From positions 32,001 through 96,000 of IMG/VR virus record IMGVR_UViG_3300028920_000029: a stretch of DNA of 64,000 nucleotides. One strand, 5' to 3'. The position numbers were made by a program, and so were the translations under genes. The notes beneath the pieces were generated by a model that was not told the origin of the DNA, searched no databases, and saw nothing but the letters and a program-made list of their open reading frames with translations. This document shows, in pieces, positions 1 to 64,000 of the stretch. This stretch comes from a virus. How positions within the stretch are numbered: the stretch's first letter is position 1; each line of letters begins with the position of its first letter.

Positions 1-1
1 C

Positions 2-1012
2 ACATATACGGTTACTAAGACTTCTACAGCAACACGAACGATAACTCCCACTTATACGGCTACGCCTACGGCTACTCCGACAGCTACAGTAAGTCACACA
101 TTTACAGCTACGCCTACATTTACTCCTCAACCAACACTTATTATAGCAAAATCACAGAGTTCTGGTAGTATTTCTAATGGAGATACGTTTACATACTACA
201 TTAATTGGGAAATTACTGGTAGTTCTACAGGTATTACAATACGCGATATTTACGACGCGTCTAAGATAGACTTTTTAGCGGCTTCACCAGTACCGACTAT
301 TATTGCGACCACCCAAATAGTTTGGGATTTAGGTGAACAGCACGATACTGCAGGTGGTATAACGTTTACGGCAAGAGCGAAGGTAGGAACAGGTACGTTT
401 TCTAACGTATCTAGAATAGAGGTTGCTTCCGCGCCAGTATTTCCGTCCGCAGAAATTACCGTAGGGTTTAATACTCCAACATTTACCGCTACTCCAACGT
501 ATACTGTAACTCCTACACATACTATTTCACAGACGCATACAGTCTCTCCTACGCACACAGTAACAGAGTCTCATACGGCGTCGCCCACTATATCAAATAC
601 GCATACCATAACGCCTACGATAACAGAGACCGTAACACTTACTCCGACCTTAACGATAACTATGACACATACGGTGACACCCACATGTACAGCCACACCA
701 ACAATAAATTTAACTCCGCACTACTACTATAGTAGTTTAGATTACTTAGCGCACCCACAAAAGGTTAAGGTTACTACAACCACTGGAACAAAGATAATGG
801 AGCATCCGTGGGCTGGCGGTATAGTTTCAGTCGGTATAGCTCAACTGAGGTCTGGTCCGTTGTCACCAGCAGTGGCAGTGGATGTTCAGATAAGGACATT
901 TAATACATACACAGAGTTTAAGATAGTAGATAGTTCTGGGGATACGGTGGATTGTTCTTCAGTGAATGCTATACTAGAATACTTCGCCATACGCGAAAGG
1001 AATGAATTCTAA
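2..1012 (+). CDS. Partial (5' truncated) TPT-linker protein with a DUF11-like Ig domain and shared C-terminal domain
   Basis: The frame of the 662..1012 ORF is open back to position 2: TPT repeats, then LIIAKSQSSGSISNGDTFTYYINW...ITIRD...FLAASPVP...VWDLG (DUF11-like pattern), more TPT repeats, and a C-terminal FKIVDSSGDTVDCSSVNA segment. Confidence 0.8.
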   Translation, partial: TYTVTKTSTATRTITPTYTATPTATPTATVSHTFTATPTFTPQPTLIIAKSQSSGSISNGDTFTYYINWEITGSSTGITIRDIYDASKIDFLAASPVPTIIATTQIVWDLGEQHDTAGGITFTARAKVGTGTFSNVSRIEVASAPVFPSAEITVGFNTPTFTATPTYTVTPTHTISQTHTVSPTHTVTESHTASPTISNTHTITPTITETVTLTPTLTITMTHTVTPTCTATPTINLTPHYYYSSLDYLAHPQKVKVTTTTGTKIMEHPWAGGIVSVGIAQLRSGPLSPAVAVDVQIRTFNTYTEFKIVDSSGDTVDCSSVNAILEYFAIRERNEF

Positions 1013-1422
1013 TGACTACTTTAGAAGAAAAGTTTAAGCTTATAAAGTTGGGTGCAGAAACATTTAGGGCTGTACTTTTAGATATAGGAATTATACTAGG
1101 TATCTTGGGAGCCCTAGCACAGGGTGGAGACCTGGTATTAAAGAAGGTAAACTTTGGTAGTGGCGGTATAGATGTAGCGTACGAGGCTAAAGAAAGGAAA
1201 ACCGTTAAGTTGGAGGCTATTAGGATTGAGGGGGCTGGTACAGGTTCTACGGACAAGAAGTTAAGGTTAATGCACCCAGATAAACTAAAACAGTTATCGC
1301 TTAAGAATAAGAAAGAGCAGGATATGATAACGCTTAGAAATTGGATTTTCGGTATAATGATGTTAGGACTACTAGGATTATTTTTTAGGAAGAAAAAGAA
1401 AAGAAAAGTGGAGTATCTGTAA
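1012..1422 (+). CDS. Two-TM membrane protein with a basic C-terminal tail
   Basis: Hydrophobic segments VLLDIGIILGILGALA and WIFGIMMLGLLGLFF followed by RKKKKRK; coupled to neighbours by TAATG overlaps. Confidence 0.7.
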   Translation: MTTLEEKFKLIKLGAETFRAVLLDIGIILGILGALAQGGDLVLKKVNFGSGGIDVAYEAKERKTVKLEAIRIEGAGTGSTDKKLRLMHPDKLKQLSLKNKKEQDMITLRNWIFGIMMLGLLGLFFRKKKKRKVEYL

Positions 1423-3740
1423 TGAAGAAATTATTATTAGGAGTTATGTTACTCCTACTCAGTACCCAGATATTTGCGGCCGCTGCATATGATACCGTAT
1501 CATTTACGCAGGGAACCAATAGTACGTTTACATTTTCACATACCTGTACAGGTAATGACCTAGTACTTTTAGTATTTGTTACAATGGAACGGCAAACACA
1601 AACAGTAAGTTCTATAACTTATAATGGGGACGCCCTCACATTTGTTCGTAGGGATACCACAGCTGTAAACACCGATATTACACAGGAAGTGTGGAAAAAG
1701 GTAGACCCAGCTACTGGCGCTAACGATATAGTGGTTACCCTAACTGGTAGTGTTGATACGGTTATCGGGGCACAGAGTTATACGGGTGTATCCGATGTTG
1801 GGGCTAATACTGGAAATGCAGGTGCCTCACCCACCAATGCTTTATCCACAACTATTACAACAACTGCCGATAATTCTTATTTAGTTGGAGTTGTCGCACA
1901 AGAAAGGGGCGGCGTTACAATAACTATGTATCCAGATATGCAGCTACGTTATGCGGTACAAACGGGAGGGGGCGTGGGGGATATGTATGGTTCAGGATTT
2001 GACAGATTAGTAACTTCTACAGGAGATTATATTTTAGGATTTACAAGTAGCTCAGCTGTAGGTAGCGCTATATCCGCAGTAGAGTTATTAGAGTTTATAG
2101 CTACCCCAACAGTAACTCCAACAATAACAGAAACCTTTGAAGATACCTTGACAGTAACTCCGACTGTAACACCGACGCGTACAAATACGCCAGATTGGAC
2201 ACGTACAATAACACCGACGCTCACGATTACGCCCTATTGTTCTTTATATTACGGAGGTACTGGGTTAGATAGATTTACGGATTCATTAGTGGACTCGCGT
2301 ACAAACGAGCAGGTAATAGTAGGGTACTCAGATTCGGAGGGATATGGGGATTCTGATGTGTGGATAAGGTGGCAGGATTTGGATGGTACGCTCCTAGAAG
2401 AAAAGTTTATAGGCGGAACAGAATTTGATGCTGCTTACGCAATTTCTGAGCACCCCACCGATGGCTGGGTACTTGTTGGGCAAACCGATTCTTTTGGGGT
2501 AACGGGACAAAATATATACGTAGTTAGGGTTAACGCAGAGTATAATGTGGTATGGCAAAAATATTATGGCGCTAGCGGTAACGCTAGAGGGGCGCACATA
2601 AAAGAAATAACATCTGATGGAGAAATAACGGGGTACGTTATAGTCGGGTACACCAACGATTTTACTTCTGGGAATTTAGACGCGTATATAATTATAACAG
2701 ATGTAGAGGGTAACTGTACTAACTCACATACGTATGGCAGTACTTGGGACGATGAATTTACGTCGGTAGAATACCATGAGGACGAAAATCATTTCCATAT
2801 TACGGGATATAAATCTGTAGCCTCAGATAACAAGGATGGGTGGGTGGCTGTTATTGACGCGACGTCGTTAGCAATACTTGATGAGAATACGTATGGTGGT
2901 GACGGAAACGACGTAATATATGATTGGGATACTTCTGAAGAAGATCCAGACGTTTCGTATTGCTATGGAACTTATACTAATAGTAGTTTAGACTTTTGGT
3001 TTTTACGAGTTGGAACAGAGTCTTTGAGTTTATTAAGTTCACATACTTATGGTGGTAGTGGTGTGGAATACGGTTATAGGGGTGTTGAACTTAACGGAAA
3101 TATATATATTTCGGGGAGTACCAGTTCTTATGGCGCAGGAGGGTTAGACGCGTATGTTGTTTGGGCAGAGACAGATGGTACTGAACTACGAACTTGGACT
3201 TTTGGGGGACCAAACGATGACGAAATTTATGATTATATTACTATAAACGCACCTATTGGAGAGATACACGCTTACGGATATACAGAATCGTACGGTTCTG
3301 GTCAGGCAGACGGTTGGATTTTATGTGGGCTTGATCCGCAATTTCCACAAATACCTTTTACCGCTACTGCGACAGCGACATTTACCTCAACTGTTACGCC
3401 GTCACCAACTATAACTCCTACGGCTACAATAACGCCAGGATCAATACTTATGACTAGTGTGCACTCAAAGATGCTACACGTTACTATAGACACCGAAGGC
3501 GGTACTGGTACCGCAACATGGCAAGGGCAATTTCCGTGGACTTGGTTTAACACGTACCCGTTTATACAGTACGTAAGTATGCCAGCAGATTCTATGGTAA
3601 AAAGGAATTATACATATTTAAGTAACACGTTGTCGTTTAGCGTGGTTGACATATCAGACGGCATTACTCCAGTAGACTGTTCGTCTACTAACGCAGTATT
3701 TGACGTTTTGATATTAGCCCCATTGGAGACTAGAGAATGA
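1422..3740 (+). CDS. Secreted-type protein: signal peptide, beta-rich domain, TPT linker, YGG-x-x-x-D beta-propeller repeats, TPT linker, shared C-terminal domain
   Basis: MKKLLLGVMLLLLSTQIFA signal peptide; repeated YGG/FGG..D motifs; two TPT tracts. Confidence 0.8.
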   Translation: MKKLLLGVMLLLLSTQIFAAAAYDTVSFTQGTNSTFTFSHTCTGNDLVLLVFVTMERQTQTVSSITYNGDALTFVRRDTTAVNTDITQEVWKKVDPATGANDIVVTLTGSVDTVIGAQSYTGVSDVGANTGNAGASPTNALSTTITTTADNSYLVGVVAQERGGVTITMYPDMQLRYAVQTGGGVGDMYGSGFDRLVTSTGDYILGFTSSSAVGSAISAVELLEFIATPTVTPTITETFEDTLTVTPTVTPTRTNTPDWTRTITPTLTITPYCSLYYGGTGLDRFTDSLVDSRTNEQVIVGYSDSEGYGDSDVWIRWQDLDGTLLEEKFIGGTEFDAAYAISEHPTDGWVLVGQTDSFGVTGQNIYVVRVNAEYNVVWQKYYGASGNARGAHIKEITSDGEITGYVIVGYTNDFTSGNLDAYIIITDVEGNCTNSHTYGSTWDDEFTSVEYHEDENHFHITGYKSVASDNKDGWVAVIDATSLAILDENTYGGDGNDVIYDWDTSEEDPDVSYCYGTYTNSSLDFWFLRVGTESLSLLSSHTYGGSGVEYGYRGVELNGNIYISGSTSSYGAGGLDAYVVWAETDGTELRTWTFGGPNDDEIYDYITINAPIGEIHAYGYTESYGSGQADGWILCGLDPQFPQIPFTATATATFTSTVTPSPTITPTATITPGSILMTSVHSKMLHVTIDTEGGTGTATWQGQFPWTWFNTYPFIQYVSMPADSMVKRNYTYLSNTLSFSVVDISDGITPVDCSSTNAVFDVLILAPLETRE

Positions 3741-6223
3741 AGAAGATATTTTTAGTGTGTATATTAGTTTTTATAGCGTGTAACGTTTCGGCGTATACCT
3801 GGACAAACCCAGCAGATGTTACTACTACGTCAGCAGGCTCGGTTAGTATCGCTGCCAGTGATGCAGTAGTTATGAATGATTACCTGTATATTTTTGGGGA
3901 AGGAAACACATTAAATCCTAACGGTACGTCGAACACCTTATATACGGCTCCGTTGGCGTTTAGTACTCCGTTTGTTACAAGGCCAGAGAGGGTTACGATA
4001 TCTAGTAAGTTCGGGGATATTTTTGGGTATAGTAATAGGTTATACTGGTTTCCGCAAACTATTGAGTACGACGCTGTTCCAGGACACTGCTACGATATTT
4101 ATTCATCTATAGTTTTTGGTACGTACGTTGGAGGGTTTAGCGATATAGGAGATCTGCCTGGGTATGATACTTATCCAGGAATACTCAGAACTATGGCGCA
4201 CGACGAAACCAATAATAGATTTTATACGTTTGGCGGCGCAATATACCCCAATCAGATAACGTCAAACTATTTGAATGTTGCTTCCGACGGTACCGACGTT
4301 TTAGTTAGTCAAATACAAATACAACATTTTGCGTTTAAAAGTCTTTGGCATCCTACGTGGTTTAAGATGGGCTCAGACCTTTTTTCTACGGATTTTGCTA
4401 GGGCATTAGATTTTTATACAGTAGCAAACATCTCCGTAACTTATGGAGGTTCTGATTGGTATATACTAACTGGGCATAGTGATGGCGGAAATGATGGTAA
4501 TGGGTATGGTATTCATAGAATAGACTCAGATGGGAATACATTGGCAATAGCGGATGTAACCGAAACAACGGGCCCTGAAGACTTATTATATTCTAATAGT
4601 GCAGTATATATGTGTGGAGACTTAGGTTCGGCTGGAGCATTAGTAAGAAAGTTTGATACAGATCTTAATAGTATTGCTGCTAGGTCTACAGGTATAGCTG
4701 GAACCACAGCTTTTAATGCTTTAACCGATAATGACACATACGTTTATGCTTGTGGCTATGTATCTGCAGCAGATCCAGTTGTACTAATTTCTAAGTTTCC
4801 AAGCGACTTATCATCTGTTCAGAACATGACGGTAAATGTAGTAAATAGTGCTGCTGAGAGTTTGTATGTTGGTACATCATATGACGATAATATATATTTT
4901 GGTGGAGTTGCCAATAACAACGCGTTAGTTATGAAAGTTAATCCGCAACTTACACCAATATGGACAAGAACATATGATCAAGGTGTTACAGAGACCATAG
5001 ACAACGGAATTTTTGTAGACTCTACTGGCGGGTCGGTTTGTGTTGTTGGTGATGCTGGAGGGTCGGATTTACTATTAGTAGTATATGATCTTGACGGAAC
5101 ATGCGTTACTGCAAAAACATTTACATCTGTAGCTATGGATGGTGAGGCCGCAATGTTGGATGACTATGTATATGGTGGTAATGCATCTAAGCTGCACAAA
5201 ATAGATTTCTTAGGTACCTCCATAGTATCTAGAGCCTGGGGATACGCGTCCTCAGATGTGTATCCGTCAAATATTATCTCAGGTACGGCTATATACGCTA
5301 ACTCAATAACAGATTCTTGGACAACCACCCTACCAGTAAGGTTATACGATGCGTATGCTACAGTGTATGGAGGATATTTATATATAGCTGGGGGTAGGGC
5401 GGTTAAGGATACGTCTCTTAGTGCAGTATACTCCGTTCAGCTTAACACAGATGGCACCCTTAAAATGAGTACGTGGGCCGCACAAACTTCACTACCTGCG
5501 GGGTATTCATTTGGTAGAAGTAAAAGAGAAAACAACATTTGGTATATTTTTGGGCAGCCAGATGATTCAGCAACAACTAACCACATGGTGGTTGGCGTTC
5601 TAGATGGGGCTGGCGGTATAGATAGTTGGACTGCCGACACTTCGCATCCAGCCAATTTGGCGTACGAAGATGTGGTAGTTAACGATAACGTATTGTACAC
5701 TATCGGCGGTTTCTCGGCGATGAATGAGACCCCAGTACATAACATTTATATGTCTTCATTAGACACCCCAACCTTTACTCCTACACAAACTGTAACACCA
5801 ACAAGTAATGCGTCTCCGTCTAGTACGGGAACGCCAAGAAATACTGGTACACCTACAATTACTATGACGCCCACAATAACTCCAACGTTTAGCACAACAC
5901 CTACAATAACGCCCACACATACAAACACGCCGCACGCTATATATTATAGGACTAGCCTAAACTACATACAGGGGTCCGTTTATATAGGAACCACAACTGG
6001 CGCAAATACTGTAGATGTGTCTGCACACTGGACGTGGTTTGAAGATGGTTATAGTGTATTTACAAGCAGAGATATAGTACAGGATAACACAAATATAGTT
6101 GTTTCAGAGAATGAATCTGGGCAATACTTTACAATTACCGTAGTTGACAAGACTACAGGTGACCCTATAGACGCATCGTCTAACACATGTCGCGTCTATT
6201 ATCAGGCTTTAAGAGAGCCGTAA
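3737..6223 (+). CDS. Secreted-type Kelch/beta-propeller protein with TPT linker and shared C-terminal domain
   Basis: MKKIFLVCILVFIACNVSA signal peptide; Kelch-like YLYIFG, FYTFGG, YLYIAGG and LYTIGG motifs; TPT tract near the C-terminus. Confidence 0.8.
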   Translation: MKKIFLVCILVFIACNVSAYTWTNPADVTTTSAGSVSIAASDAVVMNDYLYIFGEGNTLNPNGTSNTLYTAPLAFSTPFVTRPERVTISSKFGDIFGYSNRLYWFPQTIEYDAVPGHCYDIYSSIVFGTYVGGFSDIGDLPGYDTYPGILRTMAHDETNNRFYTFGGAIYPNQITSNYLNVASDGTDVLVSQIQIQHFAFKSLWHPTWFKMGSDLFSTDFARALDFYTVANISVTYGGSDWYILTGHSDGGNDGNGYGIHRIDSDGNTLAIADVTETTGPEDLLYSNSAVYMCGDLGSAGALVRKFDTDLNSIAARSTGIAGTTAFNALTDNDTYVYACGYVSAADPVVLISKFPSDLSSVQNMTVNVVNSAAESLYVGTSYDDNIYFGGVANNNALVMKVNPQLTPIWTRTYDQGVTETIDNGIFVDSTGGSVCVVGDAGGSDLLLVVYDLDGTCVTAKTFTSVAMDGEAAMLDDYVYGGNASKLHKIDFLGTSIVSRAWGYASSDVYPSNIISGTAIYANSITDSWTTTLPVRLYDAYATVYGGYLYIAGGRAVKDTSLSAVYSVQLNTDGTLKMSTWAAQTSLPAGYSFGRSKRENNIWYIFGQPDDSATTNHMVVGVLDGAGGIDSWTADTSHPANLAYEDVVVNDNVLYTIGGFSAMNETPVHNIYMSSLDTPTFTPTQTVTPTSNASPSSTGTPRNTGTPTITMTPTITPTFSTTPTITPTHTNTPHAIYYRTSLNYIQGSVYIGTTTGANTVDVSAHWTWFEDGYSVFTSRDIVQDNTNIVVSENESGQYFTITVVDKTTGDPIDASSNTCRVYYQALREP

Positions 6224-6226
6224 TAT

Positions 6227-6263
6227 TCGACTTTTCATTATATATGTTGGTATACTGTATAAT
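6227..6263 (+). promoter_or_regulatory. Putative sigma70-type promoter (extended -10)
   Basis: TGGTATACT at 6248-6256 and TATAAT at 6258-6263, upstream of an AAGGAGG RBS; the -35 match is weak. Confidence 0.45.
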
Positions 6264-6283
6264 GGACTGAAAGGAGGTTCACG

Positions 6284-6916
6284 ATGGCGTGGCCAAGCAG
6301 TTATGATACTTTTACGACAGTAAAAAACAGAGGAGATTCGGTAACGGAATCTCATACGCTTACCGCATCAGCAGTAGCTTTTACTGTTACTACAGATTTC
6401 AATATACTTGAGAGTGTTTCATTTTCTGGTATATACACTACAGAGGTTACCACATCTCCAGCAGCTACACAGTTTAGGGTATACTATAGGTCTAATCAAA
6501 TTGAATTAGGGCCGTTAGCCTCTAACGCAACACTTAATATTACGTATGTTACATCTGGTAAGGCGGCTAAGGCGGACCATATCACGGATTTAAATACGGC
6601 GGTAACCAACCTACAGGAAACATTAGGTTTGAATCCTCAGGGTACTGAGGATACTTTGGTTGACAGGCTTGACGTTTTAGCGTCAACAACAGGTATGCAG
6701 GCTGAAATAGAAGATTTTACTACGGATCTTGATGGAGCAACAAATATATTTGGTTTATCTTATCAGCCAGTAGATGCTAGGCACGTTTCAGTTGAACTTA
6801 ATGGAATTCAGTTAAGGTTTAATACCGACTATATCGTTGATATTCAGAATGTTGTACTGTCGGAAAATCCGTATTCCACAGATACACTTCAGATTAAGTA
6901 CTTTAGAAGTACATAA
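6284..6916 (+). CDS. Virion structural (fibre/whisker-like) protein
   Basis: MAWPSSYD start and a C-terminal LDGATNIFGL...VELNGIQL...DY Ig-like module of the kind seen in phage fibre proteins; strong RBS. Confidence 0.6.
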   Translation: MAWPSSYDTFTTVKNRGDSVTESHTLTASAVAFTVTTDFNILESVSFSGIYTTEVTTSPAATQFRVYYRSNQIELGPLASNATLNITYVTSGKAAKADHITDLNTAVTNLQETLGLNPQGTEDTLVDRLDVLASTTGMQAEIEDFTTDLDGATNIFGLSYQPVDARHVSVELNGIQLRFNTDYIVDIQNVVLSENPYSTDTLQIKYFRST

Positions 6917-6927
6917 GGAGGCGCTAA

Positions 6928-7236
6928 ATGGCTTTTTCGGTTAGGATACATGGTGTAAGAGACATACAGGCAGGAACTATTACCAATGATAGTATTAGTA
7001 CTAGCGCCGCCATAGTAGAAAGTAAGTTAAGTTTAACGCATACTACTGCGAATCTATACAACTATGGATTACGAACAGATGAAAGTAGAACTATAGAGAA
7101 TAACGTTTATGTAACATTTCCCACCACTGGGTTTAAGTGGGTAGATTCGCAAAACGGACGAACATATTTTGCTACTATAGTAAACGGAGTAATGACTCTT
7201 ACTGAAGATGCTTCAGGAGATGCTACAGGATCATAA
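6928..7236 (+). CDS. Small virion protein
   Basis: AGGAGG RBS; fibre-like IQAGTITNDSISTSAAIVESKL segment; ends in DASGDATGS. Confidence 0.6.
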   Translation: MAFSVRIHGVRDIQAGTITNDSISTSAAIVESKLSLTHTTANLYNYGLRTDESRTIENNVYVTFPTTGFKWVDSQNGRTYFATIVNGVMTLTEDASGDATGS

Positions 7237-7251
7237 TAAGGAGCTGATATT

Positions 7252-7401
7252 ATGGGTAATGGTGTTAAGGTTCTTGACCACAAGTCGATGTCAAAAGATT
7301 TAAAATACGTGGTTAAGGAATTTAAGAAGGTAAATAAAAACGTAGTGAGGAAGGCCAATGATCTTAGGACCCAACTTGTACAAAGAATCAAAACTAGGTG
7401 A
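7252..7401 (+). CDS. Small basic protein (49 aa, not in ORF track)
   Basis: AAGGAG RBS upstream; MGNGVKVLDHKSMSKDLKYVVKEFKKVNKNVVRKANDLRTQLVQRIKTR; fills the gap between genes. Confidence 0.55.
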   Translation: MGNGVKVLDHKSMSKDLKYVVKEFKKVNKNVVRKANDLRTQLVQRIKTR

Positions 7402-7603
7402 AGAAGAGGCGTCGGCGATAGACCGAGCCAAAAAGAGAATACTTAAGAATCCTATAAAGCAATTGCCGTTGTCTAATAAGGGTGATGGTACTAATAGGTT
7501 TAACTCTAACGAGAAACCAGAACACGATATTAATTGGCAGTATACGCATGACGATATTCAGAAGGTTGATAATACCTTTAACGAGATCAAACCTTTTCTA
7601 TAA
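7358..7603 (+). CDS. Hypothetical protein, possibly head-internal
   Basis: GAGGAAGG RBS; N-terminal NLYKES resembles the NLYKIA/NLKK tag seen elsewhere in the window. Confidence 0.55.
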   Translation: MILGPNLYKESKLGEEEASAIDRAKKRILKNPIKQLPLSNKGDGTNRFNSNEKPEHDINWQYTHDDIQKVDNTFNEIKPFL

Positions 7604-7612
7604 GGCGGGAAC

Positions 7613-8287
7613 ATGACAAAACATGCACTAATCTTAAAGAAGGCTGAATACCTGATAGGCAGAGAGCTTACCAGGGTAGAAGCTAAAGAGATAGTTCAGA
7701 ACGTCAAAGTCGGGAATATGAAAGAACTTAAGGACGCAGTAGATAAGTTTGATAGAGTAAGAGATTTTACTGATGTAGGTAGCATTGTAGAGGGCAGTCA
7801 GATAAAGGATAAAACAACTAAGGAAGAACTTAACTCAGTAATCCACGATATAGCTGTTAAGGCTACCTCAGTTGATAGCGGTATGAAGTTGTTAAGGGCT
7901 TCAACTGGTAAGAGCAGGGAGAGTCTGATGAAGTATATAATGAATTTATATCTAAGGGATGCTATGATGAAAGATAAAAGAAGGAAAACAGCAGATGGTC
8001 ATAGGACAATACTAGACGGTCCAGCATCACTTACTGATAACGTATCTGATACTGATCCGTTTGTTACGCCATTTCATAATCCTGGGCAGGAAGATAACTC
8101 AACTACTCAGGTACAGGATGAGTATCAGCAATCTGGGTATACTAAGAATGAGCTTGAGACAAGGCCGTATCATAATGAAAAGAAAAGAAATAAGAAGATG
8201 AAAGATCAAATTAGGAAGTATATAGAAAACAACATTGGAAAACCTACTGGTGGAAAAGAAGATAGTGATTCCATCGGTAAGACATAA
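7613..8287 (+). CDS. Hypothetical protein, probably head-internal
   Basis: Long ORF in the operon; ILKKAE and RRKTAD putative maturation motifs. Confidence 0.65.
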   Translation: MTKHALILKKAEYLIGRELTRVEAKEIVQNVKVGNMKELKDAVDKFDRVRDFTDVGSIVEGSQIKDKTTKEELNSVIHDIAVKATSVDSGMKLLRASTGKSRESLMKYIMNLYLRDAMMKDKRRKTADGHRTILDGPASLTDNVSDTDPFVTPFHNPGQEDNSTTQVQDEYQQSGYTKNELETRPYHNEKKRNKKMKDQIRKYIENNIGKPTGGKEDSDSIGKT

Positions 8288-8298
8288 GGAGGAAGTAA

Positions 8299-8535
8299 AT
8301 GAAGGGTCAGTACACACAAAAGATTAATAGGAAATCAGGTATGAAGAGACAGGCGTTTCTTGACGACTTAGCTACAGAGGCTGTTGAAGATGCGTATAAC
8401 TTCAACTCAGTAGATGAGGCAGTTAATCACCTAACCTCTAAGTACGAGCTTTCAACTAATGAGGTTATATATCTCAAGAAGAAAGCTAAAGCTAACAAAA
8501 TTGGTTTTGTTGAGGAAAAAAGAAAGGAGAACTAG
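8299..8535 (+). CDS. Hypothetical protein
   Basis: AGGAGG RBS; MKRQAF motif; directly upstream of the terminase. Confidence 0.65.
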   Translation: MKGQYTQKINRKSGMKRQAFLDDLATEAVEDAYNFNSVDEAVNHLTSKYELSTNEVIYLKKKAKANKIGFVEEKRKEN

Positions 8536-8537
8536 TA

Positions 8538-10271
8538 GTGATTGTTGAGCAGGTTGATCCACTCAGGTTTGTAGAGGAACACTTTACATTACAGGGAAAG
8601 CCATTTATTTTACTAGATGATACCCCAGACAATGCTAGGCATTATTTGCAAGGTATGTATAATACTATTGTCTTTAGGGCACCAGTACTAAAGAAACCCA
8701 TAATTATTGTTAAGGGTCGTCAGGTTGAGATGACAACTACAATGAATAACCTAGTGGCATACTATTTAGCCAACAATAAGTTCTTTGATATTTTGTACAC
8801 GTTTCCTAAAGGGGACCAGGCTAAGCGTTTTTCTGATACAAGGTTTGATCCGTTACTTAGGTATATGAGCGCTGCAGATATACTTCCAAGACTTAAAGAC
8901 GGTACTTATAATAAATCAGTTAAGCAGTTTGCTAATGGTTCCACGTTGTTTATTTATGGTGCGGCGGATAAAGGTGATAACATTCGAAGTATTGCTGCGC
9001 AGATGCTTATAAAGGATGAGTATCAGGATATGGATAAGGCCGTAGAGGAAACGATAGATGAAACATTAACTCACTCGAAGTATAAGCTAAACATATCTTT
9101 AGGTACGCCAAAGTATACGGCCACGAGATTTGAGGAGAGATGGAAACAATCTAATATGATGTACTACAATTTGTTTTGTGAGTCTTGTGGTACACCTTTC
9201 GTATTAACCATGGATAGAATGGTTAAGGAGCATATAGTTAGGTGCCCTAAATGTAAGCATGACGCTGATAAGAGATTACTTATTCCTAACGGTAAGTGGA
9301 TGCACCACGGAGAGAAGGACGCCGACTATTTAGGATTTCACTTATCTCAGCTATACGTACCTTATATAACACTTGAGGAGTTACAAAGGAAAATAAAGCA
9401 GCGTGAGCAGGAAGGGGCCGACGTAGAGCGGTATATTAAGAACGAAATATTAGGGGAGTTTTATAGTGGTATTAGGCAGCAGCCCGACAGAAACGTTATA
9501 AGACGGGCGTTTAATAGGGAGCTACCGTATGATGTGTTTATTCCTATGCATATTAGGGTATATATGGGAATTGATTGGGGTGGTTGGAATTCTATTGACA
9601 ACAACCCAGAAAGCAGCTATACTGTAGTTAGTATAGGAGCGTTTGATAAGTTTGGTAATTTGAGAGTAAACTACATAGAAGTTATAGATGAAAAGGATGA
9701 GATGAAGCAGGTGGATAGAGTATCGCAGCTTATAGATAAGTATCACGTATATCTAGCGGTAGCCGACAAAGGTTATGGTAAAGTAAAGAATCATCACCTT
9801 AAGGTTAAGTGGGGTAATAGATTTAAGGATTGTAAGTATCTACAAGGTAGTGCTGGTACGTTATATAAAGAAGGAGATAATGGTACTATTATGATAAACA
9901 GGGATTATTCATTAGAGGAACTATATTCGTCTATGGGTAATGGTAATATGCAGATTCCGCATAACGATCGTACAGAGTGGATCATAGAGCATTTTCTTAA
10001 TCATGAGATTATGGTTGAGGAACACGGAGGAACCGTGTACAAAAGATTTGTTAAGGTTGACGGGCATAATAAAAGAACTGACGCTGTACATTCTATAAAC
10101 TATTTAAGGATAGCAGCGTTTAAAGATAATAAAGCTTATGACCACTCACCGCTTATAGGGGCAGATAAGAAAAGGCATCAGGCCCCGAGGCCTAGGTTAT
10201 CTGGATCGGCTTTGGAAGGGCCGACTATGATGAAAATCCATAAACAGTTAAAAGCTATGAGAAGGTCCTAA
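8538..10271 (+). CDS. terL: Terminase large subunit
   Basis: KGRQVEMTT Walker A-like, LIKDEYQD Walker B, GTPK coupling motif, CESC/CPKC Zn ribbon, GIDWG RNase H-like nuclease motif; adjacent to the portal. Confidence 0.92.
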   Translation: MIVEQVDPLRFVEEHFTLQGKPFILLDDTPDNARHYLQGMYNTIVFRAPVLKKPIIIVKGRQVEMTTTMNNLVAYYLANNKFFDILYTFPKGDQAKRFSDTRFDPLLRYMSAADILPRLKDGTYNKSVKQFANGSTLFIYGAADKGDNIRSIAAQMLIKDEYQDMDKAVEETIDETLTHSKYKLNISLGTPKYTATRFEERWKQSNMMYYNLFCESCGTPFVLTMDRMVKEHIVRCPKCKHDADKRLLIPNGKWMHHGEKDADYLGFHLSQLYVPYITLEELQRKIKQREQEGADVERYIKNEILGEFYSGIRQQPDRNVIRRAFNRELPYDVFIPMHIRVYMGIDWGGWNSIDNNPESSYTVVSIGAFDKFGNLRVNYIEVIDEKDEMKQVDRVSQLIDKYHVYLAVADKGYGKVKNHHLKVKWGNRFKDCKYLQGSAGTLYKEGDNGTIMINRDYSLEELYSSMGNGNMQIPHNDRTEWIIEHFLNHEIMVEEHGGTVYKRFVKVDGHNKRTDAVHSINYLRIAAFKDNKAYDHSPLIGADKKRHQAPRPRLSGSALEGPTMMKIHKQLKAMRRS

Positions 10272-10283
10272 CGGAGGTACTAT

Positions 10284-11909
10284 ATGTACATTGAGAAAAA
10301 TCAGCCACAGATGAGTTCAAGATCAAAAAATATAATTAAGAACTCTCAGGCTTCTACTCCTGCAAATGTATTACGCAGGGAAGCGGCTATAGGTACTAGC
10401 GCTATGAGTCCTGGAGTTTTAGGTGCGGTTAACAGTGGTCCAGTTTTACGTATGGCTATGAAGCCGTTCTCTCCACTATACCAAGAATCTAACCTCATGC
10501 TTCCAAAAGATAGGAAGACCATGAACGCTTATAATAGACATTACTATGAAACGGACTACTGGGTAGGCAATGCTATAGAACTACATACAACCTTCCCGTT
10601 GGGAGGGTTTCAGATAATTTCAAGGCACAAAGAAATAGAAAAAGTGTTTAACAAGATGGCAAAAAAGATAGACTTATATAATATACTATTGGCAGTTGGT
10701 TTGGAATATTGGATATACGGAGAGTCATTCCCATTCTTAGAGTGGGATGAGACAGAAGGAATGTGGTATAGGGCAACCGTATTTAATCCAGACCTTATTG
10801 AAGTACGTAGGACTCCGTTCTCTAACAAATCAATAATATCACTTATACCAGATTCAGAACTTAAACGAATAGCGACATCGACTCACCCCTCTGACCAGGT
10901 ATTACGTTCGCAGATATCGCCGAAGATTCTCGATTACGTCCTAAAGGGTGAGTCGATTCCTTTAAACTTTAGAAACGTTGCTCACGTAGTTAGAAAGACG
11001 GTCCACCATGACGTTAGAGGAACATCTATTATTCAGCGTGTTTGGAAAGAGCTTATGCTTAGAGACGCTATGAGAGAGGTTCTTTTTGTTATGGCGCAGA
11101 ACCACATAACTCCGTTAAAGATATTTAGGATTGGAGGGAAGGAGAAAGATTACTTCCCGACGGATGATGAACTTGAGTACTGGCAGGGTATAGTTGAGGA
11201 AGCTCAGAACGACCCGAACTACTCAATTGTTACTCACGAAGCTTTCGATGTAGAGTATAAAGGTTTTACTGGGCAGGTCCTTGACGTTACACAATACTTA
11301 AAGCTTATAGAAGATCACGTTCTTCAGGGTCTTGGAGTTACTAAGGCTATCATTTCTGCCGAGGGTGTTGCTTATGCTAATGCTTCTGTAGCGTATGAAA
11401 TTCTACAGAAGAGATACTCATATGTTAGAAACGTTATGTCTCAATGGCTTATCAATAAGGTATTTATGCCAGTGTCCATCGCACACGGATTTAAAGATAA
11501 GCGTGGGGGATATATAGTTCCTATGATTAAGTGGGACAACATATCCTTTACTAAGGATGGAGATTGGAGAAGGATGATTGTTGACCTTAATAAGTCTAAA
11601 AAGGTATCTGATAGAACACTCATTACTGAAGTTGGTCTTGACTACGACGAAGAGCAGGAGCTAGTAATTAAAGAACAAGTAGCGGCCAAACTTAAGAAGG
11701 AAAATATAAAAGCTATGCAGGATCAGGCCGAAAGCGGAGGTCTTGGGGACCTTGGCGGTATGGGAGGCGGAATGGATCTTGGTGGCGGCATGGGAGGAAT
11801 GGGCGGAGGAATGTCTGACCTAGGAGACTTAGGAGAGGGATTTGCTGGCGAAGGTGGAGAAGTTCCTTCAGGAGAAATGGGAGGCGGCGAGGAACTCGGC
11901 GCTCCATAA
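10284..11909 (+). CDS. Portal protein
   Basis: Follows terL; EYWIYGESFPF, RGTSIIQRV and SAEGVAYANASVA portal-type motifs; Gly/Met/Glu-rich tail. Confidence 0.88.
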   Translation: MYIEKNQPQMSSRSKNIIKNSQASTPANVLRREAAIGTSAMSPGVLGAVNSGPVLRMAMKPFSPLYQESNLMLPKDRKTMNAYNRHYYETDYWVGNAIELHTTFPLGGFQIISRHKEIEKVFNKMAKKIDLYNILLAVGLEYWIYGESFPFLEWDETEGMWYRATVFNPDLIEVRRTPFSNKSIISLIPDSELKRIATSTHPSDQVLRSQISPKILDYVLKGESIPLNFRNVAHVVRKTVHHDVRGTSIIQRVWKELMLRDAMREVLFVMAQNHITPLKIFRIGGKEKDYFPTDDELEYWQGIVEEAQNDPNYSIVTHEAFDVEYKGFTGQVLDVTQYLKLIEDHVLQGLGVTKAIISAEGVAYANASVAYEILQKRYSYVRNVMSQWLINKVFMPVSIAHGFKDKRGGYIVPMIKWDNISFTKDGDWRRMIVDLNKSKKVSDRTLITEVGLDYDEEQELVIKEQVAAKLKKENIKAMQDQAESGGLGDLGGMGGGMDLGGGMGGMGGGMSDLGDLGEGFAGEGGEVPSGEMGGGEELGAP

Positions 11910-11928
11910 TAATAGGAGGTAATACAAC

Positions 11929-12321
11929 ATGGCAATAATCAATCAGAGGTATAAGACAGTTATAACAGATGATTTGAGTACGGACCCGCAGGTTACTCAG
12001 GAAGTTAACTATACGAACTCAAACTATGACAACCACATAACTAAGACCATTACAGCTAGTTCATCTGGGGACGGCGCTATATCTAGCAACACTCCAGTAA
12101 GCATTATAAATGAGTCTAGTGATGCACGGTATGTTATTATTAACAGTACAAAGAAGGTACACCTGTATCTTAACTCGGCTACGTCTCCGACAGTAACAGG
12201 AACTAACCAGGATTTATCGGCTACGTTCATGGTACTGGACGGTAACATAAATGAGGTGTGGGCGGTTAACACCGACACTGACGGGAACTCGGCCTACATT
12301 AAGGTGGTATACGTTTATTAA
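11929..12321 (+). CDS. Small beta-rich virion protein
   Basis: AGGAGG RBS; Thr/Ser/Asn-rich beta-type sequence in the head module. Confidence 0.6.
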   Translation: MAIINQRYKTVITDDLSTDPQVTQEVNYTNSNYDNHITKTITASSSGDGAISSNTPVSIINESSDARYVIINSTKKVHLYLNSATSPTVTGTNQDLSATFMVLDGNINEVWAVNTDTDGNSAYIKVVYVY

Positions 12322-12332
12322 GGAGGTAGTGG

Positions 12333-12545
12333 ATGGGTAGCAGAAAGAAAGGTAAGAATAGACATAATCCCAGAGTTGGGCGATTTAAAGTTCTTGATCT
12401 GGTCTCTATGGCTAACATTACTTTTGGCAGCGATGACTTTAAAAAGTATGCCGCAGCTTACGCCAAAGGTAAGAACACGACAGTTGAAGCCTTATCGAAA
12501 CCTGAACTTTTATCGCTGTATCAGAAGTATTTGGGAGGACAATAA
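12333..12545 (+). CDS. Small basic hypothetical protein
   Basis: AGGAGG RBS; operon spacing. Confidence 0.6.
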   Translation: MGSRKKGKNRHNPRVGRFKVLDLVSMANITFGSDDFKKYAAAYAKGKNTTVEALSKPELLSLYQKYLGGQ

Positions 12546-12548
12546 TAC

Positions 12549-13430
12549 ATGAAACTTAATAGGCGCATAGTATTTGCTAAAGGAAAGTTCTATATAAAGA
12601 ACATTACCGTTCCAATGATACATGAGTATTACAACTCAGTACTTCCAAGAATGGAATCTGAGTTGGAGGATAACAAACTATATCTTCTTAATGGTGTAGA
12701 GGCTGTTAAGACTTTAAAAGATAACGAACCTTTTGTTATGGTACACGTCTCTCCGTTACGTGGAGTAGGTGATAGTGTTTTCAAACCAATAGTTAAAGAG
12801 TTTATATCTACTGTTCAGGGTATGCCAGATATAGATAGTCTTCAGGTATACTTTGATGGTAATAGAGGATATAAGATATGTCCGTATTTTGGAGGACCCA
12901 AACGTATGTCTGATAGCAACTCAGCGCTAACTGAGCTACTTAATCCACTGTTCACTAAATATGTTGATAAGGTTCGTTCTACAGTAAATGTGCCAAATCA
13001 GCGCGTAACTTTACCTTACTCCATAAATAAAGACACGGGTCTTGCGCAGATACCAGTTAAAGATTTAGATACATTTAACGCGGAAGATGCCAAGATTACA
13101 AACTATACTAAGGCTAGCTACGTTATGCTGCCAGAGTCAGAAAGCGAAGTTCCAGCTATAGGTATAGACTTTGATAACACTCTCTTTCTTCCTTATGGTG
13201 AAGACTATTATTCTGGAGAGCTAAATGAAAGTGTAGCTGAGTTAGCTATCTATGCTAAGAAGGCAGGTTATAAAGTTATAATATTAACCGCCAGGGTAGT
13301 TAACCATCCAGAAGACATCGATTTCATAGCTAAGTTTTTGGAAGCGCACGGGGTTCCATTCGATGAGATTACACCCATAAAGAAGCCAGAGATTGAGATA
13401 ATAATTGATGACAAGGCTGTAGCGCCGTAA
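12549..13430 (+). CDS. Degenerate LigD-polymerase/AEP-like domain fused to a HAD-family phosphatase
   Basis: N-terminal IHEYYNSVLP, FDGNRGYKI and LPYSINKDTGL resemble AEP/LigD-Pol; C-terminal IGIDFDNTL, IILTAR, KKP and IIIDDKA match HAD motifs I-IV. Confidence 0.65.
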   Translation: MKLNRRIVFAKGKFYIKNITVPMIHEYYNSVLPRMESELEDNKLYLLNGVEAVKTLKDNEPFVMVHVSPLRGVGDSVFKPIVKEFISTVQGMPDIDSLQVYFDGNRGYKICPYFGGPKRMSDSNSALTELLNPLFTKYVDKVRSTVNVPNQRVTLPYSINKDTGLAQIPVKDLDTFNAEDAKITNYTKASYVMLPESESEVPAIGIDFDNTLFLPYGEDYYSGELNESVAELAIYAKKAGYKVIILTARVVNHPEDIDFIAKFLEAHGVPFDEITPIKKPEIEIIIDDKAVAP

Positions 13431-13447
13431 GGCAGGAAGGAGGTTTT

Positions 13448-14203
13448 ATGGTTACTGCGGAGAAGTTTACTCCGAAGAAACTCAAAATTCTAAATAAAGT
13501 AGTTAGTTTGTGCGCAAAAGGAATGTCCAAACGAGGTATAGACGCAAAGCTTGGTGTGGACAGAAGTACTATCAGGTATGACTTTGTAAGCTCCTATAAT
13601 GTAACATTTGATTATGCTAACAAAGTTTCTCAGGATGTTCTAAAGCATAAGCTTACGTATCTTGATGTAAAATCTAAGTATGGTAGAAAAGGCTTAACTG
13701 CATTGTGGCACTTTCATGTGTTATTAGAGCAGAATAGGTATCTAAAGTTAGGTACAAAAGTTAAGGACTTTAGGGAGAAGGGTTTATCGTTTGGCGAGAT
13801 CGGTAAGAAGTTAAACTTGTCTTATACATCTACCAACATGGCTTATAGAAAGCTAATGAATGTTACAAGGACTGGAAACGTTCACTGCGATAAGGGAGAA
13901 AAGTTGGCCAAAAAAGTGTTGAGTCTCTATGCGGAAGGAAAGACGATAAAAGAAATAGCTAAGACAGTAAAACGTACAGAGGCTCATATAAGGTCTACAC
14001 TCAGGGAAAAGTTTGGTATAGCTATTAAACCAACTAAGTACAATCTTACTGACGCAGATTTGGGAAAGCTGCATAAATTACGTGGTAAGCTTTCCTGGGC
14101 AGAGTTAGCGTATGTTTTTTCTGTACCACGACAGTCTTTACAATATCAGTATAGTAGGTATCTAGCCGAAAGGAGGCATACAAATGCCAAAGAAAAAAAG
14201 TAA
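13448..14203 (+). CDS. Multi-HTH DNA-binding protein
   Basis: Four HTH-like segments (GMSKRGIDAKLGV, GLSFGEIGKKLNL, GKTIKEIAKTV, LSWAELAYVFSV); very basic. Confidence 0.75.
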   Translation: MVTAEKFTPKKLKILNKVVSLCAKGMSKRGIDAKLGVDRSTIRYDFVSSYNVTFDYANKVSQDVLKHKLTYLDVKSKYGRKGLTALWHFHVLLEQNRYLKLGTKVKDFREKGLSFGEIGKKLNLSYTSTNMAYRKLMNVTRTGNVHCDKGEKLAKKVLSLYAEGKTIKEIAKTVKRTEAHIRSTLREKFGIAIKPTKYNLTDADLGKLHKLRGKLSWAELAYVFSVPRQSLQYQYSRYLAERRHTNAKEKK

Positions 14204-15323
14204 CGCAAGGCTTACTACAAGGGACAAAGAGATCATTCATGCTTTAAAGAACAAAGGTAATTCTGTAGATGAAATTGCGGAGTTTTTGGAAATCTCAAAG
14301 AAGCGCGTAGAGATGGTTTTGAAGACGTTTGAGCCCTCAGATGTACTAGATACGTTTAAGACATCGTATCAGGAAAAGGTAGAGCAGATTGAGGATTTTG
14401 AAAGGATACTTCAGAACAAGAAAGACAGTGCCGACAAAGGAAAAGAGATATGGGAGATAATGAAAAAGAAGCATGTCGACTATAAGGCCAGTTGGGAGGC
14501 AGACAGCAAGGCAACATTTAACTTTAAGCAAAGGAATATATGCTTAGCGTTGGTAGCGGACTTCCATATAGGCCACGAGGGAGTAGATCTTGAGAGGTTG
14601 GAACAGGACCTAAGGTTACTGGCGAAGACACCTAATATGTATATGGCGTTTTTAGGAGACTCGATAGATAACTTTATTGATTTAGAACATAGAGAGGCCA
14701 TGATTAACGCAGTTACATCTCCTAAGGAGCAGCTATATATGTTGCTGCATATGTTTAAAAACATACTTAAGGAGCCTAGTCATAAGATATTGTTTGCCAC
14801 AAAGGATAATCACGTTACTCACAGAAACAAAAAGAATACTGGTATAGACTGGTCGAATAAGTTATGGAGTGACATGAATGTTTTTTATGGCGGTGAGGAG
14901 GTTTTGGCTACACTTAACGTAGGTAAGGTTTCCTATAAGCTATTGGCTCGCCACAAGTATAGAGGTAAGTCAAATATACATTTGACTGCCAGTTGTAAGA
15001 ACCTACTTAAGAATGGTAGATATGAGGATGTTGATATTGTGGGGTTGGCTCATACACATGAGGGTGCCGTGGAAAACTTCAGCTATAGAGGTAGGTCTAG
15101 GGTAGCATGTCAGACAAGTACCTATAAGTTGTTTGATCCGTATGCCGCTAAGTTGGGGTTTGATAAGCCTAACATATACATGCCGTGTGTAATACTTTCT
15201 CCAGACGAGAAGGAGTATGTTACATGTACAAGTATAAAGAAGGGCGCAGAGATGATTACAAAAATGAACGCGGGACCAGAATGTAAGTGTAAAACTAGAA
15301 GAAAAGTTAAAAGGAGAAAATAG
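14184..15323 (+). CDS. HTH plus calcineurin-like metallophosphoesterase
   Basis: ADFHIG, LGDSIDN, DNH, RH and AHTH motifs; N-terminal HTH (NSVDEIAEFLEIS). Confidence 0.8.
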   Translation: MPKKKSNARLTTRDKEIIHALKNKGNSVDEIAEFLEISKKRVEMVLKTFEPSDVLDTFKTSYQEKVEQIEDFERILQNKKDSADKGKEIWEIMKKKHVDYKASWEADSKATFNFKQRNICLALVADFHIGHEGVDLERLEQDLRLLAKTPNMYMAFLGDSIDNFIDLEHREAMINAVTSPKEQLYMLLHMFKNILKEPSHKILFATKDNHVTHRNKKNTGIDWSNKLWSDMNVFYGGEEVLATLNVGKVSYKLLARHKYRGKSNIHLTASCKNLLKNGRYEDVDIVGLAHTHEGAVENFSYRGRSRVACQTSTYKLFDPYAAKLGFDKPNIYMPCVILSPDEKEYVTCTSIKKGAEMITKMNAGPECKCKTRRKVKRRK

Positions 15324-15324
15324 A

Positions 15325-15615
15325 ATGGGTATGTATGATTGGGTGGAGTACTCTTGTAAGTGCCCAAAGTGTGGGACCAAAGTTGATGGGTTTCAAACTA
15401 AGAGTGGGCCAAGTATGCTAAAGGTGCTTAAAGTTGGTGAGGTGGATAACTTTTACTCCTCGTGCGAAAAGTGCGGTACTTGGGTAGAGTACACCCTTAA
15501 ACCTGATTCAAAGCATTTGTATAGCATTGACGACTATACTATGTCTACTGAAAATCCACTGGCTTCAGATGATGATGCCGATGACTTTGAGGAGCCAATG
15601 GATACTCAGAGATAA
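15325..15615 (+). CDS. Zn-ribbon protein
   Basis: MGMYD start, CPKCG, FQTK and CEKCG motifs. Confidence 0.7.
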   Translation: MGMYDWVEYSCKCPKCGTKVDGFQTKSGPSMLKVLKVGEVDNFYSSCEKCGTWVEYTLKPDSKHLYSIDDYTMSTENPLASDDDADDFEEPMDTQR

Positions 15616-15710
15616 AATCTAACCGCCCGTGTGCGGGCATAATTTAAAGCTAATCGTCCCAGGTTGGGTAGCCCTGGCCTGGGACTATAAGTTCTTTCGG
15701 CTATTTTCCT

Positions 15711-15743
15711 AGTCCCCCGACAGCCTCGGGGGACTTTTTCTTT
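15711..15743 (+). terminator. Rho-independent terminator
   Basis: AGTCCCCCGA-cagcc-TCGGGGGACT 10-bp stem followed by TTTTCTTT. Confidence 0.8.
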
Positions 15744-15827
15744 CCAATCTATGCCATATTCGGTATAATTCTGTCAATTTCTTGCTACACCCAACTCCAT
15801 ATATATTATAGAGGGGAAAGGAGAGGT

Positions 15828-16088
15828 ATGTTGAATATAAGGTTTTTAAGGCGTTTAGCAGAGGGCGGTTCTTCACAGCCAGCTCCTAGTTTAGGGGATG
15901 CAACTAGTGGACCAGTTCCTACCACAGACCCAGAAGGTACTGGAGATCCAGAAAATATATCTAACAGATATAAGTATGAACGTATGTACAGTAAGATATC
16001 TTTAGATAAGCTTTTGGAGTTATATCCAGAGCTTAGTAAAAATATAAAAGATGTAAAAGATCAATACAACAGGAATTATTGGGAGTAA
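15828..16088 (+). CDS. Hypothetical protein, possibly head-internal
   Basis: AAGGAGAGG RBS; N-terminal FLRRLAE motif. Confidence 0.65.
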   Translation: MLNIRFLRRLAEGGSSQPAPSLGDATSGPVPTTDPEGTGDPENISNRYKYERMYSKISLDKLLELYPELSKNIKDVKDQYNRNYWE

Positions 16089-16091
16089 ATT

Positions 16092-16265
16092 ATGTCATTT
16101 AAAAAGATCGGGGATTCAACACTAACAAAGGTAATCAAAGAGGATGATGGGGAAGATAAGGTTATGTTAGTGTGCCCTAAATGTGGAGTTAGATACTCTT
16201 CATCAACCTGCCCAAATTGTGACGGAGGATCCAAAAAGGATGGACGCGAAAGCAAAAGCAAATAA
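16092..16265 (+). CDS. Small Zn-ribbon protein (57 aa, not in ORF track)
   Basis: GGGAG RBS; MSFKKIG...CPKCG...CPNC. Confidence 0.65.
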   Translation: MSFKKIGDSTLTKVIKEDDGEDKVMLVCPKCGVRYSSSTCPNCDGGSKKDGRESKSK

Positions 16266-18735
16266 GGTTTTGGAGTACGTAGAAACAGCCCCTAAGACGC
16301 CTACCTCAGAAGAGGTAGCAACTCTTAACCAGGCTAACGCTGAGAAGCGCGCCGAGTTTACCAACGTATTAATAGATAATATTAAGAACGGGTATGTTTC
16401 CTACGAGGACGCAGTTAAACGCGCCAAGAATTACTCCAAAAATCCTGATGACGCAAGCGTTATACTTGCCAGGATTAGCGAATACGAGTTTCCTATGCAG
16501 CGTTCAGCTAGCGAGAAATCTAAATCGGAGGTTGAGAATATGGATCCTATTGCAGAGAATCTGAATGTTCTTGCTAAAAGGTTTCCCAACTGGTCCAGGT
16601 GTCTTGGAGAAGTCCTGAAAGATGAAGGATGGATTAAAGATAGCTGGAACATGGGTACTGGAGAGCAAGCCCCGCCCGATAATACTATCGAGCAGGTGAA
16701 GAAAGAAGAAGACAACAGAATGAAGTCACAAACAAAGGAAGGTGAATCCCAGATGAAAGACAACGAGAAGAAGAAAGAAGAGCATCTTAGGGCTGACGAC
16801 AAGTCTCCTAAGAAAGAAGCAGCTGACAAGAAAGCCTGGAATTTAGGTACAGGAGATGCAGTTGATTCTAAGAAGTGGGACAAGAACGTAGACAAAGAAG
16901 AAGAGAAGAGAAAAGGCGCCGAGATTAAGGAAGGCGAAAAGGTAATGAAAGAGAACGAAAAGAAAAGAGAAGAGTACCTAAGGGCTGGATCCGAGCAGTG
17001 GAAAGTTACACTTGCTAAGGATGAGAAGAACGTTAGAAAATCAGCCTGGGAGATCAGGGATACAAAAGATGGAGACCTTGTAGTTAGGGCAACCATTGAT
17101 GACATCACTGATGGTAACGAAAAGTTTACTGATGAAGCTATTGCAGAAGCTACTTCAGAAGACTTCGGAAACCTTATCACAGAAAATCTTGGAGAGCACG
17201 GCTTGGAAGCTGTTGCTAAAACACTTCTTGGTGACGACCTTACCAAGTATGCTATGGCAGAAGAAGGTTCAATTGATCAGTCCAACAAGGACACATCAAT
17301 GTTTAACGTAAAAAACTATGGTGCTACCCAGGGTAAGGGTGGAAAGGACATAGATTTTGGTAAGACAGAAGTTAAAGAAGGCGGAGAAGCAGGTAAGCAC
17401 GTTGATGCAGAAAACAAAGTATCAATGGAAAAGATCGCTTCTCAGTACTTTGCATACAGGGGTATCTTTGCTGACCTTAAGGATACAGTTTCAGAGTTTG
17501 CTAAAAAGGCTGAATCAAAGTCAGTTAGCGAGCTCGTTAAGAAAGCAGAAGATATGCTTGACGGCGTTAAGACAATGATAGACGAAGGAGCTCCAGAAGG
17601 AGATATTATAGAGCCATTAGCTGATGCAGGTTCTTCACTTAATCAGCTTAATGACATCTCATCTCTGATCGCAGAAGCTAAGGGTATGACTGACGACCCA
17701 GCTTTGGCTGAGCTTCTTGATAAAATAGAGGCTGCAGCTGCTCCAGCAGCAGACGTAGCTATAGAAGGAGAAGTAGAAATAGAATCATCTGACGCTCCTG
17801 CAGAGGAAGAAGCTTCTGAAGAAGAGAAGGAAGAAAAGGAAGAGGAAGAAGTAGACGAAACAGTTGAAGCAGCAAACTCACTGAAGAACAAACTCAAAAA
17901 GATGGCTGCTGGTAAAGACTCAAAAGACTATGACATTCCTCAGACTCACAACATTCAGAAAGATTTCCACGGCGGAGAAAAAGGAATACAGCAGGATGGA
18001 GCTAAGTTCCATAACATATGGGAAGTAGCAAAAGAAATAGACGCTATCGGCGGAAAGAAAGCTGCTGGTAAGCTGTCATCCATGCTTGCAAAGATAAAGA
18101 AAATCGCAGAAGAAAAGGGCGTAGATCCTAAGAAGTACTTCGATTCAATATTCGGAGATCCTAAAGCTACAAAAGAGTACCTAGCACCTAACTCAGTTGA
18201 CGGAGTTATGAGCGAATGGAACGCAGCTACAAAGGACAGCACTTCACAGTCTTACGCTAACTTAATAACAAAAGTAAAGAAAGCATATTGGGCAGCCCAG
18301 GACATGGTTAAGAGGGGTATGCTTAAAGAATCAAAAGAAGAGATCGATTCTCAGGTTGATAGGTTCATAAACATGGACGAAAAGAACATGGAGAACTATC
18401 TTGAAAGCCTGGAGAAGCTCTCAGCTTCCATCGATTTTGAAGATGGAAGGATCAAAGTAGCTGTTATAGACCCAGCAGAAGACAAGTTTGTTGTTAGAGG
18501 ATTTGTTGATGGTGTTCCTGTAGCAAGGTTTACTAAGGAAGACCTTAACATCTCTGGCAAGGTAACTAGAACTGCACTGAGAAGGTCAGCGGCTCTTACA
18601 AAAACAGCTCTTGAAAACGGAATGTTTGACGAAGTTTTGGCAGACGACGACGCTCTTGAATCAGTAGGCGAAACGCTTGATGGTATGAACGTTGGCGTGG
18701 AAGAAACCAAACTTACAAACATAAACGATTTTTAA
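16240..18735 (+). CDS. Scaffold/core-like head assembly protein
   Basis: Highly charged, helical and acidic; directly upstream of the decoration and capsid genes; many K/R-x-A motifs. Start moved to ATG 16240 (GGAGG RBS) from the track's 16183. Confidence 0.65.
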   Translation: MDAKAKANKVLEYVETAPKTPTSEEVATLNQANAEKRAEFTNVLIDNIKNGYVSYEDAVKRAKNYSKNPDDASVILARISEYEFPMQRSASEKSKSEVENMDPIAENLNVLAKRFPNWSRCLGEVLKDEGWIKDSWNMGTGEQAPPDNTIEQVKKEEDNRMKSQTKEGESQMKDNEKKKEEHLRADDKSPKKEAADKKAWNLGTGDAVDSKKWDKNVDKEEEKRKGAEIKEGEKVMKENEKKREEYLRAGSEQWKVTLAKDEKNVRKSAWEIRDTKDGDLVVRATIDDITDGNEKFTDEAIAEATSEDFGNLITENLGEHGLEAVAKTLLGDDLTKYAMAEEGSIDQSNKDTSMFNVKNYGATQGKGGKDIDFGKTEVKEGGEAGKHVDAENKVSMEKIASQYFAYRGIFADLKDTVSEFAKKAESKSVSELVKKAEDMLDGVKTMIDEGAPEGDIIEPLADAGSSLNQLNDISSLIAEAKGMTDDPALAELLDKIEAAAAPAADVAIEGEVEIESSDAPAEEEASEEEKEEKEEEEVDETVEAANSLKNKLKKMAAGKDSKDYDIPQTHNIQKDFHGGEKGIQQDGAKFHNIWEVAKEIDAIGGKKAAGKLSSMLAKIKKIAEEKGVDPKKYFDSIFGDPKATKEYLAPNSVDGVMSEWNAATKDSTSQSYANLITKVKKAYWAAQDMVKRGMLKESKEEIDSQVDRFINMDEKNMENYLESLEKLSASIDFEDGRIKVAVIDPAEDKFVVRGFVDGVPVARFTKEDLNISGKVTRTALRRSAALTKTALENGMFDEVLADDDALESVGETLDGMNVGVEETKLTNINDF

Positions 18736-18744
18736 TTTTAGTAG

Positions 18745-18844
18745 TGCCCCGACTCCCTAGCGGAGTCGGGTCGCTCCCCTGCGGCACAATGTCGCCTTAT
18801 GAGGATAACACGGAGCGAACCTGACGAAGTAAAGGGTAAGGGCA
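18745..18844 (+). ncRNA. Structured intergenic/leader RNA upstream of the capsid genes
   Basis: Stems CCCGACTCC/GGAGTCGGG, TCGCTCC/GGAGCGA and GCGGCA/TGTCGC, with possible closing TGCCC/GGGCA; GC-rich in an AT-rich genome. Confidence 0.5.
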
Positions 18845-18869
18845 ATAAAGACTTTAAAGTCTTTATAAT
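18845..18869 (+). promoter_or_regulatory. 22-bp perfect palindrome overlapping a TATAAT -10 box
   Basis: ATAAAGACTTTAAAGTCTTTAT (18845-18866) is self-complementary; TATAAT at 18864-18869; AGGAGG RBS follows. Confidence 0.55.
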
Positions 18870-18891
18870 ATTTATTAGGAGGAATGTCTAG

Positions 18892-19752
18892 ATGGCTTAT
18901 TTAAGACCGTTACAGACACTGGATAAACCAGTCAGCTACACACTTGGCACAAGCCAAACAGTGTACAGAGGACAGGTAGTTACACTACTTGCTTCTGACG
19001 GCCTTGCTTACGGAACATATTCGTCAGGCAATGCTATGGTAGCAGGTTTATCTATCGACAACAACGCTTCCAGTATCTATGAAAAGTTAATTGCTACGTA
19101 CACAACGTCAATTACACTTGATGCAACAGGTTCTGGAACAGCATCAACAATCTCAACAGGTAAGGTTTTTAAAGGTTCAGACATGGGTGCTACAGGATTC
19201 GACTCTCTTACGGGTTGGACCGTTACTCACAAAGGACCTTCAGAATCAACTTACACTGCCGTAGATGACACATCTACGTGGTATGCTGCTACTGACGTTT
19301 CTGCAGGAACAATCGCTGTTACATCGGTTAACTCAACTGGTGACGCGACTGGCGCAGGATCAATTCAGGTTACAGCAGTTCTTGACATTTTAAAGTCAGG
19401 AGACGGATTTACATCCGTAGAGGACCAGTTTGACAACAGTACTTCTGGTTCTGGAAAGACAACTGTTTATTGGAGTGAAGGTATCTACGAAACTGACCAG
19501 TATGATCCTAACGTATCCTACTCAGTAGGAGCACCACTCTATGTTAAAGGCGACGGAACACTCGTTGCTGGAACAGAAAGCGCCGTATTAAAAGATGCTG
19601 ACGGAGACCTTGTAGTTGGACAGGTGCTTAGAGCACCATCGTTAACACTCACTGCGGAAACCAGAGTAACATCTGGAGAATCGAACCCGAAACCAGAATC
19701 GCTTCAATTTTTCTTTAGGAAACCTGTTACACAGGTTACTTCCTTAGCGTAA
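18892..19752 (+). CDS. Capsid decoration/cement protein
   Basis: Immediately upstream of the major capsid gene; C-terminal SGKTTVYWSEGIYETDQYD...YSVGAPLYV pattern typical of decoration proteins. Confidence 0.7.
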   Translation: MAYLRPLQTLDKPVSYTLGTSQTVYRGQVVTLLASDGLAYGTYSSGNAMVAGLSIDNNASSIYEKLIATYTTSITLDATGSGTASTISTGKVFKGSDMGATGFDSLTGWTVTHKGPSESTYTAVDDTSTWYAATDVSAGTIAVTSVNSTGDATGAGSIQVTAVLDILKSGDGFTSVEDQFDNSTSGSGKTTVYWSEGIYETDQYDPNVSYSVGAPLYVKGDGTLVAGTESAVLKDADGDLVVGQVLRAPSLTLTAETRVTSGESNPKPESLQFFFRKPVTQVTSLA

Positions 19753-19767
19753 TAGGAGGAAAGTATA

Positions 19768-20796
19768 ATGGAAATAATTAACAAGAAAAACTCACTCGAC
19801 AAAAAGGCTAGCGTTAGCTTCGGCGACGACGGCCACATTAACGCCTCCGACCGAACAGACGCGATTAAAAGGGTTGCCAAGTACTTAAAAGCTGGCGACG
19901 AAGGTTCATATGATGAGAAGGTGTCTAACCTCTTTACCGCAGAAGAGCAGACACAGTTAACGAACAGATTTGCTTCACAGAATACAAGGTACGTAATTGG
20001 TCAGGCAATGGCTTCACCTCTTAAAACATTCTTAGAATATAAGGGTGTTATGAGAAGAGCGCTTAGGGTCGATCCTCTCGCCCCTGGTGCGCTGCCTGTG
20101 TACGACAGGGATACTGAGGAAATCTCAGCAGACGTCCTTGCAGCACAGTCTTCAGTAGATCAGACAAGGGTAATCGGCGACAGGATATACGTTCCAGTAT
20201 TTGAAATCGCTGCATATCCTACTGTTAAACTGAGGGAAATCAAGATCAGAAGGTTCAACATGATTGACCGTATCCAGGTTAGGACAAGGCAGTTCATGCA
20301 GGAATCAGAAGATGCGACAATCATCAACCTTATTGATACAGCTTCAACAAGAGACAACACCGAGTTGACTGTTGACACATCTGACTCAGGAAACGGTCTC
20401 GGCTACATCAAGAGGCTCGACCTTGTTAAGTTGGCTCGACAGATCACAAGGCACGACCTGTTCGCAGTTTCTTACTTCATGTCAATATACCGCTACAGCG
20501 ATATAGAAATGTGGGGAAGAGACGAGCTCGATATTCTGACACAGAAACAGATTATCGACACAGGCTTGCTGGCAACACTGCACGGTAAGAATATCTACGT
20601 AACCAAGAAAATTGAGTACGATACGATATACTGTACCTCAGACCCTGACTACGTTGGAATTTTCCCAGTGTACCAGGACATCGAGGTAATCCCTGCTGAC
20701 ATACCTTACCAGACATCGTTTGGCTGGGTATTCACAGAGCTTATAGGTGCCGCGATTTTCAATGGAAAAGGTGTTGCAAAGACAACTATTTCCTAA
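19768..20796 (+). CDS. Major capsid protein (HK97 fold)
   Basis: GQAMASPL...L.PG.LP.YD, FEIAAYPTV, EDATII and FGWVFTELIG motifs, plus position. From memory it resembles the capsids of mycobacteriophage cluster C (Bxz1/Myrna-like) myoviruses; not verified by search. Confidence 0.88.
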   Translation: MEIINKKNSLDKKASVSFGDDGHINASDRTDAIKRVAKYLKAGDEGSYDEKVSNLFTAEEQTQLTNRFASQNTRYVIGQAMASPLKTFLEYKGVMRRALRVDPLAPGALPVYDRDTEEISADVLAAQSSVDQTRVIGDRIYVPVFEIAAYPTVKLREIKIRRFNMIDRIQVRTRQFMQESEDATIINLIDTASTRDNTELTVDTSDSGNGLGYIKRLDLVKLARQITRHDLFAVSYFMSIYRYSDIEMWGRDELDILTQKQIIDTGLLATLHGKNIYVTKKIEYDTIYCTSDPDYVGIFPVYQDIEVIPADIPYQTSFGWVFTELIGAAIFNGKGVAKTTIS

Positions 20797-20799
20797 TGG

Positions 20800-20828
20800 T
20801 TGACAATACCACATTTTTGTGGTATCTA
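20800..20828 (+). promoter_or_regulatory. Sigma70-like promoter with an inverted repeat in the spacer
   Basis: TTGACA (20800-05), 17 nt, TATCTA (20823-28); ATACCACA-tttt-TGTGGTAT at 20806-20825. Confidence 0.55.
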
Positions 20829-20837
20829 TAGGGTGGA

Positions 20838-20877
20838 GGGGGCCTAGCAATAGGCCCCCGAAATCCAGTTCTTTAAA
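20838..20877 (+). promoter_or_regulatory. GNRA hairpin plus boxA-like sequence
   Basis: GGGGGCCTA-GCAA-TAGGCCCCC followed by CAGTTCTTTAAA. Confidence 0.4.
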
Positions 20878-21016
20878 GCAATTATAGAAGGGCGCGCCGT
20901 AGTAGTTACGACCCCTTAAAACTAAATCATCCCCGACCCACATCGGGCCCCTACTCCCTGTGGAGTAGGGACGCACTTATAATAAATACACGGAGAACTA
21001 TTGAAGGAAAAAACTC

Positions 21017-21625
21017 GTGAACATAACTAGATTGGCTTTGAAAGCTAAGAAAAAGTACGTAACTGATTCCAAAGAGTATATGAGGTTGCATTGCCAAGCT
21101 TATAGGTATGAATTCAAACTTAAGGCTTTAAAGATTTATGGTTTGGTTTGTGCTGAGTGCGGGATGGATGACCCAGATACTTTATGTTTTGACCATATTG
21201 GTGGCGTAAGGAAGGAAGATAGGTCACCCTCGTTCATTTATAGGTTGGTGCGGGAACCTAAAAGAGAGGATATCCAGATACTTTGTGCGAACTGTAACTG
21301 GAAAAAGCAAAGTAACCTTTATACTAGACGTAGCCCAAGGACATACTTTACCACTAAAGTTAAGGTGTTGAGGGCTTATAGTACCACACCTGAGGCTTCT
21401 TGTGTGTTATGTGGCGAGAATGATATAGAATTACTTTGTGTTGATCATATTGACGGGGGAGGAAACAAACATAAGCGTACAGCTAATATTAAGGGACGAC
21501 TACCTACTTGGTTAAAAAAGCATAATTATCCGCCAGGATACAGAACCTTGTGTTTTAATTGTAATTTGAAATCATATATAAAACTAGCACGTGCAAGGCT
21601 TCACGAGGTCTTGCACGCTCCGTAA
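21017..21625 (+). CDS. Tandem double-HNH endonuclease (free-standing, homing-type)
   Basis: Two CxxCG...DHI...LCxNCN units (CAECG..FDHI..LCANCN and CVLCG..VDHIDGGG..LCFNCN). Confidence 0.85.
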   Translation: MNITRLALKAKKKYVTDSKEYMRLHCQAYRYEFKLKALKIYGLVCAECGMDDPDTLCFDHIGGVRKEDRSPSFIYRLVREPKREDIQILCANCNWKKQSNLYTRRSPRTYFTTKVKVLRAYSTTPEASCVLCGENDIELLCVDHIDGGGNKHKRTANIKGRLPTWLKKHNYPPGYRTLCFNCNLKSYIKLARARLHEVLHAP

Positions 21626-21649
21626 GGAGCCTCCTTCAATGATGTGCTA
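21585..21649 (+). ncRNA. 3-way-junction RNA overlapping the HNH 3' end, complementary to the HNH translation start region
   Basis: TAGCAC/GTGCTA closing stem; hairpin with loop TTCACGAG; GCTCC-GTAA-GGAGC hairpin; single strand TCCTTCAAT. Confidence 0.6.
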
Positions 21650-21652
21650 CAG

Positions 21653-21696
21653 GGGCTGAGGGCCTCTTCCCGTGTAGGTCCTTAGCCCTGCCTTTT
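21653..21696 (+). terminator. Strong hairpin, terminator-like or processing stem
   Basis: GGGCTGAGGGCCT/AGGTCCTTAGCCC 13-bp stem with G-U pairs, followed by TGCCTTTT. Confidence 0.5.
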
Positions 21697-21795
21697 AGGA
21701 CTTATATTTATACTTAGGAGGATTGCTAATGGTACTATATATTAACTATGGGCTAATCACCCACCCACGTAATACGTCTGTTTGGAGGTGTCTAA

Positions 21796-22617
21796 ATGGC
21801 CTTACCTAAACCTACCGATTTTACAGGTACTTATGAGCCCTTAGCCTATGACAGGTTTTCCGCCAATCTTTTGTGGACTCCCGTAGATGGCGCGGATGAG
21901 TACTGGATTTACAGAGACTTAGATAAGATAGTAGTAGAGCCTCCCTTTGAGACTACTGTATACAACAACCAGGAATATGTTATCTATAGGGATACTGCTG
22001 CGTGGACCAACGCGCAGCCTCTGGATTGTTTCTTTTGGGTACAGGCAGTAGAAGGCCCAGATGCTACAGGTAACTACGAAGAGGGAGACCAGACCGACGC
22101 CCTGTCTCTTATCCATCCATTTGTTATAAGGATTATAGAAGAGGCCAGGTCTATGATAGGAGACGACTTTAGGATCTTTGGTAACATAGCTTCCACTGGT
22201 ACTGACCTACTTGAACAGGTAAGCGCTTATAACTATAAGGTGGCTGTGGAGCAGGCTTTATCCGACATCAACTCTACTCCTACTCCTACGGCGTATAACT
22301 ATGGTACCTTCCCCGCAATGTGGAAGAACCTAATAACCGTGGGTACCTTGGTGTGGATGCTGCCCAGACTTATATTATTCGAGAAAGCTAAGGCTATGCA
22401 GTTTCAGGATCAGGGGCAGGAGTGGACTCCACCCGATCTATCAGAGTCCCTTAAGGGATTGCTCGATATGTATAAAGATATATATGACGACAGGCGAGTG
22501 GCTATTAAACATAACGTGAGGCCTATGCCTAAGGCTGTGGGAAGTCTTCGTGCTCTTTTCATATCACCACAGTTGCTCAAATGGCGCCATGTGCCCACAG
22601 GAAGGCCTTATTTTTAA
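21796..22617 (+). CDS. Head-tail adaptor/neck protein with an N-terminal FN3-like domain
   Basis: LLWTPVDGADEYWIYR FN3-like segment; ALSDINSTPTPT...F.DQG..W.PP adaptor-like segment; follows the capsid gene. Confidence 0.6.
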   Translation: MALPKPTDFTGTYEPLAYDRFSANLLWTPVDGADEYWIYRDLDKIVVEPPFETTVYNNQEYVIYRDTAAWTNAQPLDCFFWVQAVEGPDATGNYEEGDQTDALSLIHPFVIRIIEEARSMIGDDFRIFGNIASTGTDLLEQVSAYNYKVAVEQALSDINSTPTPTAYNYGTFPAMWKNLITVGTLVWMLPRLILFEKAKAMQFQDQGQEWTPPDLSESLKGLLDMYKDIYDDRRVAIKHNVRPMPKAVGSLRALFISPQLLKWRHVPTGRPYF

Positions 22618-22675
22618 GGGGTTTTTTAGGATTTATTTGGGGAGCCAGGAAACAGTAATAAAGTAACAGAAATAT

Positions 22676-22732
22676 TTGACATGAGGTTTTTAATTTTGCT
22701 ATACTTCTAATAACTTAAAAACTTATTAGGAG
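22676..22732 (+). promoter_or_regulatory. Sigma70 promoter plus RBS-occluding hairpin of the endonuclease gene
   Basis: TTGACA 22676-81, 18 nt, TATACT 22700-05 (TG extended); CTTCTAATAA (22704-13) pairs with TTATTAGGAG (22723-32). Confidence 0.7.
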
Positions 22733-22740
22733 GTAGTAAA

Positions 22741-23751
22741 ATGGAAAAGAGAAAACGTGGAAAGAAAGTTACGGTAGTATGCGACGCTTGTGGTAAGGAG
22801 TTCACTAAGCCACCTAGCCTCGTGAAATCACGAAACTATTGTAACCGAGAATGTAAGGCGAAGGGAAACTCAATGCTCTTTGATCAGGAACCAGAGAGGC
22901 GTAAGTTGGCAGCTCAGAAAACTAAGGAACAGCTTGCAACCAAGGGCCACCCCAGTATTGGTAGGCACCATAACGCTGAAACCAAGATTAAGATAAGTGA
23001 AAAGCGCAAAGCCTTTTATCAAACTGAGGAAGGTAAAGAAGCCAGGACTAAGATATCCGAGCAGCGTAGGGCCAGCGCTGGTAACTATCATCACTCCGAT
23101 GAAACCATCGAGAAGATACGAGCCAAGAAGCTAGAGCGTGATAAGGACCCAAGCTACCAGGACAAGATTAACGACTCACTAGAAGAAAAGCGAAAGGACC
23201 CAGAGTACCATAAGAACCTTAGTGAAGGGGTTAAGCGTTTCCATGCTAGTCCAGAAGGACATGAGGTAGCCAAGCGTAAGAGTATTAAGATGAGACTAAT
23301 AAAAAAATCGTTCTATAAAACTCCTGAAGGTAAGCTGGTTAGGGGGAAATTAAGTAGTCTCATGTCTGATAAAATAGTTTCAGGAGAAATAAAGCCCAAT
23401 AGTCATGGGCACTTCGGTATACGCGCGGATCTTAACGAAGTCTTTAGGTCCAACTTAGAAGCTAACTACGCCAGGATACTTAAGTACAAAGGTACCTCAT
23501 ATGAATATGAGAATACGACATTTAAACTTAGTACTGGGCAGACTTACACACCAGACTTTTACTTACCAGATACTGACGAATATGTAGAACTAAAAGGATA
23601 TTATAAGGCAGGAGAAAGACTTAAGTACGATATGTTTAAAAAGGAGTACCCCAACGTGAAGTGGAGAATTATACTACAGACATCACAGGAGTGGGAAGAC
23701 TTAAGGAGTAAGTACAAACCCTTAATCCCACTATGGGAAGGAGTAAAATGA
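22741..23751 (+). CDS. Free-standing homing-type endonuclease (Zn finger, NUMOD3-like repeats, PD-(D/E)XK domain)
   Basis: CDACGKEF..YCNREC; HNAETKIKISEK and HSDETIEKI repeats; FRSNLE...YEYE...YTPDFYLP...YVELKG. Confidence 0.85.
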   Translation: MEKRKRGKKVTVVCDACGKEFTKPPSLVKSRNYCNRECKAKGNSMLFDQEPERRKLAAQKTKEQLATKGHPSIGRHHNAETKIKISEKRKAFYQTEEGKEARTKISEQRRASAGNYHHSDETIEKIRAKKLERDKDPSYQDKINDSLEEKRKDPEYHKNLSEGVKRFHASPEGHEVAKRKSIKMRLIKKSFYKTPEGKLVRGKLSSLMSDKIVSGEIKPNSHGHFGIRADLNEVFRSNLEANYARILKYKGTSYEYENTTFKLSTGQTYTPDFYLPDTDEYVELKGYYKAGERLKYDMFKKEYPNVKWRIILQTSQEWEDLRSKYKPLIPLWEGVK

Positions 23752-24146
23752 AAAGCTACGTTAACTTAAAAAAGTTAGGATCAGATGTGTTATCCCAACT
23801 TAAAGATGAAAATAAAAAGCAGCTGTATAAAGATGCAGTTAAGGCGCTGCCACTTTTATCTAAGTTTGAGCTCCACCCGCCCATTAGTCCTGGTTACTAT
23901 GATATAATACTTACATTAGACACATCAGGGTTACTTCAGAGTACGGCTACAGCCATAGTTAACAAGATTTTAGATGCTGGTCAGGAGTTATTTGATAAAC
24001 GTATAGTGGATATAGACGGTGCAGTGAGTTTTACTGGTGGTAGACTATGGTTGTTTGGTCAGGGAAAAGACAGCTTTATGTCGGTTATTAACCAGGGCGC
24101 CAAAATTGACACTATAGACGTAAGTATAGGAGAAGTAATAAAATAA
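23748..24146 (+). CDS. VNLKK-tagged paralog-family protein
   Basis: Start at ATG 23748 (GGAAGGAG RBS): MKSYVNLKKLG then LPLLSKF...LTLDTS. Confidence 0.7.
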   Translation: MKSYVNLKKLGSDVLSQLKDENKKQLYKDAVKALPLLSKFELHPPISPGYYDIILTLDTSGLLQSTATAIVNKILDAGQELFDKRIVDIDGAVSFTGGRLWLFGQGKDSFMSVINQGAKIDTIDVSIGEVIK

Positions 24147-25639
24147 AGCTTATAGGAGAGAAAGGTAGTGGAAATAGATAACAAAGCTACAGAAGAGCAA
24201 GGTTTAGAGTTGGCGTATAGACTAATTCCTTTTCTACGGAAGTTTACTTACAAGAAATTTTCTCCTAGGTCTATGACGCTACACTGGACTTTGGACGTAT
24301 CAAAAATGTCCAGGCAGTTTATTATTAGTATAATGAAAAAACTAGCTGAGCTGCATAATATCGAAGATTTAAATTATAGACCTTCTAAAAGGATGCTAAA
24401 TTGTTTTTTGCGAGATGAGCACGGACGTGGAATAACTAATAACTTTGTTACTCCTCATTCGATAGAACACACAGTAGCTACGGAGCCTAATATTCCCACG
24501 CTTATAACCGAAGAGCTTGCGCTTAATAGCGATGATATGGTTAAGAAATCTAAAAGCCTCGTTAACTTAAAGAAAGCAGCCAAAGACGGGGTGTTAGAAG
24601 AAATATATTCGATTCTTCCAGAGTTACGAAAGTTTTCTATGTTTCGGTATTTTGGTTCGGAAGCCAACCCATATACAGATTTTAAACTTAATGTGGAGGG
24701 TTGGTCTAGGACTGCTATAATAGGTGTGATGAAGCTCATAAGGCATTCTGGGTTTGTGGGTAAGCTACGAGCGGCGGGCAGTGGTGAGTTAATTAGCTCT
24801 TGGTATAACGACGAAAGCTTAAACATAGCCCTAGCGAACCCAAATATTTATCCCTTGTCCATATCTGTAAGGATATATGACATATCTATTCGTCCCACGC
24901 AAGCAGGAAGCCTCGTTAACTTAAAGAAAGTATCTACAGCTGACGGTAAATGGGAACTTAACTATATACTTAGTGTAGTCCCAGAGCTAAGCAAGTTTAA
25001 CATAAGTGCTCCTATACAAGTATATAACGGAGACCTGGTTCAGTTTAAGTTTAGTTTGGGTGCTGGGCCGCTCAGTAACGTTACTGTAGCTACCTTGCTA
25101 CGTAATATCTATAAAAAACTTATTGAGAACGCGAGGAATAATAAGCCTATACGGAATACTTATGCGGACATGTCCATAGAACTAAGTCCTCAACTTAAAG
25201 ATACGTCGGTTTTGGAAGATACCTACCCTGCGCTTGGTGAGGTAGTAGCTCAGGCCGAAAGAGGTAACATAGCTATACTTGCGATGTATATTATGACTCC
25301 CTCTAAAGAGTACCGAGATGGCGAACCAGAAAAAAGGAACCGACCTCTGCGGGACTATACGGATGCTAAGTCCTGCGTTAACTTAAAAAGAATATCAGCA
25401 GAAGATGAAAAGATGAATAACATACTTAGATATAAGGTTATGCAGCTTAGAAATGATAAGGATATAGAAGCTTATATTCCAGTGTATTATAAGAAGATAA
25501 TAGATAAGTTTAGGAAGGGTGAGCACCTGCAGCCCCCAGAAATCATGGGGTCCATTAAGTCTATCAACGACGCGTTAAAATCGTGGAGGGATAGCAAAGA
25601 GCACTACAGAAAGATGCACGGGAGTTACGTTAACTTAAA
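23759..25639 (+). repeat. Five copies of CGTTAACTTAAA (encoding x-V-N-L-K)
   Basis: Copies at 23759, 24560, 24914, 25376 and 25628; copies 2 and 3 share 23 nt (AAGCCTCGTTAACTTAAAGAAAG); a variant GTTAACTTA lies at 30700. Confidence 0.85.
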
Positions 25640-25991
25640 AAAGATAGCTGAAGATAAGCTGGACAAGTTTTGTCCGTCTTGTGGTATGATGGTTGACAGG
25701 TTGTACCCAGTTATTGGTAAGGAAAAGATATGCTATGATTGTTACAAGAAGATGCTTAGGGACCGTAAGAAGAAAGCTGGAAGGTTTGAAAGTGATAAAG
25801 AGTTGGAGGATGTTAAGGAACTCTTTGCTTACTTTGAGAAGCAGCCCTATCCATGGAACGAAAGGGCCGAAGCTATAGCAAAGAAGCATGATTACTATGG
25901 TACTCCGTTATCCATAGTTAAACGGATGTTAGTAAACATACAAAAGGAACAGCAGGGAGTAGATCAATTTCCAACTAAGGAGGATAAGTAA
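24168..25991 (+). CDS. Modular polyprotein of VNLK(K/R)-delimited cargo domains
   Basis: Four internal S-x-V-N-L-K-K/R motifs separate three P-x-L-x-K-F paralog domains, a helical domain and a CxxC-CxxC Zn finger. Confidence 0.75.
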   Translation: MEIDNKATEEQGLELAYRLIPFLRKFTYKKFSPRSMTLHWTLDVSKMSRQFIISIMKKLAELHNIEDLNYRPSKRMLNCFLRDEHGRGITNNFVTPHSIEHTVATEPNIPTLITEELALNSDDMVKKSKSLVNLKKAAKDGVLEEIYSILPELRKFSMFRYFGSEANPYTDFKLNVEGWSRTAIIGVMKLIRHSGFVGKLRAAGSGELISSWYNDESLNIALANPNIYPLSISVRIYDISIRPTQAGSLVNLKKVSTADGKWELNYILSVVPELSKFNISAPIQVYNGDLVQFKFSLGAGPLSNVTVATLLRNIYKKLIENARNNKPIRNTYADMSIELSPQLKDTSVLEDTYPALGEVVAQAERGNIAILAMYIMTPSKEYRDGEPEKRNRPLRDYTDAKSCVNLKRISAEDEKMNNILRYKVMQLRNDKDIEAYIPVYYKKIIDKFRKGEHLQPPEIMGSIKSINDALKSWRDSKEHYRKMHGSYVNLKKIAEDKLDKFCPSCGMMVDRLYPVIGKEKICYDCYKKMLRDRKKKAGRFESDKELEDVKELFAYFEKQPYPWNERAEAIAKKHDYYGTPLSIVKRMLVNIQKEQQGVDQFPTKEDK

Positions 25992-26137
25992 TGGCTACTA
26001 AAAAGCATGGGCGTAACAAAGACAAGTGTAAGTTGTATCAATCTAACGGGACTAGAAGAAAGAACAAAGTTAGGAATCTTAAGAAGAGATTAAAAGGGTA
26101 TAAGAGCCCAGAGAACTATATGATAGATGAAGATAAG
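25991..26137 (+). CDS. Small basic protein (48 aa, not in ORF track)
   Basis: TAATG coupling and AGGAGG RBS; MATKKHGRNKDKCKLYQSNGTRRKNK... Confidence 0.6.
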
Positions 26138-26157
26138 TTTATGATTGTGAAGGTAAA

Positions 26158-26268
26158 ATGAAGATACTTAAATATATTGCGTTTGGTTTTTGGATATTAG
26201 TAGCAATAGTTATATACATAGTCTGCGCAATATGGGACGGTATTAAGAGATTGTTTGGGAGGATATAG
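26158..26268 (+). CDS. Small single-TM peptide (36 aa)
   Basis: MKILKYIAFGFWILVAIVIYIVCAIWDGIKRLFGRI; overlaps the next start codon. Confidence 0.5.
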   Translation: MKILKYIAFGFWILVAIVIYIVCAIWDGIKRLFGRI

Positions 26269-26594
26269 TGTTTACTGTAGCAGGATGGAAAGAGGATGAG
26301 GACAGAGCGATGAAGACTGCCTACAAGTTGTATCAGAAACTTGTAGCCTCAGAGTATCCTGGTGTGAAGGATAAGGCGGAGAAGATAGCTAGCGACTTAG
26401 TGCTTAAAAATATAAATGTTTACGAAGCGTTGGGGGAGTTCAGGAGTATATTTGTTCCTTCTGAAAAAGAATTTAGTATGGAAGACGGGTCAACAATGGA
26501 ACACCTCAAAGAAAGACACGGACTTATAAAACTAATTTTAAAGGAGGGATACCATGTTACAGCTCCTAAAGTTTTTATTCGTAGGAAAGGATAA
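26268..26594 (+). CDS. Hypothetical protein, paralogous to the last module of 24168..25991
   Basis: AG...YP...AEKIA pattern shared with AG...YP...AEAIA; GGGAGG RBS. Confidence 0.65.
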   Translation: MFTVAGWKEDEDRAMKTAYKLYQKLVASEYPGVKDKAEKIASDLVLKNINVYEALGEFRSIFVPSEKEFSMEDGSTMEHLKERHGLIKLILKEGYHVTAPKVFIRRKG

Positions 26595-26862
26595 GTTTGC
26601 GCAGGAATGGTTTGATAAGATACTTGAAGCTACAGAGAGGTTGTCTAAGTCTGGGCAAAGAAAACTGTTTAAGACTGTGCTGGCTATGCTGTTAGTTTTT
26701 ATCCTGTGCATACTATTTATTGTAGTAGCTCACGATAAAGACTTTTTTCTTCAAGGAATACAAGCATTCCTGACGGCTATCTGTGTGTTGGCTGGAGTAT
26801 ATAGTGTGGCTAACTCAGTTGAGCATGCCACTGATGGAGGTAAGAAAAAGAATGGCAAGTAA
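26554..26862 (+). CDS. Holin-like two-TM membrane protein
   Basis: RK then two TM helices, GVYSVAN motif and a charged C-terminus. Confidence 0.5.
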   Translation: MLQLLKFLFVGKDKFAQEWFDKILEATERLSKSGQRKLFKTVLAMLLVFILCILFIVVAHDKDFFLQGIQAFLTAICVLAGVYSVANSVEHATDGGKKKNGK

Positions 26863-27250
26863 TCCAGAACCATATACTAAAGACCAGATAGTGGAATACA
26901 TAGTATCTTATCTTCCTAGTCTACGTAAGTTTGACTTATATAGCTTTGATGAGGTTCAGCCAAATAAGATGACCACTTTAGTGTTTAGGTTAGATGTATC
27001 TAAGTTTAATATATCTACGAGGGTAAAGCTAATTTACAACTTGGCTGACGCTGCTAAGGCTGTTAACGATACAGATGGCGCGTCTATTAGTTTTGACTCG
27101 CCTCTGTTTAAAAGGCTTGATGCTAACGGAGAAGACCTTTCGACGTCCTCTCGGTTCGTATTAAGGCAAGACGGGCATAGTGTGGTAGAAGAAAAGGCTG
27201 CAGACCCAAAGTTTCACTACATCGAAATGACGGTATTTTATTATGGTTGA
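26852..27250 (+). CDS. P-x-L-x-K-F paralog-family protein
   Basis: Start at ATG 26852 (GGAGG RBS); YLPSLRKF...FRLDVSKFNIST. Confidence 0.7.
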   Translation: MASNPEPYTKDQIVEYIVSYLPSLRKFDLYSFDEVQPNKMTTLVFRLDVSKFNISTRVKLIYNLADAAKAVNDTDGASISFDSPLFKRLDANGEDLSTSSRFVLRQDGHSVVEEKAADPKFHYIEMTVFYYG

Positions 27251-27351
27251 GGTGCAAATAGTTGAGTTTACTTGTAAGAATAATGTATACTATTACTAAG
27301 CGGACTAAAGAGCTTTACCTTCGGTACCGCTATGCTTAAAGGAGGTATGAT

Positions 27352-28221
27352 ATGTTTATAAAGACTGCTGATTGTTCTGTTGTAGACGTCTTAGATACCA
27401 GGAAAGCTGGGTCTATCTTTGATGAGATAGTTACCAACTCCGAGATAGCTAAGGCTTCTACGCTGGACGAGAGTGATATAAGGCGTCAAGGTTATAATAG
27501 GTTTAGGGCTATAGCCGAGAAACGTTCTGATCGTTTGGCTATAGCAACCAGAGCCATCTCAGCTTATGAAACTCACTCGTTTAACAAGAACGGTGATGCC
27601 TTTGAGAGGGATCAACTTGAGAAATTTCATAAGACGTTTATACTTAAGCCGCATCTTTGGGACCACGATTTATCAATAGGTTCAGTTAGGGGTATAATAG
27701 CTGACGCAAGTTGGAATCCAAAGGAAGACTATGTTGAGACGCTTATCTTTATTGATAGGGAACAGTTTCCTAAGTATGCTTCTAACGTGGAGAAGGGGTA
27801 CATAAATAGTTTTTCTATGGGAGTAGAAGTTAAGGAGGCTGAGTGTTCTATTTGTCACAATATCGCGCGGACACCCGCGGAATTATGTATTCACGCAGAA
27901 AGATACAAAGGACTTTACGTTCAGGGTAAGAAGTGTTTTGAGTTTAACAGGGACCTGGAGTTTATTGAGCAGAGTGCTGTTGCATCTCCAGCAGACCCAG
28001 ACTCACATACTTTGTACATACTGGCGCACGCAAAGGCTGGTCAGCATAAAGAGATAGAGAATCTTAGGAAGCTTGCGTCAATACTTGATAGCTATACAGA
28101 GGAAGACAAGCGTAGGTTTAACGATGAGTACTACCTTATCACATCTTCTGTTGATAGGTTGGCTACCAGAATAGCAAAGGATCTTGGGATATCGTTTGGG
28201 GATCCGAGGCGAGGTGAGTAA
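27352..28221 (+). CDS. Prohead (capsid maturation) protease
   Basis: NKNGDAF, LWDH (catalytic His candidate), GIIADA, SFSMG (catalytic Ser candidate), CSIC..C.H Zn insert, F.E.SAVASPAD. Confidence 0.8.
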   Translation: MFIKTADCSVVDVLDTRKAGSIFDEIVTNSEIAKASTLDESDIRRQGYNRFRAIAEKRSDRLAIATRAISAYETHSFNKNGDAFERDQLEKFHKTFILKPHLWDHDLSIGSVRGIIADASWNPKEDYVETLIFIDREQFPKYASNVEKGYINSFSMGVEVKEAECSICHNIARTPAELCIHAERYKGLYVQGKKCFEFNRDLEFIEQSAVASPADPDSHTLYILAHAKAGQHKEIENLRKLASILDSYTEEDKRRFNDEYYLITSSVDRLATRIAKDLGISFGDPRRGE

Positions 28222-28955
28222 TGGGGCACATATATAAATTCACAAAACATGTACTTGCATACTCACCATATTTTAATGAGGCTGAGAGAGTATACTTTGA
28301 TACATTATCAAAGGGTATTACTGGGTCATACCTAGTACTTGCTAAGTACGGTTTAGGTGGAGAAGCCAACAAAGATCTGAAGGATTTGTATAGGCACCTT
28401 AGTTGGTATAACCTTAAGAAGAACGACAAAGATTACAGGCCCACCGATTTAGGTATGCTGTTTAGTCAAATAGCTACGGTAGTGGATGAGTCTTTAGTAA
28501 AGCACGGAATAGTTAACAAGCAAGGACTTGATGAGTTTTTACCCAGGGATATATTAAGTAAGCTTCCGAGCACTCCCATGCAGCAGAACCCAAAGAATTA
28601 CATACCAGAAGAGCAAATGATTAAGGATACATCATTACGATCCGCGCCAGCTGAGAAGGATAAGGGAGTACTACAGTCATTGGAGGAACAAGCTATGGAT
28701 AGAAACAAAAAGTGGAAGGAGTATAGAGAGCACCAGGATACACCGCCAACCCCAGTTAGGGCCAGTCTTATAGGAAACATTCTTAAGAAAGGCGAGGCAG
28801 TAACACAGGATATAGGTAAGCTTCCTATGAGTAGTTCAGATGATATGAAGGAAGTAGCAAAGAAGACTAAGGATAACATCACAAAGAACAAGCAACTTCT
28901 TGACGAGGCCGACGCCTTAGCTGAAGATATGGAAGAGTTAGATAAGATTACATAA
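28221..28955 (+). CDS. Hypothetical protein, probably head-internal
   Basis: Coupled to the protease gene; charged C-terminal half. Confidence 0.65.
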   Translation: MGHIYKFTKHVLAYSPYFNEAERVYFDTLSKGITGSYLVLAKYGLGGEANKDLKDLYRHLSWYNLKKNDKDYRPTDLGMLFSQIATVVDESLVKHGIVNKQGLDEFLPRDILSKLPSTPMQQNPKNYIPEEQMIKDTSLRSAPAEKDKGVLQSLEEQAMDRNKKWKEYREHQDTPPTPVRASLIGNILKKGEAVTQDIGKLPMSSSDDMKEVAKKTKDNITKNKQLLDEADALAEDMEELDKIT

Positions 28956-28967
28956 GGAGTAACCTTA

Positions 28968-29909
28968 ATGGCATTTTATGAGTTGCACCGCTACGTTAGA
29001 AGGGTAGTAGTACAAGAGCTGCAGTTGTTGGTGAACGATCATCCAATGTACACCACAGATAGGGCTGACGACACTAAGTTTCAGACGTCCCCTACTAAGG
29101 TTATGGAACGATATAACTTTGACGGCAGACAGTACCCAGCTATAGTAGTTACCACTACTGAGTCTAACGAACAGCGTTTGTCTATGGACAGGCTAATAAC
29201 TGAGGCTTACGGGCACTCAAGAGCAGCTACTATGATGTCATATGTAACTCCTAAAGTGGTAGATGATTCAGAGTACACTGGCACATACTCTGATGCAGTG
29301 TACTTACTAGAGTACGCACAGACATTTGCTGAGGATGATGAGGATATTAAGCTTAAGAAATTCTCGGTAGCTGCAGTAGACGATGACCCCACAGGAGCAT
29401 CAGGAGATGTTGAGTGGTTTGATATTGTACCAGATGAAAGGCGCACAGATATAATAGATGGTGTAGAAATACATATAGGTTCTTTTAATGACATACGTCC
29501 TGGCAACCAAATATACATAGAGACGTTTGAGGATAACAGATACCTGGGAGATATATTCGGGAGCAGGTTTGATATATCTATGAACATATCTGTGTATGCG
29601 CAGACGCAGTACGAAACTGAAGAGTTACTTGATATGGTAAATTCGTGGTTCACATACTATTTACCACATCAATTATACTTTAAGCACAGCATCAACGCCA
29701 AAACAGTTAACACTAGTGGAGCAGTGGAAAAGGATGAGCGATACGGAGAAGAGGCGTTTACTGGTAACCTTACAGTTACGTTCTCTGTAGAACACCAGTT
29801 CTTTAACCCAGTAAATATAATGACGTCTTATCAGTTATGGCTAGCGCTTAGAGAGCAGGTAGACTCTACGACTGGGCAGATACTTTTACCTATAGAGATT
29901 GAGGATTAG
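28968..29909 (+). CDS. Tail completion/terminator-like neck protein
   Basis: RQYPAIVV and ISMNISVYAQTQYETEELLD pattern; position in the neck region. Confidence 0.6.
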   Translation: MAFYELHRYVRRVVVQELQLLVNDHPMYTTDRADDTKFQTSPTKVMERYNFDGRQYPAIVVTTTESNEQRLSMDRLITEAYGHSRAATMMSYVTPKVVDDSEYTGTYSDAVYLLEYAQTFAEDDEDIKLKKFSVAAVDDDPTGASGDVEWFDIVPDERRTDIIDGVEIHIGSFNDIRPGNQIYIETFEDNRYLGDIFGSRFDISMNISVYAQTQYETEELLDMVNSWFTYYLPHQLYFKHSINAKTVNTSGAVEKDERYGEEAFTGNLTVTFSVEHQFFNPVNIMTSYQLWLALREQVDSTTGQILLPIEIED

Positions 29910-29917
29910 GAGATACT

Positions 29918-30691
29918 ATGGCATATTTAAGAAACATACCAAGCAGCGGTGACCCGTTTGAGAAAGGTAAGAATGGATTTATACCATCTAATCCTACCGA
30001 CGCTGGGGTGGAGCAGAGGTTTGATAGCTTGACAGATAGGTTCCAACCTAAGGAACAGTATACAAGAAAGATATACCAGGTAGCAACTGGAGATGAGAAC
30101 GTACTGCACGAACATATTGAAAGGCTTAGCAGGATGATAGAAGCCAGAGGCGAGCTTGTAACGCTTGTTAAACGTAAACTTGATGGTGAAAGATGTAACT
30201 GCTATGATACAGTTATGGATGTTGTTAGGCGTAAGTATTGCTTGCAGTGTTATGGTACTAGGATAAAGAATGGTTATGAGCTATTTAATAATACTAATAG
30301 AGATGATGGTAAGATATACATAGCGGCTCCGTTTGCTGAAGCTAGGATAGATTGGGAAGACCACGGACGAGTACAGACGGAGGAGCTAACTTATTGGACT
30401 TTGCCGTATACCCCGTTAGAAAACGGAAGCACTACGTATTCTTACGACTGGTTAATAAGATATAATAATGATGGTACTGAGTTAGGAAGGTATTATATAC
30501 ATAATGTTAAACCTTCTAGGAGTGTAGATAACTATGTTACGTATCAACACTTTACGGCTGCGTTAGCAACAAGACCTACTTACGATCATGAAGGAACTAT
30601 GGTAAGGCGAGGCGATTTGATATATGAAGTGGATACTAGTACGTTAGATGTAGTTGAGGGAAACTTAGAAAAAGGAGCTGACGAACGATGA
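29918..30691 (+). CDS. Head closure/neck protein with Zn motif
   Basis: GERCNCYD...YCLQCYGT...GY pattern; position. Confidence 0.6.
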   Translation: MAYLRNIPSSGDPFEKGKNGFIPSNPTDAGVEQRFDSLTDRFQPKEQYTRKIYQVATGDENVLHEHIERLSRMIEARGELVTLVKRKLDGERCNCYDTVMDVVRRKYCLQCYGTRIKNGYELFNNTNRDDGKIYIAAPFAEARIDWEDHGRVQTEELTYWTLPYTPLENGSTTYSYDWLIRYNNDGTELGRYYIHNVKPSRSVDNYVTYQHFTAALATRPTYDHEGTMVRRGDLIYEVDTSTLDVVEGNLEKGADER

Positions 30692-30996
30692 AATCAGTAG
30701 TTAACTTATACAAGATAGCTAAGTGGGAAGCTGAGCATGAAGCTGCTCTTAAAGAAGATGCAATGAGAGAGAAGGGAGAACAAATAGAGGGAGGGCTTGC
30801 CGATAATATGACATTGGAAGACATAGCTAATAGGCATGGAGTAAACATGGGTAAGATAGTGTCACAAATAAATAAAGGTATCCGTGTTGAGTATGAGCAC
30901 ACGAATGATGCTAAACAAGCTATGGAGATAGCTAAGGATCATCTGGTTGAGGATTCAGAATACTACACAAAATTAGAAATGATAGAAAATCACTAA
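30688..30996 (+). CDS. DUF5661-like protein with an N-terminal VNLYKIA tag
   Basis: GGLAD, KGIRVEYEHT, EIAKDHL and YYTKL motifs. Confidence 0.75.
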   Translation: MKSVVNLYKIAKWEAEHEAALKEDAMREKGEQIEGGLADNMTLEDIANRHGVNMGKIVSQINKGIRVEYEHTNDAKQAMEIAKDHLVEDSEYYTKLEMIENH

Positions 30997-31007
30997 GGAG
31001 GTAACGT

Positions 31008-31334
31008 ATGAAAGACCATCAGTTTTACCAGAAGCACCAAGAAGTAGCAGATGCAGAGAATTTTAACTTTACTATTGACGGTACGACTACTATTCATCAC
31101 GATAAGAAAGCTGTTCTTATTGTTGGCGATGATTCGGATGTTGAAGTATGGGTAAGGGTTGGAGATTCCAGAGTTGATTGGACTACAATGACTGACTACG
31201 TTGATAGCGTAGGCTCTGGCGCAACAAAGCTTACATATGTAAACATACCGTTTCCATGTAGCTCGGTTACGTTGGCAGTTACTAATGATTCTGGTTCAGC
31301 AATTCAAGTATCATATTATGGGGGCTCTGCATAA
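31008..31334 (+). CDS. Small beta-rich virion protein
   Basis: AGGAGG RBS; composition and location. Confidence 0.6.
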   Translation: MKDHQFYQKHQEVADAENFNFTIDGTTTIHHDKKAVLIVGDDSDVEVWVRVGDSRVDWTTMTDYVDSVGSGATKLTYVNIPFPCSSVTLAVTNDSGSAIQVSYYGGSA

Positions 31335-33355
31335 TGCTGCATTTGTTACGAAAGATTGCAGGTAAGAAAGCCAAGCCTACTGTAGAGGGGGAGATAGGAC
31401 TGTCAGAACTTAAGTCCAGATTTCAAAGTGGTAGGCTTTTAAACAAGGTTCTTCCGTTGATATCTTTTACGTACAAACCAGTTAGTGGTTCCAGCGAAAC
31501 ATACAATGCTGAGGATATTAAACTCTACTATGAACATAAATATGAAGGAGAGGACTACGCTTTATACAGTACACCTATAATGAGGCAGATGGTTATAGAT
31601 GTAATAGACGCTCACTTCTTAGAGATGTTAAATCTTCTAGGTACTATATCATCTGATGGGTCTATAATTCCTCCAGAGGATGATGCTATAGTAGCTGTTA
31701 CAGCTATGCTTGTTAGGAGATATATTGAAGAGGCTGATCGAGGTGGGTCACTTAACGTTAATATGTTAAACGATGTATTCGACCGAGACCACTATAAGCA
31801 GAAGGGAGTTACTGGTCCAAGGATGACGTTTAACAATAACACTACCAGCCAAAGCAGACTTATAGATCAGAACAGAGACAGGCTTAACTTCTTTTCACAG
31901 AACGTAGACATACGAAGACTTAATGAGATGACCAATCTTAAGCAGCTGGTTGAGTATTTCTTAGAGATCCAAGATAAGGATTCGGCTATTAAATTGGTGA
32001 CTGCTTTAGATTCTAAAGCTCCGTTATTGTGGCTCGATAGAACTAATAGGCCCAAGTTATCTTTGGCTTATATGCTTCCAGTTCTTCAGACCATTAAGTT
32101 AAAGGGTAAGAAACAAGATATGGGTATGGCTCTCATGTTAGCTACTCAGATGATATCCGAGGAGTTACTTCGTCAGGACGAGAGTGAACAGGAGAACCTA
32201 ATAGAAAAGTGGAACCAAGAGATTACAGATAAGCTATCAGCTATGCAGCAAGAAGAGGAGTTAGACGAAACTGATATAACTAACAAGAAGAATAGGGCGA
32301 TACAGAGTTGGGTAAACGATAGGCTGTCATCTCTTGGAGAATACTCAAAGAACTCAACAGCTATAATACAGGCATGGAATAAAAATCCAGGCCAGACTGA
32401 GCAAAGGTTTAGGACTGCGATAGCTATGGCTAAGAATATTCTAGCAGTTAAAAAGACTAAGAGTGTTGGGGCTGATGTAATACCTACTAAGTACACAAAG
32501 GATATTGGTACTAGTGATGAGCAGCAGATGGACATACCAGATAAAGGTACCATGGGACAGGCTATGGAAGACGCTGAATCTAAATATATAGAAGAGCTGG
32601 AATCTAAAGAGCAGTCTTTATATCTGCCAGCTATAATACATAGTACGGTATTAGGTATGAAACAAGTAGTCGGTCCTATAGTTGAGAAGAGATTAAAGGA
32701 AGTAGCGATCACTACTATAGAGAGCCCGCTACGAAAGTCCATAGAAAATAGCGTAAGAGAGATAGGAAAGTTTAAAGATAAAGAGGAGGGTGTAGGAAGA
32801 ACGGAAGAAGTATTTACTATGCAAAGACCTCACGAAGAATCTGTTGAGGTTCTTTCACAAGGCATAGTACAAGGAGTTATTACTGCGCTTAAAAACTCTA
32901 CACAGTATATAGATGATGTTGCGCAGAGTATGGATAGCTCATCAGAATCTCCGTTCGTAAGCTTTGGAGGTAAGGTAGTTAGAAGTATAGTCGAGCATCT
33001 TAAAGGTGAAGACGTATCTCCAAAAGCTATACCTAATATAATGAACATTTTAAACGACGTATTGTTAGCTCCCATAATTAAAGAGATGAGTAAGAAAGTA
33101 TTGTTATCAAGTGAGTACGCCATAGACTTAGCTAATGGAACTTTACAGGCGTTAAGAGACGAAGAGGGAGAAGCTTTACGCCAGATAATGAACTCAGGAG
33201 ATCCAGAGACAAAGAAAGCTTTGGGATCCAAATTGTCAAAGAAGATAGTGACAGCCTTATCAAGTGCTTTAACTACAGTGCTAAAGGAGAATCCACCAAA
33301 ACAATTGCTTGTGAAATTAAACGACGCCATACTACGAGTACTATTAAGCGATTAA
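31334..33355 (+). CDS. Large helical protein, probably head-internal/ejected
   Basis: 673 aa; N-terminal LLRKIAG motif; no recognisable enzyme motif. Confidence 0.6.
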   Translation: MLHLLRKIAGKKAKPTVEGEIGLSELKSRFQSGRLLNKVLPLISFTYKPVSGSSETYNAEDIKLYYEHKYEGEDYALYSTPIMRQMVIDVIDAHFLEMLNLLGTISSDGSIIPPEDDAIVAVTAMLVRRYIEEADRGGSLNVNMLNDVFDRDHYKQKGVTGPRMTFNNNTTSQSRLIDQNRDRLNFFSQNVDIRRLNEMTNLKQLVEYFLEIQDKDSAIKLVTALDSKAPLLWLDRTNRPKLSLAYMLPVLQTIKLKGKKQDMGMALMLATQMISEELLRQDESEQENLIEKWNQEITDKLSAMQQEEELDETDITNKKNRAIQSWVNDRLSSLGEYSKNSTAIIQAWNKNPGQTEQRFRTAIAMAKNILAVKKTKSVGADVIPTKYTKDIGTSDEQQMDIPDKGTMGQAMEDAESKYIEELESKEQSLYLPAIIHSTVLGMKQVVGPIVEKRLKEVAITTIESPLRKSIENSVREIGKFKDKEEGVGRTEEVFTMQRPHEESVEVLSQGIVQGVITALKNSTQYIDDVAQSMDSSSESPFVSFGGKVVRSIVEHLKGEDVSPKAIPNIMNILNDVLLAPIIKEMSKKVLLSSEYAIDLANGTLQALRDEEGEALRQIMNSGDPETKKALGSKLSKKIVTALSSALTTVLKENPPKQLLVKLNDAILRVLLSD

Positions 33356-33383
33356 AAATATTTTACCAAGGAGGTAAATACAT

Positions 33384-35180
33384 ATGGCTTATAAGTCACC
33401 AGGTATTTCGGTAACCAGCGAGTTTCAAAACATCGTTAATCCGAGTGTTGGAGGCGATTTAACATTAGGTATATTAGCTGGTGTTGATGTAACTAATGTA
33501 AATCTTAATCCAACCGCTACAGTGGAGTTCAGACGTGAAGGTCTTGAAGCTGACGCTAACGTAGACATCGGATGGTTCACTCGTGGAGACGAGTGGCTTG
33601 CTCAGGTTACTGATGCTAACAGGATAATATCCATGACTCAGAGTAGCACAACCTATAACACAGCTATTATAGGTACGGACGCTACAGGCGTTGAGGTTAT
33701 TACTATGACCAAAGACGCAACAGCAGACTCTACTGGAGCTGCTTCAAGTATTACGCCAGATGCTGACGGAGTAAAAGCGGTTTACTATTACAACATAGAG
33801 ACTGGATCTTTTACTTACTACACTCCTGACACAGACTTTACTTACTCTGTAGCGGGTACAACAGTAACTATATCGTGGGTTGATGGTGGTTCAGCGCCAG
33901 CTACTGATGCTACGTTCTACGTACTAGCAGAAGAAGTGTCTGCTGTGAACTCAGATACCGACGCTATACTCAGCATAATAAAGAGCCCTAGTAATTCAAC
34001 AGCTACTACTGGAGAAACCTATGTAGGTATAATGGTGTACTGGTTAGCTGGAGCAACAAACACTCCAGACGACAGCTCAGTCTACTACGCTAGCGTAAGG
34101 AAAGAGTTTACCAGCGCGCTTAACACCTACACAAGTTCATCAGAAGTACAGAAGGCTTTTGGTCCATTAGCAGATCCTACAGACCTTTCTGTAACTAATC
34201 CAGTTGCAGTAGCAGGACATCTTGCATTTGCTGAAGGATCAACAAGCATAATGATTGCTCCTTACAATCTTAACTCAGAATTAGCTTCAGCTACAACAGC
34301 TCTTGAAGCTCTAGCTGCTACAGATGAAGTTAACATTGTGGCCTCAACTTCAACAGATGAAGCTACAGGTACAGGAACAGTTAACGGTCTTCTGGTATCT
34401 CACGTTGAGAGTGCCAGCGGTCAGGTTTCAAAGAAGTACAGGATTGGTATTATCAATCCTTATCACGAAAACTTAGATACAGATTTATCAACAACAACAT
34501 TTGCAGAAGCATTAGCGGACTATGACACAATAACTGCTGCAATAGATTCAGAAAGGATGCTAGTAGTAGGTCCTCCGAAAGCAAAGATTAACCTGCCAGT
34601 ACCTCCAGACGGTGCGTCCAGAACGTACACATTTGGAGCTACAACAGCTAACGGTAACTACCTTGGAGTTATAGCAGGTGCTATGATGACAAGGGCTGGA
34701 GCAGATGTTGCAACCTCACTTCTAAGGAAAAGAACAAAGTCAGTTGCTAGTCTTTTACCTAAGTGGGATGACGTTAAGCTAGATAAGATAGCGTCAAAGG
34801 CAGTAACATTGTTTGCAAAGGTTAATGGACAGTGGGTAGTTCGTGATGATATCACTACTAGCAGGTCTAACTTGCTGATGAAATCAGAACCTACGATCAC
34901 TATGATTGCAGATAACATTGCCACGGCTTCTGAGTTAGTTCTTGAAAGAGGACTGATAGGAGGCAAGCTTAAGACTCCTGGAGTTTTAAATGTTATTAGA
35001 GATAGGCTTGGCGGAATGCTGACGAAGAAAGTTCAGGATGGTATCATTAGTAAGTACGGTACCCCTCAACTTGAAGTAGACTCAACAGACCCAAGAATGA
35101 TAAACGTTACTATTCCTATACAGCCGATGTTTACACTTAAGTATATCGATATTACTTTTAGCTACGTAGCTAAGCTGTAA
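33384..35180 (+). CDS. Contractile tail sheath protein
   Basis: MAYKSPGISV start, VQKAFG, VRDDITT, and C-terminal DPRMINVTIPIQPMFTLKYIDITF. Confidence 0.9.
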   Translation: MAYKSPGISVTSEFQNIVNPSVGGDLTLGILAGVDVTNVNLNPTATVEFRREGLEADANVDIGWFTRGDEWLAQVTDANRIISMTQSSTTYNTAIIGTDATGVEVITMTKDATADSTGAASSITPDADGVKAVYYYNIETGSFTYYTPDTDFTYSVAGTTVTISWVDGGSAPATDATFYVLAEEVSAVNSDTDAILSIIKSPSNSTATTGETYVGIMVYWLAGATNTPDDSSVYYASVRKEFTSALNTYTSSSEVQKAFGPLADPTDLSVTNPVAVAGHLAFAEGSTSIMIAPYNLNSELASATTALEALAATDEVNIVASTSTDEATGTGTVNGLLVSHVESASGQVSKKYRIGIINPYHENLDTDLSTTTFAEALADYDTITAAIDSERMLVVGPPKAKINLPVPPDGASRTYTFGATTANGNYLGVIAGAMMTRAGADVATSLLRKRTKSVASLLPKWDDVKLDKIASKAVTLFAKVNGQWVVRDDITTSRSNLLMKSEPTITMIADNIATASELVLERGLIGGKLKTPGVLNVIRDRLGGMLTKKVQDGIISKYGTPQLEVDSTDPRMINVTIPIQPMFTLKYIDITFSYVAKL

Positions 35181-35202
35181 GGTAGCTGAGGAGGAAAAGG
35201 CC

Positions 35203-35862
35203 ATGGGATACTTAACTAAAGTGTCTGTTAGTATTATAGATGGAACCATTGAGCCTTACGATATCGGTTTATCTAAACAAGCATCAGCTGGGAATTTTCA
35301 TGATACCGTTAGGATGTACATAGTTGCAGCGTCTGAGATTAATTACTCCGAAGAGTACTTTAAAAAGCTTGAAGAGGATTTAAAGCTTAGGCCTACGACT
35401 ATGTATCCTATGGTACAGAAAATTTATGACACGAAGAAAGACATTTTTTCCGACGCCGTGAGAGCAAGGTTTGAAGATCTGTTAAATAGGTATTCAACAT
35501 ATACTGACATAGATTCACCTATTCAGCAACAGTTGCGTAACCTAGTAGCGCTGACTACTAATAGTCTTCTTCGTAAATTCTCAACAGATGTAAAAGAGTT
35601 ATCACCTGAAGGATTAGAAGAAAAGCTTTCAACCCTCTACGACGTTCTTCAGGTTGCGCCAGATAATTGGGAAGCCCTATCGAACATATTCGCTGACGAG
35701 GATGTAGTAAGAGACTTACAGAATACGCTAAACATAGACGCGTTTCACTTTTTTAGCTACGTTAAGAAAGCTATATCATCTGCGTTAGCTAAAAAAACCT
35801 GGCCGAATTTAGAACTCGGTTCTTTAATAAATGAGAATACAGTTAATATAGGAGGTAACTAA
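35203..35862 (+). CDS. Hypothetical helical protein between sheath and tube
   Basis: GAGGAGG RBS; YLTKVS and LSKQAS motifs. Confidence 0.65.
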   Translation: MGYLTKVSVSIIDGTIEPYDIGLSKQASAGNFHDTVRMYIVAASEINYSEEYFKKLEEDLKLRPTTMYPMVQKIYDTKKDIFSDAVRARFEDLLNRYSTYTDIDSPIQQQLRNLVALTTNSLLRKFSTDVKELSPEGLEEKLSTLYDVLQVAPDNWEALSNIFADEDVVRDLQNTLNIDAFHFFSYVKKAISSALAKKTWPNLELGSLINENTVNIGGN

Positions 35863-35864
35863 AC

Positions 35865-36422
35865 ATGCCTAGAAACTTACTTGGCCCTAGTGCGCCTAAT
35901 GTCAGAACTCAAACTACGTTTGGGTTACAAATAGTCATGATTGATGACGACAACAACGCGGTGCAGATAGGTACGGCAAAAGAAATAACACCAGTACACA
36001 CACGTAGTAACACCCCAGTAGGTGGTGTGGGTATTGGAGATAGAAGGATGGAGATCGTTCAAGGTCTCACATCTTATACTGTAGCCCTAAAGAAGTTTTC
36101 TTTATGGGGTAAAAGAATCCAGCAGGTATGTGGGTTTGATTCAGAGGTTAGAATGCTTGCAGAAATGCAGACACCATTTGATATCTATACATACCACTTA
36201 AACCCAGCTGGTACTACAGAGAAAGGACTTTTCATTAACGATGGAGAGGTAGCCGATTCTAACATAATAACTACAATCTACAGAGATTGTGTTATTAACA
36301 ACTGGAATAGGTCACAGGTTTATGCAGAGGATGTTACAATAGTTGACGAAGTAGACGTCGATGTAACAAGGATAGAGGGACCGCCTCCAGGAAACCTTCC
36401 GTTGCTTAACGAGATATTTTAA
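35865..36422 (+). CDS. Tail tube protein
   Basis: Size and position; IGT..EI, EIVQG, QTPFDI and YRDCVI.W motifs. Confidence 0.8.
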   Translation: MPRNLLGPSAPNVRTQTTFGLQIVMIDDDNNAVQIGTAKEITPVHTRSNTPVGGVGIGDRRMEIVQGLTSYTVALKKFSLWGKRIQQVCGFDSEVRMLAEMQTPFDIYTYHLNPAGTTEKGLFINDGEVADSNIITTIYRDCVINNWNRSQVYAEDVTIVDEVDVDVTRIEGPPPGNLPLLNEIF

Positions 36423-36447
36423 TTAACACCTTGAAGGAGGTGCGCAA

Positions 36448-36849
36448 ATGAGCGCTATGCAAGAACTAAAAGACTTAGTGTTTAAAGGATTTTTGGAAAG
36501 AGAAGTTACGTTTGGTAAGATGAAGGTAACCTTACGTACCCTTACTATTGTTGAGGAGGGTGCAGTTCTTAGAGAAGCGGGACTAGATAACCCACCAACA
36601 AGTGCTGAGGAGAACTTAAGGTATACTGTTGTTCTTTTGCCAGCGGTTATTAGTAAACTCAATGATGAGGATACTACTTCTCCTGATAAGAAGGAACAGT
36701 TAAAGAAGATATTTTCCAGCGGTTACAATGCCGACATGATATCCTTCTTATTTCAGGAGTGGATTAAGCTGGAAGATGACAGAAAGAAAGCGAGTGATGA
36801 GTTAAAAAACTCGCAAGCGACCCCGAATCAAGAGCCCTCTGGGCAGTAA
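36448..36849 (+). CDS. Tail assembly chaperone (G-like)
   Basis: Between tube and tape measure; VTLRTLT..EE motif; ends near a slippery ELKN site. Confidence 0.8.
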   Translation: MSAMQELKDLVFKGFLEREVTFGKMKVTLRTLTIVEEGAVLREAGLDNPPTSAEENLRYTVVLLPAVISKLNDEDTTSPDKKEQLKKIFSSGYNADMISFLFQEWIKLEDDRKKASDELKNSQATPNQEPSGQ

Positions 36850-37211
36850 TCAAAGCTGCGTCGGGAGTCGTTAGCGAGCAACGCTTTAGCGGCTTTGACA
36901 GAACCCCCAGTTGGGAACAGGTTCTGTGGACAAATCTTAACTTAATAGCTGATGAACAAGGAGTAGAGGTACTCCAGCAGGAGAACATAGCAGATACTCC
37001 AGACTTCTATATCTATGAGTTAAGTAAGATGATGCCTAAGGAAGAGGTAGCAAAGAAGTTTTTTGGTACTACAAAGGAAGATATAGATAGGATAGTTGAT
37101 AGGCATATGCAAGCCAAGCTACGGCTAAAGCATAAGGTTGAAGAGTCGGAAGCGGCTACGAAGAAACATAACAAAAACCCGACTAACGCTGACGGACTGG
37201 AGATAGTTTAA
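36448..37211 (+). CDS. Tail assembly chaperone GT-like frameshift product
   Basis: The -1 frame reads LASDPESRALWAVIK...YELSKMMPKEE... to the stop at 37211, abutting the tape measure start. Confidence 0.75.
36804..36810 (+). other. -1 programmed frameshift heptamer A AAA AAC
   Basis: In-frame TTA AAA AAC; the -1 frame is open and continues into ORF 37029..37211. Confidence 0.8.
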
Positions 37212-38863
37212 TGGCGGATATAGATAAATTAAGAAGAGAGATATCGTCTATACGATCAGAGTTTAGAGAGATACTTACGATGATGAAGAGTGGTCAGGTT
37301 AGCGACCAGTTAGAACTTATTGGTGGCAAGCTTGACCACTTAGCTCAAAGTACTAAGCGCCTTAATGAGCTATCTAAAGAGACTGGTAAGATTGGTAAGG
37401 AAGCCAGTGACCTAAAAAAAGAGATAGCTAAAGAGGAACTTGATGTACAAAGAGCTATAGAGGAGGCATATAAATCTCAGACTAAAGAATTAGGTAAAAC
37501 AGTAATAGAGGCTAGGCACAGGGCTAGGATAGACAAAGAGCGAGCTGCGTTAGATGCTAAGGTACTTCAGAACAGGGGTAAGTATAGTAAAGAGGAAGTA
37601 GCTGGAGCAGAAGCTGGAACTCTAAAGCGTGGTAAAGAGTTAGGTAGTGCGATTACTGACGCCCTGAAGGATATAGGTTCCGCAGCAGGAGGAGGCACTA
37701 AGGGTGCTGCCTCCCTGTTAGGCGCTGGTTCTGCGGATATGATGTCTAAAGGTATAAGGACATTTAGTGCGGCACTAAAAGGTGTTGGAGGAGCTCTTGG
37801 AGCTACCACTGGAGTATTAGGTATACTAGGGGCTGTGACTTTACACGCCCTTAAAAAGAATGCGGAGTTAATGGCTGACAGGTTAAACGATGGTGCACTG
37901 GCTGTTAGGGCTATGGGTACCAAGGATATGATTAACGTAGGTCAGAATTATCAGAAGTGGGTATACTCGGCAGCACTACAACATGCTGCAGAAGTTGATG
38001 CTATAAAGGCTGTAGTTAATACTTTAGGTTCAAAGTATAAGTTTAATCTAGAAGACTTTATGAAGTCGAATGATGAACTAGGGTTTACCTTTGCAAACGT
38101 TAGGAGAACTGCGGCTGGTTTAGGTATGAAAGAAGAGGATGTCGCAGGTGTTCTTGACACTTTAGTAAATACATACAGGACTAATATATCAAGTGCGAAG
38201 GCACAGCAGCAAGCAGCTAAAGCTCTTAATACCATAACGGCGTATGCTATTAGGGCAGACAAAGAAGGCATAATGTCCAGGGGTCAGTTTACTAAACAGG
38301 TACAGGATGCCATACAGTCTACCAATCAGTACCATGTGAGCGCCAGTGGTGTAGCTAACTTAATGGATTCTTTTGCGAGGATTACAGGACGAAGCAGGGT
38401 AGCTCAGGATCAATTAGCTAACATGACATCTCAGGCTGTATCTGGTATGCGTGGTATGAATGACTCTTTGGCTCTTTTGGCTATGCCTGATAAAGGACTT
38501 GGTGCTTTATGGGAGTTCCCAACCTTAGATCCAGATGAGATGCAGCGAAGAGTTACTGGTATGTTTGGCGGTATGATGAAGATGACAGACGCTATGTCTT
38601 CGTCTGAGAAGGGATTGAAGTTATTGGTTAGCAGTGGTATAACAGGACTTAACAGAGATATATCCAGAAGGTTATTTATGGCAAGTGGAAGAGGAATAGG
38701 TGCTCAAGATGAGCGTACAGCTTTAGAAGAAACCAGAGCAGGTGTAGATGCTATGAAGGATCTGTACGGTATAACTGGTAAGATACTAAAATCTGTTGAA
38801 AGTATGAAGAAGTCTATAGATGTAGGGTTATCTAATGTAGTACAAAAAGTAGGTAATTGGTAA
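37211..38863 (+). CDS. Tape measure protein (short, 550 aa)
   Basis: Follows the chaperone; Ala/Gly/Lys-rich and helical with a hydrophobic stretch. Confidence 0.75.
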   Translation: MADIDKLRREISSIRSEFREILTMMKSGQVSDQLELIGGKLDHLAQSTKRLNELSKETGKIGKEASDLKKEIAKEELDVQRAIEEAYKSQTKELGKTVIEARHRARIDKERAALDAKVLQNRGKYSKEEVAGAEAGTLKRGKELGSAITDALKDIGSAAGGGTKGAASLLGAGSADMMSKGIRTFSAALKGVGGALGATTGVLGILGAVTLHALKKNAELMADRLNDGALAVRAMGTKDMINVGQNYQKWVYSAALQHAAEVDAIKAVVNTLGSKYKFNLEDFMKSNDELGFTFANVRRTAAGLGMKEEDVAGVLDTLVNTYRTNISSAKAQQQAAKALNTITAYAIRADKEGIMSRGQFTKQVQDAIQSTNQYHVSASGVANLMDSFARITGRSRVAQDQLANMTSQAVSGMRGMNDSLALLAMPDKGLGALWEFPTLDPDEMQRRVTGMFGGMMKMTDAMSSSEKGLKLLVSSGITGLNRDISRRLFMASGRGIGAQDERTALEETRAGVDAMKDLYGITGKILKSVESMKKSIDVGLSNVVQKVGNW

Positions 38864-38875
38864 GGAGATGGCATA

Positions 38876-39826
38876 ATGGGAAACAATAATATAAATGCGG
38901 CAACTAAGTTTGGGTCAGATTTAGTTCCTACAGCGATGAACTCAGTGGCTGGGGTTACTCCAATAGCCAGTTCTATTATAGAAAACAACACTCACCAAGC
39001 GTTGTGGGAGAAGGCCAGGTTTAGTCAGGAGGCCATACTTCAGCACGCTATAGCTACCGCAGATATTACAGTTGAACATACAACTGAAGAGATTCTAGGC
39101 AAGTTTGACTTGCCTGTGCATTCAAGGTTAATTATGTTTAGGGCTAAAGATATGTCATTTGCCGATACAATATTTCCGTTTATAGTACTGCCAGTTAACC
39201 CAGATATGCTTAGGGTTGCTTACAAGAAACGTTCTGATATAGCTTATACTATAGGAGGATTTGTTGTACAGCACTGGCATGATGACGTTATAACTATAAC
39301 GGCTAGTGGATACTTCCCAACCTTTAGGAATAAAGCTAAGGTATTAACGTCAAGCTTTAGGGCGTTCATGTCTTTACTTAACTTATATAGAAGTATTGGA
39401 GGTACCAGTAACGTACCAGTTACGTTCCCGTCATCTCCGTCACTGCTGGATGACAAACTTAAAAAGCTAAAACCATCTACATCTGGGGAGGGTAAGGTTC
39501 CTACTGACCAGTACCCAGCTGTAGGTAACGGCCAGACTACAGTTACAAAAACTGATGGTAAAGAAACTGAAACGCAGTTAGTTACCAGAGCTACAGTTCA
39601 TAGCATACAGAATAGTATAGCAGAGCTACGATATCAATCAGATGTTTACAGGGGTATATTCACAGACTTCTCAATAGATGAGATGTATGAGCAGCCAAAC
39701 ACAATGAAGTATTCTTTTACGTTTAAAGCTATGGAAAAGATAGATGTGTTCTTTGGTAGCTTAGATGACAATACTTCTAATTACACAATGGGACCTAATA
39801 AAATACAGGGTCTTGACATAGGATAA
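38876..39826 (+). CDS. Tail tube initiator/baseplate tube-like protein
   Basis: LPVNP...TIGGFVVQHW...ITASG and YRGIFTDFSIDE...YSFTF motifs. Confidence 0.65.
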   Translation: MGNNNINAATKFGSDLVPTAMNSVAGVTPIASSIIENNTHQALWEKARFSQEAILQHAIATADITVEHTTEEILGKFDLPVHSRLIMFRAKDMSFADTIFPFIVLPVNPDMLRVAYKKRSDIAYTIGGFVVQHWHDDVITITASGYFPTFRNKAKVLTSSFRAFMSLLNLYRSIGGTSNVPVTFPSSPSLLDDKLKKLKPSTSGEGKVPTDQYPAVGNGQTTVTKTDGKETETQLVTRATVHSIQNSIAELRYQSDVYRGIFTDFSIDEMYEQPNTMKYSFTFKAMEKIDVFFGSLDDNTSNYTMGPNKIQGLDIG

Positions 39827-39830
39827 TTAA

Positions 39831-42800
39831 ATGGCAACAAACTATATAGTTCAAAGCCCAAGAGTACTGCTGTTTAAGAACGGAAACAGAGTCGACATAG
39901 GATTAAGTAACAAGGACGCAACCGATAAGAATAGTTTCTTAGATAATATAAAACTGGAGTTAGATGAACATAGCTCTGGTAGATTAGAAAACTTTAACAT
40001 AAATGCCAATCTTGATACCGAACCAAATACTATGACACTAACCATAGCTATACCAATCCCAGAAGGAATTTATAGTGAAGGGTCTAATAGCTTTGCAGAT
40101 TCAAGATTTGTTGACTTTAAATCTCCTAACGTTTCGTGGAAACCTATGGATCATATAGAGCTATATGTTTCTGTATCTCCTGAGGTTGAGGAATTCTATA
40201 GGTTATTTGCTGGAGTAGTTACTGAAGTAAAGACAGACTTTAAAGGCTATGAGATGATGATAAGTTTATCATGCAAAGATATGTTCTATTGGTTAAGTAA
40301 GGCAAGAATAAACCCCAGGTGGTCAGCTACCGAAGCAGTGTTACGTGCTGGTAAAGTTGATAGCGACCAGCTTAAGAACATAGCATACAATACAAAATAT
40401 GTTGGGTACAGCTTTAAACAAATTATAGAAGCTATACTTTACAACGCTGCTAAAGATGGTAAGGTGGAAGACGAAACACAGTTTGTTGCGTTAGGTGAGA
40501 TAGATTTTGCTTCATGGATGCAACTAGCAGGAAGAGAAAGTCTTATAGGTGACGTCATAAAGGACGACCTGCTCGATCAGCAAGAGTATTATAGGCGTGC
40601 AGAGAAAAAGTATTTAGAAGAAGCCAGAAAGAATAATGTAAAGATAAGACCTGTAGATGATAGACGAATAAAAATTGACAGGCAGGGTATATCTAAGGTT
40701 GTCCACCAGGGTAAGGAGGCAGTATTTAGGGGTGCCATAAGTAAGGCGCAGGTACTTCAGGCTGCGGCCAGCAACCAAATTAACAGAAGGTTTGTGGCAC
40801 AGTATTGGGATACTCAATTTTTAGAATTCATAAGAAAGAACTACGTGAGTTATGGTAGAGAGTATGACTGGCTTACTCTTCCATTTCCGTTTAGTAATGG
40901 GGGAAACATTAACTTTATTGAAGGTACGTACTCTACAAGGTTAGAGCTTTTAAAAGAACTTACTACACTAACTATGTTTGAGATATATCAGAGTACCCAG
41001 GGATGGGTGTTCGTTAAACCTCCTATGTATAACATGCCGCCGTTAACAACTATAGATGCGGTTGAGTTAGAATCAACTGACAGATCGCTAGATATTAATA
41101 ATGTACTGACTTCAGTGTCCACTGAAGGAGCATTAGTAGCAGGTACTGGTGATGACGGAGTAGATACTCTTAGCGCACAAATGAAGGCTGTTCAGGTAGA
41201 AACAAACTTTCCGTTTATTCAGGGTACATACACGTGCCTATTCCCTAAAAACTTTGACGCTTCTTTAACTGGGGCACAGCAAAAGAACGTTAAGGATATA
41301 GATAGGTTTTCATGGGGAGCAAACATAGACAGCTTGAGTCCCAATAAAGGTGACGGAACTGATGGTGTTGTACAGCTGAATGCTTTTGAAACGTTCGTAC
41401 GCGAGCTAAAGAGATTAGGTAAAGGTAACGACAAAGATAAAACTGTATCAGAGTTAAGTGAAATATCTACAAACATTAAAGGTCAAGTTAGTTTAGTAGA
41501 CGTAAAGACTACAATCTCAACAGGTAAGGAAACTTCTTCTGGCTCAGAAAAGGAAGAGTATCTTATGTCTAAAGGATCACAACAGGTAGACTTTGCTAAA
41601 GTGGCGCAACTCCTAACGTTTGAATTGCTACGAAAGAATCTAACCAGGGATGTGTTAAATAGAGTATTAACTAACGAAGACACATACCTTATATTTTTTC
41701 AAGACTTAAGAGCCGCCGCAACGTCTTTTCTTAATAACGCCACTATGTCTGTTAGCGGTGACTTAGGTACCCATAATTCTAAACTATACGCCAGGAATGT
41801 ACTATCCTATATTACAGATCTTCAGTCAAGGTATGTAAACTTTATACAGGCTGCGGCTGCAGAACAAAACCTAGGAAAGGTAGTTGAGCAGGATATCTTA
41901 AATGGGTCTGGAAACTTTAAAGGTTTGTATGATCGTATGGCAGATATATTTTCTGGCTCCGTAGATACAACTGGAAGTATACTGTATGACCCAACTAATA
42001 TATCATTGTCAGGCGCACTAAGTACTACGGAGAGAAACACGTTACTGGATGATCCTGAAGGTAAGGACTTTTCTATTTATAAGTTTATTGCTGAAGCCAC
42101 GGGAAGTTTTTATAGTCGTAGATCTTTATTACGTGACAAGGACGGAAACCTAGTAAAGACTATAAATTATAAGCAACTTAAGTCTGAATTACAGAAAAGG
42201 AAATTGGCCGCTAATACAATTCCTATTGATAACAAGCCAAGTATTGTTGCGTCGGCTACGTGTACGTACAAACTGGATGATAGATTGAAGACAGTAGGAG
42301 ACTACAATGTTATGCAGCACGGGTTTAACAGCACCAAGATAACTAATAGAATGATAAGGACGCAGGAACAAACTACTGCGTTTGCTAAATATTTTATGTA
42401 TATAAATAACGCGTCCCTAGAAAAAACCAAGATGGTATTGAAAACATTAAGACCTGATGTAGTTTTAGGGTTTCCAATACTAAATAACTTGGACATGAAT
42501 GTTTATTATGTTAATGATATAAATTTCTCATTAACCGCTGGCAATGATTTTACCACAAACATTACAGGTATTGCCAGGCGCAGACCAGTATGGATAAACT
42601 CAGATGTTCCAGAGGGAAATCAAATATTTAACAACCCAGAATTAAAAGCTAAGGCGTTAATAAACCCTAAAGGTAACCCAGAATATTCTGATATACTTAA
42701 GTATGAATCAGAAGTAGCGGCTGAAATATCTGGTACTAATAAGAGTTCTGGAAAGTATAAACTATTGGGTTGGGAATACTACGGCCCAGACGAGTCAGAT

Positions 42801-43880
42801 TTAAAAGATGATGACGTAACTAATCTACAGTATGGAATATTCTTACCTCCGTTTGGCGGGGTTATTGATTCGATAGTATCTCAGGATTATACTCAGAAGG
42901 ATACTGGTGTATCTAATATTAAGGTTATAAAAATATCTGAGGATACTAGCGCGCAGGGTACTAAGTCGCGCTACAAGTTTGAAGTGTTAACAATAGATGC
43001 TACTGTAGATATACACGGGCAGTCAATAGAGTCTAAGAAGGCTGGTATGGTTACTCTTCCAAAGAATAACCTTGTAGCTCTTGAATCATCTCACTCCCTT
43101 AGTAGCGGACAGGTTCGTGTTGTAGACTTAAAAGGTGAAAAGGTAGGATTTTTTGAAACAAGAACTAAGGATTCATCCAGAAGGAGTATACCTCTTCCAG
43201 TTGGGTTGAGGCCTTCTACCCCGATTGATGTAATATTAAACGAACTTAAAACTGACGAGTTTAATTATACTAATTCTGGACCAGTAAATTTTACTACTAC
43301 AGCAAAAGATGTTAGAGTATTTGATGGTGAGATTAGTATGGGTCAGAACAGCGTTATGGTGTTTGTTTCTGATCTAAATTTTAGTCCACAAGTACAGGTT
43401 GGTAAACTTAATATACCTAATAAACCTAAAGACTTAGAGACTGTTGAAGGAGGAAATATTAAATTTGGTAACGTTAGTTGGGATTTAACTAAGGTATCCA
43501 TTATTCCAGAAACAGAACTTAGAGAGATACTTACGCAGGTATTGAGTAACTATACGGTTGGGTCATACAAAGATCTAGAGAAGTCATTACGGACACGAGT
43601 AAGTAAGAGTTATAAGAATGTTATAACAGAGACTCAGGTGGCCAAGCTTGTATCTTATCAACTACGTGGAGTAAGTTATCTTAGAAGTTTAGGTGTTCCT
43701 GGTGCAGGTATTAAAGATAAGAGAAGTGGTTCAGTATCTAGCGTTCCTAATGTTTCAGTACCTAGTAACACTATAACATCTTCTAATACGGGAGATGATA
43801 GTTCCAGCGCAGAAATAAAGGCTAACATCGTTAAGTCACAGAGTAAAGATAGCGACCCAGTAGTTAGAGGAGATAACTAA
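39831..43880 (+). CDS. Baseplate hub protein (large, with insertions)
   Basis: RLFAGVVTEV, LSCKDM, FEIYQ..G..FVKPP and YYVNDI.F hub-like motifs; position. Confidence 0.65.
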   Translation: MATNYIVQSPRVLLFKNGNRVDIGLSNKDATDKNSFLDNIKLELDEHSSGRLENFNINANLDTEPNTMTLTIAIPIPEGIYSEGSNSFADSRFVDFKSPNVSWKPMDHIELYVSVSPEVEEFYRLFAGVVTEVKTDFKGYEMMISLSCKDMFYWLSKARINPRWSATEAVLRAGKVDSDQLKNIAYNTKYVGYSFKQIIEAILYNAAKDGKVEDETQFVALGEIDFASWMQLAGRESLIGDVIKDDLLDQQEYYRRAEKKYLEEARKNNVKIRPVDDRRIKIDRQGISKVVHQGKEAVFRGAISKAQVLQAAASNQINRRFVAQYWDTQFLEFIRKNYVSYGREYDWLTLPFPFSNGGNINFIEGTYSTRLELLKELTTLTMFEIYQSTQGWVFVKPPMYNMPPLTTIDAVELESTDRSLDINNVLTSVSTEGALVAGTGDDGVDTLSAQMKAVQVETNFPFIQGTYTCLFPKNFDASLTGAQQKNVKDIDRFSWGANIDSLSPNKGDGTDGVVQLNAFETFVRELKRLGKGNDKDKTVSELSEISTNIKGQVSLVDVKTTISTGKETSSGSEKEEYLMSKGSQQVDFAKVAQLLTFELLRKNLTRDVLNRVLTNEDTYLIFFQDLRAAATSFLNNATMSVSGDLGTHNSKLYARNVLSYITDLQSRYVNFIQAAAAEQNLGKVVEQDILNGSGNFKGLYDRMADIFSGSVDTTGSILYDPTNISLSGALSTTERNTLLDDPEGKDFSIYKFIAEATGSFYSRRSLLRDKDGNLVKTINYKQLKSELQKRKLAANTIPIDNKPSIVASATCTYKLDDRLKTVGDYNVMQHGFNSTKITNRMIRTQEQTTAFAKYFMYINNASLEKTKMVLKTLRPDVVLGFPILNNLDMNVYYVNDINFSLTAGNDFTTNITGIARRRPVWINSDVPEGNQIFNNPELKAKALINPKGNPEYSDILKYESEVAAEISGTNKSSGKYKLLGWEYYGPDESDLKDDDVTNLQYGIFLPPFGGVIDSIVSQDYTQKDTGVSNIKVIKISEDTSAQGTKSRYKFEVLTIDATVDIHGQSIESKKAGMVTLPKNNLVALESSHSLSSGQVRVVDLKGEKVGFFETRTKDSSRRSIPLPVGLRPSTPIDVILNELKTDEFNYTNSGPVNFTTTAKDVRVFDGEISMGQNSVMVFVSDLNFSPQVQVGKLNIPNKPKDLETVEGGNIKFGNVSWDLTKVSIIPETELREILTQVLSNYTVGSYKDLEKSLRTRVSKSYKNVITETQVAKLVSYQLRGVSYLRSLGVPGAGIKDKRSGSVSSVPNVSVPSNTITSSNTGDDSSSAEIKANIVKSQSKDSDPVVRGDN

Positions 43881-44782
43881 TGGCTGATATGAGAGCACGA
43901 CTACAAGGAGCCAAGAACAATTCTTGGATGACATCAGCGATATACCCCACGATAGGAGTAATAGATACTATTAATACTAACAACAACTCCGCAACTGTTA
44001 GGTCTACTAAGGGTGTTATAGAAAATGCTAGGCTTCCGTTGCCATACTATTCTACAGGTACTGGTATATTCTATACTCCAGTTAAGGGAGACTGTTGTAT
44101 GGTATCATATGAATCATCTGGTAAGCCGTTCATTACAGCGTTTTACCCTTTAAGGCCTGTGGATGAAAGCTCGGGAGTTAATAGGTTGTACCCTCCAGAG
44201 CATACATTAAAGATAAAGACTAAGGCTGGCGACGTAATAAACATGTCTGATAGTGAAGACGACGCCAGCATATCTATTAAGAGCCCGAAGGAAGTAGGTG
44301 TTAGGGTTAGGGATGAGAGTGACGCGGATAACGTAACTACTGTAGGTACCATGCTTTTGACTGATGATTCTAACGCTACAACATACTCCATTAGTGTAGG
44401 TAGAACAACAGTAGGAGCAATAAATGTTACACATAACGAGGAAGATAAAACGACTACTTTGTTCCTACAAGTAGGTAACCATACGTTAACTATGGAAGAT
44501 ATCGACGGAACTGGGAGCTTTAATTTGACTATAGGAGATTCAACTGTTATAATAGATAGTGGAGATATAAAACTAGACGCGGGAACCAATAACGTCGAAG
44601 TAAGCGGAGCAAGTATCAACCTCAATTCTACAGGGCTTGGGGGTAACGTAGTTACTATGCCCGCACTTAGACGTATATTAACACAGGGTAGCCTTAGCGG
44701 CGACGTAGCAAAGACTAACTTTTTAGCGGCGATAAGTGCTGCGGAACAGGAAGTTAACTCTGCTCCAGCAGTTAATATATAG
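43880..44782 (+). CDS. Baseplate spike (gpV/gp45-like)
   Basis: OB-fold-like N-terminus (GIFYTPVKGD..V) followed by beta-rich repeats. Confidence 0.65.
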   Translation: MADMRARLQGAKNNSWMTSAIYPTIGVIDTINTNNNSATVRSTKGVIENARLPLPYYSTGTGIFYTPVKGDCCMVSYESSGKPFITAFYPLRPVDESSGVNRLYPPEHTLKIKTKAGDVINMSDSEDDASISIKSPKEVGVRVRDESDADNVTTVGTMLLTDDSNATTYSISVGRTTVGAINVTHNEEDKTTTLFLQVGNHTLTMEDIDGTGSFNLTIGDSTVIIDSGDIKLDAGTNNVEVSGASINLNSTGLGGNVVTMPALRRILTQGSLSGDVAKTNFLAAISAAEQEVNSAPAVNI

Positions 44783-44792
44783 GAGGACATTG

Positions 44793-45758
44793 ATGAGCTT
44801 TGATCTCGATTACGTAATGGTAGATTGCGACCACAGGATACATGACATACTTATACAAGAAGCCGTAAGTCCAGAGATATTTGTGGCTGATGGTGCGTCA
44901 GTATGTGGTAGCTCGTTATGTGGTTCAACTGTTGATACCGTAGGTCAGGCATCCTATGCTACCTCTAATTTGTTTGGGACCAAAGGAACTTTTACTAAGC
45001 TTGGTAACGGTAACACCCAAGCTGTAATCGATATAGATATACAGCCAGCGTCTAACATAAGACTATTTGTAAGGAAGCCTGGGGAGTACCAAAGGTATGA
45101 AGTATTTCCTACTGGGTATACAGAGAGTCTTATCAACGCAGTTTATGGTGATGGACTTGTGTACGGTAATTTTATATATGACGCTCCTTCTCTTTATGAG
45201 GATGTTACCGAAAACACAGAGACACTTTGGGAAATGGATTATAGAAATAGTCAGCTAACTATATATAGATATGATAATATGTTTGACTGGTATATAGATT
45301 ACAACGTAGGGCTAACAGATTGTCCTTTCTGTAAGGGATCTGGAGTAGAGAATGATCTGGTTGTAAACAACATAGGAAGAATGTCCCTGGCTGTAGATAC
45401 GGACAAGCTGGTACAAACCGTAATGAAAGCCGTACTTACCGAGAAAGGAAAGAATCCATACAATCCTTCGTATGGTACTATGATAAAATCTTTGATAGGT
45501 CAGAAGTTTATTATGTCTGGGTTCTTATTAAGGCAGGAAATTATGGATCAGCTGGAGCAAATTAAGAAATTACAAAATGCAGTTATGCGAGCAGCTCCAG
45601 ATTTCTATTCACCATATGAGGTATTATATGATATAGTCGGAGCGCAGATCCTTCCGACGTCCGACCCGCGCCAGATAGATTTAAAGCTTGTGCTTAAGTC
45701 TCTGGCACTAGATAGGGTTGGAACAAAAACTATAAAGATATCTGCTGTAGGAGGTTAG
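44793..45758 (+). CDS. Baseplate wedge/sheath initiator (gp25-like C-terminal domain)
   Basis: Start at ATG 44793 after AGGAGG; CPFCKG and KLVQ...VLTEKGKNPYNPSYGT. Confidence 0.7.
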   Translation: MSFDLDYVMVDCDHRIHDILIQEAVSPEIFVADGASVCGSSLCGSTVDTVGQASYATSNLFGTKGTFTKLGNGNTQAVIDIDIQPASNIRLFVRKPGEYQRYEVFPTGYTESLINAVYGDGLVYGNFIYDAPSLYEDVTENTETLWEMDYRNSQLTIYRYDNMFDWYIDYNVGLTDCPFCKGSGVENDLVVNNIGRMSLAVDTDKLVQTVMKAVLTEKGKNPYNPSYGTMIKSLIGQKFIMSGFLLRQEIMDQLEQIKKLQNAVMRAAPDFYSPYEVLYDIVGAQILPTSDPRQIDLKLVLKSLALDRVGTKTIKISAVGG

Positions 45759-45760
45759 TA

Positions 45761-47533
45761 ATGCCGATACTTAATACTAAGACAAAGGCTCAGCTAATAG
45801 AAGAGATAATCAATTTTATACGTAGTAGGTTTAGGAACATAGATATGTCTCCTGGCCAGGTAGCCAGAGATCTTCTGGTTGAAGCACCAGCAGAGTTTAT
45901 GTATGACAACTACGTACTGGTTAACTTCTTGAACGCTGCCATCAATCTTAACAACTTAGAAAGTTATATTCTTAATGAGGACCTTAGGGTTGAACTAGCT
46001 AATTTGTTAAGCGTTTCCATTTCTGATGTTGATAATATGATAACTGAGGTTTTAGTTTTGCACGGGGAGAACTATGGTATAATAAGAAAGGAAGCTACTA
46101 AGGCTTCTGGTACCTTAAGCTTTACTACGACAACACGTCCAACATCAGCAACGTCTATAGCTTCTGGAACAATATGTCAGATACCAGAATCAAACCTGAC
46201 GTTTAGTACTACTGCTGAAATAACAATACCAGCGAACCCAACGGCAGCATACTTTAACTTCGACAATAATGTGTGGGAGTTTAAGGTTCTCGCTTCTAGC
46301 GGCGGTGGTGGTTCAGTATACAACGTACCTCCGCACACAGTAACGGCTGTCCAGCCAGGACAAAGTGTAAGCTTTAACGTAACAAACTATAATTCTTTTA
46401 CGGGTGGTACAGACGTGGAGAGCAATGCATCACTCATCACAAGAATAAAGGAAGCGTTGGCAGGTAACTTCCACGGAACTGCAAGCGCAATACTTAGTAC
46501 AGTATTATCATATCCTTTTATAGATGCAGCAGAGTTAGCTTACCTACCCACAGATCCGTCAAAGGTTAGAGAGGGGTTAAGTCAGATAGATGTTTTTGTT
46601 AAGTCTGATGCTACTAACAGGACTACAGATACCGAATCTTCGTACGCGACTAATCCTATAGTATTGGGTAATACGTACGCTACGAGCGTATACTCAGTAC
46701 TAATATCTACTAACAGTTATACTATCTCGTCAGTATTTTATGATTTAGAGATTGGTGACTTAGGTACATCCTACGTTAGATTCTCTGACATATCAGAAAG
46801 TATAACAGCTACAAGGAGTGACAGTCTAGGTTCTGGAGAAGAGTACATATCTTTAAGTGGAGGAGATACACTGCAACTTATAAACTCTGGAGTAGAGATA
46901 GACTTTCCAGACCCATCTGCAGGTAATCCTATTAGTACTGATGGAAGGATAACAGTAACCCTTTATGATTCGGATGGTACCTCTACAGACGATACAGCTA
47001 ATTGGAGTTATACAGATAGTCCGTCTACAATAGAGAGATCATCTGCAGTTGCTTCAACTACAGTTAGGATTGCGGTTGGTGTAACTCCAGCTACTGGAGA
47101 CGCCGTAGATATAGATTACTTATATAACCAAGCTATAGTTGATGTAGTAAATTATTTAAACAGTGACGCCGTTGTATTTATGGGACAGGATATTCAGCTG
47201 TTTCCAGCCGAACAGTCATCTATCTATATAGATATGAGGGTACAGATAGAAACATCCTATAGCTCAGAAACTAAACGCTCCGAGATTACTACAGCAGTTA
47301 CTGAGTTTATTACTGGGTTAGGACTTGGATCTTCAATAAACAAATCAGATATACTTGATATAGTATTAGACATAGCGGGTGTAGTGGATGTAGACTTAGG
47401 TAACATGACACTTGGTATAGGTACTGAGGATAGCCCACCAGAAGTATCTGGTGATTTAACGCTTGATACAGACCAGTATCCTATAATGGGGTATTTAAAT
47501 TTAACATTAACGAACGCTAATATAAAAAACTGA
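45761..47533 (+). CDS. Baseplate J-like wedge protein
   Basis: RKEATKASG, YNVPPHTV, NSFTGGTDVESNASLITRI and IAGVVDV motifs. Confidence 0.88.
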   Translation: MPILNTKTKAQLIEEIINFIRSRFRNIDMSPGQVARDLLVEAPAEFMYDNYVLVNFLNAAINLNNLESYILNEDLRVELANLLSVSISDVDNMITEVLVLHGENYGIIRKEATKASGTLSFTTTTRPTSATSIASGTICQIPESNLTFSTTAEITIPANPTAAYFNFDNNVWEFKVLASSGGGGSVYNVPPHTVTAVQPGQSVSFNVTNYNSFTGGTDVESNASLITRIKEALAGNFHGTASAILSTVLSYPFIDAAELAYLPTDPSKVREGLSQIDVFVKSDATNRTTDTESSYATNPIVLGNTYATSVYSVLISTNSYTISSVFYDLEIGDLGTSYVRFSDISESITATRSDSLGSGEEYISLSGGDTLQLINSGVEIDFPDPSAGNPISTDGRITVTLYDSDGTSTDDTANWSYTDSPSTIERSSAVASTTVRIAVGVTPATGDAVDIDYLYNQAIVDVVNYLNSDAVVFMGQDIQLFPAEQSSIYIDMRVQIETSYSSETKRSEITTAVTEFITGLGLGSSINKSDILDIVLDIAGVVDVDLGNMTLGIGTEDSPPEVSGDLTLDTDQYPIMGYLNLTLTNANIKN

Positions 47534-47542
47534 GGTGGATAA

Positions 47543-49381
47543 ATGGCAGTAAGTCTGGGTACGGACAGGAAGATACCAGATTATCTTCTATCTAGAATAG
47601 ATGGAAGTACAAGAGATGTTATTTATAAGGCCGTAGAAGAGTGGGATAACATTGAAATACACGATAAGGTTATAGATATACTTAATGACCTATTTGTTTT
47701 AACGGCTAGTGATGATGGGCTTAAGATATGGGAAGCCTTTTATCGTAAGAAACCTTACTCTATGCCGCCTACTGAGTGGAGACAGCTAGTATATCTACTT
47801 AACACCACAGTTATCAACGGCCCCACGGTGTCAAATATTGAGGCTTTACTAGGGTTTTTTGATAGCGGAGCTACGTTAACTCTTGTAGAATCTTCGGTAA
47901 TATATAGTGAGGATACTGACTTTACTGACCTATCCTCAGAGACTACCATAGTCAGTGAGCAGTCTACTATATCATCAGACGCAACTGGCACGTGGGATGA
48001 TGAGTTCTTTTTACTTAGGGCTGATACAAAGATATATAAGATATCAGATTTCCAAGAGAGAATAGATGGGTATGCACAACTGTTGTTCGACCTATTAAAC
48101 AAGGTGCTTCCAGCTAATGTCCGTGTGGTTATAGAGGAGTTCGAGAGTCAGTTATCTTCTACTGATATAACTTCCGATACGGAGGCTTCTACTCCTCCTT
48201 CTGCTATATCAGATAACTATATGGTAGCTACGTTTCAGCTTCCGTGGTTATCTAGGGGCGGACTACCAATCTTTGCTTTGTATGATTGGGAAGCTCAAAC
48301 CTATATACAGGAGACTATTATAACTGTACCATCTGCTTCGGGCATGTCTTTACTCCAGGCAGACCTAATAAACAACAACGCTTTGCTTGCTTTATGGTAC
48401 AAAAAACTTGATGGTAAGTTAAGGATTTATTTGTATAATACATCTACAGGTTATCATGAAATACTTATGGATAACGTGCACGTGTATTCTATGAACGCAG
48501 CAGCACATGCTTGGTTAAAGCACGGGCTTGTACTACATGATGCGGCTACAGAAACTGTGAGAGTAGCGTTGTATAAACCTAAGAGTGTGTATGGTTCTGA
48601 CGGAACCGTAACAGCAGTAAAGAGTGGAGAGTATACTGGAGTTACATCACAGCTTAACTCAGGAGAAACCATTAAAGCGCTGGCTCCTAGGAAGTGGAAC
48701 CAGGGAACACAGGCTGAAACCGTAATGTTTGTTACGTCTTCGTCAAGAGTATTCAGTGCTACTCCATGGCCAGACCAGGTTAGCAGTCCCGCACCAACAT
48801 TAAAGTTTAATAATACTGATAGTACTACGGCGTTGTCGACACTAATAAACAGAGTACCTAAGTTCTTTGCACCTACGGATGATTGTTTGGTAGCAGTAAA
48901 TCCTTACTTTGGAAGCTACCCTAATAGAAATAGGATAGTTGTATTGTCTGAAACTGCTGGTACTATAAACCCAGCGCTGACGGTTGACGGGTTAGCTAAA
49001 GGTATAGATTTGCCGTTAGTATTTATGAAGGATCGAATGATAATACAGAGTGGTTACAGGAGCCCAGATGATATCCATGCTCCTAAGGTACCTTACAAGT
49101 CCAGCATACCATTTACATCGTTTGGTACAAAGATAGTAACATTGGATAAAGATTACTACTATCCAATTGAAGTAGCCAACTCATCTAAGAGTTTTGCTGT
49201 GGCAAATGGTACAGCGTCAGGACTTAGAGTTGCAATACATAGAAACTTTTTAACAGAGGTACTTAGAAAAGAAGGGGCCGACACTACTGACATGGATACC
49301 TATTCAGTAGAGACACGGCTGTTACCTCCACTGCTGCAGAGTAATGGAGCTGGTAACGTACTTAAAATATACAGAGTGTAA
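47543..49381 (+). CDS. Baseplate wedge (gpI-like N-terminus) with a beta-rich C-terminal domain
   Basis: IPDYL, GLKIWE, GPTVSNIEALL and NKVLPAN motifs; follows baseplate J. Confidence 0.65.
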   Translation: MAVSLGTDRKIPDYLLSRIDGSTRDVIYKAVEEWDNIEIHDKVIDILNDLFVLTASDDGLKIWEAFYRKKPYSMPPTEWRQLVYLLNTTVINGPTVSNIEALLGFFDSGATLTLVESSVIYSEDTDFTDLSSETTIVSEQSTISSDATGTWDDEFFLLRADTKIYKISDFQERIDGYAQLLFDLLNKVLPANVRVVIEEFESQLSSTDITSDTEASTPPSAISDNYMVATFQLPWLSRGGLPIFALYDWEAQTYIQETIITVPSASGMSLLQADLINNNALLALWYKKLDGKLRIYLYNTSTGYHEILMDNVHVYSMNAAAHAWLKHGLVLHDAATETVRVALYKPKSVYGSDGTVTAVKSGEYTGVTSQLNSGETIKALAPRKWNQGTQAETVMFVTSSSRVFSATPWPDQVSSPAPTLKFNNTDSTTALSTLINRVPKFFAPTDDCLVAVNPYFGSYPNRNRIVVLSETAGTINPALTVDGLAKGIDLPLVFMKDRMIIQSGYRSPDDIHAPKVPYKSSIPFTSFGTKIVTLDKDYYYPIEVANSSKSFAVANGTASGLRVAIHRNFLTEVLRKEGADTTDMDTYSVETRLLPPLLQSNGAGNVLKIYRV

Positions 49382-49392
49382 GGAGGATTACT

Positions 49393-49557
49393 ATGAAGGT
49401 TAAAATTATTAAGGCCATTTACAAAGTGGTAAAGACGTACATACTTAAAGAAGCTAAGGCTACTGGTAACAAAGAGTTTGAAGATAAAGTTACTGCTGCC
49501 TTAGAAGTAATAGAAGACGTGTTTGATTCTATAGTGAAGAACACTAAGAAATCCTAA
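49393..49557 (+). CDS. Small amphipathic protein (54 aa, not in ORF track)
   Basis: AGGAGG RBS; MKVKIIKAIYKVVKTYILKEAK...; fills the gap. Confidence 0.65.
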   Translation: MKVKIIKAIYKVVKTYILKEAKATGNKEFEDKVTAALEVIEDVFDSIVKNTKKS

Positions 49558-49567
49558 GGAGGTAAGT

Positions 49568-52500
49568 ATGCTTAGGTTGTTTAGAGGATTGTTTAAGAAA
49601 GCTCAGAGTAATGAAATACTGACAAAGCTTAAGGAGTTATCAGGTAAGTCTGATGGTATGCTGCCGTTAAAACTTATGGCTATTGTTATATCTAACGCGC
49701 AAAAGTCTTATGGTTTGAAGAACCCTCCAGCAGTTAACATAGGAATTATAGAGACCAGTGCTAACGTTGCGGGTGTTGGTGAAGAGTACAAGACTTTTGT
49801 AGAGGAACCTCTGAAAGATATTATATTAAAGATGAAAGACCCAACCAACTTAACGGACGAAAGCTATACTGAGTTTGCAGATACTATAGATAAGGTGTCC
49901 GAAGATTTTACTAATGTGTGGAAAGAGGTTAGAGAGTCAGCACCTGAAGCGGGCCCGACAAAGAAAAAGAAAAGCCCACCCAAAGAAAAGTCTGTTGTTC
50001 CAGATGACTTAATAAAAATACTCATAACCAAGGAATCTCTTGGTAAGCTGCAAGATGAATCTGTGGACGCTATGTACGAAGCCGTTCAGAATCTTCCTGC
50101 AGTTAAGACTATGTTGGCTAAAGTTAAGTCAGAAGGAGACTCCATTGATAAGTTATATAATACTTTTCAGCTAGCTGGTAAGGCAATGATAGATAACTTC
50201 TTTAAAGATTCTGCAGCTACATCACTGGCGTCGATTATAGGAGATAACAGAGATGAACTAACTGCTGAAATTAAAGAAGGTATGACTGGTGACAACGCCA
50301 AGTTTAGGACTGGAAGTCCAGAAATTATAAGGGAAATCACAAGGCCTTTGCTTGCGTCGTTGGTTGCAGAGTATTGTTTAGGTTCGTTCGACCAGCAGAT
50401 TAACACGCTTATAAATCCTTCTGGAGCTGAGGAAGGCGTAGATGATGAACGTATAACAGCCATTACTTCAGAGAATTCTGACCAATATATTACACAAATA
50501 CTTGACAGAGAACAGCAAAGTGTACGTGCGTTAAAGGAACAGCTTGCTATGTCTGAGGAATCGGATGCCCCCACGTTTTACTTTGCGTCTGCAGATAGAA
50601 TAATATTTACCACTGAGGGCCGCAAACTACTCTTAAGTATTTGGAAAGAAAGGATGTACGGAAGTACTGGTGAGGTAATAGTAGGTTTGTTCCAAAGTAG
50701 AGTGAGAAGAATACAGGAAGAAAGTACTGGTGAAGCACCTCAGGAAACCTCAGAAGAACAGTCAGGTTTAGAGAAGGGACTATTCGATAGGTTAGCTAAG
50801 AGTATAAGTATCATAAATGTTAAGCATGACTACGTAGCTCTCATTCCCTCGGAAGTAAAGATGGTTGAGTTCTTAGTTGGGTTAGGGTTAGGGGACTATA
50901 ATGTTCCTAAGTTTTCTATTGTAGCCTATAAAGAAGGTACTGGTGAGAGTCACTTTAAAGATATCGGTGTGCACAACGCTATAGTATTCTTAGGTTCTAA
51001 TGGAATACTGCCTAGAGTTGTTCCAGTAACTGCTTCAGCTAAGTGGGAGTACACAGTTAATGCTCCTATCAACTTGAGTATGGCGGCTAAGAGTAGTGCA
51101 GAACAGGGGTGGTTTTTTCTCCTACTGCAGTTTATAATGAACTCAAATTCAAAAGGATTGCATTGGCTACAGCAGGCTATAGCTTTGTGGGATGAAAGGT
51201 TTGAAGCCTACAGAGATGTTCCTGCTTCTAAGATGTTAGATATGGCAGACAAAACTCTAGGTACTGCCAAAGACATAATTAGTAGTGGTGGAGCTAAGGG
51301 AGGTCCTGGTGCTCCAGTGGGAGGAGATGTACCTCTGCCTACCCAGAAAGGTGTGCCGTTTGAGCCTTCACCGTTTACTGGTGAGGCAAGGTTTACCCTT
51401 AGGTCTTTAAAGAGACTAGCTGCGGAGGCCAAAGAAAAAACTAGAAACAAATACTATACCGCAGATGATATAGTTAGAGCCGTATGTACGGAGTTAAAGG
51501 CTAGTAAGAACAAAGCTATAGACGTAGATATAAGTTGGACGTACGATGATGGCAACATAGATTCTTTTGTGTTGTTCTCTGTCACATTACATAATGTTAA
51601 GTTTAATACTCCTCTACAGTATAAGTTCGACTTGGGAGATGATGACGTAAAGAAAGAGCTTCAAAACCCAAAGAAGTTATTATCTTTAGGAAGCTTAGAA
51701 AAGCATAGGATAGGTAACACGGATATGTTTCTTATAGAGAACTCAACCAGCTACGCTAGCAGAAGTATGACAAGTTACGCGTCAGTGTTGGTTCCGTTTA
51801 CTAAAGTATTTAAGCAGGTAGATGCGGAACTAGATCCTAGGGCGTTCATACCTAGACACGAAACTGAAGTAGTAAAGCTAAGTGCTGGGGCAGAAGTATA
51901 TGATAGAACCGACAAAGCTGTGGAGAAAGAAGAAACAGACAAGGTAGTATCCAGCGGTAGAGATTTAATGTCGCTGATAAACAATACATTAAACACCAGA
52001 CTTATAGTTCCTGGGTTTGATAAGTCGCTAAACAAAACGGTTAAGGACCTTAAAGAGTCTGACAACCTTGATCAGCTTGCTGGTAGTTTGGAGATGGAAC
52101 TAGTGTACGCTCCGCTTGTGCTACTTAAGAACAAGTTAGCCAAGAACTTACGCAACACTACACCAGAAATGCAGGCGAAGGTTACGGCGTATACTGTTCA
52201 GCTTCGTAAGTTTATAACTGAAGTAAGTGCGTTGGCTACTAAAACTACTGCGTGTATGTTTGACTACGACAAGTATAGTGATAAAGATATCAAAGCGCAG
52301 CACGATAGATATATAGGTAATACCTTTAACGAAGCTTTGGATGCTGTATCTGGACTTCAGTCCTCTTCGGCATCTATCATATCAGACACAGTAAATACTG
52401 ACCAGGTTACTTACACATATACTGGGACAGCAGAGAAAGATTCAACCGCGGTAAAGCAATCCAACTTAGTGAATAAAATACAAAGGAGTTCAGACTTCTT

Positions 52501-54253
52501 TAGAAATGCGTATGAGGTTAGCCAGGTTGAACTGGATAACCTACAAGCTAAGATACTATTGTCATTTAACAACGATTTAGTTGATGGCGTAACAAAATTA
52601 AAAAAGAAAATCATTGGTCCAGCACTTACTCCGCAGGATGTAGTGAGAAGTAAGAAGAAGTTTATTGAACTAAACAAGGAAGTGGAGAAGGCTAAGGAGT
52701 TAGTATACTCTACAGATGGTTTACCTATAGAAGCTTTAAAAGCTAAGTACGCTAGTCTAGCTAAGATGATAGGTACTATGGTTACTGTAGATCCAACAAC
52801 TGGAGAGACTACTAACCCAGCTGTCAAAGCCCTTAACAACCTAAACAACATAGCATCAAAAGATACTTCCAAAGTACAGGCTGCCTTCTTTGTTATGGAG
52901 CTTGACGATCTTGCTGAGAGGCTTAATGATTTAGAATCAGACGCGCCAATAGAAGCATACGATAAAGAGTTTAAGAGAATATATAACAGTATGAAGAATA
53001 CTACTGGTACTCCTCCGAAAGAATTAGTTGTTGATCAAAGTCAGCAGCGTTCAATAGAAGCACTACAAGGTATAGGAGATTCAATGGATGGCCTCATCTC
53101 AGCCACACAGTTTTATAATCCAGAAGGAATAAAGAGAACTCTAAACTACGCAGACAAAACTCTGGACATGAGCGCTGACATGGCAAAGCCTATAATAAAT
53201 GTTCCTAGGATACCAACTGCTGGTAGTAAAGATGTGTCTGAAGCTATGCAGAAGTATGCTACAGCTATGGAGTTTGCTAAACGAATACCTATGAAGGGAG
53301 AAATAATAGATACCGTTAAGGATCTGATAGCTCACGGTGTAGGTATAATAGTAAACGCTGTAGATGAAAGTGTAAATGAACCAGCGCTGCCAACTATGGA
53401 TAGGAGTAGAAAGGTGCAAGATAAGATGACATCATCAGATGTGTGGGCTAAGAACATAGCTGCCAAAGGTATATCAACCTGGGTAACTGAGATGAAAAAC
53501 TACTTACGTGAGAACATAGACGACATAGAGGACACTGTTGGACCTGAAGATATGGAAGCGTTTAAGTCTGTACTGTTGCTGAACTCAAACGTTCTTAAAC
53601 TATTAACTGACTTGGAGTTAGGTAATGCTACCGTATCCGACGTCGTACATAATAAAGATATAAACGACTTACTTGATTTGATATGGAATGAGAATACCAG
53701 GACCTCTGAGGTAGGTGAACAACAACATTCCGACTGGCGTAAGTATGTTAAGGAAACTGCCAAAGGAATAGAAGATAATAGAAAACGTCAAACTGAAGAG
53801 AAGGAAAATAGGATAGAAATGTTCAAACAATATAGGATGGAACAGTTAAAGAAGAAGTTTGCAGGTACTGGTATGGATACTGAGAGGTTCTTTAACGCTA
53901 CGTTATCTGATGCTATGTATAGGGAGCACGCATTTATGCTGTCGAAGGCGGACAAGTTTGGTATATCTTTAGACAAGTCGCTTCCTACAGAGCAGCTACA
54001 TAAGAATTATGCTACTGTTAAGGAGTTACTAGATAAGGAACCGTCGTACCAGACAAAGTTTGATATAGAAAAGGTTGTTCGTTCTTGGGTTAAAGATAAT
54101 CCAGGATTACCTTATAACGAAGCCGTATCAATGTTACAAAACATTTACGGGGTTGAACGGGGGTTCAGCCAAGAGCAATTTGCTAGGGTTAAAGATCCTA
54201 ATTGGTCCGTAAAGTATTTGGATTCTATGAAGGACCATCCTTATGCAAAGTAA
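49568..54253 (+). CDS. Very large (1561 aa) unknown protein, probably head-internal/ejected
   Basis: N-terminal LFKKAQ and internal LKRLAA motifs; mostly helical; no recognised catalytic motif. Confidence 0.6.
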   Translation: MLRLFRGLFKKAQSNEILTKLKELSGKSDGMLPLKLMAIVISNAQKSYGLKNPPAVNIGIIETSANVAGVGEEYKTFVEEPLKDIILKMKDPTNLTDESYTEFADTIDKVSEDFTNVWKEVRESAPEAGPTKKKKSPPKEKSVVPDDLIKILITKESLGKLQDESVDAMYEAVQNLPAVKTMLAKVKSEGDSIDKLYNTFQLAGKAMIDNFFKDSAATSLASIIGDNRDELTAEIKEGMTGDNAKFRTGSPEIIREITRPLLASLVAEYCLGSFDQQINTLINPSGAEEGVDDERITAITSENSDQYITQILDREQQSVRALKEQLAMSEESDAPTFYFASADRIIFTTEGRKLLLSIWKERMYGSTGEVIVGLFQSRVRRIQEESTGEAPQETSEEQSGLEKGLFDRLAKSISIINVKHDYVALIPSEVKMVEFLVGLGLGDYNVPKFSIVAYKEGTGESHFKDIGVHNAIVFLGSNGILPRVVPVTASAKWEYTVNAPINLSMAAKSSAEQGWFFLLLQFIMNSNSKGLHWLQQAIALWDERFEAYRDVPASKMLDMADKTLGTAKDIISSGGAKGGPGAPVGGDVPLPTQKGVPFEPSPFTGEARFTLRSLKRLAAEAKEKTRNKYYTADDIVRAVCTELKASKNKAIDVDISWTYDDGNIDSFVLFSVTLHNVKFNTPLQYKFDLGDDDVKKELQNPKKLLSLGSLEKHRIGNTDMFLIENSTSYASRSMTSYASVLVPFTKVFKQVDAELDPRAFIPRHETEVVKLSAGAEVYDRTDKAVEKEETDKVVSSGRDLMSLINNTLNTRLIVPGFDKSLNKTVKDLKESDNLDQLAGSLEMELVYAPLVLLKNKLAKNLRNTTPEMQAKVTAYTVQLRKFITEVSALATKTTACMFDYDKYSDKDIKAQHDRYIGNTFNEALDAVSGLQSSSASIISDTVNTDQVTYTYTGTAEKDSTAVKQSNLVNKIQRSSDFFRNAYEVSQVELDNLQAKILLSFNNDLVDGVTKLKKKIIGPALTPQDVVRSKKKFIELNKEVEKAKELVYSTDGLPIEALKAKYASLAKMIGTMVTVDPTTGETTNPAVKALNNLNNIASKDTSKVQAAFFVMELDDLAERLNDLESDAPIEAYDKEFKRIYNSMKNTTGTPPKELVVDQSQQRSIEALQGIGDSMDGLISATQFYNPEGIKRTLNYADKTLDMSADMAKPIINVPRIPTAGSKDVSEAMQKYATAMEFAKRIPMKGEIIDTVKDLIAHGVGIIVNAVDESVNEPALPTMDRSRKVQDKMTSSDVWAKNIAAKGISTWVTEMKNYLRENIDDIEDTVGPEDMEAFKSVLLLNSNVLKLLTDLELGNATVSDVVHNKDINDLLDLIWNENTRTSEVGEQQHSDWRKYVKETAKGIEDNRKRQTEEKENRIEMFKQYRMEQLKKKFAGTGMDTERFFNATLSDAMYREHAFMLSKADKFGISLDKSLPTEQLHKNYATVKELLDKEPSYQTKFDIEKVVRSWVKDNPGLPYNEAVSMLQNIYGVERGFSQEQFARVKDPNWSVKYLDSMKDHPYAK

Positions 54254-54274
54254 ACTAACTGGGAGGGTAAGTAA

Positions 54275-54754
54275 ATGACTGAAGAACAGAAAGACGCTAA
54301 AGATATAGTAACTCTTCAGGAGTACATAGATACTCTAGTTGAGTTAAGGGTTACGTTGGGAACCATTAGTGAACTAATGGATAAGATATCTGTATCCGAG
54401 GAGAAACAGGCTGAGTCTATGAACGCTCTGGCTTCTGAAATGAAGTCCATCAAAGATAAGATAGCTAATATAGAACTTAAGATACTGTTAGCTAACGCCA
54501 ACGGAATAAAGAAACCCAACGGTAATGGTAATGGTAATGGTAATGGAAATAGTAAGAACGGAAAGAATGGTAAGAAAATCACAGAGTTGGATGAGGTTAA
54601 TAGGAAAATGATGTATGAGCTGGTCGGTAAGTTCTTTGTGAATAACTGGAAGTTCTTTCTTGTCATTGTTGTATTAGCTATAATAGGATTGACTGCGCTA
54701 AACATAGACATCCCATCTACATTAGGGTTGAAGCACGGACCTCCAACTCCTTAG
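54275..54754 (+). CDS. Coiled-coil plus single-TM membrane protein
   Basis: Heptad region, NG repeat and C-terminal TM helix. Confidence 0.65.
   Translation: MTEEQKDAKDIVTLQEYIDTLVELRVTLGTISELMDKISVSEEKQAESMNALASEMKSIKDKIANIELKILLANANGIKKPNGNGNGNGNGNSKNGKNGKKITELDEVNRKMMYELVGKFFVNNWKFFLVIVVLAIIGLTALNIDIPSTLGLKHGPPTP
54521..54550 (+). repeat. (GGTAAT)n hexamer repeat encoding Gly-Asn
   Basis: GGTAAT x4 followed by GGAAAT. Confidence 0.8.
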
Positions 54755-55215
54755 TCTTCAGTAGTTGGATCCATTACAGGTATAACTAGCTCTGAGATAT
54801 ACATTGGATTGAGTAGTGACTGAGTTAGTACCAGTTTGTAATCGTCTTTAGCGGCTGGATTCTGCTTGAGGTTTCCCTTATAGCGCTTAACATAGTATCG
54901 TTTACCAGATTTCTCGTATATGTTTATGACCTTATTCTTAATATTTGATACCAGAAACGTAGTAAACTTAGTATTTTTTGTACTGTCATACTTTACTATG
55001 GACGTAAAGATTACTGGCATCAACTCCTGTCTATAGTCATCTTTATCCCAGCAAGCTATGTACGCCTTACAGTATTTTCTTATACAGCTATCAACTATAG
55101 GTAGTATCGTCTTAACGAACTTATGGAACTCTAAGTTGTTTACTACGATACGCTTAGTAGTATCCAACATTATATCAAACGTACTGCTTCCAATGGCTAT
55201 GCGCTTTACTTGCAT
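54751..55215 (-). CDS. Sigma-70 region 2-like protein (no region 4)
   Basis: DDYRQE...SIVKYDSTKNTKFTTFL..IKN matches the region-2 pattern DL.QE...A..KFD....F.TY. Confidence 0.7.
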   Translation of the reverse strand: MQVKRIAIGSSTFDIMLDTTKRIVVNNLEFHKFVKTILPIVDSCIRKYCKAYIACWDKDDYRQELMPVIFTSIVKYDSTKNTKFTTFLVSNIKNKVINIYEKSGKRYYVKRYKGNLKQNPAAKDDYKLVLTQSLLNPMYISELVIPVMDPTTED

Positions 55216-55241
55216 ATGGTCTCCTAGTTGTTAAGTATTAA

Positions 55242-55484
55242 CTACACTTCCCAATCAAACAGTAAAAATATTAAACACATAAATGACCCAGTAAAACCTA
55301 CGAGGGCTGTCGCGAATGTTATCATAGTCCATACGTACGTAAGGGTTCGTGCTATAAAAGTTATGTCGTGGGGTAACTTATGTACGGAAGGTATAAGCTC
55401 TAACGCATATGACCCAACTACTGCCAACACAAATAACAATCCTAAGGTCGCAAATTTTTTCCCAACAAATTTTAGTATTTTCAT
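55242..55484 (-). CDS. Two-TM membrane protein
   Basis: Hydrophobic segments; ATGA coupling. Confidence 0.6.
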   Translation of the reverse strand: MKILKFVGKKFATLGLLFVLAVVGSYALELIPSVHKLPHDITFIARTLTYVWTMITFATALVGFTGSFMCLIFLLFDWEV

Positions 55485-55747
55485 TTCACCTCTCCTTTAT
55501 CTGAACTTGTGCAGTCATTACTTTCCTTATTGTAAAACTCATCCTTACACTTACTTGCAATCTTTAAATCCATATGTGCCAGTAGTTCAACAATAAGTGT
55601 AGCCTGTGAGTAAATGGGCAACTGCGCCCTAAGGTTGTCATCTTTAAGAATTGTAGTAACTGCTGACCGCTTTGCTGAGCGTATCCCGTCTTCAATGCCA
55701 TCTTCATAATACCTTTGGTTAATTTCATCTTGTGTCATTTCTTTCAT
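55481..55747 (-). CDS. Hypothetical protein
   Basis: GGAGG RBS; ATGA overlaps. Confidence 0.6.
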   Translation of the reverse strand: MKEMTQDEINQRYYEDGIEDGIRSAKRSAVTTILKDDNLRAQLPIYSQATLIVELLAHMDLKIASKCKDEFYNKESNDCTSSDKGEVK

Positions 55748-55998
55748 TTCAACACCTCCTTTTTTATGTCTTTACCAGCGCCCTTTAGTATCTTAATGAG
55801 CCTCTTGTACTTCTTATCCCACACCTTTAATTCTTTCTCCAGCTTCTTAATCTCCTCATCGCAGTCGACACTGATGTAAACAGTTACTACTTGAACCTCG
55901 CTAACTGTAGATCCGATAGCTTGCGGTGTGACAACCTGTACTGCCATAACAGACAACGGTAATACTAACAACAGTAGTACTAATGTTAGTTGTTTCAT
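55744..55998 (-). CDS. Small exported protein with a coiled coil
   Basis: MKQLTLVLLLLVLPLSVMA signal peptide. Confidence 0.6.
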   Translation of the reverse strand: MKQLTLVLLLLVLPLSVMAVQVVTPQAIGSTVSEVQVVTVYISVDCDEEIKKLEKELKVWDKKYKRLIKILKGAGKDIKKEVLK

Positions 55999-56330
55999 TG
56001 GTCTATCCTCCCTTCGTATTCTTTGTATTCTAATAAGTAACTCTTGTTATTACAAGAAGAACATGTAGCTATCAATTGTTCTGGTCGCTCCTCTCCATAC
56101 ACATATCCCCAATCGTTGTGCCAGCAAGTATTACATCTGTACAACCACTTGTATATGTTAGTCTTACCAGGAACAGTTTGTGTTCCTAATGGATAAACGT
56201 TTCGTTCTTTACTGTACGGAGGCTCCCCGAATACCTTACGAACTTTATGGCTAAACGATTCGCAGGCTTCTATGTCGTCCCAGCTCACGGCAAACTGCTG
56301 ATGGCTTTGCGTTGCTTGGCTTTCCACCAC
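55995..56330 (-). CDS. Zn-ribbon protein
   Basis: CNTC and CSSC motifs. Confidence 0.55.
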   Translation of the reverse strand: MVESQATQSHQQFAVSWDDIEACESFSHKVRKVFGEPPYSKERNVYPLGTQTVPGKTNIYKWLYRCNTCWHNDWGYVYGEERPEQLIATCSSCNNKSYLLEYKEYEGRIDQ

Positions 56331-56695
56331 TCCCGTTTGTAGGCTTTAATCTTTTCTTTGTTCTTTGTATAGTAATCATTTTGATACTTGGCTATCTTCT
56401 CTTTGTTCTTTTTCGTGTAACGCTTGTACCATTTAGTAGCTTGGTCCTTGTTCTTTTCATAGTACTCCCTGCGGTTCTTTCTACCTTCTGGTGTTCTTCT
56501 CTTAGCCAAGAGTTCTTCTTTGTGAGCCTCATAATACTTTTTTCTGTAGCCCGTCACTTTATCTTTATTGTTGCGAGCGTACTTCTTTGCGTAGTCATTA
56601 AGTTTCTCTTTGTTCTTTTCGTAGTACTTTTTCTTAGCCTGCCTGAAATTATCTTTGTGACTTTCGTAGTATTTTTTGTCGTAAGTGGTCATCAC
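56285..56695 (-). CDS. Basic repeat protein (KKYYExNKEK repeats), probably DNA-binding
   Basis: About 15-aa YY..NKEK repeats, similar to helical repeats found N-terminal in phage endonucleases; no nuclease domain visible. Confidence 0.65.
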   Translation of the reverse strand: MMTTYDKKYYESHKDNFRQAKKKYYEKNKEKLNDYAKKYARNNKDKVTGYRKKYYEAHKEELLAKRRTPEGRKNRREYYEKNKDQATKWYKRYTKKNKEKIAKYQNDYYTKNKEKIKAYKREWWKAKQRKAISSLP

Positions 56696-57357
56696 ATACC
56701 TCCTATTCCAAGCTGAATAATAAAATAGATGGCAAGTGCTGCGAGTAACGCCACACCCAGCTTTAGTATATAAGGTACGGCTACTATCCCAAACCTAATA
56801 ACATTTACTCTGAACTCAACGGTTCTCATTCTTTTATTAACTTCATCGTAAGTCTTTACCCGCTTGTTGTATTCGGACTTTCCCTTCTTAAGTATTCCCT
56901 TTAAGGCCTTAACAAGTAGTTTATCCTTTGAAGTTTTTACAAGGTTACTCATCTCTTTATGTGCTCCGTAAGCGAGTACTGCAAAGGAAGCTGAGTTATT
57001 CATCGCTCCGATATACATCTGCTCTAACTCACTAAAGTTGCAAGCCTTAATGAGTGTCCTGACTGCCTCCCTATTTAGTTTGTCCACTACCGAGTACTTG
57101 CATATGTCTGCCGCCACGTTCAAAGCTATAAGGAGCGCCAGAGACCTCTGGTTAAACGTTAAACCAGGACCGTGGCTAAGAGATTTTAGTCTCTTTAGTC
57201 CCTTACCTATCTTTCCTATACTCATATCAAATATAGCCTCGTCAAGCCCTATGTTCTTAAAGTGGAGTGCGTCTTCATTTCCAGCTGCAAAGAGCTGCTC
57301 GTTAATCTTTTCCTTAACAATTTTCTGTTCTTTACTAGTTGTTAACATCTGCCTCAC
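56692..57357 (-). CDS. Membrane-anchored hypothetical protein
   Basis: C-terminal TM helix; RBS and coupling. Confidence 0.6.
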   Translation of the reverse strand: MRQMLTTSKEQKIVKEKINEQLFAAGNEDALHFKNIGLDEAIFDMSIGKIGKGLKRLKSLSHGPGLTFNQRSLALLIALNVAADICKYSVVDKLNREAVRTLIKACNFSELEQMYIGAMNNSASFAVLAYGAHKEMSNLVKTSKDKLLVKALKGILKKGKSEYNKRVKTYDEVNKRMRTVEFRVNVIRFGIVAVPYILKLGVALLAALAIYFIIQLGIGGM

Positions 57358-57360
57358 CTC

Positions 57361-57798
57361 CTATACGTAGTCTGCGGCGTTCGGTATTTTAGTATCCATA
57401 TCCGCTACATTTTTAAAATGATAATGCATTCTAATCGAAAAGTCAATAGCATCTTTTATTCTACCAAGAACGGACTGAAGTTTTGCGGCCTCGTCCAACA
57501 GCTTGTTGTACTCCTCATCTTTTTTAGAAGTTGATTCTCTAACAACCTGCGTTCCTATGGTGTCGTTAATAACTGTAGCGTATCTTTGCTTGGCTTCACG
57601 CTCTGCTTCAGTAGCTGAGTAGTCTAGTAATGCTTTCCAGTTGGCAAGGTTATCAGCTACGACAGCACCTTCCCTGCTTAACTCTCTTGCGTAAGTACCG
57701 CTCTGTCCACCCGCCGTACACTTCGCCTTGAACGAAGAAAACTCTGACAAGTCAACATCATCAATCGTAATTTTTTTAACAGTAAACTTAGTTCCCAT
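57361..57798 (-). CDS. Helical protein, possibly UvsY-like recombination mediator
   Basis: Size and all-helical pattern (DEEYNKL..E); the functional call is weak. Confidence 0.4.
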   Translation of the reverse strand: MGTKFTVKKITIDDVDLSEFSSFKAKCTAGGQSGTYARELSREGAVVADNLANWKALLDYSATEAEREAKQRYATVINDTIGTQVVRESTSKKDEEYNKLLDEAAKLQSVLGRIKDAIDFSIRMHYHFKNVADMDTKIPNAADYV

Positions 57799-57807
57799 TG
57801 TTACCTC

Positions 57808-58152
57808 CTACTTTTTTCCTAAGATTTTATACAACTCTTCATACATAGGTATATCTTTTTTATCCCACCCGTAATACTTTTGTCTTCTATCTTTTGAATG
57901 AACCATATAAAACTTACACTGTTGTCTGTGCCAGAATAAAAAGTATGAAGCTCTATGGTCAATATAAAATCCTAAGTACAACCAGGTATCATTTATAGTT
58001 ATCGGTAGTGCTGCGGATGGATTAGCTGTGTCCTTTGAGGAGCTCGATCCTACCGCACTACCAACAGCTAAACCAACGGCAAAGTTAGCACTAACCTGTG
58101 TAGGTAATGTAACAACTAACAAAATCAATAATACTAATGATAATCTTTTCAT
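57808..58152 (-). CDS. Exported protein
   Basis: MKRLSLVLLILLVVTLPTQVSA signal peptide. Confidence 0.6.
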   Translation of the reverse strand: MKRLSLVLLILLVVTLPTQVSANFAVGLAVGSAVGSSSSKDTANPSAALPITINDTWLYLGFYIDHRASYFLFWHRQQCKFYMVHSKDRRQKYYGWDKKDIPMYEELYKILGKK

Positions 58153-58164
58153 CTCTTTACCTCC

Positions 58165-58671
58165 TTAGAATTTTACGCTAGGACCCATTGGTGGGCCCGA
58201 TAAAGCGCATGTAAACGAAAGATGTATATTATCTTTTGCTCCGTCTGGTCTTTCAGTTAGAGCACAGAACTTAAACTCCTTATGACTGTTGTTTGTTCTT
58301 GAAGTTAATATGCTTCCCGATAATATAACTGGAGTAAATTTGGCTGTGCGCATCCAAGTCACAATCCTGTCTACTATCTCAAGCGGACTCAATTTAAGTT
58401 TTGTGCCGTCGATGGTGCACTCTGCGGTGTCTATTTCATTCATGGTTACTAAACAAACAGCATACGCTAGCATCGCCCACATCACCCAGTTTGCATCTGA
58501 CTCCCACTTAGGATTATTCTTTGCAGTATCAATAAGGTAGTCCATAATATTGACAAAAGACTCCTTACGCTCTGCGTCCCACGCACTAACTATGTCTGGT
58601 ATGTACTTTTCAAATCTCATACTTAATACTTGAGCAGCGAATAGATGACCAGTATGTTTTATTTTACCCAT
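58165..58671 (-). CDS. Hypothetical protein
   Basis: Likely start MGKIKH at 58671 with a GAGGTG RBS. Confidence 0.6.
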   Translation of the reverse strand: MGKIKHTGHLFAAQVLSMRFEKYIPDIVSAWDAERKESFVNIMDYLIDTAKNNPKWESDANWVMWAMLAYAVCLVTMNEIDTAECTIDGTKLKLSPLEIVDRIVTWMRTAKFTPVILSGSILTSRTNNSHKEFKFCALTERPDGAKDNIHLSFTCALSGPPMGPSVKF

Positions 58672-58672
58672 G

Positions 58673-59161
58673 TTACACCTCGCAAACTTTGATGTCCGCG
58701 ACAAGGCTTATGTTATTCTTCTTCTTTAATGCGTTGTGTATATACATAAGAGCCTCATCCTTGGATATTCTAGATAAAAGGTATGGAGTATTTCTTGACA
58801 CCAGCTTAGGACTTACTACTATATCATCACCAGGAGAAAACCTTAATGTAAATGCCTTTCTATTCTTGTCCTTCATACTTAACGCAATAGATATGACATC
58901 TAAATAGGTGTAAGCTGTGTGTGTCTTACTACTATTTAGTACGTCCACCGCTTTCTTCACTCCACTGAACAAAGCGTAAGCAGAAGAATACTTAGACCTA
59001 AGTATCTTTGTACTGCACCTGAAGTATCCTTCCGACATCTCTAAGAAGTAAAAGATAGGTGGCCAGTTCTTGCTGGTATACACGCTATTCTTTATCGTGG
59101 ATACCACAAACTTCTCTAGGGTAAGTATGCTTTTAACTTTAACTCTAACTTTAACACCCAT
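58673..59161 (-). CDS. Hypothetical protein, possible distant member of the paralog family
   Basis: GAGGAGG RBS; LTLEKF...TIKNS...FLEMS. Confidence 0.6.
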   Translation of the reverse strand: MGVKVRVKVKSILTLEKFVVSTIKNSVYTSKNWPPIFYFLEMSEGYFRCSTKILRSKYSSAYALFSGVKKAVDVLNSSKTHTAYTYLDVISIALSMKDKNRKAFTLRFSPGDDIVVSPKLVSRNTPYLLSRISKDEALMYIHNALKKKNNISLVADIKVCEV

Positions 59162-59176
59162 AGCTTTTCCTCCTCG

Positions 59177-59713
59177 CTACTTTAACAGCTTTAGTATTAT
59201 GTTCTCTTCTTTTCTGTTATGCAATACTTTATAACATTCCTGTGGCGCAATGTCAATAATAAATTTATCTGTTTTAATACTCGCTTTTATTGCATGGTCG
59301 TATAATTCTCTGTCTGTTTTTTCTTTACCGTAAAATCTTCGTACCCACAAGGGAGCCGTAACCATATACAGTTTACCATTTACATATTGCTGATGCACTA
59401 CGGTCGCCCTAACCCTCCTATTATTTGCTGTAAATATGTACAGGAATGGAAGACCAGACGTGAAACCATTAGGTAGTTTCTTAGCAGATGAAATAGATTT
59501 AAAGTTATTCCTAAAGGTTTCAAACTTATCGTAGTCCAACTTAAGTTTCTTTAGGCACAGCCCCCACTTGCGGATACGATGTTTCTTTGCTTCTTTTATC
59601 TTATCACTTAAAGCAAACTTAGTCTTCTTCTCTATACTTGAGTAGTCTGCTAGCTTGTCTGCTGTTATAGTAATCTCAATGTCATACTTCGATTGTACAA
59701 AATTAAATGCCAT
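59177..59713 (-). CDS. Basic hypothetical protein
   Basis: Likely start MAFNFV at 59713. Confidence 0.6.
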   Translation of the reverse strand: MAFNFVQSKYDIEITITADKLADYSSIEKKTKFALSDKIKEAKKHRIRKWGLCLKKLKLDYDKFETFRNNFKSISSAKKLPNGFTSGLPFLYIFTANNRRVRATVVHQQYVNGKLYMVTAPLWVRRFYGKEKTDRELYDHAIKASIKTDKFIIDIAPQECYKVLHNRKEENIILKLLK

Positions 59714-60008
59714 CGGGTAACTCCGATACATACAGAACAAACCCAGTTGCGAATGCCCATATAACTAAGAATATCAGGTAGTGAACTATACAGTTCCTTA
59801 TTACCTGAGCCCTGGGAATGAGCGCATTCTGCAGTGCGTCTGGAACGAGGATGAAGATGTGGCAGAAGGTAAAGAATATCGCAAACAGAACCATGCCAAA
59901 CACCGCTCCGTTTGCGTCTGCACAAGCTACCCCGAACTCCAGTATACCCATCAGAATATCAAGCACCCACCTGATGCCATTAAATATAGACTCGTATATG
60001 CTATTCAT
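59703..60008 (-). CDS. Multi-TM membrane protein
   Basis: Start MNSIYES after GAGGAGAGG; two or three hydrophobic helices. Confidence 0.6.
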   Translation of the reverse strand: MNSIYESIFNGIRWVLDILMGILEFGVACADANGAVFGMVLFAIFFTFCHIFILVPDALQNALIPRAQVIRNCIVHYLIFLVIWAFATGFVLYVSELPDGI

Positions 60009-60237
60009 CGTTATCCTCTCCTCTCTTTTTTGGAGGTACAACTTCTGCGTCCACTGTATCAAAGCAATAGATTGGGTCAAACAACTCCGTGTTAACAACC
60101 TTCCTAACCATTACAGCACAGTCGTTAGGCTTATCAGTTTTGCCATACAACACACCGTCTTTATCTTTGAGCGCGCTTACATTATGGTGTGCCACTACGG
60201 CGTACTCGTCGGGAATATTAAACTTTACTTTCTTCAT
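60001..60237 (-). CDS. Hypothetical protein
   Basis: AGGAGG RBS. Confidence 0.65.
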   Translation of the reverse strand: MKKVKFNIPDEYAVVAHHNVSALKDKDGVLYGKTDKPNDCAVMVRKVVNTELFDPIYCFDTVDAEVVPPKKRGEDNDE

Positions 60238-60266
60238 GTTACACCTCCTAAGTTTTTATGAGTCCA

Positions 60267-60323
60267 GGTCGGGGGCAGGACGTACTACAGCGAGGGAGTT
60301 CACTTCGCCTGCCCTCTTCGACC
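60267..60323 (-). other. GC-rich intergenic stem-loop
   Basis: GGTCG/CGACC and GGGCAGG/CCTGCCC nested stems. Confidence 0.5.
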
Positions 60324-60334
60324 CTATCGTAATA

Positions 60335-60661
60335 CTATCCGCGCTGAAGTTTCTTTATGCGCGTGATTTCTTTGTCGATCTTACCAGTAGCTCTTGTATA
60401 CTTCTTCCTTAACTGTTTCTTCTGAAGAAGTAACTGCTCAATCACAAGACTGAACGCCGTCTTGGTGTCTGGATCCCAGCCTATGTCGTTTGATATCTCT
60501 TTCTTCTTTCTTCTGTACCACTTTCTGCTTACCTTGGACTGGTATGCTTTCTTGCATGTCGGGCACAGCTCCCTAAGTGTCGGCACTGTCTTTCCTTTCT
60601 TTCTTGCAACTGCAATACAGCTTGAGCAAAGGTCTTTCTCTTTCAGGTTTTTACTGGCCAT
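60335..60661 (-). CDS. Basic Zn-finger/coiled-coil protein
   Basis: CSSC and CPTC; AGGAGG RBS. Confidence 0.65.
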   Translation of the reverse strand: MASKNLKEKDLCSSCIAVARKKGKTVPTLRELCPTCKKAYQSKVSRKWYRRKKKEISNDIGWDPDTKTAFSLVIEQLLLQKKQLRKKYTRATGKIDKEITRIKKLQRG

Positions 60662-60672
60662 CGTGGAACCTC

Positions 60673-61188
60673 CTAAGGTTTTAGTTGTAACGCTACATCC
60701 AAAGTTAAAAATGGATAATGCCGTCTTTCTTTTCTAACTTTTTCTAATACTTGCTCTGCAACACTTTTATCCTCACGTCCGTTAGTTTCTTTTGGAATTT
60801 CCATGTCTATTTTTTTACATTCATATATGTTCGAACCCTCCTTTCCGTCCCCGTGACATACATCATAAAACGTTACGTCTTTCAAGGAGAAATATTTAGA
60901 TTTTATATTTAGTATGTTATTAAGTAATGCTATGATTGTAGTATCCAATAGTTCGGTAACATCTAACGTTGCGTATAGTACAATACGCGAGTTCTTAATG
61001 CTTGACCTGTAAACACTAAAGTTATTTAACTCCGTATGTTCTTCTTGCAGCGATTTTAACAGTGCGTCTTCACATCTTGGGAATACTGCTGAATTCTCAT
61101 TAAACGTTCTGTAGCGAGTCATGTCAAGTTTTGTATCTGAAGCTTCGATAGCCTCAACTAACTTAAAAACATCTGATAGTTTACTCAT
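60673..61188 (-). CDS. Untagged paralog-family protein
   Basis: ELNNF...ATLDVTELLDTTIIALLNNI aligns with the cargo domains at 23.7-27.2 kb. Confidence 0.65.
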   Translation of the reverse strand: MSKLSDVFKLVEAIEASDTKLDMTRYRTFNENSAVFPRCEDALLKSLQEEHTELNNFSVYRSSIKNSRIVLYATLDVTELLDTTIIALLNNILNIKSKYFSLKDVTFYDVCHGDGKEGSNIYECKKIDMEIPKETNGREDKSVAEQVLEKVRKERRHYPFLTLDVALQLKP

Positions 61189-61303
61189 CTTCTGGACACT
61201 CAGTTAGTTGGTCTATGTATTCCTCAGCTACCTCACACCAGTAACCACCAACTTCGTCATGGTCACACGCAGAACACTCATCGTTTATTAACGGACAATA
61301 CAT
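61181..61303 (-). CDS. Small Cys-rich acidic protein (40 aa)
   Basis: GGGAGG RBS; MYCPLINDECSACDHDEVGGYWCEVAEEYIDQLTECPEDE. Confidence 0.6.
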   Translation of the reverse strand: MYCPLINDECSACDHDEVGGYWCEVAEEYIDQLTECPEDE

Positions 61304-61308
61304 TTTGT

Positions 61309-61482
61309 TTACCTCCCTAATATTGTTAAGGTTTCATCCTTAACGCAGTCTTCGTATCCAACTCTCGGACCACTTACGTACTTAATCTGTACCCACTCTC
61401 CAGCGAACGCAAGTACTTCTGCTTGCCACCCAAACTTATTTATTACTGTGTCCCCTAGCATTGCCCATGATCCGTCCATCAC
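61309..61482 (-). CDS. Small SH3-like protein
   Basis: GAGGAGG RBS; GDTVINKFGWQAEV...WVQIKYVSG. Confidence 0.55.
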   Translation of the reverse strand: MMDGSWAMLGDTVINKFGWQAEVLAFAGEWVQIKYVSGPRVGYEDCVKDETLTILGR

Positions 61483-61491
61483 TTTACCTCC

Positions 61492-61866
61492 TCAAAATGG
61501 TATGATGTATACTCTCAATTTAGATTTTATAAAACGTACTATACACTCTTCAGACCTAGACTCAGTATCAAATCTTGAGTTGTTTAGCGATACTACCACA
61601 TTATATATCCCACTAATAGACTTAATAAACGACTTGATATACTCTATTATTTTTAGGGAGGTCGATACATGTAACTCCCTAAACGTTATAGATATAGAAA
61701 CAAACTCGTATATCGTATCCTCCTTACTATACAATTTAACTTTTACATTTGGATGTCCCTTAAATTTTGTAGCAATATACTTACATAATATATAGTCTTT
61801 ACCTCTGGTAGTATGTAAGTATTCTCTATCAACATCCTTAACTCTTAGCTTTGGCAATCTTTGCAC
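61492..61866 (-). CDS. Hypothetical protein
   Basis: ORF in the operon. Confidence 0.55.
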   Translation of the reverse strand: MQRLPKLRVKDVDREYLHTTRGKDYILCKYIATKFKGHPNVKVKLYSKEDTIYEFVSISITFRELHVSTSLKIIEYIKSFIKSISGIYNVVVSLNNSRFDTESRSEECIVRFIKSKLRVYIIPF

Positions 61867-61902
61867 CTCACTACACTCCTCTGCTAAACAATCCTAGTGG
61901 CT

Positions 61903-62133
61903 TCATTTCTTTACCTCCTTTGTTTCTATAGGCCTTAACAAATGGTTAACGAATTTTCTCGTACTATTTACTCTTTTCTTGTAGTCCTGTATCAGTCTGT
62001 GTTGCACATCTACTGCTTGTTGTAGCGCACTGTAGTTCTTTTCTACAAGTTTTGGATTATTCTTTATCATTTTACGCACTTCAATCCATGAGTATCTTTT
62101 AAAGTGCGGTGCTGTTTTGCTGCGTGCCATCAC
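61903..62133 (-). CDS. Small basic coiled-coil protein
   Basis: Overlaps the ligase stop; GGAGG RBS. Confidence 0.6.
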   Translation of the reverse strand: MMARSKTAPHFKRYSWIEVRKMIKNNPKLVEKNYSALQQAVDVQHRLIQDYKKRVNSTRKFVNHLLRPIETKEVKK

Positions 62134-63260
62134 ATATCCTCCTTTGATCTAAACCCTTTGAGTACAGGGAATCTTGGTATTCCATCTGGTGACTTCTCTT
62201 GATACTTAACCGTAGCAAGTTTTCCAAGGTAGTTATTTTTTTCCACCCAAATTTTAGCCTTCTCTTTGTCAGTCATTGCTGGTCTAGCCTCAAAGGTTTT
62301 AGCGTCACCGTTAACTATTACCTCGCACACCGCAGCTCCAAGCTTACCCTCATCGTGCTTCTCACTAGTCCACCCGACTACCTTAAACTCCTCATCCTTA
62401 AAGGACTTAACCTTTAAGATATCCATCGACCTTTTATGTGTATAGTGCCCAGCTCCTAACCTGATGATAGCTCCTTCGTATCCTTCCTCTACATATTTCT
62501 TGTGGTATTCATCTACCTGGTTGGGAGATATGACCTCATCCTTTACCACCTTAACAGCTTTGTTAGGCTTAATTGACCTAAGGTGATTTCTCCTGTAGCT
62601 CCAATTCTCTTTGTTAAGTACGTCAAATATGTGGTACTGCATAGTCTTTGCCAGCGCAGTATCAACGTTCTTGTTGCTCCTTATTATAGTCTGCATCTCG
62701 TTGAACGTCTTGCCTTCGGCAAACAACTCTCCATCCACCCACTCAATATCTCCACGTAACTTAGCGCACGCCCCCTTAACTTCCTCTCCTATAAAACTTA
62801 GGTGCGCTATCTCTTTCCTGCTGCGGGAGTAGAGTTTGCCAGTCCTTACATTACACAACGCCCTGTTTCCGTCAAGCTTTGGCTGTACATAAATCTCTGT
62901 GCAAGCGTCCACTCTCTTTTTATACTTATCATAAGTGTTACAAAGCATAGGTTGTGGTATGTCGTAGTGAGTTTCCTGTGCTGTCTCGCTGGTTGTCTCC
63001 AGCTTTCCAGATATTATCTTGTAGTCCTTGTCCAGTTTCTTCCTTGCTTTTACTTCTGCTTCAAATACTGCCTGCTCCTCTGGAGTAGTGGCGTTAGCTC
63101 TGCCCTCGTTCTTACCTTTGGTATACTTAACCACCTTGGTTTGTTTCTTACCATCTTTGTATCCCCACTCGTAAGTTACGGTAGTGCCGTCAATGGTTGC
63201 TTTCCAGATGGCAGGCTTGCCGCTCTCATTCTTTTCAAGAAGTATAGTTTTCATCGTCAC
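62130..63260 (-). CDS. ATP-dependent DNA ligase with a WGR-like N-terminal domain
   Basis: QPKLDGNR (KxDG), VDGEL, YHIFD, GYEGAIIR, ILKVK and PRFPV motifs. Confidence 0.93.
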   Translation of the reverse strand: MTMKTILLEKNESGKPAIWKATIDGTTVTYEWGYKDGKKQTKVVKYTKGKNEGRANATTPEEQAVFEAEVKARKKLDKDYKIISGKLETTSETAQETHYDIPQPMLCNTYDKYKKRVDACTEIYVQPKLDGNRALCNVRTGKLYSRSRKEIAHLSFIGEEVKGACAKLRGDIEWVDGELFAEGKTFNEMQTIIRSNKNVDTALAKTMQYHIFDVLNKENWSYRRNHLRSIKPNKAVKVVKDEVISPNQVDEYHKKYVEEGYEGAIIRLGAGHYTHKRSMDILKVKSFKDEEFKVVGWTSEKHDEGKLGAAVCEVIVNGDAKTFEARPAMTDKEKAKIWVEKNNYLGKLATVKYQEKSPDGIPRFPVLKGFRSKEDM

Positions 63261-63805
63261 ACCCCCGCCTTAGTAGATGCGCCAAATCTAAGAAATTTGT
63301 ATTTCCTAGTAGTAACCCAGTCTTTATCTGTGCCATCTAAAATCCTAAGTAATCTTAAGGGTTCTATTACAAGGCTAAGTTTAGCGCTAGCCACGCAGCT
63401 ATCTGTAATAAAGGAATACCTAGCTAAACGTTTGTCGGAATCCATGCAAGATAAATCGTGAAAGCGTGTGACAAGTTCTAACTTATCTTTGTTTGTTAAT
63501 TTGTAACTAATTTCTCCATCAAACATATTGGTAAATAAAAAGTCTACTATCTTTTCGATAGTTGATATACCAAGACCCTTTAAGTCTATACGTATATACA
63601 AGCTGGCATTTATAGAATTGAGTTTGGTTACCGTCGCCTTCTTAAAAATGGGGTAAGTTTCTACTAGCTTTTCAAACATAAACTTAGGAACTTTCTTGGT
63701 GAACTTCGGCTTTAGCTCAACGGCTGAGCGTGTGTTCGCTTTAAATAGTATGTTAATTAGTACCACAATCGCTATTACTAGTACAATATTAAATACAATA
63801 GTCAT
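63257..63805 (-). CDS. N-terminally membrane-anchored protein, probable paralog-family member
   Basis: N-terminal TM; YPIFKK...IRIDLKGLGISTIEKIVDFL. Confidence 0.6.
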   Translation of the reverse strand: MTIVFNIVLVIAIVVLINILFKANTRSAVELKPKFTKKVPKFMFEKLVETYPIFKKATVTKLNSINASLYIRIDLKGLGISTIEKIVDFLFTNMFDGEISYKLTNKDKLELVTRFHDLSCMDSDKRLARYSFITDSCVASAKLSLVIEPLRLLRILDGTDKDWVTTRKYKFLRFGASTKAGV

Positions 63806-63816
63806 TTCTTTACCTC

Positions 63817-64000
63817 CTAATGATACGTTATTTTTTTCTTCTCGTCGTCAGGTTTATCTTCCTCTTCCAAGTTGTCAGTAGCTCCCCTTCTTAACTTGGC
63901 TATCTCATCTTTAACGCTAACACCTAAGGACTCTTTAAGTATTCTTTCTCCTACTGCTGAGGTAAGCGCTACCACATCCTGTGGAGTACCTATGATAAGC
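63817..64000 (-). CDS. Partial CDS (C-terminal end)
   Basis: Open frame ...LIIGTPQDVVAL...KKKITYH ending at a stop that overlaps the next RBS. Confidence 0.5.
   Translation of the reverse strand, partial: LIIGTPQDVVALTSAVGERILKESLGVSVKDEIAKLRRGATDNLEEEDKPDDEKKKITYH

Follow-up and report, generated by a model that had tools for sequence, protein, structure and literature searches.

A short DNA repeat in the window analysed here (the whole 64,000-nt stretch of a phage genome of 173,362 bp) places nearly the same peptide in front of domains that otherwise differ from each other, in the neighbourhood of a gene for a prohead maturation protease. This raises the question of what such a peptide does for its carriers, and whether it is the peptide or the DNA encoding it that matters.

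The tag repeat and its carriers

The element GTTAACTTAAA occurs in five exact copies within 1.9 kb (starts at 23760, 24561, 24915, 25377 and 25629), with spacings of 801, 354, 462 and 252 nt, every copy encoding x-V-N-L-K-K/R in one and the same frame; exact matching thus reproduces the in-frame repeat described in the first-pass annotation. A copy with one mismatch lies at 30700, and a search of the whole genome gave no further exact one. At the protein level, eight S-x-V-N-L/M-K-K tags are present genome-wide, of which four open a gene (M-K-S-...) and the other four lie within a 607-aa ORF (Table 1). Six of the eight lie at most 3.6 kb from the protease gene, and the remaining two belong to genes beyond the window (genome positions 20187 and 20368), 35 kb from the protease gene and beside a protein of 2,207 aa.

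Tagged gene 1 is preceded by a ribosome-binding site (GGAG, 5 nt upstream of the ATG), and in its AF2 model (pLDDT 73, pTM 0.70) the tag residues 1-11 score below 50, i.e. are flexible. As had been noted on first reading, it shares its frame with the 607-aa ORF, from which two stops (TAA and TAG) separate it. Read-through of these stops was rejected: with a Shine-Dalgarno-like AGGAGAG in front of its GTG at 24168, the second ORF carries a ribosome-binding site of its own, and the two are read as separate genes. The tagged modules of the 607-aa ORF are two P-x-L-x-K-F paralogs, a helical module and a Zn-finger module; these paralogs and the finger with its four cysteines, both picked out early on, are present, and the DUF5661-like call made for the gene at 30688, which sits among neck or tail-like genes, proved right (Pfam PF18905, E 2.3e-13). 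Pfam and PHROG searches gave no family for most of the cargo, a comparison of the cargo with known anti-defence families gave no match, and the model of the P-x-L-x-K-F domain had no meaningful match in the PDB (best E 0.016, TM about 0.3). A full HMMER search returned no relative of the 607-aa ORF at similar length and a single partial one, P0026, in which the Zn-finger module is present in a different arrangement.

Table 1. Features of the tag locus and of the head genes around it (positions within the window)
Feature	Position	Strand	Description
Acidic scaffold-like protein, 850 aa	16183-18735	+	From alignment; conserved half-tag-like motifs near residues 353 and 571
Major capsid protein	19768-20796	+	PHROG major head protein, E 2.6e-54; shell that would take up the cargo
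Tagged gene 1	23748-24146	+	M-K and tag, then P-x-L-x-K-F alpha/beta domain
Tag of gene 1	23754-23780	+	
607-aa multi-tag ORF	24168-25991	+	Untagged N-terminal P-x-L-x-K-F domain, then four tagged modules
Tags of the 607-aa ORF	24555-24581, 24909-24935, 25371-25397, 25623-25649	+	
Degenerate tag-like peptide of the 607-aa ORF	25929-25946	+	L-V-N-I-Q-K
Fifth P-x-L-x-K-F paralog	26783-27250	+	From alignment; untagged, directly upstream of the protease gene
Prohead maturation protease	27352-28221	+	PHROG head maturation protease, E 1.1e-13; predicted gp21/assemblin-like fold
Half-tag motifs of the protease	27502-27516, 28060-28080	+	Residues 51-55 and 237-243
Tagged DUF5661 gene	30688-30996	+	Tag at 30694-30720, with Y and not K at tag position 6

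The tag in related phages

We found 36 tags in six uncultured phages of a small clade, carried by mostly unrelated small proteins, with up to about 12 tagged modules per phage. Their nine-residue consensus is S-F/Y-V/I-N-F/L-K/R-K/R-L/I-A/S/G, where V or I occupies position 3 in 36/36 tags, N position 4 in 35/36, and A, S or G position 9 in 34/36. When a profile made from the relatives' 28 tags only, with those of this phage left out, was run against the proteome of this phage (52,227 positions), the phage's own tags took ranks 1-5, 7 and 11. In a complete relative of 150 kb, all five strict tag matches fall inside 4.7 kb around the protease gene. The idea of a modular tag on differing cargoes, formed on the window alone, is thus borne out by its conservation in relatives near the protease gene, and the clade as a whole supports the tag as a putative functional peptide element, common to unrelated cargo domains and tied to the head module and the gp21-like protease gene.

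The clade is rare in IMG/VR, since the strict DNA pattern of the tag matched only three contigs there, one of them by chance. In IMG/VR, neither the protease nor the 607-aa ORF retrieved anything when scanned as a single sequence, and only an alignment of the protease reached the relatives, the closest of which (P0002-P0006) have proteases 66-79% identical to that of this phage, on contigs of up to 55 kb. Nucleotide and tblastn searches with the array found nothing among cultured phages, and a literature search for the tag motifs returned no paper containing them.

Internal tags without a Met lie at domain boundaries (in this phage, L001, L002 and L013); the other internal tags of the clade have kept the Met together with an in-frame, Shine-Dalgarno-like K-G-G, a combination that bears the signature of gene fusion. 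Which cargo domains carry a tag, are part of a fusion or stand alone also varies between relatives. A ferritin-like domain (Pfam Rubrerythrin, 4.9e-5), with the encapsulin cargos EncB, EncC and EncFtn among its PDB matches (E 0.036 to about 1), is a free tagged protein of 82 aa in L002 and the C-terminal module of a two-tag ORF of 524 aa in L004, at 83% identity; homology begins about 25 residues downstream of the tag, and L002 has an additional tagged module. The DUF5661 protein is unrelated to this ferritin-like cargo. The first-pass annotation had envisaged cassettes changing across related genomes with breakpoints at the repeat: cargo content and fusion do differ between relatives, but the single breakpoint that could be mapped (L002/L004) lies outside the tag.

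Protease, scaffold-like protein and capsid

The tags are encoded 3-10 kb downstream of the capsid gene, N-terminal or internal in their proteins, with the protease gene in the midst of the array. The protease is predicted to carry the fold of T4 gp21 and herpesvirus assemblin: its structural model, of low confidence (pLDDT 63), has T4 gp21 (5jbl_A) as the top match both in VIA-align (Z 8.1 over the core, rmsd 3.5, 123 residues) and in Foldseek (E 0.04), and aligns with VZV assemblin at Z 5.7. Its sequence profile found no solved relative; Ser155 is a conserved residue of the enzyme.

Two conserved half-tag motifs bracket the catalytic core of the protease (residues 57-213), and the second half of the tag profile, run over 23 protease homologs, peaks at residues 238 (10.3 bits, z 4.8) and 51 (5.5 bits, z 3.8). 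Self-trimming or self-targeting of the enzyme through this motif would predict such an arrangement. Tags and protease termini have hydrophobic-K/R-K/R-hydrophobic-A/S/G in common, and cleavage may take place there. In the scaffold-like protein, the half-tag-like motifs score 6.1 and 6.8 bits, whereas two control head proteins reach no more than 2.7. The major capsid protein, 37.6% identical to gp27 of Bacillus phage G, matches the tag only weakly and unconvincingly. The half-tag motif alone was rejected as a diagnostic, as it is common genome-wide (39 occurrences versus 13.8 in shuffles, early-strand genes included).

Possible roles of the tag

On balance, we lean towards the tag being a leader comparable to the capsid-targeting sequence (CTS) of T4, used for prohead targeting and protease processing, with the multi-tag ORFs being fused cargo genes that are cut at their tags. 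The tag would mark proteins for incorporation into the assembling prohead, where the gp21-like maturation protease would recognise it and probably cut at or next to it. The tagged genes would be a cluster of cargo genes around the protease gene, small and for the most part orphans, and neighbouring ones may have fused repeatedly, fusion being tolerated because each internal tag stays a processing site. The 607-aa ORF would then be a polyprotein, released as separate head-internal proteins, and the tagged cargo might be ejected into the host. We infer the position of the scissile bond at the tag. The cleavage rule of gp21 and phiKZ, with Glu at P1, was rejected, as there is no fixed Glu and only about 14/36 tags have a small or hydrophobic residue-x-Glu within 16 residues. 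This also counts against a prohead leader, as do the poor capsid match, the frequency of the half-tag motif, the low confidence of the protease model, the location of two tagged genes at 35 kb from the protease gene, and the lack of a tag on two of the P-x-L-x-K-F domains, the one that opens the 607-aa ORF and the one encoded at 26783.

In T4, the CTS is carried by IPI-III and Alt and processed by gp21. It is an N-terminal leader of ~10 residues, cut a single time, and the protein then remains in the head (PMC8442874; PMC5694885). The likeness consists in a leader of about 10 residues on otherwise unrelated, small, non-essential proteins, here predicted from their genes, and in a phage-encoded prohead protease of gp21 fold, here by a low-confidence model. 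By eye, two tags (M-K-S-Y...I-A-E) show a short resemblance to M-K-T-Y-Q-E-F-I-A-E of T4 (PMC8442874), these peptides being too short for statistics. The differences are that the tag has no significant sequence relationship to the CTS, that the T4 leader ends in L/I-x-E whereas the tag is without a fixed Glu, and that tagged modules, up to about 12 per phage, here surround the protease gene and also occur inside fused ORFs. Most likely, the tag resembles the T4 CTS in use, but on a larger and more modular scale. The phiKZ-like giant phages (proteases phiKZ gp175 and SPN3US gp245) are similar in having diverged paralogs with a conserved N-terminus that are cut by a gp21-like protease, and in that these proteases process their own C-terminus; SPN3US gp53 and gp54 have identical first 15 residues (PMC5694885). 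Yet their propeptides are mostly longer than 100 residues and cleaved after A/S/G-x-E, whereas the leader described here has nine residues, spans unrelated folds and recurs internally.

The repeat could also matter primarily as DNA, moving cassettes as a microhomology for recombination or as the target of a nuclease, with the peptide being secondary, which we regard as quite remote. The tag codons of this phage vary far less than its codon usage would permit: GTT stands for Val in 7/8 tags (usage 0.41), AAC for Asn in 8/8 (0.52) and TTA for Leu in 6/7 (0.33), and 6/7 identical V-N-L 9-mers were reached in 0/100,000 draws of a codon-usage simulation. Codon bias, an explanation raised at the outset, does not account for the identity of the tag DNA in this phage. 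Tags 2 and 3, as first observed, have an exact run of 23 nt in common that includes the rare codons AGC and CTC, with adjoining paralog domains only about 20% identical; the five tags of the array are identical across 12 nt and the three outside it differ, the identity of tag-flanking DNA is at random level, and a homing-endonuclease gene abuts tag 1. However, the relatives write the same peptide with mixed codons, and therefore selection acts on the peptide and a microhomology role does not hold for the clade. Moreover, homologous recombination would have little to work with in 12-23 nt, the genome has no unusual number of GTTAAC sites (87 observed versus 56 expected), the mapped boundary between the L002 and L004 cargos lies some 25 residues past the tag, and the uniformity may be a by-product of local gene conversion or of recent tag copying. 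The early proposal of the repeat as a microhomology for cassette shuffling is thus only weakly supported.

Among roles of the peptide itself, the tag might be a docking signal that stays uncut and binds a pocket of the scaffold-like protein or the inner face of the capsid, as encapsulin peptides do, its internal copies then serving multivalent anchoring. We consider this unlikely, even if a short conserved terminal peptide on diverse cargo, an adjacent gene for an HK97-type shell, the lack of a fixed acidic P1 residue and the tagging, in relatives, of a ferritin-like half-domain resembling encapsulated ferritins are all in its favour, and the half-tag on the C-terminal helix of the protease suits co-targeting as well as cleavage. 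Encapsulin cargo-loading peptides, however, are usually C-terminal, uncleaved and of a G-S-L-K/R-type consensus, whereas the tag is N-terminal or internal and does not resemble that motif; the shell is here a DNA-packaging phage head with a maturation protease, encoded mid-array, and cutting at the tags would more readily explain why fusion ORFs keep four internal ones intact. A leader for a host cysteine protease of the Prp type appears very improbable. Prp cleaves the N-terminal extension off ribosomal protein L27, and does the same for the capsid and scaffold proteins of staphylococcal phage 80alpha. Its motif (M-L-x-x-D/N-L-Q-F/L-F'A-S/H-K-K; PMC9405229) has a format similar to that of the relatives' tag, i.e. 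an N-terminal leader of nine to ten residues which, counted from the Met, has Asn fifth, a hydrophobic residue ninth and the small residues Ala/Ser at 10-11, after the cut, and a Bacillus-group phage has a distant relative of the capsid protein. But the tag has K/R-K/R-L/I in place of the defining Q-F/L-F, the leader of this phage (M-K-S...) has one residue more, and the capsid protein of the phage is without a leader, unlike that of 80alpha; a phage-encoded Prp was rejected, there being no match to PF04327 at E <= 1 in the genome. It is likewise doubtful that the tag is unrelated to capsid loading, acting as a common motif for interactions in some other late structure, as a signal for degradation or chaperones, or as context of the translation start. 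Packaging is a prediction, and the surroundings of the 30688 gene and of the two genes far from the protease gene would fit such a role; still, the Met-less internal copies rule out a purely translational one, a secretion signal would have to be longer and less polar than the tag, and the head module is indicated both by the half-tag in the protease and by how strictly the tags of the complete relative cluster at the protease gene. More speculatively, and with low expectation on our side, the portable nine-residue peptide could be a general address for the capsid interior, read directly by shell, scaffold or protease in N-terminal or internal position, whose cargo genes are freely gained, lost and fused. 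Given the encapsulated-ferritin-like domain among the cargo of relatives, it would then be a living link between the targeting of phage internal proteins and encapsulin cargo loading, and a ready-made label for packaging foreign proteins.

If the tag addresses the prohead, as in the CTS-like reading that we favour, sequence alone would define the set of injected or internal proteins of an uncultured phage clade, and the locus would show how such an arsenal evolves by cassette turnover and by gene fusion that processing makes tolerable. It would also provide a second, very short packaging tag for foreign proteins besides the T4 CTS, and the ferritin-like cargo of the relatives raises the question of whether phage cargo targeting is related to encapsulin cargo loading. 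A literature search for the leader of Bacillus phage G gave no result in a relevant context; this phage is cultured, and it has a homolog of the protease described here, gp19, as well as a repeated N-terminal leader of its own, of K-R-L-I-K-K type.

Tagged genes of the head module and of related phages

The studied phage genome is a single contig of 173,362 bp (GC 0.40), of which the window covers bases 32001-96000. It has no DNA-level match among cultured phages, and its capsid protein shares 37.6% identity with gp27 of Bacillus phage G. The first-pass annotation had described in this genome an array of cargo domains, each preceded by a short repeat-encoded tag. The repeat GTTAACTTAAA is indeed present in five exact copies, all within 23760-25629 and spaced by 801, 354, 462 and 252 nt, and a sixth copy with one mismatch lies at 30700; every copy encodes x-V-N-L-K-K/R in one frame. 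Two more tagged genes are located beyond the window (genome 20187 and genome 20368). Of the eight tags, four come after a start codon (M-K-S-...) and the rest are inside the 607-aa ORF, where neither a Met nor a ribosome-binding site precedes them. Tagged gene 1 and this ORF share a frame, separated by TAA and TAG as annotated, yet they are separate genes, since the GTG of the second is preceded by a ribosome-binding site. The homing-endonuclease-like gene overlaps tagged gene 1 by ATGA at its end; an HNH gene between the capsid and 273-aa genes is also present in a relative (L001).

Features of the head module, the tag array and related loci (window coordinates unless prefixed)
Feature	Coordinates	Strand	Remark
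Large terminase	8538-10271	+	head module
Portal	10284-11909	+	head module
Scaffold-like protein	16183-18735	+	head module; acidic, 850 aa
Major capsid protein	19768-20796	+	head module
HNH gene	21017-21625	+	between capsid gene and conserved 273-aa gene
Conserved 273-aa protein		+	head module; after HNH gene, before homing-endonuclease gene
Homing-endonuclease gene	22741-23751	+	head module; directly before tag array
Tagged gene 1	23748-24146
607-aa ORF	24168-25991		four internal tags
Separate ORF	26268-26594
Small ORF with predicted membrane spans	26554-26862; L004:9152-9517; L002:8414-8767; L001:8618-9082
Prohead protease gene	27352-28221	+	head module; after tag array
Tagged Gly/Pro-rich protein	genome 20368-20655		95 aa
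DUF5320 gene	genome 20658-20864 (with the preceding gene, L017:8368-8864)		untagged
Ferritin-like half-domain	L002:6782-7027		free tagged protein, 82 aa
Ferritin-like half-domain	L004:7193-7783		last module of two-tag 524-aa ORF

Related loci in IMG/VR and JGI metagenomes were reached through protease homologs. All have small ORFs near the protease gene that start with M-S-F/Y-V/I-N-F-K/R-K/R-L/I-A/S, and in some longer ORFs the motif is internal; an 8.7-kb fragment (L013) holds about twelve tags within 5.5 kb. Counted over 36 instances from six phages, the nine positions are S (31/36), F/Y (30/36), V/I (36/36), N (35/36), F/L (34/36), K/R (29/36), K/R (33/36), aliphatic (34/36) and A/S/G (34/36). 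A cross-check profile made solely from the relatives' 28 tags, scanned over 52,227 positions in the studied phage's predicted proteins, placed the phage's own tags at ranks 1-5, 7 and 11. One relative is complete at 150 kb and has terminal repeats; its five strict DNA matches to the tag all fall within 4.7 kb around the protease gene, with none elsewhere in that genome. The tag is a conserved peptide and more than a local repeat; the motif was not found in the part of the literature that our search covered.

Position 5 is L, once M, in the studied phage, whose tags also have an extra K behind the Met, versus F in 27/28 tags of the relatives. This points to homogenisation of the tags or else to their co-evolution with a binding partner. 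A tag-like L-V-N-I-Q-K (25929-25946) lies 14 residues ahead of the 607-aa ORF stop, and an ORF in L013 terminates exactly in S-F-V-N-F-A-K-L (5435-5461); such C-terminal sequences may be remnants of lost cassettes.

Cargo and its rearrangement

The cargo is as varied as annotated, with a helical module, a four-Cys zinc finger, a DUF5661 domain and five P-x-L-x-K-F paralogs that have diverged to about 20% identity, three of them with a tag and two without, to which a 59-aa helical protein and a Gly-rich protein adjoining the DUF5320 gene can be added. A model of a P-x-L-x-K-F paralog has an alpha/beta domain and a flexible tag, and a search with it found no convincing structural relative. The DUF5320 gene (Pfam E 3.4e-10) and the adjoining tagged protein have a D-G-T-G-P...G-R-G pattern in common, and one tagged module of L004 has a similar G-P-G-x-G-R-G-L repeat. 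Within the tag array of both the studied phage and relatives, an ORF a short way upstream of the protease region encodes a small protein for which membrane-spanning segments are predicted.

Cargo arrangements differ among relatives. The two copies of a ferritin-like half-domain, one free and one fused, are 83% identical; an additional tagged module at the C-terminus is present in L002 but missing from L004, and one internal L002 tag is degenerate in L004. For the 607-aa ORF a single, partial relative was found, which has the zinc-finger module without a tag, linked by a tag-like S-S-V-N-L to a homolog of what is a separate ORF in the studied phage. Several internal tags in relatives retain a Met and an in-frame K-G-G (a translated Shine-Dalgarno), the trace expected if the stop codon separating two tagged genes were lost. 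Cassettes are therefore indeed gained, lost and fused, but the breakpoint at the repeat that the first-pass annotation expected was not seen: in the single mappable case, the ferritin-like cargo of L002 versus L004, the breakpoint lies about 25 residues past the tag.

The ferritin-like half-domain matches Pfam Rubrerythrin (4.9e-5) and, in the PDB, bacterioferritin (2e-4), EncB (0.036) and encapsulated ferritins (0.3-1). Two helices with an E...E-x-x-H pattern make up the half-domain, and among solved structures it comes closest to a bacterioferritin and to three encapsulin cargos, EncB, EncC and EncFtn. As candidate cargo of a phage head, a ferritin-like protein is unusual.

The protease and its possible relation to the tag

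The protease gene encodes 289 aa with a match to a PHROG head maturation protease, and gp19 of phage G is homologous (E 2.9e-40). Confidence is low for the AlphaFold model of the 289-aa protein (pLDDT 63); even so, Foldseek ranked T4 gp21 at the top (E 0.04), as did an independent all-against-all aligner (Z 8.1, rmsd 3.5 over 123 residues, model residues 57-213), by which the varicella-zoster protease scored Z 5.7. The serine of F-S-M-G and histidines are invariant in the protease alignment. One homolog (P0015, 437 aa) contains Hint/intein Pfam domains (PF07591, PF05203, PF14890), which suggests an intein within a prohead protease gene.

The 23 aligned proteases were scored column by column against the second half of the tag profile (hydrophobic-K/R-K/R-hydrophobic-A/S). 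The best column, residue 238 (10.3 bits, 4.8 SD above the mean), equals real tags and the second best is residue 51 (5.5 bits, 3.8 SD); the two flank the gp21-like core on opposite sides. Proteases of T4 and of the phiKZ type are reported to process their own termini (PMC5694885). In the scaffold-like protein, conserved matches reach 6.8 and 6.1 bits, against at most 2.7 in two control head proteins. These matches tie the tag to the protease and the scaffold-like protein in a suggestive way only, because the short motif is common genome-wide (39 occurrences versus 13.8 in shuffles).

Possible roles of the tag

The repeat might act at the DNA level, and in the studied phage its codons are uniform beyond codon usage: GTT encodes Val in 7/8 tags (usage 0.41), AAC encodes Asn in 8/8 (0.52) and TTA encodes Leu in 6/7 (0.33), and none of 100,000 simulations gave six of seven identical 9-mers. 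Tags 2 and 3 have 23 nt in common, rare codons included, between flanks of random-level identity. Across the five array tags 12 nt are identical, and the three non-array tags differ; in relatives, codons are mixed. The simplest reading is local copying or gene conversion among the array tags in the studied lineage, together with clade-wide selection on the peptide; a role as microhomology, proposed in the first-pass annotation, may then follow as a consequence.

For the peptide, the best-supported reading, drawn from sequences of an uncultured clade, is a system like the capsid-targeting sequence of T4, where a leader of ~10 residues is cut once and the protein stays in the head (PMC8442874; PMC5694885). 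The leader would carry cargo into the prohead core and be recognised by the gp21-like protease, and the products of fused cargo genes would be separated at internal tags; a scissile bond, if there is one, more probably lies at the small residue conserved at position 9. Unlike in T4, there is no fixed Glu behind the tag, tagged modules are more numerous, their genes cluster around the protease gene and tags recur internally. The tag could instead be an uncleaved docking peptide of the encapsulin kind, and the half-tag matches fit both co-targeting and cleavage. A leader for a host Prp-type protease has a similar format, but its Q-F-F core is missing from the tag and a Prp gene was not found in the studied phage. 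A function unrelated to capsid loading is a further alternative to the T4-like reading.

In Bacillus phage G (NC_023719, 797-30614), many ORFs near gp19 start with another common leader, of the K-R-L-I-K-K-A/S or S-R-L-K-K type. A degenerate DNA pattern of it has 11 forward matches in the whole record, versus 3 for a reversed control; a cultured phage may here have a leader analogous to the tag.
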